Source: Phoronis australis
Taxonomy: Eukaryota; Animalia; Phoronida
Reading direction: 5' to 3'
Assembly: GCA_002633005.1 (NCBI GenBank)
Contig: NMRA01001107.1
Span: 1 to 54,226, forward strand
DNA length: 54,226 nucleotides
In this document: positions 1 through 54,226 of the stretch, piece by piece
Position numbering within the stretch: the stretch's first letter is position 1
Layout of the letters: every line of letters begins with the position of its first letter
Translations under genes and position numbers: made by a program
The notes under the pieces: generated by a model
What the model saw: the letters and a program-made list of their open reading frames with translations, nothing else
Told to the model about the DNA's origin: nothing
Databases searched by the model: none

Positions 1-929
1 GGCCTCCACTGGGGGCGCCAGTATGCTTGTGACGTCAGTGGACAAAAGGGGAATTGGCCAACATTCACCATTCTGCTCCCAAGAACTAGGCCTACATTAT
101 CGTCTGCTGTCGCTGCAACTACAAGAGCATGTCTATAACGTGGAATTCTGAGTGTTCTGTCACTGTTATTCATTTTTTAGTTTCAATAAATATTCTTATG
201 CCATTTCTTTGATACATTTTGCAATTATTAAGCTTTACTTCTTGAGTTCCTCACCCAGTCCCGAAAAAGTCTTAAGAAATATGTAACAGCTTATAACATC
301 ACATCTCTTTTCAGTGCTAATTTAGTCTTGACATAAAACCCATTGCTGTGTAGGCCTATACGCTGATGTCAAACTTTGATACTGTATTTTACCGGGATGT
401 ATCAAGTGAGTTGACACTTGGCACGTGAGTTAAAAAACAATACTTGTGCAGGCATTCGAGTTCACCAGTGGCAGTGAACGGGACGAGACGTCTACTTAGA
501 AATCGGCAAACAAAATCTGGAATTCCATTTGGGGATTGAGGAATTATAGATGACTAAGTTATGATGAGAAATGTACCTGACAGGGAAGCGAACTGTTTTT
601 AACTTCCCTCCCCTCCTCGTCTGTCTTTTGGAAACCCTACAAAACGTAGGCACACATACCGAAATAAGGGCAGCACAAACTTCTCACACGACTTTTCCCA
701 CAACTGCTTTCGACGCTTGTTATGACTCGCCGACAAGGGATTACAATGCGCCTGTTGCCAGGAATTGTAGAGGTAGAATGGCGGCCATAACATACAGTGA
801 TACGGCGGGTTAATAAGGTGAAGAATAAGAAGATTTAAGATGAAAGCTATTATCTCTGAACTGAAATTGAAGTGCTGAGATACGGTAAGAGGACTTATTT
901 TTTTTAGATTTGCTGCGTTTCTTGGTTCC

Positions 930-1230
930 CATTCGATATTTTGTTCTCTGGCTCGTATTTATTTTCGAGTACGATTTCAAGCACACTGCCATAGCAAACT
1001 TGAAATTTGAGCATGGACTCCGAATATTTACTCAAAATCGTACTCGAAATATAGATGAGATACACTTCAGTTCGAGTACACTCGAAAACTGAGTACGTGC
1101 TCGAAATTTCGAGTACAGATTTTTCGAGTATGACATTGAATACACCAAAGGTGAGTCTGTACTCGAGTTGAGTATGAAGTGTGAGTTTGAGCATGATTCG
1201 AGTCTGAGTACGGAGATTGGAGACCGGGCC
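930..1230. mobile_element. Truncated PIF/Harbinger-type MITE (right end only), same family as 18522-18922
   Basis: Ends in GATTGGAGACCGGGCC followed by CTG (1231-1233). Interior has many CTCGAA/TTCGAG motifs like the complete copy at 18522-18922. Left boundary approximate. Confidence 0.6.
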
Positions 1231-1471
1231 CTGGTGCCCTTTTCTTGAATGTTCTATTTGTCTTGTGAAAACTGGTTTTGTGGCTGAAGTAGATGTCTAT
1301 TGTTCCATTGAATTAAAATAATAAAATTACGTGACTCATCTACTACAAGAAATTTGATTTTCAAAATAAGGAAATAAGGAAAAGACACCAAAAAAATAAT
1401 AAACACTCATTTTCCTATTGAAATTCCATTTGAATATAATTTCCAGCACCCAAAATTTCTGTAAATTACTT

Positions 1472-1690
1472 GTTAAAATGAGGGTTGTCGTAGAATCGCT
1501 CACGGGCTAGTGTACATCAATTAAATGTTAAAATGAAAGGTGTCGTCTAGTCGCTCAAGGGCTATTGTACATCATTTAAATGTAAAAATCAGGGGTGTCG
1601 TCGAGTAGCTCACGGGCTATTGTACATCAATTACTTTTTGAAATGAAGGTGTCGTCGAGTCACTTACGAGGTAGTGTACATCAGTTACAT
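1472..1690. repeat. Degenerate ~60-bp tandem repeat, about 3.5-4 copies
   Basis: AAAATGA..GGTGTCGTC..GTCGCTCACGGGCTA(G/T)TGTACATCA recurs at ~60-bp period. Confidence 0.8.
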
Positions 1691-2293
1691 GTAATTTTGC
1701 ATTTGTGTTTTTTTGGCTTTGGTTGAATGACACCTGTACCTTTTACACCTATTTGTGTAAATATCACAAAAATGTTTATTGTAGATAATAAATGCGCGTG
1801 GAACTTTACACTTGACATGAAGAAAGCAAAAATTCCATTAGTCAGTCATTAGCGTAACTCAATGGTGCATTTCGCGCTGTTTATGTGGTAAAAACACGAA
1901 AATTGACCTTTTGCTCTCAAAAATCGATCCGATGATATTTCTTAGCACGACAGGATTCTAATTCCGTTACCTACAAGAACATCGAAACTATCGACTTCAT
2001 GTGTGCGCACGCATCAAGCTGCCAAGAAAAGTCTTCAGAGTTTTTTGGGGTTTGCTAACCCCAAAATTGCGGATTAAAATAGATTATTAGGGGGCAACTT
2101 AATGATAATAAAAGACTAATTCGACTTTCTTTTTTAGGCAGCTAAACAGGGCGAAATGCAGCTGGCAGCTTTAACCTAAACGAACCACTCAAGTCATTGG
2201 TTACAATTCGAATGGTGAAAGGGGCTTTTAGAATAAATATTAAGTTTATTACACGTGCTCAAAGGTATTTCTAAAACGTAACTTTTTTCTTAC

Positions 2294-2482
2294 CGTCCAC
2301 GTGATCAACTTTTTTCAAATCTTCGCACAATTTTTGCAAACTTCCATCTCGCGTTTCCTCTGAAGAGAAGTCGTAGAACAATTTTGCTCCAAGTACAAAG
2401 GCAAGCCATCCGAGAGAAGGGTATTCGCATTCGAGCTTCAGCGGTATTATTGTTTTTCCACACTTCAATGCGTGCTCAGCTT
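2294..2482 (-). CDS. ARM-TIR gene, coding exon 5 (C-terminal half of the TIR domain)
   Basis: Bounded by ttttag| and |gtaaga; 189 nt, phase 1-1. Encodes (E)AEHALKCGKTIIPLKLECEYPSLGWLAFVLGAKLFYDFS..., the typical TIR_2 C-terminal motifs. Read-through of the donor would stop at 2271-2273. Confidence 0.9.
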
Positions 2483-4094
2483 CTAAAATTGTACACACGT
2501 CAAGTTCAAGATCCATTTTTTAAACCAGTTTATCTGAACTTGAGATCATACTAGTATAATTGTACACGAACGAATCTACAAATGTTCAATATAATTATAT
2601 TTCCTTAGTAACAGGTTGAAATGAAAGTGAATAGGTTTACATTGAAATGAAAAATACAATACTTACTACACATATACCAAGAAACACATTTTCATTAATA
2701 AATAATCTATTGAATTGAAATCACCACTGTTACAGGAAACAAATTTTGGAAGTTAACAATTTTATTCAGATATACATTTTCTGTTAATTATAATGGCTGT
2801 GATTCATAGATTGAAAACAGTTTGACCAATGCATCCACCTGTATTGATACTAAGAATGACCGTCAGCAATTTCAGTGTTATTGCTACGGACCTTCAGGAG
2901 TTCTGCTAGCACAATCGCATTTAAGGGACAGCAAAGGAAACAATTAACGTTACCATACTTGAGTGGACATAAGTACGCTGCGGAGTTGTGTTTTGAAAGT
3001 TGTGGCGGAACTTTTGAAAGCCAGTGTGAGTCTCATAGACGTGGAATGTTTTGAATACAAGCGCGGAGTGACATGGGGGTCCTGATTTTGGAGATTTGTT
3101 ATTGACTGTGGCCTACATGTCTTATTAGGTAGGGTATTCTACTTGCTGCTAGTCACTTTGTAGTGTTTCTGAAGAAAGAAGAATAACAACTGGTATGTAG
3201 CAATTCTCTGTGATTCTTAGACTGGGTCTCGTTACTCTCGCTTTTACTTGTTAGTAAATTTATTGTAAATTAGATGTGCTGTTTATGTTGCGGATAATCT
3301 TGTAGAAATGTGTCAATAATGATATGTTAGGTGCGTTGTTTGGATAAGCATAGCCAACTGAATGTGTCGATCTTACAATTATTCTACTGCATAATGATTT
3401 CAAGGTGTCCAGTTTATTGAGCCGTCTACTGCGTATTTCGCCAAACATCTAAAAATTATACAAAATTAAGCTTATAGCTTAGAATGAAAATTTTAACGTT
3501 TCACAAACTTGCCATTAATTGTTCATGTGACTGTGTCGTTTTATTAAAATGTAGCAAAAATAAAGGTATATCGCCAGGGGTTCGTCAACTAACTGTAAAA
3601 CACAGCGCAAAAATACCCGGATGCAAGTCACGTGAATGTAAACCGAAGAGAGGGAACACAAGCAGCGACGTTAATCGGCATGTAACTATATGAAACTGCT
3701 GGCGCATAACTAATAACTAAACCAATGGCGCATTGTTAGCAAAACATGATCAAATTTTATTAAAAACAAATCTTCGCGATGCGATCCCAGAAATACTGTT
3801 GCAGTTTTCTAAAGGATTATTTCGTTTTTGTTTTGTGCAACTTTAGATTTTTTCATGAAAATCATTAACGTCTTATTTTCTGTTAGCCCCTCATGAAAAA
3901 GCATATTTTAAGAAAAAATCATATCAGAGTTTTGGAGAACAGTGCATTCAGAATAGTGTCTGAAAGTTTCATCTGAATCCAAATCAGTCATTTCTGAGAT
4001 ATGATGATCCGAACTTAGAAAAAAATTGGACATTTTCCTAGAGTTCTACTTAAAACTGAACGACTGACGAGTTGCCAGTTGGTAAGCAAAAACT

Positions 4095-4205
4095 CCAAGA
4101 GCACACGGACAAAAGTTCCAAGAGCACACGGACAAAAGTTCCAAGAGCACACGGAAAAAAGTTCCAAGAGCACACGGACAAAAGTTCCAAGAGCACACGG
4201 ACAAA
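4095..4205. repeat. 23-bp minisatellite (CCAAGAGCACACGGACAAAAGTT), ~4.8 copies
   Basis: Directly visible; one copy carries a C>A change. Confidence 0.95.
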
Positions 4206-5246
4206 TGACGGTTATAATTATGCGTAACCTAAGGCACGCTGATCAAGTGAACGAGGCTCAAACTTTTGCGTATTACAACACCCCCATAATAGCATGCCGA
4301 CCATTTTACAAAAATAAGCCAATCGGCTAATATTCGAAAAACGACCTTTCAAAAACATCAAATGAAACCGAATAATCGCCCAGGCGTATTTTTGAGTGGG
4401 CATATTTTCGAAAATTCCCAGTGATTGTGGATATGAGTGAATGGAACCTTATCTGAAAAGAAATAGCTGTGGGGGGTCGTGCGTGCAGGACTTTAATTGT
4501 TATCAATTTGGTCATCAAAAGGTGGCAGGCCGTACATGTTTTTATAAATTAAGGAGGAAATGAGGCCCACCAATTTTGAGACAACCTACAATTTTTTGAC
4601 AGTGATTGTTAATCTTACAAATATTAACTTAGGACTAGCGTCTTTATTTCATGAAAAATTGTAACCACATTTTCCCGAAGCTTCTGTTGCTACAAAATAT
4701 AAACGTTTTCCAATCAAACAAAACTAACGGATTTGGAACACTTCAAACATAGTATCTCATTTACACGTATAGATCCAACGATTTATTTACCCTCTGCCCG
4801 AGGTTTTAAAACATTTCAAAATATAGCTTTAAATATCTACGAGTAAAACCACACACACATGCTGCGAGCCAGACACTGCTGGTCAAGCCATTTGTCAATG
4901 GAATTTTGGGATAAAAAATAAATCGTTTTATTTTACTTATCTGTATTCTCCATATTTACTTGTAATTGTATTAGTCATAATAAATGACCTTATATCGCCA
5001 ATTCGGTCTCCTTTTCATCTCTGGTAACGAGCTTGCGACGCACGTATCACTTATCTATTATTCGGGACACATGTCGATCATAAATAAATCGTGTTTTACT
5101 TGAAATAACATAAAAGTTTTCATAAGTGAGGAATTTGCCTCCAAATTTTGATGATGCTGATTACACACGCCCATACAAATACCTCTCATTTATTTCAAAT
5201 ATCCTGTTTTTTTATTTCACTACCACAGTGGTGTTAAGACACTTAC

Positions 5247-5348
5247 CCATCCGGCAGTATTGACTTGCTTTGTATTTTTCGGTGACACAAAGAAGGACTA
5301 CACTGGCGTTCTCTACTGCTTCAGCCATGCATTGAAGTGTACTTCCTC
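5247..5348 (-). CDS. ARM-TIR gene, coding exon 4 (TIR core)
   Basis: Bounded by ttttaag| and |gtaagt; 102 nt, phase 1-1. Encodes (R)GSTLQCMAEAVENASVVLLCVTEKYKASQYCRM. Not in the ORF track. Confidence 0.92.
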
Positions 5349-5950
5349 CTTAAAATAATGCAACTCGTGTGTGTGATCTTCAGTCAGTTATTGGCCCAAA
5401 TAATGACAGCATCAACAGTGACAGCAAAAACAATAATAACAACAGCTATAACAACAACGATAATTATATATGCGTGCACACGCACGCACGCACACATATA
5501 TTGACGGAATTTCATGAAAAGCATTCGGCAGTCGACAATTAATTCGTAATGTAGGTTGCCGTTGAAGTCTCAAATGTGGCAACAAAATCGGCACAGCGCT
5601 CCAGCAGATCACCTAGTTCCATGATGTATGCTGTCAAACATCTGTAACTGGACGTCCAGCAGGAACCGAAGTTCAGTGCTTGAATGCGATTTCGGCATTC
5701 TTGAAGTTCAGTTGCCGTGTCCACCGCAAAAGCTTTGGTCATGTCCACTTTTTGTTTTTATTGTTTAACGGTGCAACTCTTCTGTTGGCGCCGGTGGCAA
5801 TTGCCTCCCCTGTCCCTCTCGTTATGATACTGATTGTATGCATCATAACAAAACGTTTTCGTATCATTCGAAATACATTTAACTGCTTTTTAGGAATATT
5901 GTCTTGAATGAATGTTTCAGGTAAATAAGACTAACCAAACCTGCCGCCGT

Positions 5951-6058
5951 ACACGCTCATTTACAGGATACCGTATCCTGGTGGAGTAAATGAGCGTGTT
6001 GAGCCGTACTTCACGGTTGGTTTACCGGCGGTAAACCAACCGTGAAGTACGGCTCAAC
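5951..6058. repeat. Compound palindrome: branched hairpin (5951-5999) abutting a perfect 61-bp palindrome (5998-6058)
   Basis: ACACGCTCATTTAC/GTAAATGAGCGTGT stem enclosing AGGATAC-C-GTATCCT, then GTTGAGCCGTACTTCACGGTTGGTTTACCG-G-CGGTAAACCAACCGTGAAGTACGGCTCAAC (30-bp arms, 1-nt centre). Confidence 0.95.
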
Positions 6059-6847
6059 CATGGAATAAGGATTGACTCTACTTCCCCGTCATAGATTACA
6101 CCTGCAATGACTGGCCAAACCAAGTTACACAACCTATGCGTTTTTTCAGGACATCTCCAGAATCTGCCACAAATTTCCAGACAGCACAATTATCTGGTCC
6201 CAAATACTACCAAGAATAAACGTGGCGTCACGGCAGCATAGCAGTACAGTGGTGGTAAAATTAGAGCCCACCGTAATCACCTTGAGCACTGAACGTAGCT
6301 TACGGTGCGTAGGCGCTACGTTCAAAGCCAAAAGGTGGTTGGCTGCGCCTACGTGCGCCTACGCCCCACTAAAGCACTGGCTATAAGCCCAGTTGGCGAT
6401 CTGGTACGGTATATTTTGTTTTAGCCCATTTGGCAGTTGGCTCACCCATACGATACTTGGCTAAATATGACATTTTGCTCGACTCCATTTGGTAAGCAAT
6501 CGGCCAATACACATGAGGTATCGCGTACCTATTTGGTACACACTGGGAACCTACCTATTTGTTTCGTCGTAGCCATCTGGTGCCTAAATATGCTACTGCT
6601 GTTTCGTGGTACCCTGTACCAAAACGGTATGCACCACCACTTCTGTATAGAGCCGTGACACAGAAATTGCCAACACACCTCAAATAAACTTCATGAAGAC
6701 TACACTCGTGTTGTGTTACTTGTACCCAATAAACATAATTTTATAAGCAAAATCTTTAAGCTTTTAAATTTTAAAAAGAACGTGTAAAACAAACCATGCA
6801 CTTATTGATATACCGAACCTTACAAAATGAGGGCTTTCCAATCTTAC

Positions 6848-6973
6848 TCATTTTTTCTTTATCTATCCAAACGTTGAAACCCCGACTCTCCAGTCCCTCT
6901 TTGATCAACCATGCCATGTCCGAACTGCCCCAATTATAACTGATCATGACGTGCTCACTTTCGTTTCCAATAG
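6848..6973 (-). CDS. ARM-TIR gene, coding exon 3 (N-terminal TIR)
   Basis: Bounded by cttacag| and |gtaaga; 126 nt, phase 1-1. Encodes (A)IGNESEHVMISYNWGSSDMAWLIKEGLESRGFNVWIDKKKM, with the HxMISYxW and GxxVWxD TIR_2 motifs. Not in the ORF track. Confidence 0.93.
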
Positions 6974-7599
6974 CTGTAAGAGAAGATTTGCATCATGTGT
7001 ACATAGAACGCGCCATCAAAGTCACCCTAAAAACTACATTACTGTTTTGCCTCTACAAACTACATTACTGTTTTGCCTCGACTTTCGTAATGTGGTAAGC
7101 GCAATTGTATGGCAACGACACTTGCTTACTTCGAATTTACACTGTTGAATTTTGATACCTTGAAAAATCAACCTGTGGCCATTTTTCAACGTTAGTGTGT
7201 GGTATTTTTTCACGAACGAAGCACTAACTGCAAACAACGGCCGAAAATGTCATGAAGCTGTTATTAATTGGAAATGGTCTTAACTGGATATGTTATGCAT
7301 CTATTTTTGATGAAATTGAATGCTCAATACACGCGACTGATCAGACTCATTATGTCCATTTGACCCATTCTCTACAATCTGACCAACTGTCCCATTATGT
7401 CTATTTTTTGTTGGGAACATTTTCATCCCTTATGTCAATTTTCAATCCTTACCTGATGTGACCACACACCACACTGCATGTATGCGTTCATATTATTGCT
7501 TTGCAGTGTACGTACCTTTTTGCTAAATCTTACTAAAAGACATGATCACGTGACCTGATTATAGACAGTTGTGAAGCTAAAACCAAAGTCTACAAGATT

Positions 7600-8950
7600 T
7601 CTGCTCTCAGAAAATATCTAAACTTTTGATTTTTTAGAAACAGACAGCAATAACAACTTTTAGTAGATCAAATCAATAAATTAACAACAGATTTCGAAGA
7701 GGACTCAAGCAATCACCAGAACCTGTTACATTTTTAAAAAATAAATTCAAGGTAAATATAGAAGTTTTGGAAACACAGATAATAAAAGGTATGCAGTTAA
7801 GAAGTAAAGCCTCATGGATGGAAGAACGTGAAACAAAGTCTAAATATTTTTATTTCTTAATCTTGAAATACGTAACCACTTCAAAAACATATGACAGAAC
7901 TGGCGTCAAGTGGACGAGTGATCAAAGATCCGATAAAGATACAAAACATTGAACGAGCTCTTTTACTCCGAAAAAGAATCTAAATATCACTTGAAACATA
8001 GAAAAGGCTTGCACTGGCCTCTAAAAGATGCTGGGTTTAAAAACTTTTAAAAATCTCCAGAACACGGAAGTATGACGTTTTATCTACAATATATTCTTAA
8101 AAAAGCTATGGTGGTGAAGTGATATGGCCACGCAATTTTCAAGAATAAAAACTGTTTAGAAAGCCTGTTACAGATGATTTTTATAGAAAAGTGTTGCATG
8201 CAAAGTGAACAGTTGAATCAGATTGTGTCTATTGGTGAACAGATTAAATGGAATAATTAAGTTATAACACATAATAATGATGATGGTGATGATGGTGGTG
8301 GTGATGGTGGTGGTGATGATGGTGGTGGTGATGGTGGTGGTGATGGTGGTGGTGATGATGGTGGTGGTGGTGATGGTGGTGATGTGATGAAGATATAAAC
8401 ATTTCGTAATTTTCAGCCCTGTTTGTGTTTGTCATAATTTATTCCTAATTTTTAAAAAGAAAGTTTAAAAGTTGTCTTGAATGAGCATTATTTGGGCTTA
8501 TGTTTGAATTGAACTAATTTGCGTTAAAATCCGTTTTATGAAGTTTTTTTACTGAAATGAAGCGAAAAAGTATCTTAGGAGATTTTCCAAATAATGGAAT
8601 TTGATTTCAATAGTATCAGAGATTGTGTGGCAGTAACAACAGGTTTGCTTAGATTAATGAATTTGTAAAAAGAAATAAGAAAAGTATCTTGTCACGTAAG
8701 TACTGCAAAAAAGCGGAAAGTATGAAAAATTGTTACAGCATTGTTGAACACAAGATACTAAACTAATTAGCTGCTTGCTTTTTGCACTTCCAGTTTAACC
8801 ATGTATTAAATCCCTTGAGTACATGTTATTGGATAACAAGATCTATAGAAACTCTTTGTTGTACAAGATGAAGTTTGTTAATACAGGTAAATGCCAGAAA
8901 GATATTTTCAAAGCCAAGCCAGTTCTGTGGTTGTATCTAGTACGTTGTCA
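7600..8950 (+). pseudogene. Highly decayed L1/Tx1-clade LINE ORF2 fragments
   Basis: KGMQLRSKASWMEERETKSKYF resembles the Tx1/L1 linker (IRSRAxWxEEGEKxxKYF). C-terminal-like LHFQF...LYKMK remnants near 8780-8870. Many stops and frameshifts; boundaries approximate. Confidence 0.55.
8275..8390. repeat. (GGT/GAT)n trinucleotide microsatellite
   Basis: Directly visible. Confidence 0.95.
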
Positions 8951-10071
8951 TGTTTACTGTCTATCACGTAAAAATGTTACTGAGAAAAAACATAATATTT
9001 TTATTCCAACAGCATTAATTCAACAACAGCCAAATTACGTGTATTCATGGGGAGAGCAGTGACATAAAACTAGTCTGAACTAATTCTCGGTTAGGGAGCT
9101 GTTTTATAACCACGGAAACTACGCAAACATATATATTCATTTAAAAAAACTAAAAAATTAACTGCTTTCACATTTCATCAACGGGCCCATTTATTGGCTG
9201 AAATGGTACTTGGAATTAAATTCCGTCGAACTTTTTTGTACTACATTAAATCGGTTTAAATAGTCGAGCAAGTTATGAAACTGAACACTAACAGATTTAA
9301 AACATTAGTTGTGTATTGAATTGTTGCTGCAATTGCAAGGTTATAAGACATTTTACAATTTTATCGATTAAAATTGAAAATCCACATGATGGCCTACTTC
9401 ACTCTGCATGAAGACTCTTATCACGAAATGTCAGAGATTTAATGACATGTTGGTTGGCTTTTATTAGACACCCCGGCCAACCCGCGATCGAGAACGCCTG
9501 GAAGGCGATCGTTAACGAGACCTTGCACCAAAAATGGCAGACCACGGTGACGTACCCGGTGAGTTTAAGTGTCATTTTCTTTTTAAATAGAGGGTACTTT
9601 GGCACCAATGCTACACACAGAAAAGCGTCAGAGTATAGCCTTTGTTGTGGATCTGAAATAATATTTTGCGTAGGCTTCTTTTTTAAAATAAAGAGCTCAG
9701 AAAGCAATGGCTTTCGGTAAAATGCCTTGCACCTGGTAAAATCGACAATTTCTACATGTTATTAGCAATTCCAGGGTTCTTAATTAGACATGTGTAACGT
9801 TTATAGTTAAATCGTCCCGGGTGACACCTTTGTTAGTCATGATTTGTGAAACAATTCGACATATTTTCCAATACAAGCAGGTCCTCGTGTGAGACGGCGA
9901 TCGGGATCGAGGTCGTTAATTCTCTATCGCGATCGTGAACATAAAAAAGCGATCGTGAACGCACATTTTTTCACTGCATTGGCCTGAAGAGTCGTTCAAG
10001 TTACGGTATTATGTCAATAATATTAGAATAATAGGGCCCTGAATCAGTTGATGGGTTGATTTGTTAAGTAT

Positions 10072-11435
10072 CAGTCCACGGATGCACCGACCACAGTACA
10101 GCCAACAAGCGGCAAGGTGGGGGGTCAACCATTCAGATCCATGTTTAGTCTGATAAATCACATTAGGGATGAGAGAAAATGGGTGAAGTATGACACCACA
10201 AAGTTTGGTGGTTTAGGAGATAGAAGGGAAGTGTTCTGGGGGGCAAAATGAGGCAATTTCTTGGTGTGGAATGAGTCATTTTTGACCAAATTTTCTACTC
10301 CAGTTTCTGCTTCAAACAGAATCGTTTCTGAACAATTTTGATATCACATGATAGNNNNNNNNNNNNNNNNNNNNNNNNNNNNNNNNNNNNNNNNNNNNNN
10401 NNNNNNNNNNNNNNNNNNNNNNNNNNNNNNNNNNNNNNNNNNNNNNNNNNNNNNNNNNNNNNNNNNNNNNNNNNNNNNNNNNNNNNNNNNNNNNNNNNNN
10501 NNNNNNNNNNNNNNNNNNNNNNNNNNNNNNNNNNNNNNNNNNNNNNNNNNNNNNNNNNNNNNNNNNNNNNNNNNNNNNNNNNNNNNNNNNNNNNNNNNNN
10601 NNNNNNNNNNNNNNNNNNNNNNNNNNNNNNNNNNNNNNNNNNNNNNNNNNNNNNNNNNNNNNNNNNNNNNNNNNNNNNNNNNNNNNNNNNNNNNNNNNNN
10701 NNNNNNNNNNNNNNNNNNNNNNNNNNNNNNNNNNNNNNNNNNNNNNNNNNNNNNNNNNNNNNNNNNNNNNNNNNNNNNNNNNNNNNNNNNNNNNNNNNNN
10801 NNNNNNNNNNNNNNNNNNNNNNNNNNNNNNNNNNNNNNNNNNNNNNNNNNNNNNNNNNNNNNNNNNNNNNNNNNNNNNNNNNNNNNNNNNNNNNNNNNNN
10901 NNNNNNNNNNNNNNNNNNNNNNNNNNNNNNNNNNNNNNNNNNNNNNNNNNNNNNNNNNNNNNNNNNNNNNNNNNNNNNNNNNNNNNNNNNNNNNNNNNNN
11001 NNNNNNNNNNNNNNNNNNNNNNNNNNNNNNNNNNNNNNNNNNNNNNNNNNNNNNNNNNNNNNNNNNNNNNNNNNNNNNNNNNNNNNNNNNNNNNNNNNNN
11101 NNNNNNNNNNNNNNNNNNNNNNNNNNNNNNNNNNNNNNNNNNNNNNNNNNNNNNNNNNTCTACAGGCACCACTAAACAATGCCAAGTGAATAATAAATCA
11201 ATAGCTTTCATTCAAGGAAAAATATGAACAGTTAAAACTGGACAGTTTTTATACCGTGAAAACATGGCTGCGAAGCCGTAAAATGTGTTTGAGCCTATAT
11301 CTTTAGAAAAACGCAATATTTTGAGGAAATATTTTACAGCTATTTATAGATCCCATAGGACTACCTATGTGCCAAATTTGGTGAAAATCGGCTGACCCCC
11401 ACCTTGCCGCTCATGGCTGGTGCTCTCGTGGACTA
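10072..11435. mobile_element. Academ-like non-autonomous element spanning the assembly gap, nested in the CAC element
   Basis: TIR pair CAGTCCACG...AGCGGCAAGGTGGGGGTCA vs reverse complement TAGTCCACG...AGCGGCAAGGTGGGGGTCA. YAG termini fit Academ. No matching TSD seen. Confidence 0.6.
10355..11158. other. Assembly gap (804 N)
   Basis: Run of n; the four poly-X ORFs in the track are artefacts. Confidence 1.
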
Positions 11436-11637
11436 GCACTTAATTATATTTCATCGTTTTTTTCATGATTTCTTTGTGTAGCCTAAAAAACATAACTGAA
11501 TGGGTTGGATTTTTTTTCAGTTGAACTGTAGCCACACGACGAGTCCTTCAGGGTGTTGAAGTCCACGCCTTCAAAAAAGAGCAGTACAACTGCTGCATGT
11601 CACAAAGGAGTGTGTGTGTGTGAGTGTGTGTTTTTGT

Positions 11638-11905
11638 GTGTGTGTTGTGGAGCTTTGTTCAAGAACTGAAAAATCGACTTAGTATGACCACATGGCAATA
11701 AAACACAGTGACATTACAGCAAGCAAGTCAGACCTTTACCAGCCCTGTGATTGACGCGTTGCATACGTCAAAAGTTTTTTTTACCGAAAAAGGAAAACAC
11801 AACATGAAGCCTCGTGCTCAGAAACTAAGTCGATTCAGTGTCCTATCTGTGATCAATGTTTCACAAAAAAGTGAGCCTGACACGACACATTGCGTCACAG
11901 CACCA
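11638..11905 (+). pseudogene. Frameshifted C2H2 zinc-finger remnant inside the CAC element
   Basis: CVCCGALFK...DHMAIKH and CPICDQCFTKK/SLTRHIASQH can be read across frameshifts in A-runs. Confidence 0.65.
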
Positions 11906-12504
11906 GGACACTCCTTTTTGTGGTGAATGCCTCCTTCCACAGGCATAAGAAGCAGAAACGTCAGTGATGAAGGTTGTTAAGTCACTATAGTTTATTCATA
12001 TTTTCAGATTTACAGAGTTTATGGTTGGTAGTTGTCTGATGTGATAGTTTTTTGGCGTTTTGTTTTGAACCTTTTTTCCTCAACAGGATCTTTAACAGAA
12101 CCAGTGCACTTTTGTAGTTGGAGATCTAAATGGCCATACTGAGTGTCATTGGGCAATACTTACATACAGTTGTTTTTACCAATTAGTATTTTAAAATAAA
12201 ATATGTATATGTTTATTGTAGAAATTGCTTTCATATTGTTGTTGATTTCCTGTGAGACACCATTATACTATCAATCAGTCCTAAATATATTGTCTATGAT
12301 TCAGTGATGATTTAGTCTAATACATTACAAAAGTAATTCGTTAGAAATGTTCAATGGATTTGTAATGTTGATTTCCCTAAAGCAATATTTTACACATTTT
12401 TGTATAACGAATTTTGAGGTATGTGTGATAAAAGATTAATATTATAATAGAAATACTATAATATTGTTGTTGATTTCCTGTGTAAATCACTACAGTGTGT
12501 AGTT

Positions 12505-13830
12505 GAATTGACGTTAAAGACAACATGTTGACTACGTTTAAATCATATCTCTTAGAGAACTGCCAGGTTGTATCCCTTGGTGGACATCTGTCTGAGTCCC
12601 GAGGTATCACACACAGTGTTCCCCAGGGATCCATCCTGGGACCTCTGCTGTTGTTACTTTTTATAAATGATCTCTCTTTAGTCTGCGAAAACACGGTTGA
12701 CATGTATGCAGATGACACTACTTTGTCTGTTGTGGCAAACTCGCTGATCGCTGTAAAGGACAGACTCCAGTATGATCTGGATAAGGTTGCTACCTGGTGT
12801 ACTGATAATAAAATGGTAATTAATGCTGAAAAAACAAAGTGTACGAGTATTGCCACAGAGCAACGGCATAGTAGAAGTAATCTTGAGCTTAACCTTGCTA
12901 TTTCCAATGTACACCTCAAATATGTTGACAGTGAAAAGTTATTAGGTGTTACTGTAGACAAGACCCTCAGCTGGTCTAGCCATACAAATGGGACTGTGTC
13001 CAAAATTAGGCAGCGCCTTGGTCTTCTCCGGCGTATATCACCATTTCTTCCCACAGAACGGCGTCTGCAATATTTCAGCGCTTGTGTATTCCCTCTGTTC
13101 GTTTATTGTAGTAGTAGTCGGTCAGGATGCAATGCGAAATTAGTTTCCTCTTTATTGAAGGCTCAAAAGCAGGCGTCCAGACTAGGTGTGCCTTTTGACA
13201 TTCCGTCAACTCATATCTTTAATAGACTGAGGTGTCTCCCTATTGACAAAAATTTTATATATAGGCGTCTGTGTATGATGCATAGGTGCTTTCACGGTAA
13301 TGTACCGACTTATCTATCTCATAATCTCATACTTGTTCGAAATAGCCACCAGATCAGGACAAGATTTTCTGCCTCAAACAATTTGGTTTTGCGCAGACAC
13401 AGAACATCGCTTTATTCTAAGTCCGTCTTTATTCAAACAGTGGAATAATTTGCCTAATAGTCTTAAGGATGCTGATTGTTATGATAATTTCAGACACCAC
13501 CTCATCAGTTACCTGTGGTCGTCATAGATGTCCCTCCTTCTTGTCTTTCCAATATATTTACCAAATTTTTTATTTATTTATTTATTTATTTACCTTTAAT
13601 TCAATTTGTTTATCCAATTTGTAAATACTATTTTATTTAATGTATCTTATTGTATCTTAATTTAATCTGTTTATCTAACTTAATTTAATTAATTTAAATT
13701 TCTTACTGCAGAGGACCATGCTGGATATTAGCCTTTGGCTAAAGCATGTCTTACATTTATTGTATTTTTATCCTCTTTAAATAAAGTTTATTATTATTAT
13801 TGTTGTTATTATTGTTATTGTTGTTGTTAC
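12505..13830 (+). mobile_element. 5'-truncated CR1/L2-group LINE (RT C-terminal half, 3' UTR, simple-repeat tail)
   Basis: ORF 12525-13448 has VPQGSILGPLL and YADDTT RT motifs and EKLLGVTVDKTLSW. It continues by frameshift into QWNNLP. AATAAA at ~13780 followed by a (TAT/TGT)n tail. Confidence 0.92.
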
Positions 13831-15700
13831 TATTTCGAAAAAATCACAATAGGGTACGTGTATTATAACTGTCTCAATCTTTTTCAATGTCACATTAAAC
13901 TAGAGATCATGAACTGAAGATGCACGGTGAACTACAAAACAGAAGAGTCAAACACAAGGTACATTCAAGCCACACGGGTGCCACAAGTCAATCTGCTCAT
14001 CTCTGCATCAATGTTATCAGTTAAATATCAAGTAAAATCACGCCCCCTTTTAACAGCACCTCAGTTTACACAACTTCTGGCAATTTTTAAATCCCAGACA
14101 TTCATGAGTGAGAATATTTGAATCATCTCGTGAATGGTGTTGCCGCCGCACTCCTTCCTCTCCCCATTGACAAGCTCATCATCAGTCTTCGACTTCACTG
14201 GCTATTTGTTTTTTCCTTTTGCTACCACAATTTTCCAAAAAGATTCGAAACTCGCTTTCATCTGCTGCAGCAATTTGTTTACCGCTGGCTGACGCGCCAC
14301 ATGGAACAACTGCTGGGTGAGTCTTCAGTTTAGAACCCCTTGTTCCTAGTGGTTTCGTCTAAAATTAGATGTCTGTATTTCAAAACCCTGATAGGGTGTA
14401 CCTTCACATCGTTGGTAACATGTTCGTTGAAGCTCGCCTCACACTGAACTTGTTTCCTGAAATGAAAATAAATTCATTTGTGAAAATATTTATATTAACT
14501 AAAATAGTATGCTTGATGTATACATGTAGGGCTCGTGCCGATTTACTGGTAATATGCTATGTTGTTTGATACGAAAGTAATACAGTAATGACACAAAATG
14601 TGATTAATTCATAGCACCGCACTTCTTTTGTAGCCTTTTTCACGTTTATAAGTAAAAAGTTCATTATTGTTCGACACATCACGATGCGTTCCCGATCGCA
14701 TAAACGAAACACAAATTTGCGTTCCCGATCGCTTATCTTTGCGTTCTCGATCGCATCTTTCAAAAGAAAGATGTCGAAAACTCAGAGTTGATAAAACTAC
14801 AAAAAACAAGCGTTGTGCTATATTTTCACACGTCATTTCTTCATAACTTCATGGTCAATTTATTGATTTAGTACCAAAAATAACCGCAATTTGCCAAATT
14901 GACATACAAATCACCTTCGGCTCATGCGATGCCTCGGTTAACGTAACTTTTATCCAATAATTGAAAGAGACACTAGCCTAAACCTCTACCTGCCCTTCCT
15001 CAATGTGTTACGCGTTGATCTCATGCCTCCGTTTTTACAATTTGAAGTAAAAACAACGAAAGTTCATCAAATTTACTCACCCTTGCCTGGCTTCGCTTCT
15101 CGCGCTAAATTTCGTTCTCGATCGCCTTCCGGGCGTTCTCGATCGCTGGTAGGTAGGGTGTTAGAGGGCATAGAACATTAAGGCCTGCCATAGGAGACCA
15201 GACGGCGACGATCAATTCTGGCTCATGATTGGTCGTGGTTTTGATAAGGAGTGGCAGTGTTTGTAACGTGCACTGTTACAGAAAATGTGGCCGGTAATCC
15301 AGAGCTGAAATATTTTGTGTGTGTCCAAACTGAACCGACATGGAACGTTGGTCTCTCATATACAACAACTTTGTGTGGTCCAACAAGACAGCACTGGGCG
15401 GAAAGCCGAAGCGAACTGTAGCCCTCTCATGTCCATTGAGGTGCAAGCAAATTGTAGCCGTGGAGTGTCTGTTGAAGAACAGGACTATAGAGATGGCTCA
15501 TGGATTTCTAAGCGACTTGTGTCTTTGTACTAATCGCGGTTTCAATTTCTCAAGAAGCGAGGTCGGCGAAGAAACATACTATTGGATTGAAGTTAATGGG
15601 TTCAAGTTAAACCTTGGATCAGATAAAGCCTAGAGAGAGCTGGAGTGTACCTAAATCAGTTGGACTGAGTTGGAATTATATCGGTTGGAAAAACATTTAC

Positions 15701-15802
15701 CTGTATCACGTTTGAACTTGACCACTTCGAGATTAAGTAAGGCCCCTTCTGCTGCTTTACTTATTTCTGTGTTCTTCCCTCCATCTTTCAAGCGTTTTAA
15801 CG
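15701..15802 (-). CDS. ARM-TIR gene, coding exon 2 (last ARM helices and linker)
   Basis: Bounded by tttcag| and |gtaaat; 102 nt, phase 1-1. Encodes (A)LKRLKDGGKNTEISKAAEGALLNLEVVKFKRDT, in frame with the flanking exons. Confidence 0.88.
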
Positions 15803-16701
15803 CTGAAACATATAACAAACTTGAGTAAATTGTGACATAGGTTAATCCGGTATAGACAACTGGCCTTCCCGCGGCGACCACCAATTTACCACCGCTCCGC
15901 CTCCCACGCCGTCACCAATTTTGCGCCACGCCTTGGTCGCCATTAATTTCAAGCCAGCCGCTCGAGGTGCGAGGTGCCGGGGATACATAAAAATTAAAGC
16001 TTTGTCCCACATCCTAACATTCATCTACGATTCTCTAATTCTTCAACACTCCTTTCCACCACACCAGTTGACTTCCTTTGTCGTACTGTTCTTCCGACTG
16101 AACACACCATGCATGCTCATTACATCCAGCTCTCCTGTCACGATTTTACTAGCTAAAACCCATGAACAATTTTTACCCGATGTAGCTTCAAATACAATTT
16201 TTATACCGTACTTGCATATGGAGCAATCTGAAGCTAGTTCACACTAAAAGGAGGCGAAAGTAAGGTTGGTAAATGTCATTTATTAATGACGGTACAATAT
16301 GACACAATACAAACAAATATACTGCGCTAAAAACGGCACGATACGCCCATCCAAAAGAATTTATACTCACTTTCTTCAAGGTTCAGTGGTTATTTAAAGA
16401 AAATTGTTATTAACAGAGGGAAAAATGCAACATGTTTGTAAAATTTAGATAACTTTTACTGTTTTGTTCAAGTCACTCTACTATCTTTGTAACGATCACA
16501 AAACGTTTCTTCAATCTCGCTTCAGCCGATAAATATAGCAAAATTCAAAACAAAATCTACTTTAAATTTAGACTGTCCCATCACGGACGAATATGTACAG
16601 AGATTCGTATGTCTTACTTCATGATTTCAAATAATGTTTTGGTACTCTTTTCTCATAATGGTCGTCTGATCTTTTGAAGTTACTCTACTTATCGGCCAAA
16701 T

Positions 16702-16845
16702 TTGTATGTATGTTTGTGTGTATGTACATATTTGTATGTATCTGTGTGTATATATGTGTGTGCGCGCGCGTGTGTTTGTGTGTGTGTGCGTGTATACGTG
16801 TGCGCGCGTGTGTGTATATATGTGTGTGAATATGTATGTAATATG
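16702..16845. repeat. Compound (TG)/(TA)/(CG) microsatellite
   Basis: Directly visible; explains the spurious ORFs 16627-16848 and 16706-16924. Confidence 0.95.
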
Positions 16846-17189
16846 CATTACTTTTATTAACTATTATTTATTGTCTGTTTTATTTAATCATGTTGTCTTA
16901 CTTTTAGTATCTTCTATTTACTGAATTTTATTATTTATTTTGTTTCATCAGTTGTATATTTTTACTGACAACTGATGGGACTACCTTCACTGTAAATATT
17001 ACAATAATAAACAAATAAATAGACAATATGCCAGCAATCAGACAAAGTACAAACACCTCCATGCAGATGAACTGGTTTTTACTCTCAACCTGTTCAGATG
17101 TCAAAAAGAGGAACATTTATTTCTGAGCAGCTTCTAGTGAATATCGAGTCGCCCATTTTGCCGAGATATATTTTAGCGTGTCGCTCTCG

Positions 17190-17246
17190 AAATAACACCA
17201 CCTAAATAACACCACGTAAATAACACCACGTAAATAACACCACGTA
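17190..17246. repeat. 14-bp tandem repeat (TAAATAACACCACG) x4
   Basis: Directly visible. Confidence 0.9.
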
Positions 17247-17262
17247 AGTAAAATCTTTTTAA

Positions 17263-17550
17263 AGGGACATTATCGGTTTTACAACCAAAGTGAATTTTTG
17301 GGATTATTGTAAAATGTGACAACTTTCTTGAAGTTATTAGCTTTGACCAGATCTCTAAAACAACAAATCCGTTGTTTTTGTGATTTCATTACAAATAGCT
17401 AAGTCTCGCCGTTTTCTGCCAGACGTTTTCAGAAATGAAGGTTGGTGACTTTACAAGTAATAGTTACATTCGTTTAAAATACTCTGCCAGCAGAACGTTT
17501 GACTGCGATTGCGAGGATTCCAAGTTAATTTTCTCACCCACAATGTCCGT
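17263..17550. mobile_element. Kolobok-type MITE with TTAA TSD
   Basis: TTAA|AGGGACATTATCGG on the left and CCCACAATGTCCGT|TTAA on the right (imperfect TIR). Confidence 0.6.
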
Positions 17551-18204
17551 TTAAACAATCTAAACGGTTGATCTTTGGGTTGTGATATAATAGATAACAT
17601 TTACTGGATACTTCGCAAGTAATACTTTAAACATCCTTTTAGCTTTAAGAATCAAAAATTGCGAAATCAATAACATCTTGATCTTCCAAAGATGTGTGTG
17701 CCCTCGTGGGTTCTATTATAAACTTTAATTTGGTGCCTCGAGGTGAACCACGGTAGCTCTCACTCAGCGCTAACACCACACTGTCAAAGTAGCAGGGTAT
17801 AATAGGGGAAAGTCGTAGCTAGCAGACAGTGGTGATCCTGCCTTTGCAAGTTCACTAACTAAAGGAAATAATAAAACTAGTAAAACTAAAACTGTTGTGT
17901 ACTTAGTCACACAATAACAGGATGTTTGTAGGTTGTTATTGTTTATGAGTTTAGTAGTTTAATTGGTATTATGTCATGCGATTCCTGGTATAGGAAGTGT
18001 GTCATAGGCAACGCATCATATGTTGTTATGTAGTTGTGTGTATATACATTGTTGTGATGTGTAGAATAAATCAGTTCAGTGTTCACTTCAATTCTGTTCG
18101 TTTCACTGCGTAGTTCATGGAGTGTCGACTTTATTTGACAAAGTAAGATACACAACACTCTAAAACAACGAGCGTCGGTATTAAGATATATTGAAATATT
18201 CCCC

Positions 18205-18235
18205 ACGTTTCGAGCGATGCGCTCTTTGTCAAGGG
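18205..18235 (-). other. Degenerate hammerhead-ribozyme-like motif of Penelope-type repeat ends
   Basis: Minus strand CCCUUGACAAA-GAGCG-CAU-CGCUC-GAAACGU: perfect stem II followed by GAAAC, but the CUGANGA core is altered. Confidence 0.45.
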
Positions 18236-18521
18236 CAGGCTACAGGCTGCTGAGTACATGTAGATAGATGTAAAAGAAAATCACACGGCATTCCAGCATC
18301 TATTAGAACTAAATGAAAGATCACCCCATGCCTGTCTGAATTGCAGGTGTAGGAACCACCGGTGAAACATGTCGAGACAGGGAACGAGGCTCTACTTTGA
18401 CTTTTTCTGATAGACGGATAAGTCACATTTGGTAGTGTGATATCAGTCATCCAAAGCAGAATGACACCAACCAATAAAAATAAATAATGTACACTTACAT
18501 TTCCAACCAACACATGGCCTG

Positions 18522-18922
18522 GGCCCGGTCTCCAATCTTTTTACTCGAAATGGAACTTGAAATTAGGTTTGGCATTTTCTACTCAACTTTTGGGCGAACT
18601 CAAGATAAGTGTCTATTATTCTATGCTCGAGTACACAATAACTTACGTAGATAATTTATTGCCCTTAGTTCACAGTTTGTAAACCCAATATTAAAGCAAT
18701 AAGTTCGAGTTTGAACTCGAAATTTCGAATTTTTACTCGAGTTTGTAGCACGAATATAAGGGTCTTCAAGGGCAAACTTGAACTAGAAACTCCTATGCAT
18801 AAACTATAATGTATTCGAGCACAGTCTGATAACCACTTATCTTAAGTTCGCACAAAGGGAGCAGAGAAATTGCCAAAAATAGTTTCGAGTTCGTTTTGAG
18901 TACAAAGATTAGAGACCGGGTC
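18522..18922. mobile_element. PIF/Harbinger-type MITE with 3-bp CTG TSD
   Basis: CTG|GGCCCGGTCTCCAATCTTT ... AAAGATTAGAGACCGGGTC|CTG. Internal CTCGAA repeats. Confidence 0.8.
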
Positions 18923-18999
18923 CTGGATGGCGGGCCTTACACAAATCACAAAGCTCAAAAATGTCAATGAGAAACACGAGGCAAATGCAATGAAATTAC

Positions 19000-20230
19000 C
19001 TTTTAAGCAACCTTTTGCCTCTAGAATTAACTCCTTGTTTGAAGGGTAGAAGGAGAACGTCCACAGACCTTTCGCTGCTAGCAATACAACCTTGTCATCA
19101 GTCTTTGCAAGGCATTTGACGTACAGCGGAAGAAACCCAAGTTGAACAATGGTGTTACTGTTACTGTTGTTTATGGCCAGCTTGTTCAATCCTTCCAAGA
19201 GCTCAGAAACGGAAAATCCATCCCAACAGTTTTTAGGCGATGATACTGCGCCCTGTAGTAGTTCTTTCAGATATTTTATACTTTCTGTGGATGCGCTGAT
19301 TTTCTCTTTGTCATTTGCATCATGATCAATTGTATAAGACAAAATAAGGATAGCCACAGTTTTGAGCTTCACGTTCGTACTTTTGGTATAGTTTTGAACA
19401 ATTTTAACAGTCTTTTTACGTAACTCTTTGTTTAAAACTACCTGTCTGACAACATTATGCAGAATTGATAGGGCACTGGTGATGATGCAATGCATGTGTT
19501 TCGTTGTGGTAACTTTTCCTCCGTCAACCCTCTCAAATCGTAGTGCATCATCCCATTTATCGCTCTTTTCAATTTGTCGACGAAAGGCAGAACTGTCAAG
19601 CATTTCACCAACTTTAGCCACGACCTGAAAGTCCACTAGGCGATCACAAAATTCCTGTAAAGTATCTGAAGCATTCCACATTATGATCATCAATATAGAA
19701 AGACTGTCATACAGCTGTGCGTGTGATATTTCAAGTGTATCCCCAATTATGTAGCATTTCGTGTCGACCATTTCTTGCAAAAGTTTGCAGCATATGTCTT
19801 CTATGAAACCCATGTCAAGGAAAATCCAACATAGCTTTTTTCGTTTTTCAAACGGTTCAATGGTCGTGTATTTCACTAATTGTACCAAGAGTTCAAAATA
19901 ACCATCATTGTCATAGTTCATTTCTTTGAGCTCAGAAATGATCCGTGTCACCTGGTTATCATCAAATGTGACTGGGAACCTCGCCGATGGATTTAATATC
20001 ATGGCCATGAAGTTTATAACGGCTTCAAATTTCTCTTCGTCAGTGTCAGAATTTTCTTCAACGTCTTCAGATGGTTCCACATCAGAGCTAGTCTCTGTAT
20101 CATGTTTTACCCCACCAGCTGCAACAGTCTCCGACTTGATATGTACCACATCGCTCTTTCCGTCGGCTGGTTTGTCTCCTTCCATAAATTCAACACTCGT
20201 TGACTTGCAAACTAATGGAGCAATGCCCAT
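19000..20230 (-). CDS. ARM-TIR gene, coding exon 1 (acidic N-terminus + armadillo-like helical repeats); gene = join(20230-19000, 15802-15701, 6973-6848, 5348-5247, 2482-2294...)
   Basis: 1.2-kb open exon with acceptor tttacag| at 20291 and donor |gtaatt at 18999. Likely start ACCATGG at 20230. ARM-like motifs include IMWNASD, ALSILHN, ELLEGLNKLAINNSN and AAKGLWTFSF. Splices in frame to the TIR exons. Confidence 0.88.
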
Positions 20231-20460
20231 GGTAGTCCACACTTCTTTCCCACAGATGAGACCAGCACAAAAATAGTACACGACAATTCTTCTGTAAATA
20301 GAAATATCAGATTACTTTTGGGATGAAAAATTCACTTTACATTTTATCATTACTTTATTTTGTTGAATGTAAGAGGTCACCGACCGGCAATCGATAATAA
20401 CATAACTTTATAAACACTTACACAGCAATTACAGATTCAATGTTTCACTTCTGACCAGCA

Positions 20461-21430
20461 GTGCTCTTCGTATATACTTTGAAACGACCATTACTGTGGA
20501 ACCGCTACATAGACGACACTTTTGTCAAGACCCAGAAATACTACATTAGTGAATTTCTAGATGACATCAACTCTGTGGACCATCCCATCAAGTTTACCAT
20601 TGAGCACTCATCGGATGAAACATGGGTGCATATCAAAGAGGACGGCAACACGTATAGGTCACTATCTACCAGAAACCTACCCACACGCATCTGCACCTGA
20701 ATATCCGCTCGAACTATTATCTCCAACATAAAAGATCACTCGTGTGTACACTTATAGACAGAGCTGGACTATTAGTAACAAAAAAATGACAATCATCGGG
20801 AAAAAGACTAGAATTAAACATGTTACGTGACAGTGACTACTCCGGCCGACAGGACGTTCGATCCCAGACCCAATGTGTCTGTAAGAAGGCCGACCCTCTT
20901 GGAATCAACGTAGCCCTTCCGTACGTTCACAGACTCTCGGAAAAACTGTCTCACGTCTTCAGAGAACACCAGGTGGGCACCTACCACAAACCAGTCAACA
21001 CCCTACGGAGTGCCTTCGTCCACACCGAAAGACAACTCAAGACAACAACAAGGTATGAGGGGTGATATACAAGATTGAATGCCCTGAATGTCCTGCCAAA
21101 TATGTTAGTAAGACCGCTTGGAATCTAGACAACAGAGTAAAAGAACACTTTTAACATATCATCTGGCAACCCTACAGCATGCTGTAGAAGAACACCGTGT
21201 GGACACATCGCACATCATTTGCAGATCTGTAGTCAAAATACTATATTGGAATCGTAAAATCAGAGAAGTAATCGAGATCATGAGCAGTAAACCAAAATTG
21301 AACAGAGGCAGTATATATGAATTACCAGCTATCTGCCAGCGCCTCCTCGCAACCACCAAGGACACCACCATGTAACAAGAAAATTCTCGCCAGTACCCCG
21401 TCGAAGGGCCCAGGATGGGCTCGGCTAGGT
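20461..21430 (+). mobile_element. Decayed Penelope-like retroelement (RT C-terminus + GIY-YIG endonuclease)
   Basis: WNRYIDDTFV, IKFTIE, ALPYVHRLSEKL, HKPVNTLR and GVIYKIECPECPAKYV read across several frameshifts. The 3' GAAGGGCCC-AGGAT-GGGCTC hairpin near 21400 resembles a decayed hammerhead stem. Confidence 0.88.
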
Positions 21431-21519
21431 CCGCAAACACAAATAGGTAACTACTTGTACTTTGAAACGTTTTGTAAAGTTATTATTGCCTTCGAGGCCT
21501 GACATATCATTTTTCTTCC

Positions 21520-23360
21520 GTTTTCAATTTCTAATTGAAGAGTTGAAATCTGATATTCTCAATGTAAAATATCTGCTGCTGCATCAGCTTGCCACCTACG
21601 TATTCCTCTGTAAAATGCACATCTTTTTATTTGTATTTTCTACTACACACAACCAGCTCTGGAGATTAACATCTTTCAGCCTTTGTTTGAATTCTGACAA
21701 AAATACTGTTAATTACCTACTCCCTGGTTCAACCGCACATGACCTAAACAAGCTGTATACAACGCAGTGCAATACAGGTACACAAGTTATTATGACCGTG
21801 AGGATTTCCTCTAATATATCATCAAAAAACATTGTCTTGGAATTCTATCACTTTGCATTTTCATCATTGGTATCCCATGCCTGTGCTACATAGAATAAAG
21901 CAGATGCTCTCAATGTGTCAAACAGTCTAAATATTTATAGTAACTGTAAGTTTTCAACTAGGCATCATTGTAACACCATGTTTCTGTTCTCTTCAATTTT
22001 TCACCTTTCTTAAAAACAACAGTATTTGACTTCTGTTTACAGATTCCACTTCAAACATTTTCAATCTCAGGTTCAACTTGAATACCACTCCTCTTTCATT
22101 TTTCATGAACAATGATAAGCTCATTAGTGTCCTTTAACTTACTATTTTGTTCTATATGTATTTATCGAAACAAATGCCTTACTGAAGTCGATATAAGGAT
22201 TATAAAATGTTTTTGAGTTTTGTCTTGATGAATATTTTTTTATTCTATTTGTTAAGAATAAAAATGTTCTTTATCATTGAATGCCAGTAATTTATTTTCA
22301 TACACCTAGGATGTTAAGTAAAAACAGAACATTGAGCAGTGTAATACCTCTGTAGTTCCTACGTATAGCATCGGATGCATTACCAGGGAAATAGTATGCT
22401 GTAAGCAGTTAAAAAGTTTTCTGAGTAGACGTTTACTCTTGCCTATCAAAAATTTATAGAATGCTCGTAAAATTCCGCCTACACCTGGACTCTTACCGCT
22501 TTGCATACTTTAAACCGATTCAAGGATATCTTCTTCGGCAATATCCCTGCTAAGGTTATGTAGGACCCTATAAATGGCCAAATTTGGCTGACTTCAGAAC
22601 ATTATATCGATAAGGTCCCACATAATCTTAAATATCCTCAAATTCCTAATTTTCTTGTGTAGTTTGTGACCTCATATTCAAATGCCTACACCACCAGATG
22701 TTTTCGAAACTTGCGTTTTGCGTCTATTACAAAACTAGTGTATAATTTGGAAAAAACCCTTCAAATTCTCTTTCATATTTTTGAAGCGTTTTAACAAAAG
22801 CTATTATATGGTTTTTCTATTTCTGTGCGTACTTCATCTTCTGTTGATTTTAATCTGTGTTGTAGCACTTCAAAGGTTCGCTTTGGGCCTCGGCCTAAAT
22901 TCTATTTACTGTAGTTGGCCATTTCTCTAATGACGTCACTTTTCTCGTCATGCCTATAGGTTTCATTGATGACAACGTCGCCAAAAACATTTTGGTCTAC
23001 TTCTCTTTCTTGATCTTACTCAACATGATCTCACGCACTTTCTAAGAAATTCCTCAGTTATATGTTGACCAGGATCACTTAGAGACCTTATCCTGAAGGA
23101 TTAATCTAGTTATATACAAAATTAAGTAATATGTAACATAGTATCATGTTTTACTCTTTTCTGTTATCAATGTACAAGCCTTTTTGATTGCAATTTTTTA
23201 CCTTAGTCGCTGGAAATCAGAAACTCATGTACTCAAACATTCCGGTCTGTTTCCACGACCTGAGCTCTTCGTACGTCAGTACATGAATGATTCCTGAATG
23301 CCGGGCACGTTGTCATTGAAAACGTAGTGATACCACCTGAGCGTAAAATCGCTGCCATTT
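21520..23360 (-). pseudogene. Decayed non-LTR retrotransposon fragments (Tx1/L1-like and possibly RTE-like pieces)
   Basis: MQSGKSPGVGGILRAFYK at 22450-22506 matches the KSPGxDGxxxEFYK RT N-terminal motif. ASALFYVAQAW near 21880-21910 resembles RT C-terminal regions. Boundaries approximate. Confidence 0.5.
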
Positions 23361-24329
23361 TGTTTGGTTGTTTTTGATTCACAATATTACATACAAATGT
23401 GATTGTCTATTATCCAAATGCTTAGCTCTTGTACTTCTTTGCATCTCCCGAAGGTAGCTGCCCTAAATGCGAAGACTTCGCCAAATTTCAACAATGACAC
23501 ACACTATTACAATAAATTAGAGGCAGCTTTCTGGATTGGCAAGTGTGATCTTTTCATCGCAACACTGTGGAGCTAATGCAAAGTATCCACGGCTACAGCC
23601 AGCGCACTGCGTACTTTGGCAAATCGGCCACGGTTGAGTGGGCCGCTCAAAATGTAAAACGGTAGAAAAAATCCATTCAAAGTGATATAACAAAACAAAA
23701 TTTTCGATCTCAAATAGTGAGCTCGTCACCTGAATTGTAATAACGCGAACATGTGCTTGATTTTTGCCTGCACGCCACCACCAATGAGACGTTTCCCTCA
23801 CATTTGCCATGGGTCACTTTGCCGCGAAAGATAATCATTTTCTATGAATTGGGCTTTAATTTTCAATTATCAAACAAATTAAATTTAACTTGTTAAATGC
23901 ATTTATCGTCATTATTTTGACACTTGTCTCTTTATTTTGATACTAGTCCTTAGGGTTTATTTTGCATTACTCATCTATATGTATAGCCTCAAGGGCCTAC
24001 TTTTGTATTCACACGTTTCTCTACGCGACTCCTGATTGGTCGCCCATATTTCCTTTGTTCAGTTCAACGTGGTCTCTCATTCAGCCACCTACCTCGTCGT
24101 CTACAAGACCTACGCTCGTTCTTTTCATTTTTTCCCCACCCCCCATCCCGGGTGTCGGTTCCACTTTCTCTTTGCTCATATACATTTCCTGTTAGGTTTT
24201 TTCAAGTTTTGTGTTCATGTTCTGTACTTTTCCTTTAAGCCCTTCAGGCAGTTCTTTGTTTGGCGTTTTGTCCATCTTGCAGAGTCTTAGTTAGTTTTAT
24301 CTATTTACGTCATAATAAATATAGATTAT

Positions 24330-25420
24330 TACATGGCGAAGTCGTTATCCCCCGTTATCTAGAGCCCGAGTGGATTTTGGAGAATTATCGCCCGAGGGGT
24401 TTTATCTGCCATTTGACGCTAATATTGTGGTATAAATGACAATATTCGCTACGATAAAACATATTTCAAAACTTGAGAAAAGTTTACAACCAATACCGCC
24501 GTTGTCAAAAATTAAAAATCCTTTAATTAATTGGAAGAAAACGCAAACTGACCAAAAGGTGGCGCTCAATGAGGAGCAGTGTACTGAACTGCAGATTATG
24601 CAAAAATGTCAGCGATGAGATATTATTCTAGTGTTAGGAGCATTACGCAGCATTTTTTAAAAAATCTGTTGGTCACACGAATTTAAGCTATTCAAGGCTC
24701 GCAGAGTCAAGAGTTCATTCCGCGTGAAGACTTGTTCTCGGGAGCCCGGCGGCACCCCGTAGTAGCCTATATGGATGCAGTTGGCCGAATAAAAAGGGTT
24801 TCTTATATTTTAAAGTCATTAATACTAATGCTTTACCATTTGCCAACATATCTTTCTGAAGTTGTTTCTCCAGCAGTTGGTATACACGCCGTCGTTCATG
24901 CCGGATACGCCGGGGGTGGAGAATTACTTTCCAATTCTGTGGAAATTTCAAGATTTTATGAGTCACTTGATAATAGTTTGCTTGTCATAACCATCGACAG
25001 TAATGGGTGATTTTTGCCTGCTTGATCTTTGCTCTGGCCGGTCACGGGCTTTCGCTGCCGAATAATGGTGGTTTCTTAGTTTCTTCCTGTTGAAATTTAT
25101 TTTAATATTATTTTTCGCCAGTTGTCGGAACACCCTTACTGTAAAGCAGTTTTACGTAATATTTTGATATTGCATGTTCGTTGTTATGTTTACTGTTTAC
25201 CCAAGTTAATTACTCCAAGTCAAACACACTACGACTTAGCCCAGTCGAATAGATGGCCTTCTTTCTTGTTAATCAATGGTTCCTGAAATTAATTTTTCTT
25301 CCGATTTCGCGGCAAATCTAAAATGGCAGAATACTACTCGGCCCCAGATCGTGAGCAATGAGGATTTTTATGAACTTTTCGTCTACGGATTTCGTTAGGA
25401 TTACCTCGTTATAATATAAT
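24330..25420 (-). mobile_element. Possible Crypton-like (tyrosine recombinase) remnant
   Basis: GCCCGAG(T/G)G terminal-type motifs at ~24360-24400 and CTCGGCC at ~25340. Minus-strand remnant AAKARDR...KSPITVD...NCIHIG weakly resembles Crypton-derived sequences. Confidence 0.3.
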
Positions 25421-27139
25421 CAACACCCTGGTAACCGTTGAAATCACGTGCAAGTTTTCTTATTGAAGACATGAAATCCAAAATGAAATATACCTTTCTA
25501 AAAGCACTAAGTAACTATAACAGCAAACAGTTTTGATATAATTTAGGGTAAGCATAAAATCTACCTTGTCTTGGGTAGAACTCGTCTCTCTTATGGAACA
25601 CCTGGCTCTGTTTACTGTGACAACGCTGAGGGCTTTCAAATAATAGTGGCTAAGCATCATTGTACAGGTTATGCCCTGGAAATTTTCGGGGAATTCATAC
25701 ACTTTCAGTTTTAAAGCAAAACCACCATAGTTTCGCTAGTTTCCAGGTCGTACACATAAGGCGTGCAAGAAAACTACCAATAGCTGTTCAATTGAGTCAG
25801 TGCATCCCTTCTTCTGCATGCACAGTTAGTTATCTTGACAAAATTTAATAATGCTTATTCTCACAATGCAGAAAGTACTATGATGACCTCATTGTATATT
25901 GATGTTTGTTATTTTCCTTGTTGGTACGTTCCCAAGGCACGTATTGAAAAAAAAACATATCAACTGTATTACGGTCATCGATTAAATAGAGAGTGTAATA
26001 AGATAGCGTCACTCCATCGAGCGTTTAAAGAAAACAGAAACAAGATGGAGCTATATGTTTGCACAATGTCTGTCAATCAATGGATCCCCATGAGGACCTA
26101 TAAATTCTTGATAATATAAGGTTTTTTGTTTCATGTTACGGTGGCCCCCTGAAGCATTTCACCTGGGTTGTAATCTTGTAAACCTTGAGCGTTTTTTTAA
26201 ATATACAAATTAATTCGACATTATGCAAAATTCTCCTTTTGCTTATAACTTCCTTAGCAAGGTAGATTATTTTGACTTTTTACTTATTTTTCTAATAAAA
26301 AATAATTTCAGGCGGTCTAATACACGTTGTACCAGACGTGTGCAGGCCGCTCATGAGGGTCCGTTGCACTGATCACCGAGAACCATTTTTATGCTTCATA
26401 ATCTACAGTTGAAACCGAGCTGAGGAGCTAGACACCTGGCTCAAGGGTCTAGCATTGTGCGCCAGTGGATTTGAACCCATGACCTTGACTAAAAGAAGCG
26501 GACTGAAATTGCTTCTTATGTTTCCAAGGTCAGCTAGTTTACAGGTGGATGAATCGGAATTTGCATAATTTATGCAAATTAAGGCTGCCATTATTTAAAA
26601 ATCTACTTGTATAAAAATCACCGGCAACGGTAAAGACATGACCAGTTCTGTAAAATGTACAGTATATGTTTTTTAAATACCAACTAGTGCTGTGTAAGTG
26701 TGGCATTATATTTATCATTCTGAGAAAATTGATCGTCAAGGTATCTAAGTTCTAAGGATATTTCTCCCTGTTCATTGCGTTAAATGTCTTTACCGTTACT
26801 TGTCCAAAGTTGGGTTTGATAAAATCAAAACCTTGTATTTATCAGAAAAATTACTCCATAGCTTTGAATTTTAATTTTAAAGTACTTATAACAGAGTAAA
26901 TAGCCAAAATGATAAGGAGAATGTTATTATTTTTGAAATAAAATTTTCAAAAATGTCTTGTATTTTCTGTCGTCCATGTCTTCACCGTTACCCTAATCAT
27001 GCCTTTTCCCTTGTATTACAAGTCAGTCCCAATTGTACTAGGTGTCACTGTTCGAAGAAAAGACCAGGATGTAAAGAAGCCATTTTGTTCGGTGGCTGTG
27101 AAAGGACGGCACGGCAACTTTTTTCTCCGTTGTTAACTC

Positions 27140-27206
27140 TATCGATAGACTTAATAACTATATCGATAGAGTAAGTCTATCGATAGAGTTAGTAAGTCTA
27201 TCGATA
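27140..27206. promoter_or_regulatory. Cluster of four TATCGATA palindromes (DRE-like)
   Basis: TATCGATA at 27140, 27161, 27178 and 27199; any function is inferred. Confidence 0.45.
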
Positions 27207-28051
27207 GTAAAAGAGCGCTTATTTATTATTTATTATGTTTTACATTTCACTATGAAAAGCATGTCTTTACCGTTACAATTTCGGGTAACGGTACAGACAT
27301 ATTATTAACGGCAAAGACAAGTTTAATTATTTTAATGTCTAATCAGTTCATCATTAAACTGAATAGTTAATTATTTGTAAAATTTCTACATTACAGTTCC
27401 TTAGTAATAATAAACTAGAGTTCACAATTAATATACAGTAACTGCTCTGCAATTGTTCACATTCTATTTTTAGCATACTCAAAATTATTTAAGAAGAACC
27501 ATATTTTACCTTCCCATTAATTCGCACATGGTTCGCTGAAGGGATATTATTACTTTCTGCTAATCCGCGCGATTGTATATTAAATTGCTTATGCTGGTTG
27601 TACACATTAGTTTCTTATACTTTTGAGTTGAGCGCATTGAGATGGGCCGGTATAGCACCAAACACTCCTGGGAAACCCTGCTTCCAAAAAGAACAATTCT
27701 ACCTATATTTGCACCTCAGTTATTTTTCACATTCTTTAATTTAGCATATCAGAAGTTCAAAGATTCAGCATTAGTCTTCTCTTTTCAAACACCCTTGTTT
27801 CCTACAAAAAGTACTTATTCTATTTTGTGCGAGAATTGTAAAGCGGTTATCGTACTGTCATTGAGGGGGTTTGATACTGTAACAGTTTTAATTTATCAAT
27901 AAATTCTTTTTAAATATTCAGTTTCTTTCTATTGGGTCTTTGCCTACTACACACTCTGCAAAATAAATGGGGGCCAGTGACTTAGTTTTCCAGTACAGCC
28001 GCGCGACAGAAACATAACATGCAAAAGTGTGAAATTTACATGGTCACTTAA

Positions 28052-29008
28052 AGTGTACACAACATGACTCTTGTACCTCAAAATAAATTTTATTATCATA
28101 TCTTACTAGATTTCAGTGCCTTTAGTGCACAGCTCATAAAGAAACACGCAAAAATTGAAAAAAAATTATGTACAACGTCATGGGTTGAACCCTAGTCGTT
28201 CGCCATACTGTTCGGATCAGAGACAAAGTGTATTGAGTGAAGAGAAAGCAAAATACATTTAGCGTCGAGAAGGTTCGTAGAGGGATCAAAAGATGTGTTT
28301 CCGGAGGCTGCAGCAACAGTAGCCAGGCGGAGAACGTCTCGGTGCTCCGAAGGATACCAAAGTTGCGCAGAAGTGGCATCGCTTCGTGCGCCGAACGAGT
28401 GTGTGGGACGTCATCGTAGACCAAGCGATTCGGTCCGGGGCCACTCTGTGTTCTGCCCACTTTGAGGACTCTCTTTTCGACTTCAGTCCCAAGAGACGTT
28501 ATGATGAAGGCCTGGTTCACTAAAGGACAACATTTATCATTCAGAAACATCAGCTCTTAGTTCAGGATCGTCTGTTGGATGACTGGGTTGACTCGCCGAG
28601 CCCGAGGCCGCTTCTCTCGCGGAGGACCCAGTTCGTAAGGCTCAAAGTAGAAAAGTACGCTGCCGGAAGCACATTAAACTTATTCTCGCTTTCGTGAAAC
28701 CCCATTTCCTCATCCTGGCCACCATTCCCGCACGTTTCTTCATAGTATTCGTTCAATTTTTGCTCATAATCGTCGTCGCTTTCAAATTCCCTCCTTTCCG
28801 CCATTGTTCAATGCTAGTCGCTAATCTCTTGTGTTCAACCCATGACGTCACATGACGGGAAATGTGAAAATTGGCAAAATTGAAAGAGAAATCAAAATTT
28901 CGAGCTAATTACACAAAATAAACATGGGTTTAGCTAAATTTTACCTCATAAATTTAGTTTGTGGCCACCGGTAATTCAAAATGTGCAAAAATCCATGGTG
29001 TGTACTGT
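28052..29008. mobile_element. Internally deleted Kolobok-like transposon (THAP 5' remnant on +, acidic KolX-like 5' remnant on -), TTAA TSD
   Basis: TTAA|AGTGTACACAACATG ... CATGGTGTGTACTGT|TTAA. THAP motif CVSGGCSN/(fs)PKDTKVAQKWHRFVRR...LCSAHF at ~28295-28465. Convergent ORF 28804-28562 begins MAERREFESDDDYE. Inverted ACGTCATGGGTTGAAC motifs at ~28175 and ~28833. Confidence 0.78.
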
Positions 29009-29822
29009 TTAACTACGGTAACCCCCTGTAATCAAATAAACAGAACTCTTTTTGAAAACAGAATAGTTTCGTTGCCAACGTCATTTTTATGTTTTAAAAG
29101 CTCAAATTATATTTCCCAGAATATCAATTTTTTCGCCATTGTAAGAAGATATTATTGTCAATTTTTGCCGTCTCAAATTGTAGCAATTTAGTTTTTTTCA
29201 CATTAAGTTACTTTGATGAACTTTTTTCTTCTACTTCATTTTGATGCCCCATGTTACGTTATGTAAAAAAGAAAAACAAATATGGGTGTCGCTGATTTTT
29301 TTGCAAAATAGCCTTTCAGTTGCAAGACTAGGAAACAGTGTAGTTTCATTTCATTAGACGTTGATTATTTATATTGATGTTGTTTTCGATCATGAAATAA
29401 AATATAAAATTATAGTGAATGAAATACGACGAGAAATTTCTCCTAAAGTAATTTCAGATTTATAGTTTTGGTGTGACATTGAAATAGACTAAACTTGTCT
29501 TTTTTCAAAGTGTGTTGAATCCCCTTCAATGAAATACTGCTGTGATATGAATAACGATAAAAACTAGAATTCATAGTCACAATAGATTGCTGGTAATTGT
29601 AACAAATAATTAAGTTATACTTTAGTAACGTTTTTCACAGCCACTCTAAATAAAGAAAGCAAACCATGTTAAATTAATATGGAGCTCATTTGTTGTATTT
29701 TTAGAAGAGAAGAGACCAACACTTAAGTTATTTGCCTATTAATGTCACTAAAACGTTACTATCTATTGCATTAAAATGACGTCTATCATATGCACAGCAA
29801 TTTCATCATTACAGTGTCAAAA

Positions 29823-31960
29823 ATGCCACGCCCAAAAAAGTCTAAGGCTGAAATGATGAAGCGGCTGCGAGAGCAAGTAAAAAGTGACCCAAAAACATCG
29901 AGCTTATTTGAAAAAGGAAATGGAAAGGTACCAGCAACGAAAATAACAGGATAAAATAAAAACCATACATGAGATGAACGACAGAGAGCAGAGACAGCTA
30001 CGACGTAAGCGGAAGAAGGAGTAGAGGAGAAGAAGGAAGGCGCAACAACCTGCAATAAACACTTGCACACCCCATACAGAAACACCCCTGAGACCACTCC
30101 CAATCATCAGAGCAGACAATTAACAGCTGGACGTAGAAAGGTTAAACGTATCGACAGAATATCTTACAGAACAATAGAGAAACAGAAAGCACTGATGAAA
30201 AAGTATGAGAACAAAATAAAACGACTCCAGCGACAAATGAAGAAATCAGACTCAGCAACAGTTTTATCCACGAATTCCCCTGCATCAAAAGCTACTGCTA
30301 TTATTCGTTCAGGAAACGAAAATAAAATTAGGAAGGAGCTGACTTTCGCCAATGCAATAAACGAAGATTTCAAGAGAAAGCTAAAAGAAAAGAAAAAGCA
30401 AAAAGACAAGCATGTCTTGAATAGCATGGTGGTAGGGCCACTGCGGCCCTTCTATTGCGTGCCACGATGTGTTGAGAAGCTAAACACAGTAAAATGCAAA
30501 CCGCATTGTAACGTAGAGCTCAAAGCAATTAAACTCCATGGATGCGGTTTCATTGCTTCTCCCAATATAACTAACCTATTCACAAGCGTGTTGTGCTCCA
30601 CAAAAACCAAATGTGTATGTTTGGTGAATGCAATTCGTGTATGAAGATGAAGAAAATATACAAAGATGTAACTCTCAAATCATCATTGAATGAGGTAACT
30701 TAAGCTAATGGTGTACAGTCACAGTCACTAAACAGACCATGAAAGGAGCCAAAGAAGTTTTAAGTTAGAAAAACGAAAGAACATTCGAGAGTTATGTAAG
30801 ATTTTTGAGGATGACCTGAAAATTGTTATGCAACATGAGTATAGAATTTTCCACCAATTTCGTGAAACACGACAGCTCAAAGACAACATCAAGGATAGCG
30901 AATGTAATCTACAGATCGACTTCAGTGAAAACTACTCTTGCAAAGCTGTAACTGAAGTTCAGTCAATGCATTTTGGCTCTAGCCGAAATTAGGTAACCTT
31001 ACATACATGCCACAGTACCACCTTGGAAGGAGAAAAAGTTTTAACTCAGTGTTGTTGCACTGTCAGTCCTGATAGCAGACATTCATCCATTGCAGTATGG
31101 GCGCATCTACATCCAGTGCTGAACAACATTCGTCAGAGTGGAAAAGATGTTCTACACATCATATCAGACGGTCCAAGTAGCAAGGATAAAAACAGCACCA
31201 ATTTTCAACTTGCATCAACCTATCCATTCAGACAGTTTGGATTCACTTACGTCACTTGGAACTTCTTAGAAAGCTCCCATGGCAAGGGACCTGCTGACAG
31301 CATAGGTGCGACAGTCAAAAGTGCTGCAGACAGACTTATTGCCTCTGGCAATGACATTATGGATTCCCAAGCTTTGTTCAAGGCTCTGGTTGGTACGATC
31401 AAGGTCAAATTGTATGAAATCGAAGGCAGTGAAATTGATGCCGTTCAGAAAGTCATCACAGATTTTGACACTCAAACAGTGAAAGGCACCAGGGGCATCC
31501 ATCAAATTTTGATCCACGAGCAAAGCATCATTCATCATCGCACTTTGTCATGCTTTTGTGGTTCAAAGTGCAAGTGTCACAATCTGGCAAAAGATGTGTT
31601 TAGTCATGCTTCATCAACGAGCGAAACTTTCAACACACTGACCACAATGGAAAGACGATTAAATGCGGATCAACTTTCGCTGTTTCAACGAAGACTGGCT
31701 GAAGGTTATGACGTAACCTACACTGACCTCTCTGTGCTGAATGAGGATAAACGTCAGGAGTACCTGCTTTGGAGGACTAGGAGAGCAGTTAAACTACAAG
31801 ACAAAAGGAAGATGGGTGACGCAGAAAGTACGGAGGATGACAGAGGCAGTGCAGAGGGATGAAGTTTCTGGAGCGTACCATGGTGAATGGAATACATAGG
31901 TATTCTTGGCCCTTGAGAAAAGACATATGTGACATCAACAAGTCTGCTGTTGTTACTGAA
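29823..31960 (+). pseudogene. Sola2-like DDD/E transposase pseudogene
   Basis: Motifs QIDFSENY, EVQSMHFG, SDGPSSKDKN, WNFLESSHGKGPADSIG, RTLSCFC...CKCH and YSWP. In-frame stop at 30989-30991 (SSRN*VTLH) and frameshifts in the 5' part. Confidence 0.82.
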
Positions 31961-33339
31961 GTTGAGTTCAGCTGTGACGGGAGCGCCGTCTATTGATGGA
32001 GCCGTGAGTGAGGACGAGTCGTCAGATTAGTTTAAGAAGCTAGAGTGTGTTATTATATTTTAAAGGGGTGTAAGATGGTCAATTCCTTATATGGAACTTC
32101 CGATGACGAAATTTTTAGTTCTATTCTGATTGGTTTTCACATTTATCTTGAGACCCCTATTTTAGCGTAATTTGGAACATTCGCGGTGCGAATACGCCTA
32201 TAAAAATGGGCCCCTCACGCTAAAACTTCGGATTTTGCCGGGTCTGGACTCTATCCGCAAGGAATCCCAACCAAACAACCTAACTGTTTGGGCCTTTTAA
32301 ATTTGGACTTTGACGTTTTTAGCGAATTCTTCTTGTTTATAAATTCTTTGGGCTAAAAGTTAAAGCTGCGATGACGACGGAAGTTAGCGATGAGTTGTAA
32401 GTTTGTAGATCTGTGTTTCATATATATCGCATAATAAAATTCAGTATATTTATCTACTTCTCTCTTGTTTCACTCTCTATAAGTTGTCACCATGGTTCTC
32501 TCGTATGCGATTCGAACGAGTGAAAAAGTACACAACGCTGCGAATATTTTTATCGGCTACGAACAGTCGACATTTTAGAAACTAAATAGATCGGTGCTGG
32601 TCGCTCCACCGATTCCCGTTACACAGCCATGACAATCCACCTTATCATCTCGATAGTCACACTGAAGCGGCTATTAATACTCGTCTTTTCCTCGTGGACC
32701 TGCGGCTGTGAAAGCAGTGGAATGCACTAACCCAGTAACCCGCTCACAATTAGTGCCTCATAGTAGTGTTTGTTCGAAACGTTAGATGGAATTGTAGTTG
32801 ACATTATAAGTAATTCGTGTTCTTAATGTTAGAATGAATTGTAGTAGTTGATATTTTAATAGCATTAAATAAGTGCATGAATATGATTTATAAATAAAAA
32901 TCCATAATTGTCTATTCCGTTACTATGTTGTCTTAACCGTTCCCATGGTCACGGTAAAGACGTGGCCTCTAAATTTATAATTAGCATACCAGCCACGTAA
33001 ATAGATGGTATGTGTGCAAATTTGTTGTGGTTAATTCAAAACTGATGATGATCATTTCTGGAGCTTTTTGAGTGAATGAAAAACATTTTTTATCATTTGT
33101 TGTCATTACCATTACTGGCCACTTTATGTGAAAACGATGATATCGTCTCTTATATTTCAGTCGTCAGTTAATTCAGTGAAACCAGTTTGTAGACTGTTGC
33201 ATGATAAATTTGCATAATTTATGCAAATAATTAAAAATGCCCATTAGTGCCGGGAAAAAAATAAAAATTGAGTCTGTTAATAAGGATTGCCAATCCGTAA
33301 TTTATGAATTGCCAATCTTTTACATGCATACGTTTCCTT

Positions 33340-33567
33340 TGAAGCCTGGGAGATAATTGGCCTGCTTTTTATTATACGGGACAAAAGACTGAGCTGGGCA
33401 GTTAACCATAGAGCCACATGTTATCGCACGTCCAGCACCCCTCACGTCTGGAAAAGTTTCTGAACGACAGAACGCTATAATGAAATGGACTCTGGGAGAT
33501 TTTAGGGGGGGTGGGGGGGGGGTGGGGGGGGGCATGGCCCCTTGGTTCCCCTCTAAATTCGCCACTG
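33340..33567 (-). mobile_element. hAT-like MITE end (CAGTGGCGAATTTA terminus); related fragment at ~44980-45085 on +
   Basis: Shared terminus CAGTGGCG(A/G)ATTTA, followed further in by related TCCC.../ATAA.../CAGGC motifs in both copies. Confidence 0.5.
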
Positions 33568-34334
33568 TGTTCCGTCCAGTTAACTGAAATTGAGCTCTAT
33601 AATGAGGTTATGCTTTGGACGAAAGAATTAGGCGTTTTAATTTTAAAATTCAACTTGGTCGAGATTGATATTTGAAAAATATAACACATGAAATAGACGT
33701 AATTATTAAAACCAAGAAAGCAGAATTGATGGTCATATAATTTTCATTTTCAATTGCGAGCCTAGTTTTTTATCGTAATCAAAATATATATTTAATAATA
33801 TCAAGTATTATTTCAGATCAATGACAAATCAACTGTTAGTCCCGGTAGTGCCTAAAAATTTTGAGAAGGTTAAATGGAGTAGATGGTTGCAAACAACATA
33901 CCCAAGTGGCCGTCATCCCCTGCCGTAGTCTCAATTTTTTGTAAACATTAATTATTTAGGTAGCTGCAATGATAATTAAATTAAAGTGCCTAAGTGGCCA
34001 TCGTCGCCGTCGAAATTTGAGGACGATGGAAGCCACTGTCCATTTCGTCAAACGTTGATTACCTTAAGTGTAAATCGATTGACTATGGTTTGAGCATCTG
34101 ATTTAAAAAAATTAAATTTCAATCACTACACAGGTATATCAGCTGATTTATTTTCAGTTGCATCTACTGATCTAATTATTAGACGATCAACATTATTAGG
34201 CTACAGATCAGACGGCATGTAAATTTGTTAGGCTGGTGGTGGATCAGTTCCTGATAAGTCCGTCTGAAAAAGTTGCATGCCAACTCACTCATAGTTGAAT
34301 GTTAAATTAGTGTTAACAGTTCGGGTTTTTTTCA

Positions 34335-35862
34335 GTTGGACTTGTATCGCAAGCAACAGCTCAGTCCAGAGCCCTGAATATGCAAATGAAATTCAAAGAT
34401 AAAGACCTTGTGTCTTAGAAGCCAAGTACCACAGATCATCATGCTGTAAAAAAGAGAAAGACAAAGATTGTGGAGAGTGACGAATCCCCAGTTTTCAGAG
34501 ATGTTTTTCTACAGTTTTGTTTGGAGTTCATTGAATCAAAGCTTCTAGCACATGGAGATGTCATTTGCCTTTCAAAAATAAAGCAAGACTTTGAAGCTGT
34601 TCTTCAGAAAGCTGGTGTGCATGAAGTTATTTGGACAGGCAATCTTAAGAAATATTGTTGAAGCTACTCACTGTTGTAGTTTGTGCCTGACTAAGAGATA
34701 CGAAAGTGAATTGAGGCTAGTGTTCAATAATTCACTTGCTGACTCTAATTAACACAGCCCATTGTAACATATTTTGAATCAAACGTTTGCCCAAATAGTG
34801 CCCGCCTCCAAACAAGGACTTAGTGTTTGACCCTTCATTGCCTGCGGGCTAATCACCAGTGTGCAGTGCTGTACCCTCTCTAATCGACCATAGTTGGCTC
34901 CTTGGCGGTGGAGCTTTGCAGTTAATATGTATGGCAATGACCGCATCTCCATTGACAGTACTAAACGATGAACGCTGCAAGTGCAAAAAGAACATGTGTG
35001 CTGGGAAACTGAGTTTGTGCTGCAATGCTGGGTCAAACTGTACAGAAATGTGCAGCTGTGACAACTGTAGTAACATCAGCAACACTGACTGCATAACATT
35101 GGATAGTTCTTTGACAGGCCAACCCTAAATAGACCTCCAACCCCGTTATTTCCTTTTTTGTATTAAAAAGTTAATTTTATTTGTTGATTAAGTCATAGAA
35201 AGTACATACTTTGATCATTGTCATGTATTTGTCTCATACTGCTTAATAAACGCTGTCAGAATAATCTATTTTAATACAGTCTTTGTGCACATTCACAGAG
35301 ATCATTCAACTATATTGTTTTTGTACTATAACATATTTCTGGTGTATTATGCAAACAAGCTGTATTTTACACCATTAGTCAATGTTTTAGTCATTGAGGC
35401 ACAAATTTTGCCCAGTCTCAAGTGTTTTGTGTTATTTTTGTTGCCTGACAATGCCAGAATAACTTCCTAGAAACATTCAGACTTAGTTTGTATTTTTGCC
35501 ACTAGGTGTCTCTTTACGTTTTTTAAATTTCACTGTTTACAATTAATTTACAATAGTAAAACATGTAATGTGAGTGTAATATTGTTCAATACAATGGCAC
35601 TGATGGGACCATATTACTTGTTTTACAAAAAAGTCACCAAAACTGTTGTTTTTACAAATATAAGTTTACTAAGCTCTTTGGTGATTATTAGGTAACTTCA
35701 AACTCAAATTTCTCAAAAATGTGCAACTTTATATGTGGGAACTTTTTAGATTTTGAAAACACTCTAATAAATGAATTAAAAAACACCAAAATAAAATTGC
35801 CCCCCTAAAGTACTCACAAAAACCATTTTCTAGAGGCCCTACAAAATCTGGCCCACCGACTA
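34335..35862 (+). mobile_element. Internally deleted Academ-like transposon remnant
   Basis: KDLVS/LEAKYHRSSC (Academ DLxAxEAxYH motif across a frameshift). C-terminal CKCKKNMC...CC...CTEMCSCDNCSN Cys cluster at 34975-35073. Right end ...GGCCCACCGACTA (TAG terminus). Left end uncertain, possibly TAGTCC at 33837. Confidence 0.7.
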
Positions 35863-36960
35863 TACCTCACCAGGACCTAGGCTATGCTTGAAGCTAATAG
35901 GCCTACTCTTGATCAACAAATTAAACCAGATGTGACTAACTGCACATGACAGCAAAATGCTATGAGCCACCACTGTCGAATATATCTTCAACTCATCCAC
36001 AATACGACCAAATGACCTGGTTTGTGTAGAAAGCACTTTTATCAAGAATTTATTAGAAGAAACGTAATCCTGCATTCAGCATGATACCTAATCCGTAGCA
36101 CTACGATCGCTACAGTTTTGTCATGTTTACTTTTCATGTTTCGAACCTAGTTTTCCGGAAAAAAACTTATATCCTTTCGTCAGACAACTCTTTGGTGCAT
36201 TGACTTGTTCTTTAACTGTATTTTTCTAGGTCTCTGCGGTTAATTATTGACACATTCTTTAAGATTTAATATTCAGGTTGGACTCACACAATGTAAATTT
36301 CCGCTTTGTTTATCGCAGTGAGCCTCGCTTTGGATTTTAATGTCCGCCACGTGAATTGGGTCTATATGTGTTTTCTCCAAGCCACTTCCCACTGAGACCT
36401 TTTGAACGTGAATATGTGTCTAAGGTTATAACAAAAAATGAAAAGGTACACGAAGAACAATACAGCAAACTGTGTGCCTGCCACATATATCCCTGTGCTT
36501 GGCAGTCCGGAGGTTTGGAGGATCAGACCTAATTTTCATTTCAACAAAATGTGAGCTTGAGATGTGAATGTTTGTTATTGTAATTAGTTTCATACAAAAT
36601 CAAATATCTTAAACTGCAACAGTTTACTTGATTTTTACATCTGATGACAAACGATAGACTATATCTACCATGGCCTTTAACCGTGCTTCTTTCGGGCCAG
36701 TGTAGGTCCTTAAATATTGTAATTTTCAACAAATCACTCATCCAAGGCAGGCACTACTTTATGGAGTTATGTTCGGTGTCTGGACCGGACATGTCTGGCC
36801 ATCAGACCTGTTGAATTTTTAACACAATGCATGTATTTATAGTTTAGCATTGCAACTCTCTGTTTGTCAGTGTTCTAATACGTTGGTATAGATGAAGACC
36901 TTCGTTCAAGTCGCGTGGAACAGAAATACTCCTCTGTGCCATCAAGACAATGTACACCTC

Positions 36961-37054
36961 AAACACGCCCCTATCCCTGTAAACACGCCCCTATCCCTAT
37001 AAACACGCCCCTATCCCTATAAACACGCCCCTATCCCTATAAACACGCCCCTAT
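36961..37054. repeat. 20-bp minisatellite (AAACACGCCCCTATCCCTAT), ~4.7 copies
   Basis: Directly visible. Confidence 0.95.
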
Positions 37055-37124
37055 CACATGGGTGAATCCCCTTTAATGAACATTCGCTTTCGTACACTTC
37101 TACTTCATCAAGTTGTACCATAGA

Positions 37125-37285
37125 CTATACTTGTACGCATAGGTCTGGCACTCCGCACAGTTGCAGCAAGGAGTACGTGACTGTTGGACGCCCAAATGGT
37201 CCATAGCGATTTCGCGAGGATGAAATACGGCGGGCATTCCACTCTCGAGCAACAATGTCAAGCTCTTCCTAAAACACCAGAAAAT
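37125..37285 (-). pseudogene. Integrase-core (IS3EU-like) transposase C-terminal remnant
   Basis: Minus frame LVF*EELDIVAREWNARRISSSRNRYGPFGRPTVTY resembles the ELD..WN.H.IR.S...P.GRP..Y motif of these transposases. Confidence 0.5.
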
Positions 37286-37790
37286 AGTTAACGTAAGGGT
37301 AAACAATTAACAAAGACAGGTCCAGAACCTAATATTCAAATGGGAAAACCTGATTTGAGTGCCGCAACCTTATTTTAGGTATTCGATATAGAATTTAAAG
37401 GGTGCTATATTGTTATTTTGTGCTCGTACTTGTTATTTGGAAATGGTAAAAAAGACTGCCATGATGTCGGTTCCGTAAGCCACCACACATGTCGCTGTTG
37501 ACAAAAGAATACCCAGATGTAACGTAAATCAGTGACCCATACTGACATCAAATGGTCATGATTGTCAGCCTGTGCATGCGCGCATCCAGCCTTTAATATG
37601 GGGGGGGGGGTCGAATTTCCGACGATGTTCCTTTTACAAACGAAAAAGCTGGAGGACTAAAAAAAAAAACGGGGTACCACGTTAGGAGCTGTGAATTGTG
37701 CGTTTTAGTGGACTTTTGTCTCGTTTTCTCGGATTTCTTGTTTCTCCGAGACTGACCTTTTTGCCCACCCCCTCGAATATGAAACGACAC

Positions 37791-39859
37791 CAGGCCCGTA
37801 GCCATGAGGGGGGTGGGGGTTCGGGGGATTCAATCGAACCCCCCTCCGAGGAAAAGGTCCAGCCCTAGCCTATCAGATAGGATAAGATAGGATTTACTAG
37901 ATGGACAACAAAATTGTTGTAGTTATTAGTTCTACTAACCACAATCATAACCAAGTTAATATTAATTTTGAATTTGCTTCTGATGTAAAGCGCGTCAGCC
38001 TCATCGGGTCTTATCCGGCCCGAGTTTTGACTGTGGATTACGATTTGAGTAGGCTTTATGTTATTCATCGGCATTGAAAGCGCGGGGTCTCTACACCATA
38101 GGGTGAAGGAATCCAAGTCTATTCCAAGCGCAAACTTTATAGCATCGAGAGAGATCCCCTAAAGTAGTGCGGTGGGAATGCCTTAAAATCGACCAAGAAA
38201 CAAAACAGAAGAAAACGGGTTTGTTATTTGCTACTTTAGTACACTTTCTAGCATAGTATGCTAGATTAATTGCAGGCATTTTCAAATTTTGATTTGAAAG
38301 CGATCGCCAAATAGGTTGATCATCAAGTGTTCACTTTGACTGTGGATTGGTGGATTGACATGCATACTTGTACACGTGTGTGCGTTTCAGTACACGCCGA
38401 CGGTAGGTTCACTGACTACTCGATTGTCGTTTCTCAAAAATCAGACATTTATCTACCGCCTTTTCTTGAACTGAGAAATCCCCACATTTTCACATTATTA
38501 GGTAAGTCTAGACCTAATTAAAACTTTGGTCAATGAAGAAAGTCTTCTCTTGTAGATCAATAGGTCAACGGTGCACAGCCTCGCAGATTTCACACGAGCA
38601 ACAATTTTGATGGGAAAGATTTCCGATGTTACATGTACATGATCGAAGGTTCACTACTCCGAAAGCTCACCAGTTCGCCGAGTCTACAATTCCGAAACCA
38701 GAACTCTGACAGTTCATTACTCTCATTTTCTACTAATGATTTAGAACTGAAAATGAATAAGTTGTTGTATTTGTGTCCATTTAGTAACCATTTAAAGAGT
38801 GTGCAAGAGTTGAATAGTACGGAAAAGATTGATTTACATTGTTTACAAAAGAGCTCAGTTCCCACTGGTACTCGTGATTCTTGAATATACTGAACCAAAG
38901 ACTCATTCTGGGCACGGGTCCGGGATGCGGCGACCAACAGCGGTTTTAAATTTAAGAAAACGTAATGAGACTTCGTGAAGACTGACAGGGACAGGGTAGC
39001 TTACTAAATACATTTAGTTTCGACCCGGCCGTGCCACCAGTTTCGGTGGGTGAGGTTTAAGCCCCTTTCTGTCGCTCTGTGAGATGATGCGATCTTGACA
39101 CGGTATTGATGAATCGTGGTTGATGATTCATCAACATTCCTACTTCATATCCTTTTAGAAATGCAAGCACCTACACATTTTTCCGTATTCGTAAGACATG
39201 CGGACATTTTCACATGCATATGACATCCAAACAAAGTGGTTTATTAGCCGGGAGTATTATTGTTCGTATAGTTGCATCTAATAACCGAAGTGTCGCTTAT
39301 TTTTGCATATAAAAGTACAACAGTTACACCCGAGTCAGAAATTTTAGACATTTTCGGAGTTAGTGAACCTTCGGAGAGGTGAACCTTCAAGGTAGTGAAT
39401 CTTCGGAATAGGGAACCTTCGGAAGTAGTGGGCTGTTCCCATTTCCAACGACGTAAGCAACTTTTAACAAAAATACAATCAGATGAAAAATTACGTCAGT
39501 CATTCTCCGACTAAATATTTCTGTCCAAGTATGTAATGAGGTGTAATCATTCATTAAAAAAAGCCAGATTTGAAAGTTTGGAGGTAAGGCGAGAACGTTA
39601 GGCTATATTTATGGATCATATTACGTCCGATTTCGAGTCCTGTTGATTGCGAGCAACCGTCACGACATCCTCATTTCTGGTACTTCAAATCCCGTCTTAT
39701 CTCAGGAACATAGAGCTGAGAGCTATCCTACCCGTGGATACAGATTTCCCTTCCCCATAATTAAGCTGCGTCAAGCGCCTTACCAAAAACTAAAGTGTCG
39801 ACGTTTGCAAAAGGTCCATCTTTCTAACCATCCCCCGCGGAATACTGGCTACGGGTCTG
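37791..39859. mobile_element. hAT-like non-autonomous element (TIR CAG(G/A)CCCGTAGCCA)
   Basis: CAGGCCCGTAGCCA at 37791 and TGGCTACGGGTCTG ending at 39859. No 8-bp TSD is preserved, so the two ends may belong to different copies. Confidence 0.45.
38640..39440. mobile_element. Foldback-type MITE with tandemly repeated TIR motif (CGAAGGTTCACTA / TAGTGAACCTTCG)
   Basis: Motif copies at ~38644-38697 and inverted copies at ~39353-39422. Left end decayed. Confidence 0.65.
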
Positions 39860-42800
39860 GACGCGAAAATGGCACAATATTCTACAGGTTTCCAAATGAC
39901 TCAAGAATGGTTCAACAGCGGCTAAAAAAATAATTTTAAAATCAATTGCAAACAGCTGTATATCCCCTTGTATCATAGGGCAACTGAACAGTGAACATGG
40001 CCATTTGACGTCACGATTAAAATAACAATGACATGGGAATGGGAAACTGGTAGCGCGTGCAGTGGTGGGTGATGACTACAACACTGTGAAACTGGTAACG
40101 CATGTAGTAGTGGGAGCAGACTACAACAATGTCATTGTACGTCGATTGAAAAAAAAAACTACAATTCATAGCTCTGAACTTAGGTCTACCTTTTTTTTAG
40201 TAAAAGGTCCGCATTCTCAAAAATTCGAGCCCCCATTGTTTAGGCTGGGTGCGCGCATTAATTTCAGTGCTGCTTGTTCAACTCCAGAGTCAGTTTTCGT
40301 CGGCAGGCGAACCGTCAAACGATCCACATGTAAACACAGCACCAAGAGCAAATTTTTTAACGAATTTTACACTAACACTAAAAGGAAATTAATCTATTCA
40401 GCCTCACTGATCAGCGAGAGACATTCTAGTAATTAAAACAAGAAAGGCGTAGGCCGGTAGGCCGAGCGAGACGTCGGAAACAAAGCCTAACTACGATGGC
40501 GAAAGGGTTTAGCTTTCAATAATCAGTCGGTTAGTACAATCCAAGCATTCTGATTGCCACCTTTTAGCCTATCTCAGTACCGCGATGACAGTCTCAAAAT
40601 TTTGGCCAATACTTGTTTATTTTGTTTACTCTTGACATGCTGGAAAGTGCTTTAAAATCATGTTTTCTGGGGGTAGACATTAGGCCTACCTACATGTACC
40701 AATTAGCTGTCTCAGCTGCAGAGTACAAATCCTTAGCAGGCGACTGGTGATGGTAATGGATCATTTTATGCCAGAAATTCGTTTCAAGGTTGTTTTTTAT
40801 TGAAAGTGAGTTTGCACGGAAAACTTAATGACGTATCCCATGCTTCCAATAAATGTGACCAGTTTATATGAATACTTAATATTAACATTTTTGACCAAAT
40901 GTAGCATGACTAACTACTAACATATCATATTCACAAAAGCCTTAATTGGAAAACGAAATATAATTCATTAAATGGATTTTATCAGGATTTCTTCCAAATC
41001 TTTATTCATTCGATTCCTTCTGAGAACAGAACACATTAAAATGTTTAATCATCAAAACTATTTCATCAGACTGTAAAATATTCTTGTTTTAGACTTCTGA
41101 TATTAATACAATAAACATTTGCTAGAACCAAATAAAATGAGAGTCCATTCGGAAATAATTACAATGGTTGCTAGGTGGCTTAGAATACAAAAATCAGAAG
41201 TGTTGCCATCTGTATGTGCCAAGTTTCTTGAAATTCTGAGAAGAAACTCTGAAGATTCAGGACACAGCAGTAGCCAGATCTGCCTAAAAGTCATCGTCCT
41301 ATGTTTTCACATTCATATAAATACACTTGACATATTTCAAAAAAATCCTGCAAGGTGCTAAGGAGATACAGCTGGGTCACAAAAATAAATTGTCACTAGA
41401 GGGCACCACAGTAGACAGAGCCCTGGGAAAATCAACATCAGTCATGGTCTTCTCAGTTCTCTGGAAGCGTTTGGATGTAAAAACTCGCAAATAATAAAAT
41501 GACCATAAAGTGGCACATAACATGTCAAATCCACCCTTAAAATGGAGTAACATCATCATCTCCATAACATTAACCAATTTGCTAAATTTCACAAGAATCT
41601 GTTAAGGAACTTGAAGATGCAGAGGTATACATGACAAAAACTAAAATTGCTACTAGGGGGCAAAGCAATAGTTGGATCATAGAAAAACACTCGCTGAGTT
41701 TGTAAGGGGTTAAGGTGATACGGTTGCAGATGCAAATTGCCAATAGCGGGTGACACAGTAATAAGTCTACTCGAAATATCTATGTTGTCCATTATAGTCT
41801 TCTCGACAGGAACACATCTGCTAATTTCAGTAATGAATTTTCATAATATTCCTTCGAGCAGTTGGGCAAACAAAAAGGGTGCCAAGAAACAGACTTGAAA
41901 ACGATTAAGATGGCGACTAGGTGGCACAGAATACGCTGAATCTGTCCAAAATAGGGAGAGCATCACCATCTCAACAAAATACTATTTGCCAAATTTGAAA
42001 AAAATCCATCAAGAAACTCCAGACACAGAGGCAAATGTAAAAAAGAAACTAAAATTGATCAAAAAATTCATCAGCCATCAGCTTCATAGGAACACATCTG
42101 CCAAATCTCATTAAGGTCCTCAAGATGTTTAGGAGCACATCAGTGGACGCCACGTGCCCAGCAAAGGTGACAGTATCTTGCACCCACATATGTATAAGTG
42201 GGTACACAAAATGCCTGATAACATCCGCCCGATGTCCATAACAATTTCATTTTTCAATCCATGATTTGATTGAAACTTTACAAGCTCAAAGGTCAGAATG
42301 GTGTCTAAATTCAAGATTGTTTTGGTCAATTCAACCTCAAGCATTTGAAACAATATCTGACTTGGTCTGAAACACTGCATATTCTCGATTCTGATGACAA
42401 CCAACTGCTCATTTTACCAATGAAGTTGACCATAAAAATGAAATTTTGCAGGGCTACCAACCCATTAAGCACATAATCTGTAACCTTCATGCTAAAATTC
42501 CATGCAACTTGCAAGGGAAAACTTGTAGGATTACAAAAATTTTCAGAATGTTTAAATTCCAATCAAAATATGATGTGATACACCAAAAATCTACTTCAAA
42601 TTGTGTTCAACTAAAAATATCACATTAAAAACTCTGCTTACTACGTTGATATTTTATGTTCAAGATGGTTGATTTCTCCACACTGGACGACGACCCAGCC
42701 AACCTTGATAGAAAGAATATGTAAACCAGTAACAGTTAACAGCCCCAACACTGTAAGTCAAAAACCTCTGGAATTCCGCTGTATGTTTCTTCAAGAGCAA

Positions 42801-42947
42801 AGAGAAAAATAACAGCTTTAAGAATGACAAAGCTGTAAATTCACTTTAAGAAACATAGATGGATTGAGATAACAATTACACATGACTGCCTACCAGGTAT
42901 TCACAAATTTAAAACCAAATAAATTGATATCAAACTCTATTTACAAC

Positions 42948-43321
42948 ACTGCACAGTGTAATCTACTGCACAGTGTAATCTACTGCACAGTGTAATCTAC
43001 TGCACAGTGTAATCTACTGCACAGTGTAATCTACTGCACAGTGTAATCTACTGCACAGTGTAATCTACTGCACAGTGTAATCTACTGCACAGTGTAATCT
43101 ACTGCACAGTGTAATCTACTGCACAGTGTAATCTACTGCACAGTGTAATCTACTGCACAGTGTAATCTACTGCACAGTGTAATCTACTGCACAGTGTAAT
43201 CTACTGCACAGTGTAATCTACTGCACAGTGTAATCTACTGCACAGTGTAATCTACTGCACAGTGTAATCTACTGCACAGTGTAATCTACTGCACAGTGTA
43301 ATCTACTGCACAGTGTAATCT
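42948..43321. repeat. Perfect 17-bp tandem array (ACTGCACAGTGTAATCT) x22
   Basis: 374 bp = 22 x 17, no variant copy seen. Begins 22 nt after the stop codon of the KH gene on the minus strand. Confidence 0.98.
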
Positions 43322-43343
43322 CAGTCCATTGTCAAACATGTTA

Positions 43344-44357
43344 TTATGGATGAGAAGCTAGATGCACAGCCTTCCTCATCAGCCATTGCGCAAAATCAAT
43401 TTGTTGTTTAGTTCCTGTTATTGTGATGGTGCGCTCCTCTTTATCTGGCTCAGAGTTGTCTATCACAATAGACGCCTTTGACTGAATACGTATGTCTCGA
43501 ATGCGATCACCACCTCTACCAATGATGAAGCCAACAAACTGGTTGGATATGGTAACCTCACATTTTTGAATATTACCAAAACAGTCAGCATAATCATCCA
43601 ATCCAAACCCAAATCCCATTCCAAAGTCTTCATTAAGCAAGCTTGGTCTGTTCATTTGGCCAAAGGCTCCAAGTATACCCGGTTTGTCCAAGCTAGTATC
43701 ATTGAGAAGGCTTCCCGATTGACGAACAACTGTTGGCTCATTACCATTGCTGGATATTCGCTGACGTTTGGGCGTTGGTGGAATATAGCTCCGGCTCAGC
43801 CCAACACCATGCTGATTTTCATTGTAGATATGCAGAATTTTATCTACACAACTCATAACCATTTCAAGTGATCCATGTATGTTTACAACTCGATCTGAAG
43901 AACCAGGTAAACATTCGGAATGCACTTTGATACTAGCACCTGTAGCCTGTCGCAGACTTTCCACCCTGGAGCCACCTTTACCAATGATTGCTCCAATCAG
44001 GTTTGAAAACACCATCAAGTTCAGATCATGATCTGTATTACCCGTAGGTTCGGCACAACGGGTTAAAACTTCACGTAAGCAACTGCATACTGAGCCAATT
44101 TGACCTTCAATGGATAAAACACGCTCATCAGCTGGTGATGATGGAATCTGAATGTTGACAGTGTACTGCTTCCGAAGACGGCTGATTTCTGCACCTTCTT
44201 TGCCAATGATAGCACCTGCATCCCGAGACCGTATTAGAGCTCGAAGCTGAACGTTAGAATCATCACCTTTGAGAAGTCTTTTTGGACTAGCAGCATCTTT
44301 TACGGACTGGTCACCTGCGTCATTTCGTCCATTGTTAAAATTTGAATCGGATTCCAT
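43344..44357 (-). CDS. HNRNPK-like: Intronless hnRNP K-like protein, three KH domains, 337 aa (probable retrocopy or transposon-captured copy)
   Basis: KH1 LRALIRSRDAGAIIGKEG...ERVLSI, KH2 GAIIGKGG...IKVHSECLPGSSDRVV and KH3 VTISNQFVGFIIGRGGDRIRDIRIQSKASIVID...RTITITGTKQQIDFAQWLM parallel hnRNP K KH1-3. Uninterrupted ORF ending in tandem TAA TAA. Confidence 0.9.
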   Translation of the reverse strand: MESDSNFNNGRNDAGDQSVKDAASPKRLLKGDDSNVQLRALIRSRDAGAIIGKEGAEISRLRKQYTVNIQIPSSPADERVLSIEGQIGSVCSCLREVLTRCAEPTGNTDHDLNLMVFSNLIGAIIGKGGSRVESLRQATGASIKVHSECLPGSSDRVVNIHGSLEMVMSCVDKILHIYNENQHGVGLSRSYIPPTPKRQRISSNGNEPTVVRQSGSLLNDTSLDKPGILGAFGQMNRPSLLNEDFGMGFGFGLDDYADCFGNIQKCEVTISNQFVGFIIGRGGDRIRDIRIQSKASIVIDNSEPDKEERTITITGTKQQIDFAQWLMRKAVHLASHP

Positions 44358-44399
44358 TATCGGTCGTGATCTACGGTTTAAAAGGTGGTAACTTTCGAA

Positions 44400-44635
44400 T
44401 GAAATGCTATAGTTTGGAGAGCAGCGGGGGTTGGTTCTTGAAAGTCACGTAAAAGTACAAATAGAGGTACGTGAGAAAAATAACGACACCCGACGACTAC
44501 ACCGATCACCGTGCGCCGCGAAAAGGCCACGCTTGGTTTCCCCACTACACCACCGGAAGTATTGGAGTCTGTGCGCGCGCAGGGAGGTAGGTGACCTCTA
44601 ATCATGTCAGAGTAGGTGACCTCTACCCATGTGAC
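44400..44635 (-). promoter_or_regulatory. CpG-rich putative promoter of the KH gene
   Basis: Local CpG enrichment, ETS-type CCGGAAGT (44553-44560), TGCGCGCGCA palindrome (44572-44581) and a direct repeat GTAGGTGACCTCTA (44587-44600, 44612-44625). Confidence 0.5.
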
Positions 44636-46950
44636 TTTTGTTTACTTCTGCTAGATCAGCTGTTCGTTTCATGTTCACATTAGATAGTTTTAGAGTTTTA
44701 CAACAACTCGGGGTGAATTATTGGATATATTTTTGTGAAAATTGTAACACGAGACAAGAGTTTATTTTCTGCACTAATATTTGGCTACCTTTTCAAAGTA
44801 AGATACACACATAATTTAAAAATTGAGGGTTGTGCAAGGCCAACAACCGGTTACTGACGAACGCGGGTGAGAGCATCTGAAGCACAGTACATAATGAGCT
44901 TTACACGGTAGTGTCGCTGCTATTACCAATGATGTCAGAGCCAGAACTGTCATTTTGGTCATTTTTCAAATGAGCATTTCAGTGGCGGATTTACAGCCCC
45001 CCATTAAAATTCTCCCATATTCCATTAGGGAACTCCTATGTCCCAGAGATTAAAAAGCGAGACATAATTCTGGAAATCAGGCACATTCCTGTGTCCCTCG
45101 ATTAACTAAGAAAGGCGAAGAATGTCAGGTCATGCATCATGGAATGTTTGTCCAGTTTATCAATTTTTTTCACGTCCGAGTTGCATCCCACAGCACAGTA
45201 GTAATACTTTGTTGCCATTGAAAGGACAATGAAATAGAGTACGGATGCAACTGAGAAAACCGTTTAAAGAATCGTACAACAATGAATAACATGTGAAAGT
45301 TCTCGCTGAAACTCCTGTGGCAGGAAAACAAGGCAGGATGTTTACAACATTGTTGGTAGATACAGCAAGTTTCCACTGTCGCTGTGCAATCTGGGATGGC
45401 CTTATGTATTTCTGTCGGTCAGTCGACCTGAATTACCATTTCTTTGTCTTACCATACGCTCAACAGCATGCCCTGTCCATGTTCTTTGAAGATATAATTT
45501 AAACACTCTTGACATTGCATTCAGTTTGAAACATTTGTTGAGAAGTGTATATAACACATGTATACATACATATATGTGAGTACAAATACCTAGTGTCACC
45601 AGTAATGGAAGGCTCAGAATGGCACACACATTCACTCATCAACCCTAACATGTACCCACCTACACAAGTACATACATGTATGCGTGGGAGAGTTTGTGAA
45701 CTGCAGAATGTGGTTCTTGTGAGAAGGAGCTTACCAGAACTTTTGACAGAAAATCACTTAAGACATTATTAACATACCAACATTTTTTTATAGTGCCTGC
45801 AGGGGCTGCCCCTATATTATATATTAGCCTGTGAAAGCTTAACTCATTTATTGGATGAGTCACAAAAACGCCCCCTCCTCCTTTCTCCAGGCTTGGGACT
45901 GGCAAGATGCAACACATGATTTTATACACAGTATGGTGCAACTTGGCGGAGTTAGGCGTGGTGGGGTCTAACCTGGAAAAGGAAAACACATCATTGAAAT
46001 GGTTCCGACTAGACATGCTAAACATAACTGGTACAATTATGAAAGTAACTTTTGAAACCAATTTTATTCTTCAATGCGTCTTATATTCACTATATTATTC
46101 GTTATATAATATACACTATAATATACAATAAAGTGGACAGGAATCCACCTGTTTCCATTCAGGAATATCCGAACTCAGGTATTCCAACAATAAGACAATT
46201 ATCTTCTCAGTCAACACCATGTACATAGCAAGACTATCAAAGAGCTGCTATCACTGTACTTGTATGTGAATTTCAAAATGCTGATTGTGAGTGAATGACA
46301 CTCAGGATTTACAACTATCAACAAAATTCTAACCCACTATGTGCACTAGGTACCCTTTCCAAGAACAAAATCAGAATACTTACCCATTGTAGTAGACAAC
46401 TGAAACATAACTAAAATTACTCTAATACCAATACAATAGATAATACACAATAATTCTCAGAAAAAATAACACAACAACATTTCCTAAATGATGAGTTGCC
46501 GAAAATGATTTGAATACAATTAAGCTCAAAAATCAGTCTCACAATATTCCTTACAATAATAAGACTCCATTTATATCTAAAGTGCTTTAAACCACCATTT
46601 ACCTTGTTTTCACAAGTGACTACATTGTCAGTATTAATTAATGCTTTATATCAAAGCAATCGTGGATAAGCATCCCAAAAACGAAAACCAGAAATTAATT
46701 AAAAGAAAACAGACATCAATTGAAAGTTTCTAAGCTGCACAAAAATGAGTGTGAATTATATGAACATGTACTCAATGTTTTTTGAAATCAGTGACTCCAG
46801 AATAATACTTCCGAGCTTACAGGGGTTGAGCAAATATTAAAGTGGGAATTCAAAATGGTGCATGAACTCATTTACTGTGTCTTGATTTGCTGGCTCATTT
46901 GATAATTACTAACATTTGGTAATGTTTTTAGTGTTAACTTATAGAATTAC

Positions 46951-49900
46951 TTAATCTGAATGCATAGGATCGCAAGTAAAGCAAAACCATTCCTGGCTGT
47001 TTGGAGGTGCAACTATTACATTACAGCATTTAAAATGGTACCAGTGGAAACACTTGTCACACTGTATAGATGGCTCAGCGCTGTCATCAGTATCTGGATC
47101 AGCACACTCCAACTGACAAATAGGACAGAAAAAATGTTGGATTTTTGTTATTGGCTTTCGCCTTCCCTTGGACTTCAAATTTGTCTTCAGTTTATGCTGC
47201 GCTATATTTGCTAACCCAGAATGCTTAGAGTCAGCAAGCTTCTGAAGTTGCTTATGAGGAAGTTTTTTAATTTTTGTTATGCATGCGTCCTTCACTGCAA
47301 AGGTATTCTTAGCAATGGAATGTTCTTTAAGGTGTGTACGGAATTCCTTTAAATTGTTAAAAACTGCTTTTCTTCCATTTTCATGACAATACACGCAAAA
47401 CCTTTTCCTATGTTTCAATTGTATGTGCTTGTCAAGTGCTTTGTCATTGGTAAACTTGAAAGGCTTCTTAACACCTTCTAAAATGCATGTTGTGCACCCC
47501 TGTAACTCAGGAAGAACTGTAGTCGGAACTTTAGTTCTAGTACTAGTGATAGAATTACTTTGATCTTCACTTTTTCCAACTTCCACACGATCAACCTCTA
47601 CTTCAACTTGTACTTCAACTGGGCTTATCTCTGGCACAACAAAAGCATGGTTGTCATTAGCACAACTTGAACTCTTATGTTTTGATTGTTTGGAAGCCAG
47701 AACATGTTGTCCCAAACTTTTTATCCCCGATTGTACGACTTCATGAAAATTTTTTCTTTTGGTGGATCTCTTCATTTTTCGTCCACAAAAAGTTCCCTTT
47801 GACCTTTCAACAATTGGCACTAGTGGGCAATAGGGGTCATAACTTTCTTCAGTCATTTCAGTCAAAGGATTTATGTTAGTAATAGGTCCGAACTTCCTCC
47901 TAAAACCATGTTTGTGTGGCAAAACATTACCTGGTCTTCCAATGTGTGCATTATTACATATGTATGTATCATGCAAAACTTTGAGAATTGTTCCACTTTT
48001 AATCCTGCCATGTTCTTCCTCTGAAGGTTCATGAGAAAATGAGTTCAAGTGTTCAATCTTACCAAAAGTAGAACCAGGTGTAGCAATTTCTTCAATGTGA
48101 TTGGATAAGTAATCAGGAATATTTGGAACTGTGTTTAAGTATAGCTGCAGTAATTTGTTTTTGTCATTTTCTACATGTTTTTGCCGAAGAACTGCAAGCA
48201 AGTGCTTACAGAAATATGGCTGGCCCAATGAAATGAATGTTATACATGTACACGTGCATAAGTCAATGTTACATATGTGTTCTGAACCCACTAAATTCTG
48301 ACAACCTTCTGGGAGACATGCTTTGGTAACGTCATGATTCATTCGCAAAAACGCTCCAATTAGATCCTTGTTTGTTCGTTTGACTGCTGCTTCTGCTGTG
48401 TACCCATGTTCTTGTACATTACTTTGTGAAACAATCGCATCAATGTCAGAAAATATCTGAGAATTTTGCTCAGAAGACAGTTCCACATCATCAAGTATAG
48501 TAGCCAATTCCTCATCTGACATGTCACAAGTGTAAATTTTATCTGGGAGTTGTGACGATGTTGACCCAGAAGTGGGAGCTACTAAATACCAACCATGAGA
48601 TAAATTCGTTACATTTGAAATAGTGAGGCTTTGGTCGATAGATTTTTTGATAAATGTTTGCCTTGAAACCTGTAACTTTTCTTGATGAGAGTGCATTGTG
48701 TGGAACGATTCACGAATAAGAACACAGTTCATCAGTTTGTCTACTAAGTGGCACATTTTCCGGTTAACTCGGTTTTGGAAGTCATTTGCCTGGATTTCTT
48801 TGAACTTGTTTTCAGTAATATTATCTGTAAGCATTAAAGGGTTTCTTTTCTGTTCATCTGGAATATTATATAGCACAGCTGATGTGTAAGTACTTGTCCA
48901 TCTGCATTGAAACCACTGATTATCCAAATATTTAAGAAATTTCTGTTTCACATTTACTGGAATTAATGCTTCGGGAATAAAACTAGAAATAAATTCTTTA
49001 AACCTGCCAGACAACTGATCATGAACATTCCTACACCAAGATCTCATTATTGTTTTGAATCCAATTTCAAGTGGCCACATGAACATTACTAAAATGTTGT
49101 CTTCCTTTATGTATGTACGGTATGCTGTTAATGCGTGGAAGTTGCATAATGTTGAATGTGAACCGAATCCATGGACTGCATTACAGATTGCCATTGCCTT
49201 GTCATGCTCTATCCATGGTTTGAAAATGTGATCAAGAGCACATTGTCGAGTCCAAAAAAACCCATTACCATCGTCAAAAGTGTGTAATTGTTTAGGATGA
49301 GAGCATGTAGTACTTGAACATGGAACATTTGCAGCTATTATTTCTAAAGTGAGTAATATGGATTCTTCGTTTTCTACATTGCATATAGATATTGCCCCAA
49401 TACGCCCTTTTCTGCTTGAATCGCAATATGTTAATATAGCCGTTTTGTAGCGAGCAGCATTCAAATCATGCTTGACATCAAAGCCACAGACAACCGATCC
49501 ATATTTTCGAAGGCAAGTTAAACTATCATCGGTTGCCAAAACAATGTGGTAATTTCTCTCTAGCTGTTCATTACCCCTTTGAAAAAATAGAACAGATTCG
49601 TAGTTGCTTTCCAAAACCTTTTCTGTATCCCGCCAATCTGACCTAATTTCAATAACATCTTTGTTGGATATGAGTTGATTAATCTGATGACTGTCAGCAA
49701 CTTTCACTCTCTTAGAAATCTGACCCAAAGAAAAGTACTCCATTTCCTTGCCCCCAAAGTCTACTGGATTTGCTCTCATATATGTTGACTGTATTGTATG
49801 TGCTGATAATTTACTTTCTGCCCGCATTCTGTCCCACGTAGTTCTGGCTGTAAGTTTTGGTTTGGTGTAGACAGAAGTAGGATCACTACTGTGGAAATAG

Positions 49901-52900
49901 CTGTTAGCAGAACTTGCATAAATATCATACATTTCTAAATTGGATGTGTTCAGTACTAGTTTCATCTTCCAATTGCATTTGAGATGTTCATGATGTACAA
50001 CATTAGGGGTGGTATGGCAAGTATTGGTTACTCTGTCCACCTTATGTATTCTTTTGTACTCATAACATGATCTACATCTCAGTTTGTCTCCATTGTACCA
50101 CTGGCTAGAATATTTCCTATTGCAGTTGCCACACACTTTGTTACTGCTTAAATCAGTCTGACAGCTGGGACATTTATCATCCGTTATGTTCTGTCTGATG
50201 TCACAAAGAAGTTCACCACACCTGCTTCTACATTCGTTTGTGTTTGATGTGCATGTTAAGTTCCAATGGATAATGTTCTTGTTTACAGAGTTCCCTGTAT
50301 AAATAAATTTTTGGTCCAGTCTATTTGTTTTCCCCCAGTTAGGATGCTTGGTTACTGACACACATGGCGTCCCTTTGAGGTACTCTGAAGATGTGTTGTG
50401 TGGCTCTAAAATATCTAAGTCCTGATTCACTGAAAATGGAAGTTCTTCAACATAATTTAGTGTATCTGAGCCAACACGAACCTGACCTATTTTTTGAAAT
50501 TCTGCTGAAGCCGAAGCCAACCAATATTGGCAATGTCTGCTGTTAACATAGTCTTGAATCTTTTTTACACTGTTGCTATCATCCAATCCTTGGTTTGTAC
50601 AAGTAAAATACCGACTGCAAATTTTACCATTGTTTAGTGACAGTTTTAGATGTATCTGTGGTAAGTGTGACTGTGGATCATAAGAGAGTGATGGAGGTGA
50701 AGTAATAAATGTTGATACCAAACTGGCATCAATAACATCATCTCTTATTTCCATCTGTTGCTGACTTCCATTAATCCAGTCAATGCAGTCGTTACTGTTA
50801 ATGAAATTTTGTATTGTCCTGTATGTATCACCATTAGAGCCAGCAAATCTCTTGGAAAGGTGTGCTCCATTGTTTAAAACTAAAAAGAGTCGCATAGAAT
50901 TACCATCTCTGTAAATCTTTGTCTTATTGGAAATGAAAGAAGAAATATTAGAAAAGTCTACATTTTCAATTCTATTTTCCAATTTTGCACTGTCTTGGTC
51001 TTGCTTGTTATGAATCCATTGAACACACTCATTACTGTTGATAAAGTTCTGAATATCCTGAAACACATCAGCTTTTGACCTTTTAAACTTCTTTTGAATT
51101 TTGGAACCATTCCTTAAAAATAAACAGAGCCGAAAAAAAACACCATCTGCATAAATTTTTGGCCTTCCATTAACAAATGGTAATACACTAGAAAAATCTA
51201 TGGTGTCTTTAGTAAGAGCAGCGTTGCTGTTGGTATTATTGTGATTATTATCTGAATTGGTTGTGAGATGGCTGTTGGATGAGCATGGTTTATCAATGTT
51301 GACATTGTCAGACTTAACTTGAGGAAAAACAGACTCGTCGTTTCCTACACTATGGTTACTTGGTGGCACTTGATGCTTTTTTGTTAACTTAAGTTTGTTT
51401 TTTGCAACGCAACTCTTTTTCTGTTCAGGAGTCTTGTTTGTCAAATTAGTATTGGCAAGATGTTCATTTTGACTATTTGGCTTTGAATGTCCAGCCTCCT
51501 TATCAAGTTCAGTGTGATGATCAGTGAAATTGTGTATCACTTTAGACATGTCAGAGCTGCCATCTTCTGATGTTTGGTCACTTACCGTCTCAAGTATAGG
51601 ACTACTATGGGACGACAGAGAACAATTTTGTCCCAAAGTTTGACTGCCATGATTGTCCTCTACTTCATCATCATTTATCCTGATTTTTCTTATGTTAACT
51701 TGTTTTGAAACCAACCAGTCTATCAAAACCAATCTCAAAAAAGATGAATGACTGCTTATGTTTCTGAGGTAGCACAGTGAGGAGACCATTTGACCATAAG
51801 CTAACTTAGTGAAGATGTCAAAATTACAGACAGCAAGTGCCATTCCAACAGTTGCAGCCACACCGCACACTGTTCCACATGTTTGGATAGGATATGTATG
51901 AGAACAAGTCTGCGAACAAATGTGTGATTTTTTCCTTCGCATGTGTGTATTATTAGGACTGTGCACATAATGAATTAATTCAACTGACCCACCTAAACTT
52001 TGGACTAAAACATTTAACTTCTCTGAGAGAACATTTGGTATTGCCCATCCATTTGTGTCTGCATAAATTAAGGTTTGATTGCTAAACGAATATACAAGTA
52101 ACGCCCAGTGATTACCAGCCTCCCCATTCTCACCACTTAGAAAGGTCGATTTGTTATTGTTGATTCCTACATGTACAACAAAAACAAGCTTACTTTGGGA
52201 AAGGTCGCTACCACACTGGTGATGTACTTTGGTCTTCAATACATCCAAATCGTCATAGAAATTAAAAAGACTACAGAATGTGTTAGCCTGATCCAAATTC
52301 AAAAGAGCTGCAAATTTTGAAATGACCATGTTATTTAACCAATATTTACAAAGCAGGTCCACAGCATCTGCAACAATTAAGTCAGGGTGGTTCATGACAT
52401 GGTCTGTGTTTTTGCCCTGCAATGATTGGCGTTGAAATGTCTCAATGTTCTTTCTGTTTATTGGAGCCCTCATATTATTTGACTGCTCGATAATAGTGTA
52501 TGCATTCTTAAACCACAGCTTTTCTGCATTTACCTTGCGTGAAATGACCTTACAGGTGTGTAAGTTATCAAAGTATTGAAGATCTTGTTTATGGAAGGTA
52601 CCAAATCTTAGGTTAACTGCATTCATTGTAGGATATTTGTTCAAAATGTCAAAACTTCTCTTAATGTCAGTTTGTGGTGGCATAAATTTGCATGTTCGGG
52701 CTTCTGTAAACTGATCTGTATTGCATGCTGTGATTTGGCGTGTGGGTAACACTGCTGGATAAGCTATTTGAGATAAACCTTCCCTACTATTAATACTACT
52801 TAGGAAAGGGGTAAGTGAACTGCCATCATCATTGTCATCATCACTAATACAAATGCATTCACCTTCATACGATTTGTTAGTATACTTAGATGCATTACTA

Positions 52901-53054
52901 CCACTGCAATTATCAAAGTTACCACCATCACCGTCACCAGCGTCACCAGTGTCATCACCCCTTCCACCACCACCAGTCATGTACACTCTAGATTCTGCTA
53001 CAAAACACGGACTTGATTCTTGGCTGTGAACACCCTGAGGTATCTCAACACTCC
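46951..53054 (-). CDS. Giant Mutator/MULE-like transposase, terminal 6.1-kb exon: Ulp1-like protease, 3x ~70-aa repeat, GATA-like finger, DDE core, SWIM, C2H2 x2, PHD
   Basis: Open from acceptor tttcag| (53054) to TAA (46951). Motifs: NHWALL/YADTNG/PIQTCGTVCG (Ulp1 H-D-Q-C), GFDVKHD...EHDKA...LCNFH...TDNITE (MULE D-D-CxxH-E), CTCITF...CKHLLAV (SWIM) and CPIC...IQCDKCFHWYHFKC...WFCFTC (PHD). Confidence 0.88.
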
Positions 53055-53272
53055 CTGAAATGCAATTCAGACTAGGTTAACATGTGATGCAGTCACTGAG
53101 CAGGTGAGGATGACAGCACAAATCATGCACAAATACGCGAACCGCCACACACACACGTGTATGTAAATGAAAGATCAATCACTTGAAAAGTCAAAAAAGA
53201 AAACCGGATTGAAAGATTTGTCTTGCGTAATAGGGATAAGTTGTACATATGCATCGGTGGTATTCAACTCAC

Positions 53273-53351
53273 CAACAACTCGACTATATGTATCAACAGG
53301 CCATGACATTGCAGCTAGCCACTCGGTCTGGTCTTCGCACACATCATCTTT
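53273..53351 (-). CDS. Giant MULE-like gene, small internal exon
   Basis: ttgtag|AAAGATGAT...GTTGTTG|gtgagt; 79 nt, phase 0-1. This is exactly the phase needed to join 53628 to 53054 (KDDVCEDQTEWLAAMSWPVDTYSRVV-G). Confidence 0.72.
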
Positions 53352-53627
53352 CTACAAAAAAGTGTTATACCTTGACTGCATGTCAATTAACAACTCACGG
53401 ATATCCATTGACCAAGAAATATTTTCGTAAAAATTAAAGCTAAAGTTTTGAATTTTTGACCCACTTGATATAGTCATAATTCTAATAATCTATAGTTTAG
53501 TAGATGTGTTGCTAAATATATAGATTTTTTAATAAGGTCCTACATAACCTTAAAACCCAAGCAGTTAAATTCCAGTCAGAACATAGTGTAATGTAGCAAC
53601 AAAGCAATGTATTGAAGTAAGGTTTAC

Positions 53628-53822
53628 GTAATGAGTTAGCTTCATGTGAGCAACAATTGCTGTAAGATCATTTCCGTGGAGTTCCCTGCAGATATGGCAT
53701 GATGGTCGGTCAATATATGGCTTCTTCTTCGCTGTCACTTGTTTGGAGAAAGTCGGCTTCACACTACGTCCTTGTCCTGCTAGTTGAGCTGGTTCCATGG
53801 CTTCTTGACATGCTGCTTCACT
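53628..53822 (-). CDS. Giant MULE-like gene, exon with C2H2-type finger
   Basis: tttcag|AGTGAAGCA...CATTAC|gtaaac; 195 nt, phase 0-0. Encodes SCHICRELHGNDLTAIVAHMKLTH. Confidence 0.75.
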
Positions 53823-54010
53823 CTGAAAAATACACCATATGAAGCAAAAGGGTAAACAATGAGCATTGGTACATAATAATGAATTCTGTATCATTTTAGT
53901 GTTAACAGTGTAACAGAAGCTTAAAATATTTGCAACAAAATGTATGACTGAACATGTTTTACTCTCAGTAAAACAAGCAACCACCTAATTTCTGAATGAC
54001 TGACACTCAC

Positions 54011-54173
54011 CCCAATCCATCGTCCATCGCGCATAATGATAATAACATCGTCGGGTGATGCAAGCTGCCCATCAAAATCTCCCTTTGAGACCCTTCTCCT
54101 CACACCATTCTTTCGCACCTTTCCACCCTCTTTCACTGGTCGTATGTCCGGTCTTCTCGTCTCGTTATGCATG
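54011..54173 (-). CDS. Giant MULE-like gene, most upstream in-window exon (basic, MHNETRRP...DGRWIG)
   Basis: tttag|C ATG CAT ... ATT GGG|gtgagt; the phase 0 donor fits the next exon. The acceptor suggests further exon(s) beyond the window. Confidence 0.62.
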
Positions 54174-54226
54174 CTAAAGAACACAGATTCAGTGTTTCAT
54201 GTCCCAGGGACTGCGTTATGTTTTTT

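Follow-up and report, generated by a model that had tools for sequence, protein, structure and literature searches.

A Mutator transposon with a predicted Ulp1-type protease beside, and likely separate from, an hnRNP K-like gene in the phoronid Phoronis australis

Introduction

On the reverse strand of a 54,226-nucleotide stretch of the Phoronis australis genome (contig NMRA01001107.1; hereinafter the window), a large gene coding for a Mutator-like (MULE) transposase is followed by a small gene coding for a three-KH-domain protein. The first-pass annotation of this DNA had proposed that both belong to one giant element, in which a Ulp1-like protease fused to the transposase and a captured hnRNP K mimic together counter host silencing. 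The locus thus raises the question of whether the two genes form one element or are neighbors. As described there, they are intact and co-oriented about 2.6 kb apart, with 2593 bp from the transposase stop to the ATG of the KH gene. The accompanying remark that other transposon ORFs nearby are wrecked is borne out for 30560-31100, 34330-35130, and 20480-21380, which contain stops or frameshifts; however, the transposase and KH ORFs are not the sole intact ones of the window because an intact ARM-like ORF of 489 aa lies at 18842-20311. Based on the analysis presented here, we place a probability of about 80% on the locus comprising a Mutator copy with a predicted Ulp1-type protease situated ~2 kb upstream of an hnRNP K retro-duplicate that is likely host-owned and has a transcript of its own, with the two likely not constituting one element.

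Results

The large gene codes for a Mutator transposase

The transposase ORF extends from stop to stop over 46951-53076 on the reverse strand (2041 aa). A GT-AG splice model places its main exon at 46951..53054 and adds three 5′ exons on the same strand, predicting a single open frame of 2179 aa across all four (54173-54011, 53822-53628, 53351-53273, and 53054-46951). Of these, predicted exon 1 (54011..54173) lies in multi-copy sequence that runs on to the window end, exon 2 (53628..53822) codes for a C2H2-like motif and is also present in an internally deleted copy, and exon 3 (53273..53351) keeps the frame; no RNA junction was listed for these splices in two RNA samples.

The product is a MULE transposase with a Ulp1-type protease and a PHD finger, as had been proposed from the sequence. 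The catalytic core (48787..49509, reverse strand) displays the complete D-D-CxxH-E signature (D1200, D1292, C1311xxH1314, and E1422 in P0002 numbering), which is kept in its kin; a CxxH between the second D and the E is a marker of MULE transposases. The core is modeled with a pLDDT of 88.6, and it matches MULE clusters of the Atlas at 0.95. In fold comparisons using VIA-align results, its closest match was ISCth4 of the IS256 family (PDB 6xg8; Z 13.0, rmsd 8.4, 250 aligned residues), followed by Hermes (Z 11.2). IS256 is a prokaryotic Mutator-like family, and ISCth4, though the top fold, is prokaryotic, only 401 aa long, 13% identical, and protease-free. C-terminal to the core, as in the MULE/Mutator superfamily, is a SWIM zinc finger (48181..48276, reverse strand; Pfam E 0.0013, narrowly missing the cut-off) that is conserved in homologues, and the protein ends in a PHD finger (46972..47127, reverse strand; Pfam E 1.6e-4, again a narrow miss; E 2e-6 to the TAF3 PHD). 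Aligned cysteines further define a GATA-type C4 zinc finger (50032..50154, reverse strand); its Pfam family PF00320 is matched in relatives (six of the 41 members of A5) and not in the phoronid protein itself. The large gene is hence a Mutator transposase.

The N-terminal module is a predicted SUMO-type protease

N-terminal to these domains lies a Ulp1-fold (CE clan, C48-like) protease module (51697..52401, reverse strand) with the residues W246, H323, D340, Q398, and C404, of which the last four are invariant in 4/4 aligned sequences. Pfam returned no family for this region and a PDB sequence search was equally blind to it; accordingly, the assignment rests on motifs, Atlas features (C48-bearing clusters make up 26 of 30 matches), and the predicted fold. 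The latter recovered Ulp1 (Z 15.9, rmsd 3.0, 201 aligned residues) and SENP1 (Z 15.8) as best matches, with all five top folds being SUMO proteases and Ulp1, SENP1, SENP3, and SENP5 tied. We therefore predict an Ulp1/SENP-type CE-clan enzyme, whose substrate may be SUMO. In all 16 protease-bearing proteins of the family the module is N-terminal to the DDE core, and it lies ~1500 aa from the PHD finger.

Only slightly short of an even chance attaches to a different role for this protease in an otherwise identical element, namely in transposition or repair, or in cutting NEDD8, ubiquitin, or its own polyprotein, with no escape from silencing. A NEDD8 protease (Z 13.1) is within 3 Z units of Ulp1, bacterial CE deubiquitinases follow at Z 10-11, and the module shares at most 20% sequence identity with any solved protease. 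Moreover, a DNA-repair role has been suggested for transposon-borne Ulp1 and OTU domains (Bao et al., PMC2836005), and a review text calls the function of the plant transposon Ulp1 domain unknown (PMC13317346). Against this stands the uniform SUMO-protease identity of the best five folds. The catalytic cysteine is retained in 12 of the 16 protease-bearing proteins, a sign of selection that does not point to a substrate.

Multiple copies indicate a mobile element

We gauged copy number by summed contig depth, a rough measure, in two DNA contig runs (X1 and X2) of one sample that is possibly the assembly's own. The median depth of the main exon is 2.4 times (X1) and 1.8 times (X2) that of the KH gene, and it exceeds 1.5 times the KH depth in 16/17 bins (X1) and 12/17 bins (X2). 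Unlike most of the exon, the bin 51333-51696 is at baseline, and the last bin of the window reaches a depth of 237 (X1) and 40 (X2). A 1743-bp contig (depth 113) represents a long copy that is 98.5% identical with 26 substitutions; 11 of the 17 substitutions listed within its span are synonymous (27% expected, p=0.0015). Other contigs correspond to frameshifted copies (depth 188-225) and to an internally deleted one that joins 49746 to 53610, skipping 3863 bp (depth 188). Relatives in other phyla show a similar pattern: in the nemertean Tubulanus, 11 proteins of one cluster stem from 10 named loci and are 99.4-100% identical among the six compared, and the limpet Patella has six proteins from five loci that are 91-100% identical. 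These near-identical, frameshifted, and deleted copies uphold the view of a multi-copy mobile element, as opposed to a lone domesticated gene.

An alternative is a domesticated host gene that has lost mobility and left a few decayed paralogues. The three predicted introns, the synonymous excess between copies, and the lack of a visible terminal inverted repeat (TIR) would be in keeping with it, as would the relatives in crabs, where each genus has one locus, 87-95% identical between genera, with altered catalytic residues; the swimming-crab branch is likely to be domesticated. For the phoronid gene we regard it as quite improbable, given that the catalytic residues of both transposase and protease are intact, that frameshifted and internally deleted copies exist alongside, and that Tubulanus and Patella carry near-identical copies at several loci; further, introns also occur in Ginger1 transposons (PMC2836005).

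The KH gene is a divergent member of the hnRNP K clade

The second gene (43344..44357, reverse strand) is intronless and codes for a 337-aa protein in which Pfam recognizes KH domains (KH_1, E 1e-42). There are three of them, whose GKEG, GKGG, and GRGG loops preserve all three GxxG motifs. The protein likely still binds single-stranded nucleic acid. It shares the KH1-KH2-linker-KH3 layout of hnRNP K (best molluscan matches 31-39% identical) and groups with hnRNP K and not PCBP in two trees (supports 99/98 and 94), albeit on a long branch (1.9-2.2 versus medians of 0.19 and 0.53) that makes its position within the clade tentative. Thus, its description as an intronless, divergent hnRNP K-like gene stands. 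It differs from hnRNP K in having no RGG-rich linker between KH2 and KH3, with a single RGG, in the KH3 loop, compared to 2-7 in four of the five hnRNP K rows counted and none in the fifth, from a rotifer, and in the loss of the YDP-YGG motif, which hnRNP K rows keep from molluscs to rotifers.

DNA depth over the gene is at baseline (42-58 in X1; 10.4-10.9 in X2), with contigs showing 0 and 4 differences. The two runs of this one sample listed no further copy at ≥85% identity. In two RNA samples from another study, it is covered on one strand at mean depths of 5.5 and 6.5, with 0 on the other. In both, RNA is present in the bin 44417-44780 and falls to 0 in 44781-45144, consistent with transcription from a start of its own. 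The CpG-rich region just upstream of the coding sequence (44358..44700, reverse strand; CpG o/e 1.15 versus 0.36 in the transposase) likely serves the gene as promoter and 5′ UTR.

Immediately beyond the gene, starting 22 nt past its stop, is the perfect tandem array noted earlier, a minisatellite of exactly 22 identical 17-bp copies (42948..43321). It likely falls within the KH 3′ UTR; no AATAAA or ATTAAA poly(A) signal was found on the KH strand in 41500-42947, and the array RNA folds no better than shuffled versions (z -1.58). Separated from the transposase stop by 3.6 kb, with the KH gene in between, the array displays no sign of transposon membership.

We consider the KH gene likely to be a host-owned retro-duplicate of hnRNP K; its retro-duplicate status we infer, because no parent hnRNP K gene of the species was seen. 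It could instead be the sole, fast-evolving hnRNP K orthologue of the lineage and no extra copy at all, with which the tree grouping, the expression in both RNA samples, and the CpG-rich promoter are compatible. This we deem unlikely in view of the branch length and the loss of a motif retained from molluscs to rotifers. The RNA depth also argues against it, being low for an hnRNP K, which is usually abundantly expressed.

The two genes are likely neighbors

Several lines of evidence speak against the proposed cargo status of the KH gene. Its depth is at baseline while that of the transposase is raised, and none of the other transposase copies in the X1 and X2 contigs co-occurs with a KH gene at ≥85% identity. 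The KH profile is found in 0 of the 152 proteins of the transposase family; conversely, no MULE, SWIM, or C48 family is among the precomputed domains of the 54 longer KH matches. Furthermore, the zero-coverage RNA bin separates the KH transcript from the transposase, whose exon has same-strand RNA depths of just 0.06 and 0.50, far below the KH gene. Since no other transposase copy shares the KH gene at this identity, the two are likely neighbors and not one element or an anti-silencing package; the postulated joint kit loses ground for the same reason and with the KH gene being transcribed from its own start.

The distribution of copies along the DNA leads to a similar picture. Sequence common to the copies peters out in the interval 46320-46668, some 2 kb before the KH gene is reached. 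The adjoining spacer (45192..46320) is assembled in baseline-depth contigs with 0 substitutions (45192-45893: 53 in X1, 9.2 in X2; 45892-46320: 59 in X1), to which short repeats also map. A high-copy repeat (46578..46730) has a sharp left edge and varied flanks, evidenced by 58 and 53 contigs carrying loose letters ahead of 46578. It is either the 3′ terminal region of the element or a separate small element, and has no inverted partner within the window. We do not treat 46578 as an established element end, as the edge resembles TTAA-flanked Kolobok-type ends, at odds with the MULE-type transposase. A weak 2.2-copy 21-mer is also present at 46679-46726, near the 3′ side of the transposase. In agreement with the first-pass annotation, no termini are visible: searching the window for inverted repeats, by self-BLAST, and with patterns revealed neither a TIR pair nor a further terminal copy (7 matches against 9.4 expected by chance), and 46300-46960 does not recur leftward of the KH gene. 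TIRs are, however, absent from some MULE families. When metagenome contigs were scanned twice for related loci, none of the 602 and 247 pattern matches was confirmed. The right end lies beyond 54226, multi-copy sequence reaching the window end. As neither an element end nor an 8-11-bp target-site duplication was found, the left boundary is only bracketed (46320-46668). Separately, one contig joins 46532 to 53511 on opposite strands, a configuration that could reflect either a terminal repeat or rearrangement of a copy.

Animal TIR transposons commonly carry cargo that is present only once (PMC8277862), so that baseline depth of the KH gene would by itself be insufficient against cargo status. 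We weighed the scenario of an old, single-copy Pack-MULE-type cargo of this one copy, with a terminal repeat further left and a joint anti-silencing role. The co-orientation and proximity of the genes, the intronless state and long branch of the KH gene, and its lost linker, which would suit a decoy, are in its favor, and single-copy Pack-TIRs do exist in animals (PMC8277862). Likewise, an interaction of hnRNP K with KAP1 has been described in mouse ES cells (PMC4303303), and Vandal elements, whose VANC genes bear Ulp1, bring about demethylation of their own family (PMC13317346). Yet a young capture would have left a donor at ≥85% identity, and none was listed; an old one would go undetected at this threshold. 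The KH gene's absence from all other copies at that identity, the baseline-depth spacer between the genes, the separate and far more abundant KH transcript, the missing second copy to its left, and the 0/152 and 0/54 domain counts all weigh against this scenario, and the KAP1-hnRNP K evidence is mammalian. We hold it to be very improbable. The fuller version, a giant composite Mutator with an anciently captured hnRNP K retro-copy whose SUMO protease and linker-less KH protein jointly disarm silencing, appears more improbable still.

Discussion

Mutators combining Ulp1 and PHD domains are known from hydra and lancelet (Bao, Kapitonov and Jurka, 2010; PMC2836005), and those MuDR/Mutator elements, like the phoronid one, join a Mutator transposase to an Ulp1 protease. 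The same paper aligned these two domains across Ginger1 and Mutator transposases; in Ginger1 both are C-terminal, whereas in the phoronid element the protease precedes the DDE core, the Mutators being compared by their published description. The order protease, GATA-type finger, DDE, SWIM, and PHD appears to set this lineage apart from the known Ulp1- and PHD-bearing Mutators, as does its likely domesticated swimming-crab branch with altered catalytic residues. Rehavkus, which Repbase places next to MULE as a group (Dupeyron et al., 2019; PMC6446971), resembles it at the level of description in having a single ORF, a PHD finger, and animal hosts, but the table of that paper gives it no SWIM and its text names no protease or peptidase, whereas the phoronid element has a SWIM finger and a predicted protease. 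No named Rehavkus sequence appeared among the matches inspected. Rehavkus elements also typically have a minisatellite near the 3′ end (PMC6446971), whereas the phoronid array lies beyond the KH gene, and their 9-bp duplication and TIR were not seen in the phoronid window. The plant Kaonashi (KIU) and Vandal non-TIR MULEs likewise captured Ulp1, and VANC is a precedent for transposon-encoded anti-silencing; however, their Ulp1 is in a separate VANC-type gene acting on DNA methylation (PMC13317346), as against a fusion to the transposase in the phoronid element, with which no VANC-type accessory gene was identified. The literature covered, which excluded Repbase Reports, the supplements of PMC6446971, and the majority of subscription journals, contained no report of hnRNP K as transposon cargo or of a protease-first MULE.

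We favor the reading of a Mutator copy beside an independent, likely host-owned KH gene. MULEs tend to insert near genes (PMC6446971), a habit with which the adjacency is consistent. The element would move by cut-and-paste, and its zinc fingers and PHD finger may hold the protease at the DNA of the element or at chromatin. There, it would most probably strip SUMO from chromatin or repair proteins, easing expression or transposition, at roughly even odds with action on NEDD8 or ubiquitin, or self-processing.

A two-part anti-silencing kit, if true, would be the first in animals within the literature searched, yet the findings lean the other way. As a minor curiosity in its own right, there is the linker-less hnRNP K paralogue. 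What the locus adds is a marine-invertebrate Mutator lineage of differing layout (protease, GATA-type finger, DDE, SWIM, and PHD) with young copies in several phyla. Intact young copies make it a testable question what transposon-borne Ulp1 domains target, and whether or not they relieve silencing.

The transposase and its protease

The large gene, on the minus strand of Phoronis australis contig NMRA01001107.1, comprises an open reading frame of 2041 residues from stop to stop (46951–53076), which three upstream GT–AG exons (splices predicted only) extend to 2179 residues without a stop, the length proposed in the first-pass annotation of this DNA. Pfam returned nothing beyond a PHD finger (E 1.6e-4), as that annotation had it, a SWIM finger (E 0.0013) and, weakly, a ZSWIM RNaseH-like domain, all under the cut-off. 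A word-indexed protein search recovered three full-length relatives (33–38% identity), and a full protein scan gave 156 matches with E no higher than 0.001, of which 150 were listed. Most long relatives keep D1200, D1292, C1311xxH1314 and E1422. The top structural match of a core model (41 sequences in the alignment, pLDDT 88.6) is ISCth4 (Z 13.0, rmsd 8.4, 250 aligned), followed by Hermes (Z 11.2); MULE clusters rank first (0.95) in an Atlas search restricted to named clusters, and among the 41 aligned members Pfam MULE occurs in four and Pfam GATA in six. The conserved D-D-CxxH-E residues, the ISCth4-like fold and the Atlas clusters bear out the earlier assignment: the protein is a MULE transposase. 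By eye, its linker (50497–51204, minus strand) seems to contain three copies of a roughly 75-residue unit, seen once or twice in relatives; self-BLAST did not detect this repeat.

Pfam and PDB sequence searches did not match the protease domain. H323, D340, Q398 and C404 are invariant in all four aligned protease sequences, and 26 of 30 Atlas matches are clusters containing PF02902 (in 16–42% of members for the top three rows). A model built from these four sequences (pLDDT 70.3) aligns with Ulp1 (Z 15.9, rmsd 3.0, 201 aligned), SENP1 (Z 15.8), SENP3 (14.9), SENP5 (14.7) and the NEDD8 protease (13.1). The domain profile matches 16 of the 152 family proteins profiled, four of these being its own training set; the other 136 are mostly fragments. 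The protease lies N-terminal to the core in all 16, and 12 keep the catalytic cysteine. The invariant residues and the modelled similarity to Ulp1 thus uphold the Ulp1-like protease claimed at first: it stands in front of the core and, as modelled, is real in fold, which does not itself specify the substrate. One relative, P0070, has two tandem protease domains ahead of the core.

Mutators with Ulp1 are already known: PMC2836005 records them in hydra, lancelet, Arabidopsis, maize, rice and melon, and also aligns Ulp1 with PHD for Ginger1 and Mutator transposases; ULP-MULE fusions are described in rice (PMC12903978), and Rehavkus has a PHD finger and minisatellite as its own features (PMC6446971). 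What may be new is the protease-first, GATA-finger layout: the literature searched, with Repbase and supplements outside its scope, yielded no description of such a lineage, nor do the accessible parts of PMC13359780 or PMC6431247 hold anything on the protease-first order. Crab relatives (P0067, P0216–P0219; Scylla, Portunus and one other) are single-locus, share 87–95% identity across genera, and have the second catalytic D, the CxxH cysteine and the protease Gln/Cys all replaced; this branch is likely a domesticated gene derived from the transposon family. P0051 of Oratosquilla also lacks the second D, and in Tubulanus P0053 and P0056 the longest isoforms begin with a domain resembling GDSL/SGNH (Lipase_GDSL_2 in Pfam, E 2.5e-6, short of the cut-off).

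Copy number and surroundings

We compared contigs from two DNA runs of one sample (X1, X2) and from two RNA runs of a different study, four of eight runs listed, with 43325–54226 at 85% likeness. Across the main exon (46951–53054; 17 bins), summed contig depth, a rough guide only, has a median 2.4 times (X1) and 1.8 times (X2) that of the KH-gene bins, with 16/17 and 12/17 bins exceeding 1.5 times KH depth. The copies include a 1743-bp contig with 26 substitutions (depth 113), versions with one-base deletions (depth 188–225) and one skipping 3863 bp from 49746 to 53610; synonymous changes make up 11 of the 17 substitutions listed in the 1743-bp contig's span, where 27% would be expected (p 0.0015). 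Relatives are likewise multi-locus in Tubulanus (11 proteins, 10 named loci; 99.4–100% identity among six compared) and Patella (six proteins, five loci, 91–100%). The large gene is a mobile, multi-copy element; the excess depth and the long, frameshifted and deleted copies speak against a single-copy domesticated transposase.

The three other transposon remnants translated are all broken, in line with the wrecked neighbours first described. Broken remnants, all on the plus strand, lie at 30009–31862, 34330–35130, 20480–21380 and 12507–13448: two DNA-transposon-like pieces, a Penelope-like piece and a LINE reverse transcriptase fragment, in that order. The window also holds an intact 489-residue frame (18842–20311, minus strand), weakly similar to ARM repeats (E 0.11) and apparently a host gene's first exon, an inverted repeat whose perfect 30-bp arms stand one nucleotide apart (5998–6058) and an assembly gap of about 815 N (10344–11159).

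The KH gene and the element boundary

The intronless KH gene (337 residues, 43344–44357, minus strand) lies 2593 bp from the large gene and adjoins 22 exact copies of a 17-bp minisatellite (42948–43321), so that both the 2.6-kb spacing and the perfect 3′ array reported earlier hold. It clusters with hnRNP K, apart from PCBP (support 99/98 and 94 in two trees), on the longest or second-longest branch, so that its position within the clade is tentative. Its top matches are molluscan hnRNP K (31–39%), and a divergent hnRNP K-like gene remains the right description; all three GxxG loops are intact, and the RGG-rich linker and YDP-YGG motif are absent. Elsewhere in the hnRNP K clade, the 722-residue P0222 has five KH3-like repeats following KH2.

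KH DNA depth is 42–58 (X1) and 10.4–10.9 (X2), with long contigs showing 0 and 4 differences. RNA covers the gene on one strand only (mean depth 5.5 and 6.5 versus 0 in the two runs), the sense strand provided that a standard stranded library was made; on that strand the transposase exon shows 0.06 and 0.50. Because RNA depth is 0 at 44781–45144 in both runs, the KH transcript begins in the CpG-rich region just upstream of the gene (o/e 1.15) and is not read-through.

The element's 3′ end likely falls within 46320–46668, leaving some 2 kb between it and the KH ATG, since baseline-depth contigs without substitutions cover 45192–46320, a depth-137 contig differing just past the transposase stop still matches at 46668–46697, and the left edge of a high-copy repeat is sharp at 46578. 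Inverted-repeat searches of the window and scans for related loci found no exact 3′ end, TIRs or target duplication; the 5′ end falls outside the window. Two high-copy repeats (45147 onward and 46578–46730), both with sharp left edges, appear in RNA on both strands.

The KH gene had been proposed as cargo of the element, part of an anti-silencing kit. The evidence does not support this: the gene has baseline depth and a separate transcript, a profile search found no KH domain among the 152 family proteins, and no MULE, SWIM or C48 family is listed for any of the 54 longer KH matches. Nor do other transposase copies appear to share it, with no diverged second KH copy among the contig matches listed from the two DNA runs at 85% likeness. 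An ancient capture confined to this one copy would agree with single-copy Pack-TIRs being common in animals (PMC8277862), but we consider it very improbable. The KH gene behaves like a host gene, probably an ordinary fast-evolving paralogue.

Implications

Catalytic residues, a multi-copy state and a separate KH transcript are observed; the remaining steps of a possible mechanism we infer: the element would move by cut-and-paste transposition, its GATA-type, SWIM, C2H2 and PHD fingers may tether the protease, and the protease might strip SUMO off chromatin or repair proteins close to the element. SUMO plays a part in Piwi-guided silencing (PMC13195609) and, in mouse cells, in complexes of SETDB1, KAP1 and hnRNP K (PMC4303303); a DNA-repair role is suggested for transposon domains of this kind (PMC2836005), and the function of a plant TE Ulp1 domain is termed unknown (PMC13317346). 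MULEs are described as inserting near genes (PMC6446971), and the adjacency of transposase and KH gene would fit such insertion.

Follow-up and report, generated by a model that had tools for sequence, protein, structure and literature searches.

The window, a 54,226-nt stretch of Phoronis australis DNA analysed as a whole, carries a long gene on its reverse strand whose predicted product joins a protease, a transposase-like core and several zinc fingers. An earlier note described it as a MULE-like transposase belonging either to an active autonomous element or to a domesticated chromatin factor, and the question raised by the locus is which of these it is. The evidence below points to an intact member of a gene family with many copies, whose product is likely the transposase of a Mutator-type (MULE) element: an autonomous cut-and-paste transposon belonging to a distinct lineage found in marine invertebrates.

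Gene model and domain organization

The largest exon occupies an open frame whose length would be reached by chance with a probability of ~1e-62 at local composition (Table 1). The three introns (188, 276 and 218 nt) all begin with GT and end with AG, and the joined exons read through uninterrupted to one stop at the end, giving a product of 2,179 aa counted from the ATG. The introns contain stops in all three frames at 29-40% GC, compared with 46-50% GC for exons 1-3. The coordinates, phases and lack of internal stops of the four-exon model thus stood, whereas no splice junction reached the listing threshold in three raw RNA runs, of which 18-19% was read. Sense RNA over the gene was weak and came from one library, being near zero in two of the three runs; exon 1 had no RNA cover in the same 18-19% of reads. 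Neither exon 1 nor exon 3 had homology support. An AG lies directly ahead of 54173, so a further upstream exon beyond the window is possible. The C2H2 finger of exon 2, which had no Pfam match, showed positional counterparts by pattern in the entries of 5 of 11 relatives (P0003, P0004, P0172, P0006 and P0015), or 6 with a second isoform.

Table 1. Features of the predicted gene and its 3' flank, in window coordinates.
Feature	Position	Strand	Details
Exon 1, predicted	54011..54173	(-)	ATG at 54172; GT donor, open frame, 50% GC; within multicopy unit
Exon 2, predicted	53628..53822	(-)	C2H2 finger at 53699-53631
Exon 3, predicted	53273..53351	(-)	GT-AG, phase-compatible; low sense coverage in one RNA run
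Exon 4	46951..53054	(-)	Inside stop-free frame P0001 (53076-46954, 2,041 codons)
SUMO-interacting-motif-like stretch, weak	52831..52854	(-)	Hydrophobic then acidic; post hoc pattern
Ulp1/SENP-family (C48) cysteine protease domain	51682..52374	(-)	Atlas 0.94 to Peptidase_C48 clusters; H 52110 (H323), D 52059 (D340), Q 51885 (Q398), C 51867 (C404)
Three ~70-aa repeats	50506..51210	(-)	51210-51001, 50970-50761, 50742-50506; three-stranded sheet plus helices
WRKY/GCM1-like core, predicted DNA-binding module	49822..50499	(-)	C942, C1034, H1031, H1062 of P0001
Four-Cys module	50232-50161	(-)	Wrapped by WRKY/GCM1-like core
GATA-type zinc finger	49981..50139	(-)	CxxC-x15-CxxC, cysteines 50133-50065; nested in WRKY/GCM1-like module
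DDE catalytic core	48727..49581	(-)	D 49479-49477, D 49203-49201, CxxH (CNFH) 49146-49135, W 48900, E 48813-48811
Cys/His insert in DDE core, ~30 aa	49320-49228	(-)	C,C,H,C kept in 52/57
SWIM zinc finger	48181..48276	(-)	Pfam SWIM 19.9 bits, cut-off 19.6
Two C2H2-like fingers	47320..47496	(-)	By pattern; homologous pair in relatives
PHD finger	46972..47127	(-)	Pfam PHD E 1.6e-4, below cut-off; TAF3 PHD E 2e-6
3' flank within repeated unit	46584..46950	(-)	46584-46697 fused to 46911-47265 in a diverged contig of 670 nt

The domain string proposed earlier (Ulp1, three repeats, GATA, D-D-CxxH-E, SWIM, PHD) was recovered in full at 52374-46972, with the catalytic motifs at the positions first assigned to them. 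The C-terminal C2H2-like pair had no Pfam match. In the protease, the WL(N/S) box, the His-Asp-Cys triad and the oxyanion Gln follow each other in Ulp1 order with all residues intact, and H/D/Q/C was complete in 119 of 140 Ulp1 domains. The family profile matched yeast Ulp1 (1EUV, E 3e-7, spanning the W, H and D motifs) and SENP1; it also matched a Chlamydia deubiquitinase/deneddylase (E 1e-4), which leaves room for another substrate beside the predicted SUMO cleavage. Five proteins out of 22 show, ahead of Ulp1, a pattern following the definition of a SUMO-interacting motif; four of these are convincing by eye.

The three repeats, which have no family assignment, are genuine, their pair scores (187, 83 and 62) exceeding the maxima of 1,000 shuffles (52, 45 and 47). 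The GATA-like finger is likewise present, but it is not a separate bead: an AlphaFold model (pLDDT 91) placed it, together with the four-Cys module, within a WRKY/GCM1-like domain that had been missed earlier. The four conserved cysteines occupy the position of the GCM zinc ribbon, between two core cysteines. No Pfam GCM match was found, and GCM1 (1ODH) was not among the 50 fold matches listed. The nested GATA finger and the ~70-aa repeat are new candidates for DNA binding.

Probable assignment to the Mutator superfamily

Mutator/MULE transposases are marked by three acidic residues (D-D-E), CxxH following the second D and W preceding the E, commonly but not universally followed by SWIM, and by an N-terminal WRKY-GCM1-type DNA-binding domain, terminal inverted repeats and an 8-10-bp target site duplication. 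The core analysed here is spaced D-92-D-22-H and D-130-E. Across the family, D,D,C,H,E was complete in 30 of 36 complete DDE domains, the W ahead of E was conserved in 14 of 16 rows and the SWIM pattern CxC..CxH in 33 of 35. The 5' end of the element lies beyond base 54226, outside the window.

The best Atlas match was a MULE cluster (0.95, 198/256 features), with which 9 of the 10 best family-bearing matches shared family or clan. In a profile alignment, the core matched Pfam-MULE carriers over 228 columns (E 6e-4, probability 29%) with D, D and CxxH in register, and a distant member, P0090, matched both the family core (E 2e-36) and Pfam MULE (9e-4). The window itself had no Pfam MULE call, our own profile test did not score above shuffles, and the structure model of the DDE core reached pLDDT 31. 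The identification as a MULE-like transposase is supported by motif order and spacing, Atlas and the profile alignment, whereas an RNase H-like match was obtained only at E 0.02-0.04 (Pfam ZSWIM model). Taken together, motifs and weak profiles support MULE membership at the level of sequence, for a transposon lineage overlooked by standard profiles.

Copies, relatives and rival readings

One run of host DNA yielded 926 contigs on a 10.8-kb stretch, 478 of them <90% alike, and the summed depth was 77-511 over the gene versus 59-61 over a neighbouring KH gene. Host copies showed joints skipping 245, 387, 788 and 3,863 nt, and single nucleotides were deleted within the core. Among 150 matches listed of 453, seven were arranged alike, from Ulp1 through the DNA-binding module and DDE to SWIM, two of them with every part of the string. 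The same order occurred in limpet, ribbon worm, crabs and mantis shrimp, under public labels such as 'hypothetical' or 'GATA-type domain-containing'. Patella caerulea had eight full-length loci on six sequences, with pairs 99.6-99.9% identical, and Tubulanus polymorphus three loci, 99.8-99.9% identical; the near-identical limpet copies could serve for mobility tests. Dispersed multiple copies with deletion derivatives, a Mutator-like trait, were thus seen in the host contigs and the limpet and ribbon-worm loci.

The many diverged and internally deleted host copies make a transposon most likely, rather than a domesticated gene. That the window copy instead encodes a former transposase now acting as a chromatin or transcription factor of the host, the other copies being fossils of the parent element, is improbable in our judgement, even though its long frame is fully open against deletions and frameshifts in the sister copies listed, and the gene has introns and sense RNA. 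Relatives appear to have been tamed into host genes in crabs and shrimp: Scylla and Portunus have one locus each, 93.8% identical, and the portunid version is catalytically degenerate, with E for D, YxxN for CxxH and Y for the protease C, and has lost the PHD finger, while shrimp and lobster versions are DDE-less. These derivatives look like undescribed domesticated genes, but the window copy retains all that they lost, resembles the multicopy limpet and ribbon-worm elements in its retained residues, is hardly expressed in two of three runs and has no close orthologue, its best full-length relatives being ~32% identical. Of the proteins examined, eight are full-length with an intact DDE (window, P0002, P0003, P0004, P0006, P0009, P0172, P0173), and none of these had lost a protease residue; the protease cysteine is gone from the crab form and from four of the seven DDE-less forms. 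The cysteine, kept with an intact DDE and often lost with a dead one, offers a natural test for the old question of the reason for Ulp1 domains on transposases.

A different or new DDE superfamily, such as a KDZ/Zisupton-like one sharing only CxxH and SWIM with MULEs, would accommodate the weak MULE profile scores and the unusual Cys/His insert, and Zisupton likewise carries SWIM and Ulp1; it is nevertheless very improbable. KDZ/Zisupton elements are marked by a KDZ catalytic domain and CxC modules, and no KDZ-family Pfam match was present among the families listed, while the Atlas neighbours and the in-register catalytic residues point to MULEs. It is also unlikely that the real gene is limited to exon 4 (first ATG near codon 33) or to exons 2-4, with exon 1 a product of chance. 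Six canonical, in-phase splice sites, exons richer in GC than the introns and the recurrence of the N-terminal C2H2 in relatives argue against it; the missing junction reads, the uncovered exon 1 and the many relatives called as single exons beginning near the protease argue for it. Such a truncation would alter the N-terminus only, not the overall identification.

Of the two fates proposed earlier, the multicopy transposon is therefore favoured, while 'active' did not carry over: present-day mobility and every biochemical step are what we infer. Binding of the element ends would fall to the WRKY/GCM1-like module and the GATA finger nested in it, perhaps aided by the repeats; cutting the ends out and joining them to target DNA would be the work of the D-D-E core, CxxH and W, by analogy with Muta1; and the C2H2 pair and the PHD finger would guide the transposase to chromatin. 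Ulp1 would remove SUMO from proteins located at or close to the element, most likely loosening host silencing or clearing the transpososome.

Comparison with known systems

The full string, which the earlier note did not recognise from described MULE families, is a conserved family trait not found in print as far as the sources extend, although its parts are known singly (PMC2836005, PMC5693882). N-terminal Ulp1 is not unique to it, being present also in a second, more canonical MULE lineage here. The present GATA-finger lineage did not turn up in the literature searched, which did not extend to Repbase, and is apparently uncatalogued. A wider reading, possible though doubtful, is a separate deep Mutator branch with a GATA-swallowing GCM-type finger, a new repeat domain and an anti-silencing SUMO protease, still moving in limpets and ribbon worms and domesticated on several occasions in decapods as a new transcription-factor family, one member having ten repeats. 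If true, this would be, among animal transposons, the one closest to the origin of GCM factors.

The following comparisons are with excerpts of the published accounts. MuDR/Mutator transposons of hydra and lancelet are similar in fusing a Mutator-type transposase to Ulp1/C48 and PHD in invertebrate hosts (PMC2836005); here the protease is N-terminal, followed by the repeats and the GATA-containing module, a comparison made by description only. In Ginger1, Ulp1 is C-terminal, while for the MuDR elements the excerpts leave the placement of the protease unstated (PMC2836005). MuDRF, a branch of MuDR in fungi that has a GCM DNA-binding domain and a 9-bp TSD, is comparable in its divergent transposase and in its WRKY-GCM1 domain with a second zinc module between the core cysteines, an arrangement predicted for the present module; its description, from basidiomycetes and Naegleria, mentions no GATA finger, protease or repeats in the excerpt (PMC3164196). 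Insert-containing WRKY-GCM1 domains are known from MULE transposases and the derived factors Aft2/Rcs1 and FAR1, with inserts of 20-70 basic residues or a GCM1 zinc ribbon; the present insert has ~90 residues, comprising the four-Cys module and a whole GATA finger, and, unlike those described, a single His ends the last strand (PMC1702500).

Rice OsGATA22 and OsGATA23 also combine a GATA finger with MULE-SWIM, but are described as 730-740-aa plant host genes with GATA before FAR1 and without protease, repeats or PHD (PMC5693882); this GATA-FAR1-MULE-SWIM fusion most likely arose independently. Rehavkus is likewise MULE-related, animal and PHD-bearing, with a 3' minisatellite ahead of the TIR, a 9-bp TSD and no SWIM in the published table (PMC6446971); the present element has SWIM and no tandem array directly 3' of the gene, no minisatellite being found within 2.5 kb downstream. 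Muta1 of Aedes aegypti has D, D, H, W and E in the same order and at similar spacing (D-69-D-24-H, D-136-E), the surplus residues here between the first two D matching the Cys/His insert; Muta1 is described as a 504-aa protein with a FLYWCH finger and without accessory enzyme or core insert (PMC5225508). It forms hairpins on the flanking DNA and an 8-9-bp target duplication, according to the excerpted account (PMC5499845), and the transposition mechanism as known is unchanged by the element described here.

Structure and expression of the transposase gene

The window contains a genuine, intact-looking copy of a Mutator-like (MULE) transposase gene. The four exons described in the earlier note were recovered with GT-AG introns of 188, 276 and 218 nt and a single open frame of 2,179 aa, exon 4 being spanned by a stop-free frame of 2,041 codons (P0001), and the catalytic residues were confirmed at the codons it had named. 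Residues are numbered on the exon-4 frame, with 138 added for the spliced protein. Splicing of the four-exon gene is predicted from sequence. RNA cover was analyzed in three raw runs, 18-19% of each being read. Sense RNA covered 14/20 bins of the transposase gene in the best run and 2/20 and 0/20 in the other two; in that best run, sense depth was at most 1.7, versus 6-7 on the adjoining KH gene. Exon 1 had zero cover in these reads, and no splice junctions of the transposase gene were listed from them. The KH gene, which may be an hnRNP K/PCBP-like retrogene, showed RNA in all three runs, and the neighboring stretch 44580-45221 could be a terminus of another DNA transposon. Antisense RNA from a diverged element copy lacking 48541-48785 was also observed (window 48490-49929; 2, 5 and 1 reads in the three runs); such RNA could feed silencing.

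Features of the window
Feature	Position	Strand	Remarks
Transposase gene, four exons	54173-54011, 53822-53628, 53351-53273, 53054-46951	-	
Catalytic codons D, D, E	49477-49479, 49201-49203, 48811-48813	-	
KH gene, intronless, three KH domains	43350-44357	-	Pfam KH_1 E 2e-42
Perfect 17-bp tandem repeat, ~22 units	42948-43321		begins right after KH gene stop
Repeat edge, doubled 13-mer	~44580, in 44580-45221		~20 bases from start of KH-gene RNA cover
THAP-domain-start lookalike, high-copy	45218-45102	-	by eye; no Pfam match
Reverse-transcriptase fragment, non-LTR element	12507-13445	+	RVT_1 E 9e-12
Open frame, 489 codons	18845-20311	-	no Pfam match
Open frame, 211 codons	30009-30641	+	no Pfam match
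Open frame, 289 codons	30993-31859	+	no Pfam match
Assembly gap, 804 N	about 10350-11160		

Relatives and copies in the host DNA

A word-indexed sequence search for relatives gave no match. HMMER with residues 235-1434 retrieved 453 proteins, and among the best 150 listed, at least seven carried, arranged as in the window protein, Ulp1, the nested DNA-binding module (a predicted WRKY/GCM1-like domain enclosing a four-Cys module and the GATA finger), DDE and SWIM, two of them with every part. Partial matches among the 150 were mostly fragments (protease alone in 92, core alone in 20), and two further searches added a few relatives. Named hosts were Patella caerulea, Tubulanus polymorphus, Scylla, Portunus, Oratosquilla, Halocaridina, Palaemon and Homarus; identity of the window protein to the best full-length relatives was ~32%. 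Patella has eight full-length loci (six sequences) in two subfamilies that are 86% identical, with pairs inside one subfamily at 94.6 to 99.9%, and Tubulanus has three loci at 99.8-99.9% plus fragments. These near-identical loci point to recent transposition in both hosts.

Two or three tandem Ulp1-like domains were found in P0009, P0032, P0033, P0034 and P0069, one copy lacking the cysteine in several. The distant relative P0031 shares the core insert, has no Ulp1 or GATA match and carries PHD ahead of a SWIM-like motif. In P0073, a non-LTR reverse transcriptase was called in frame with a DNA-binding-module piece lacking the GATA finger, probably a nested insertion.

One sample supplied four DNA runs, whose contigs were aligned on 43450-54226. 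The deepest run gave 926 contigs, 478 of them less than 90% alike, and its summed contig depth, which does not equal copy number, was 77-511 across the transposase gene versus 59-61 on the KH gene. Contig joints jumped stretches of 245, 387, 788 and 3,863 nt within the gene, and the DDE core of host copies showed single-base deletions. A transposon typically leaves behind such a scatter of decayed and deleted copies. One 1,743-nt contig with 26 letter differences and 6 gaps relative to the window is either an allele or a young sister copy. The element runs past the window on its 5' side, and its 3' end was not located. Short high-copy motifs occur at 46578-46634 and 53511-53554, the latter, in intron 2, also matching an inverted pair at 22551-22632.

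Probable domesticated derivatives in decapods

The earlier note had left open an active element or a domesticated factor. In Scylla and Portunus, with one locus shown each (93.8% identical), the second D is replaced by E, CxxH by YxxN and the protease C by Y, and PHD is absent. Eight further proteins, from Halocaridina (two), Palaemon, Homarus, one Tubulanus and three others, run from the DNA-binding module through the C2H2 pair without DDE or SWIM, two of them with ten repeats. The protease cysteine is gone in four of the seven DDE-less proteins with a protease domain and kept in 8/8 full-length DDE-intact proteins. Degeneracy together with conservation suggests domestication of the crab form, with its degenerate DDE, and of the DDE-less shrimp and lobster forms; P0005, P0159 and P0160, and P0010, P0013, P0020, P0024 and P0025, are probable domesticated derivatives. 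The window copy, by likeness, resembles the mobile class.

Proposed working and comparison with known Mutator systems

The protein probably works like a Mutator transposase and is a putative member of that superfamily. By analogy with Muta1 of Aedes aegypti, a model for binding, excision and insertion (PMC5225508, PMC5499845, in part), the nested module would bind the element's ends, excision would proceed via hairpins on flanking DNA, and insertion would produce an 8-9-bp target duplication. PHD and the C2H2 fingers would guide chromatin contact. At the element, the predicted protease would most likely strip silencing or repair proteins of SUMO; we infer the link to silencing from just two observations, namely that DDE-intact members retain the protease cysteine and that one stretch weakly resembles a SIM. 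That Ulp1 takes part in transposition or repair was already proposed in PMC2836005.

The lineage is conserved and apparently undescribed. No account of it was found in full-text literature searches, though Repbase, Dfam and the FASTA supplements of PMC6446971 may hold members, and the available portions of PMC13359780, PMC2528002 and bioRxiv 10.1101/2021.09.26.461848 held nothing resembling it. The N-terminal protease is not unique, as the same subfamily precedes a canonical MULE in P0121 and P0128 (Patiria miniata) and four others. These six, including P0041, P0068, P0116 and P0127, form a second, canonical MULE lineage, in which the starfish protein P0128 and P0116/P0127 look degenerate. Single parts have precedents in the portions of the sources seen: hydra, lancelet and plant Mutators have Ulp1, Ginger1 as well as Mutator transposases have Ulp1-PHD (PMC2836005), and Rehavkus has PHD (PMC6446971); the table of 50 MULE groups in the latter paper enters neither GATA nor Ulp1. 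MuDRF bears a GCM domain (PMC3164196, in part), and GATA, FAR1, MULE and SWIM are joined in rice OsGATA22/23 (PMC5693882, in part).
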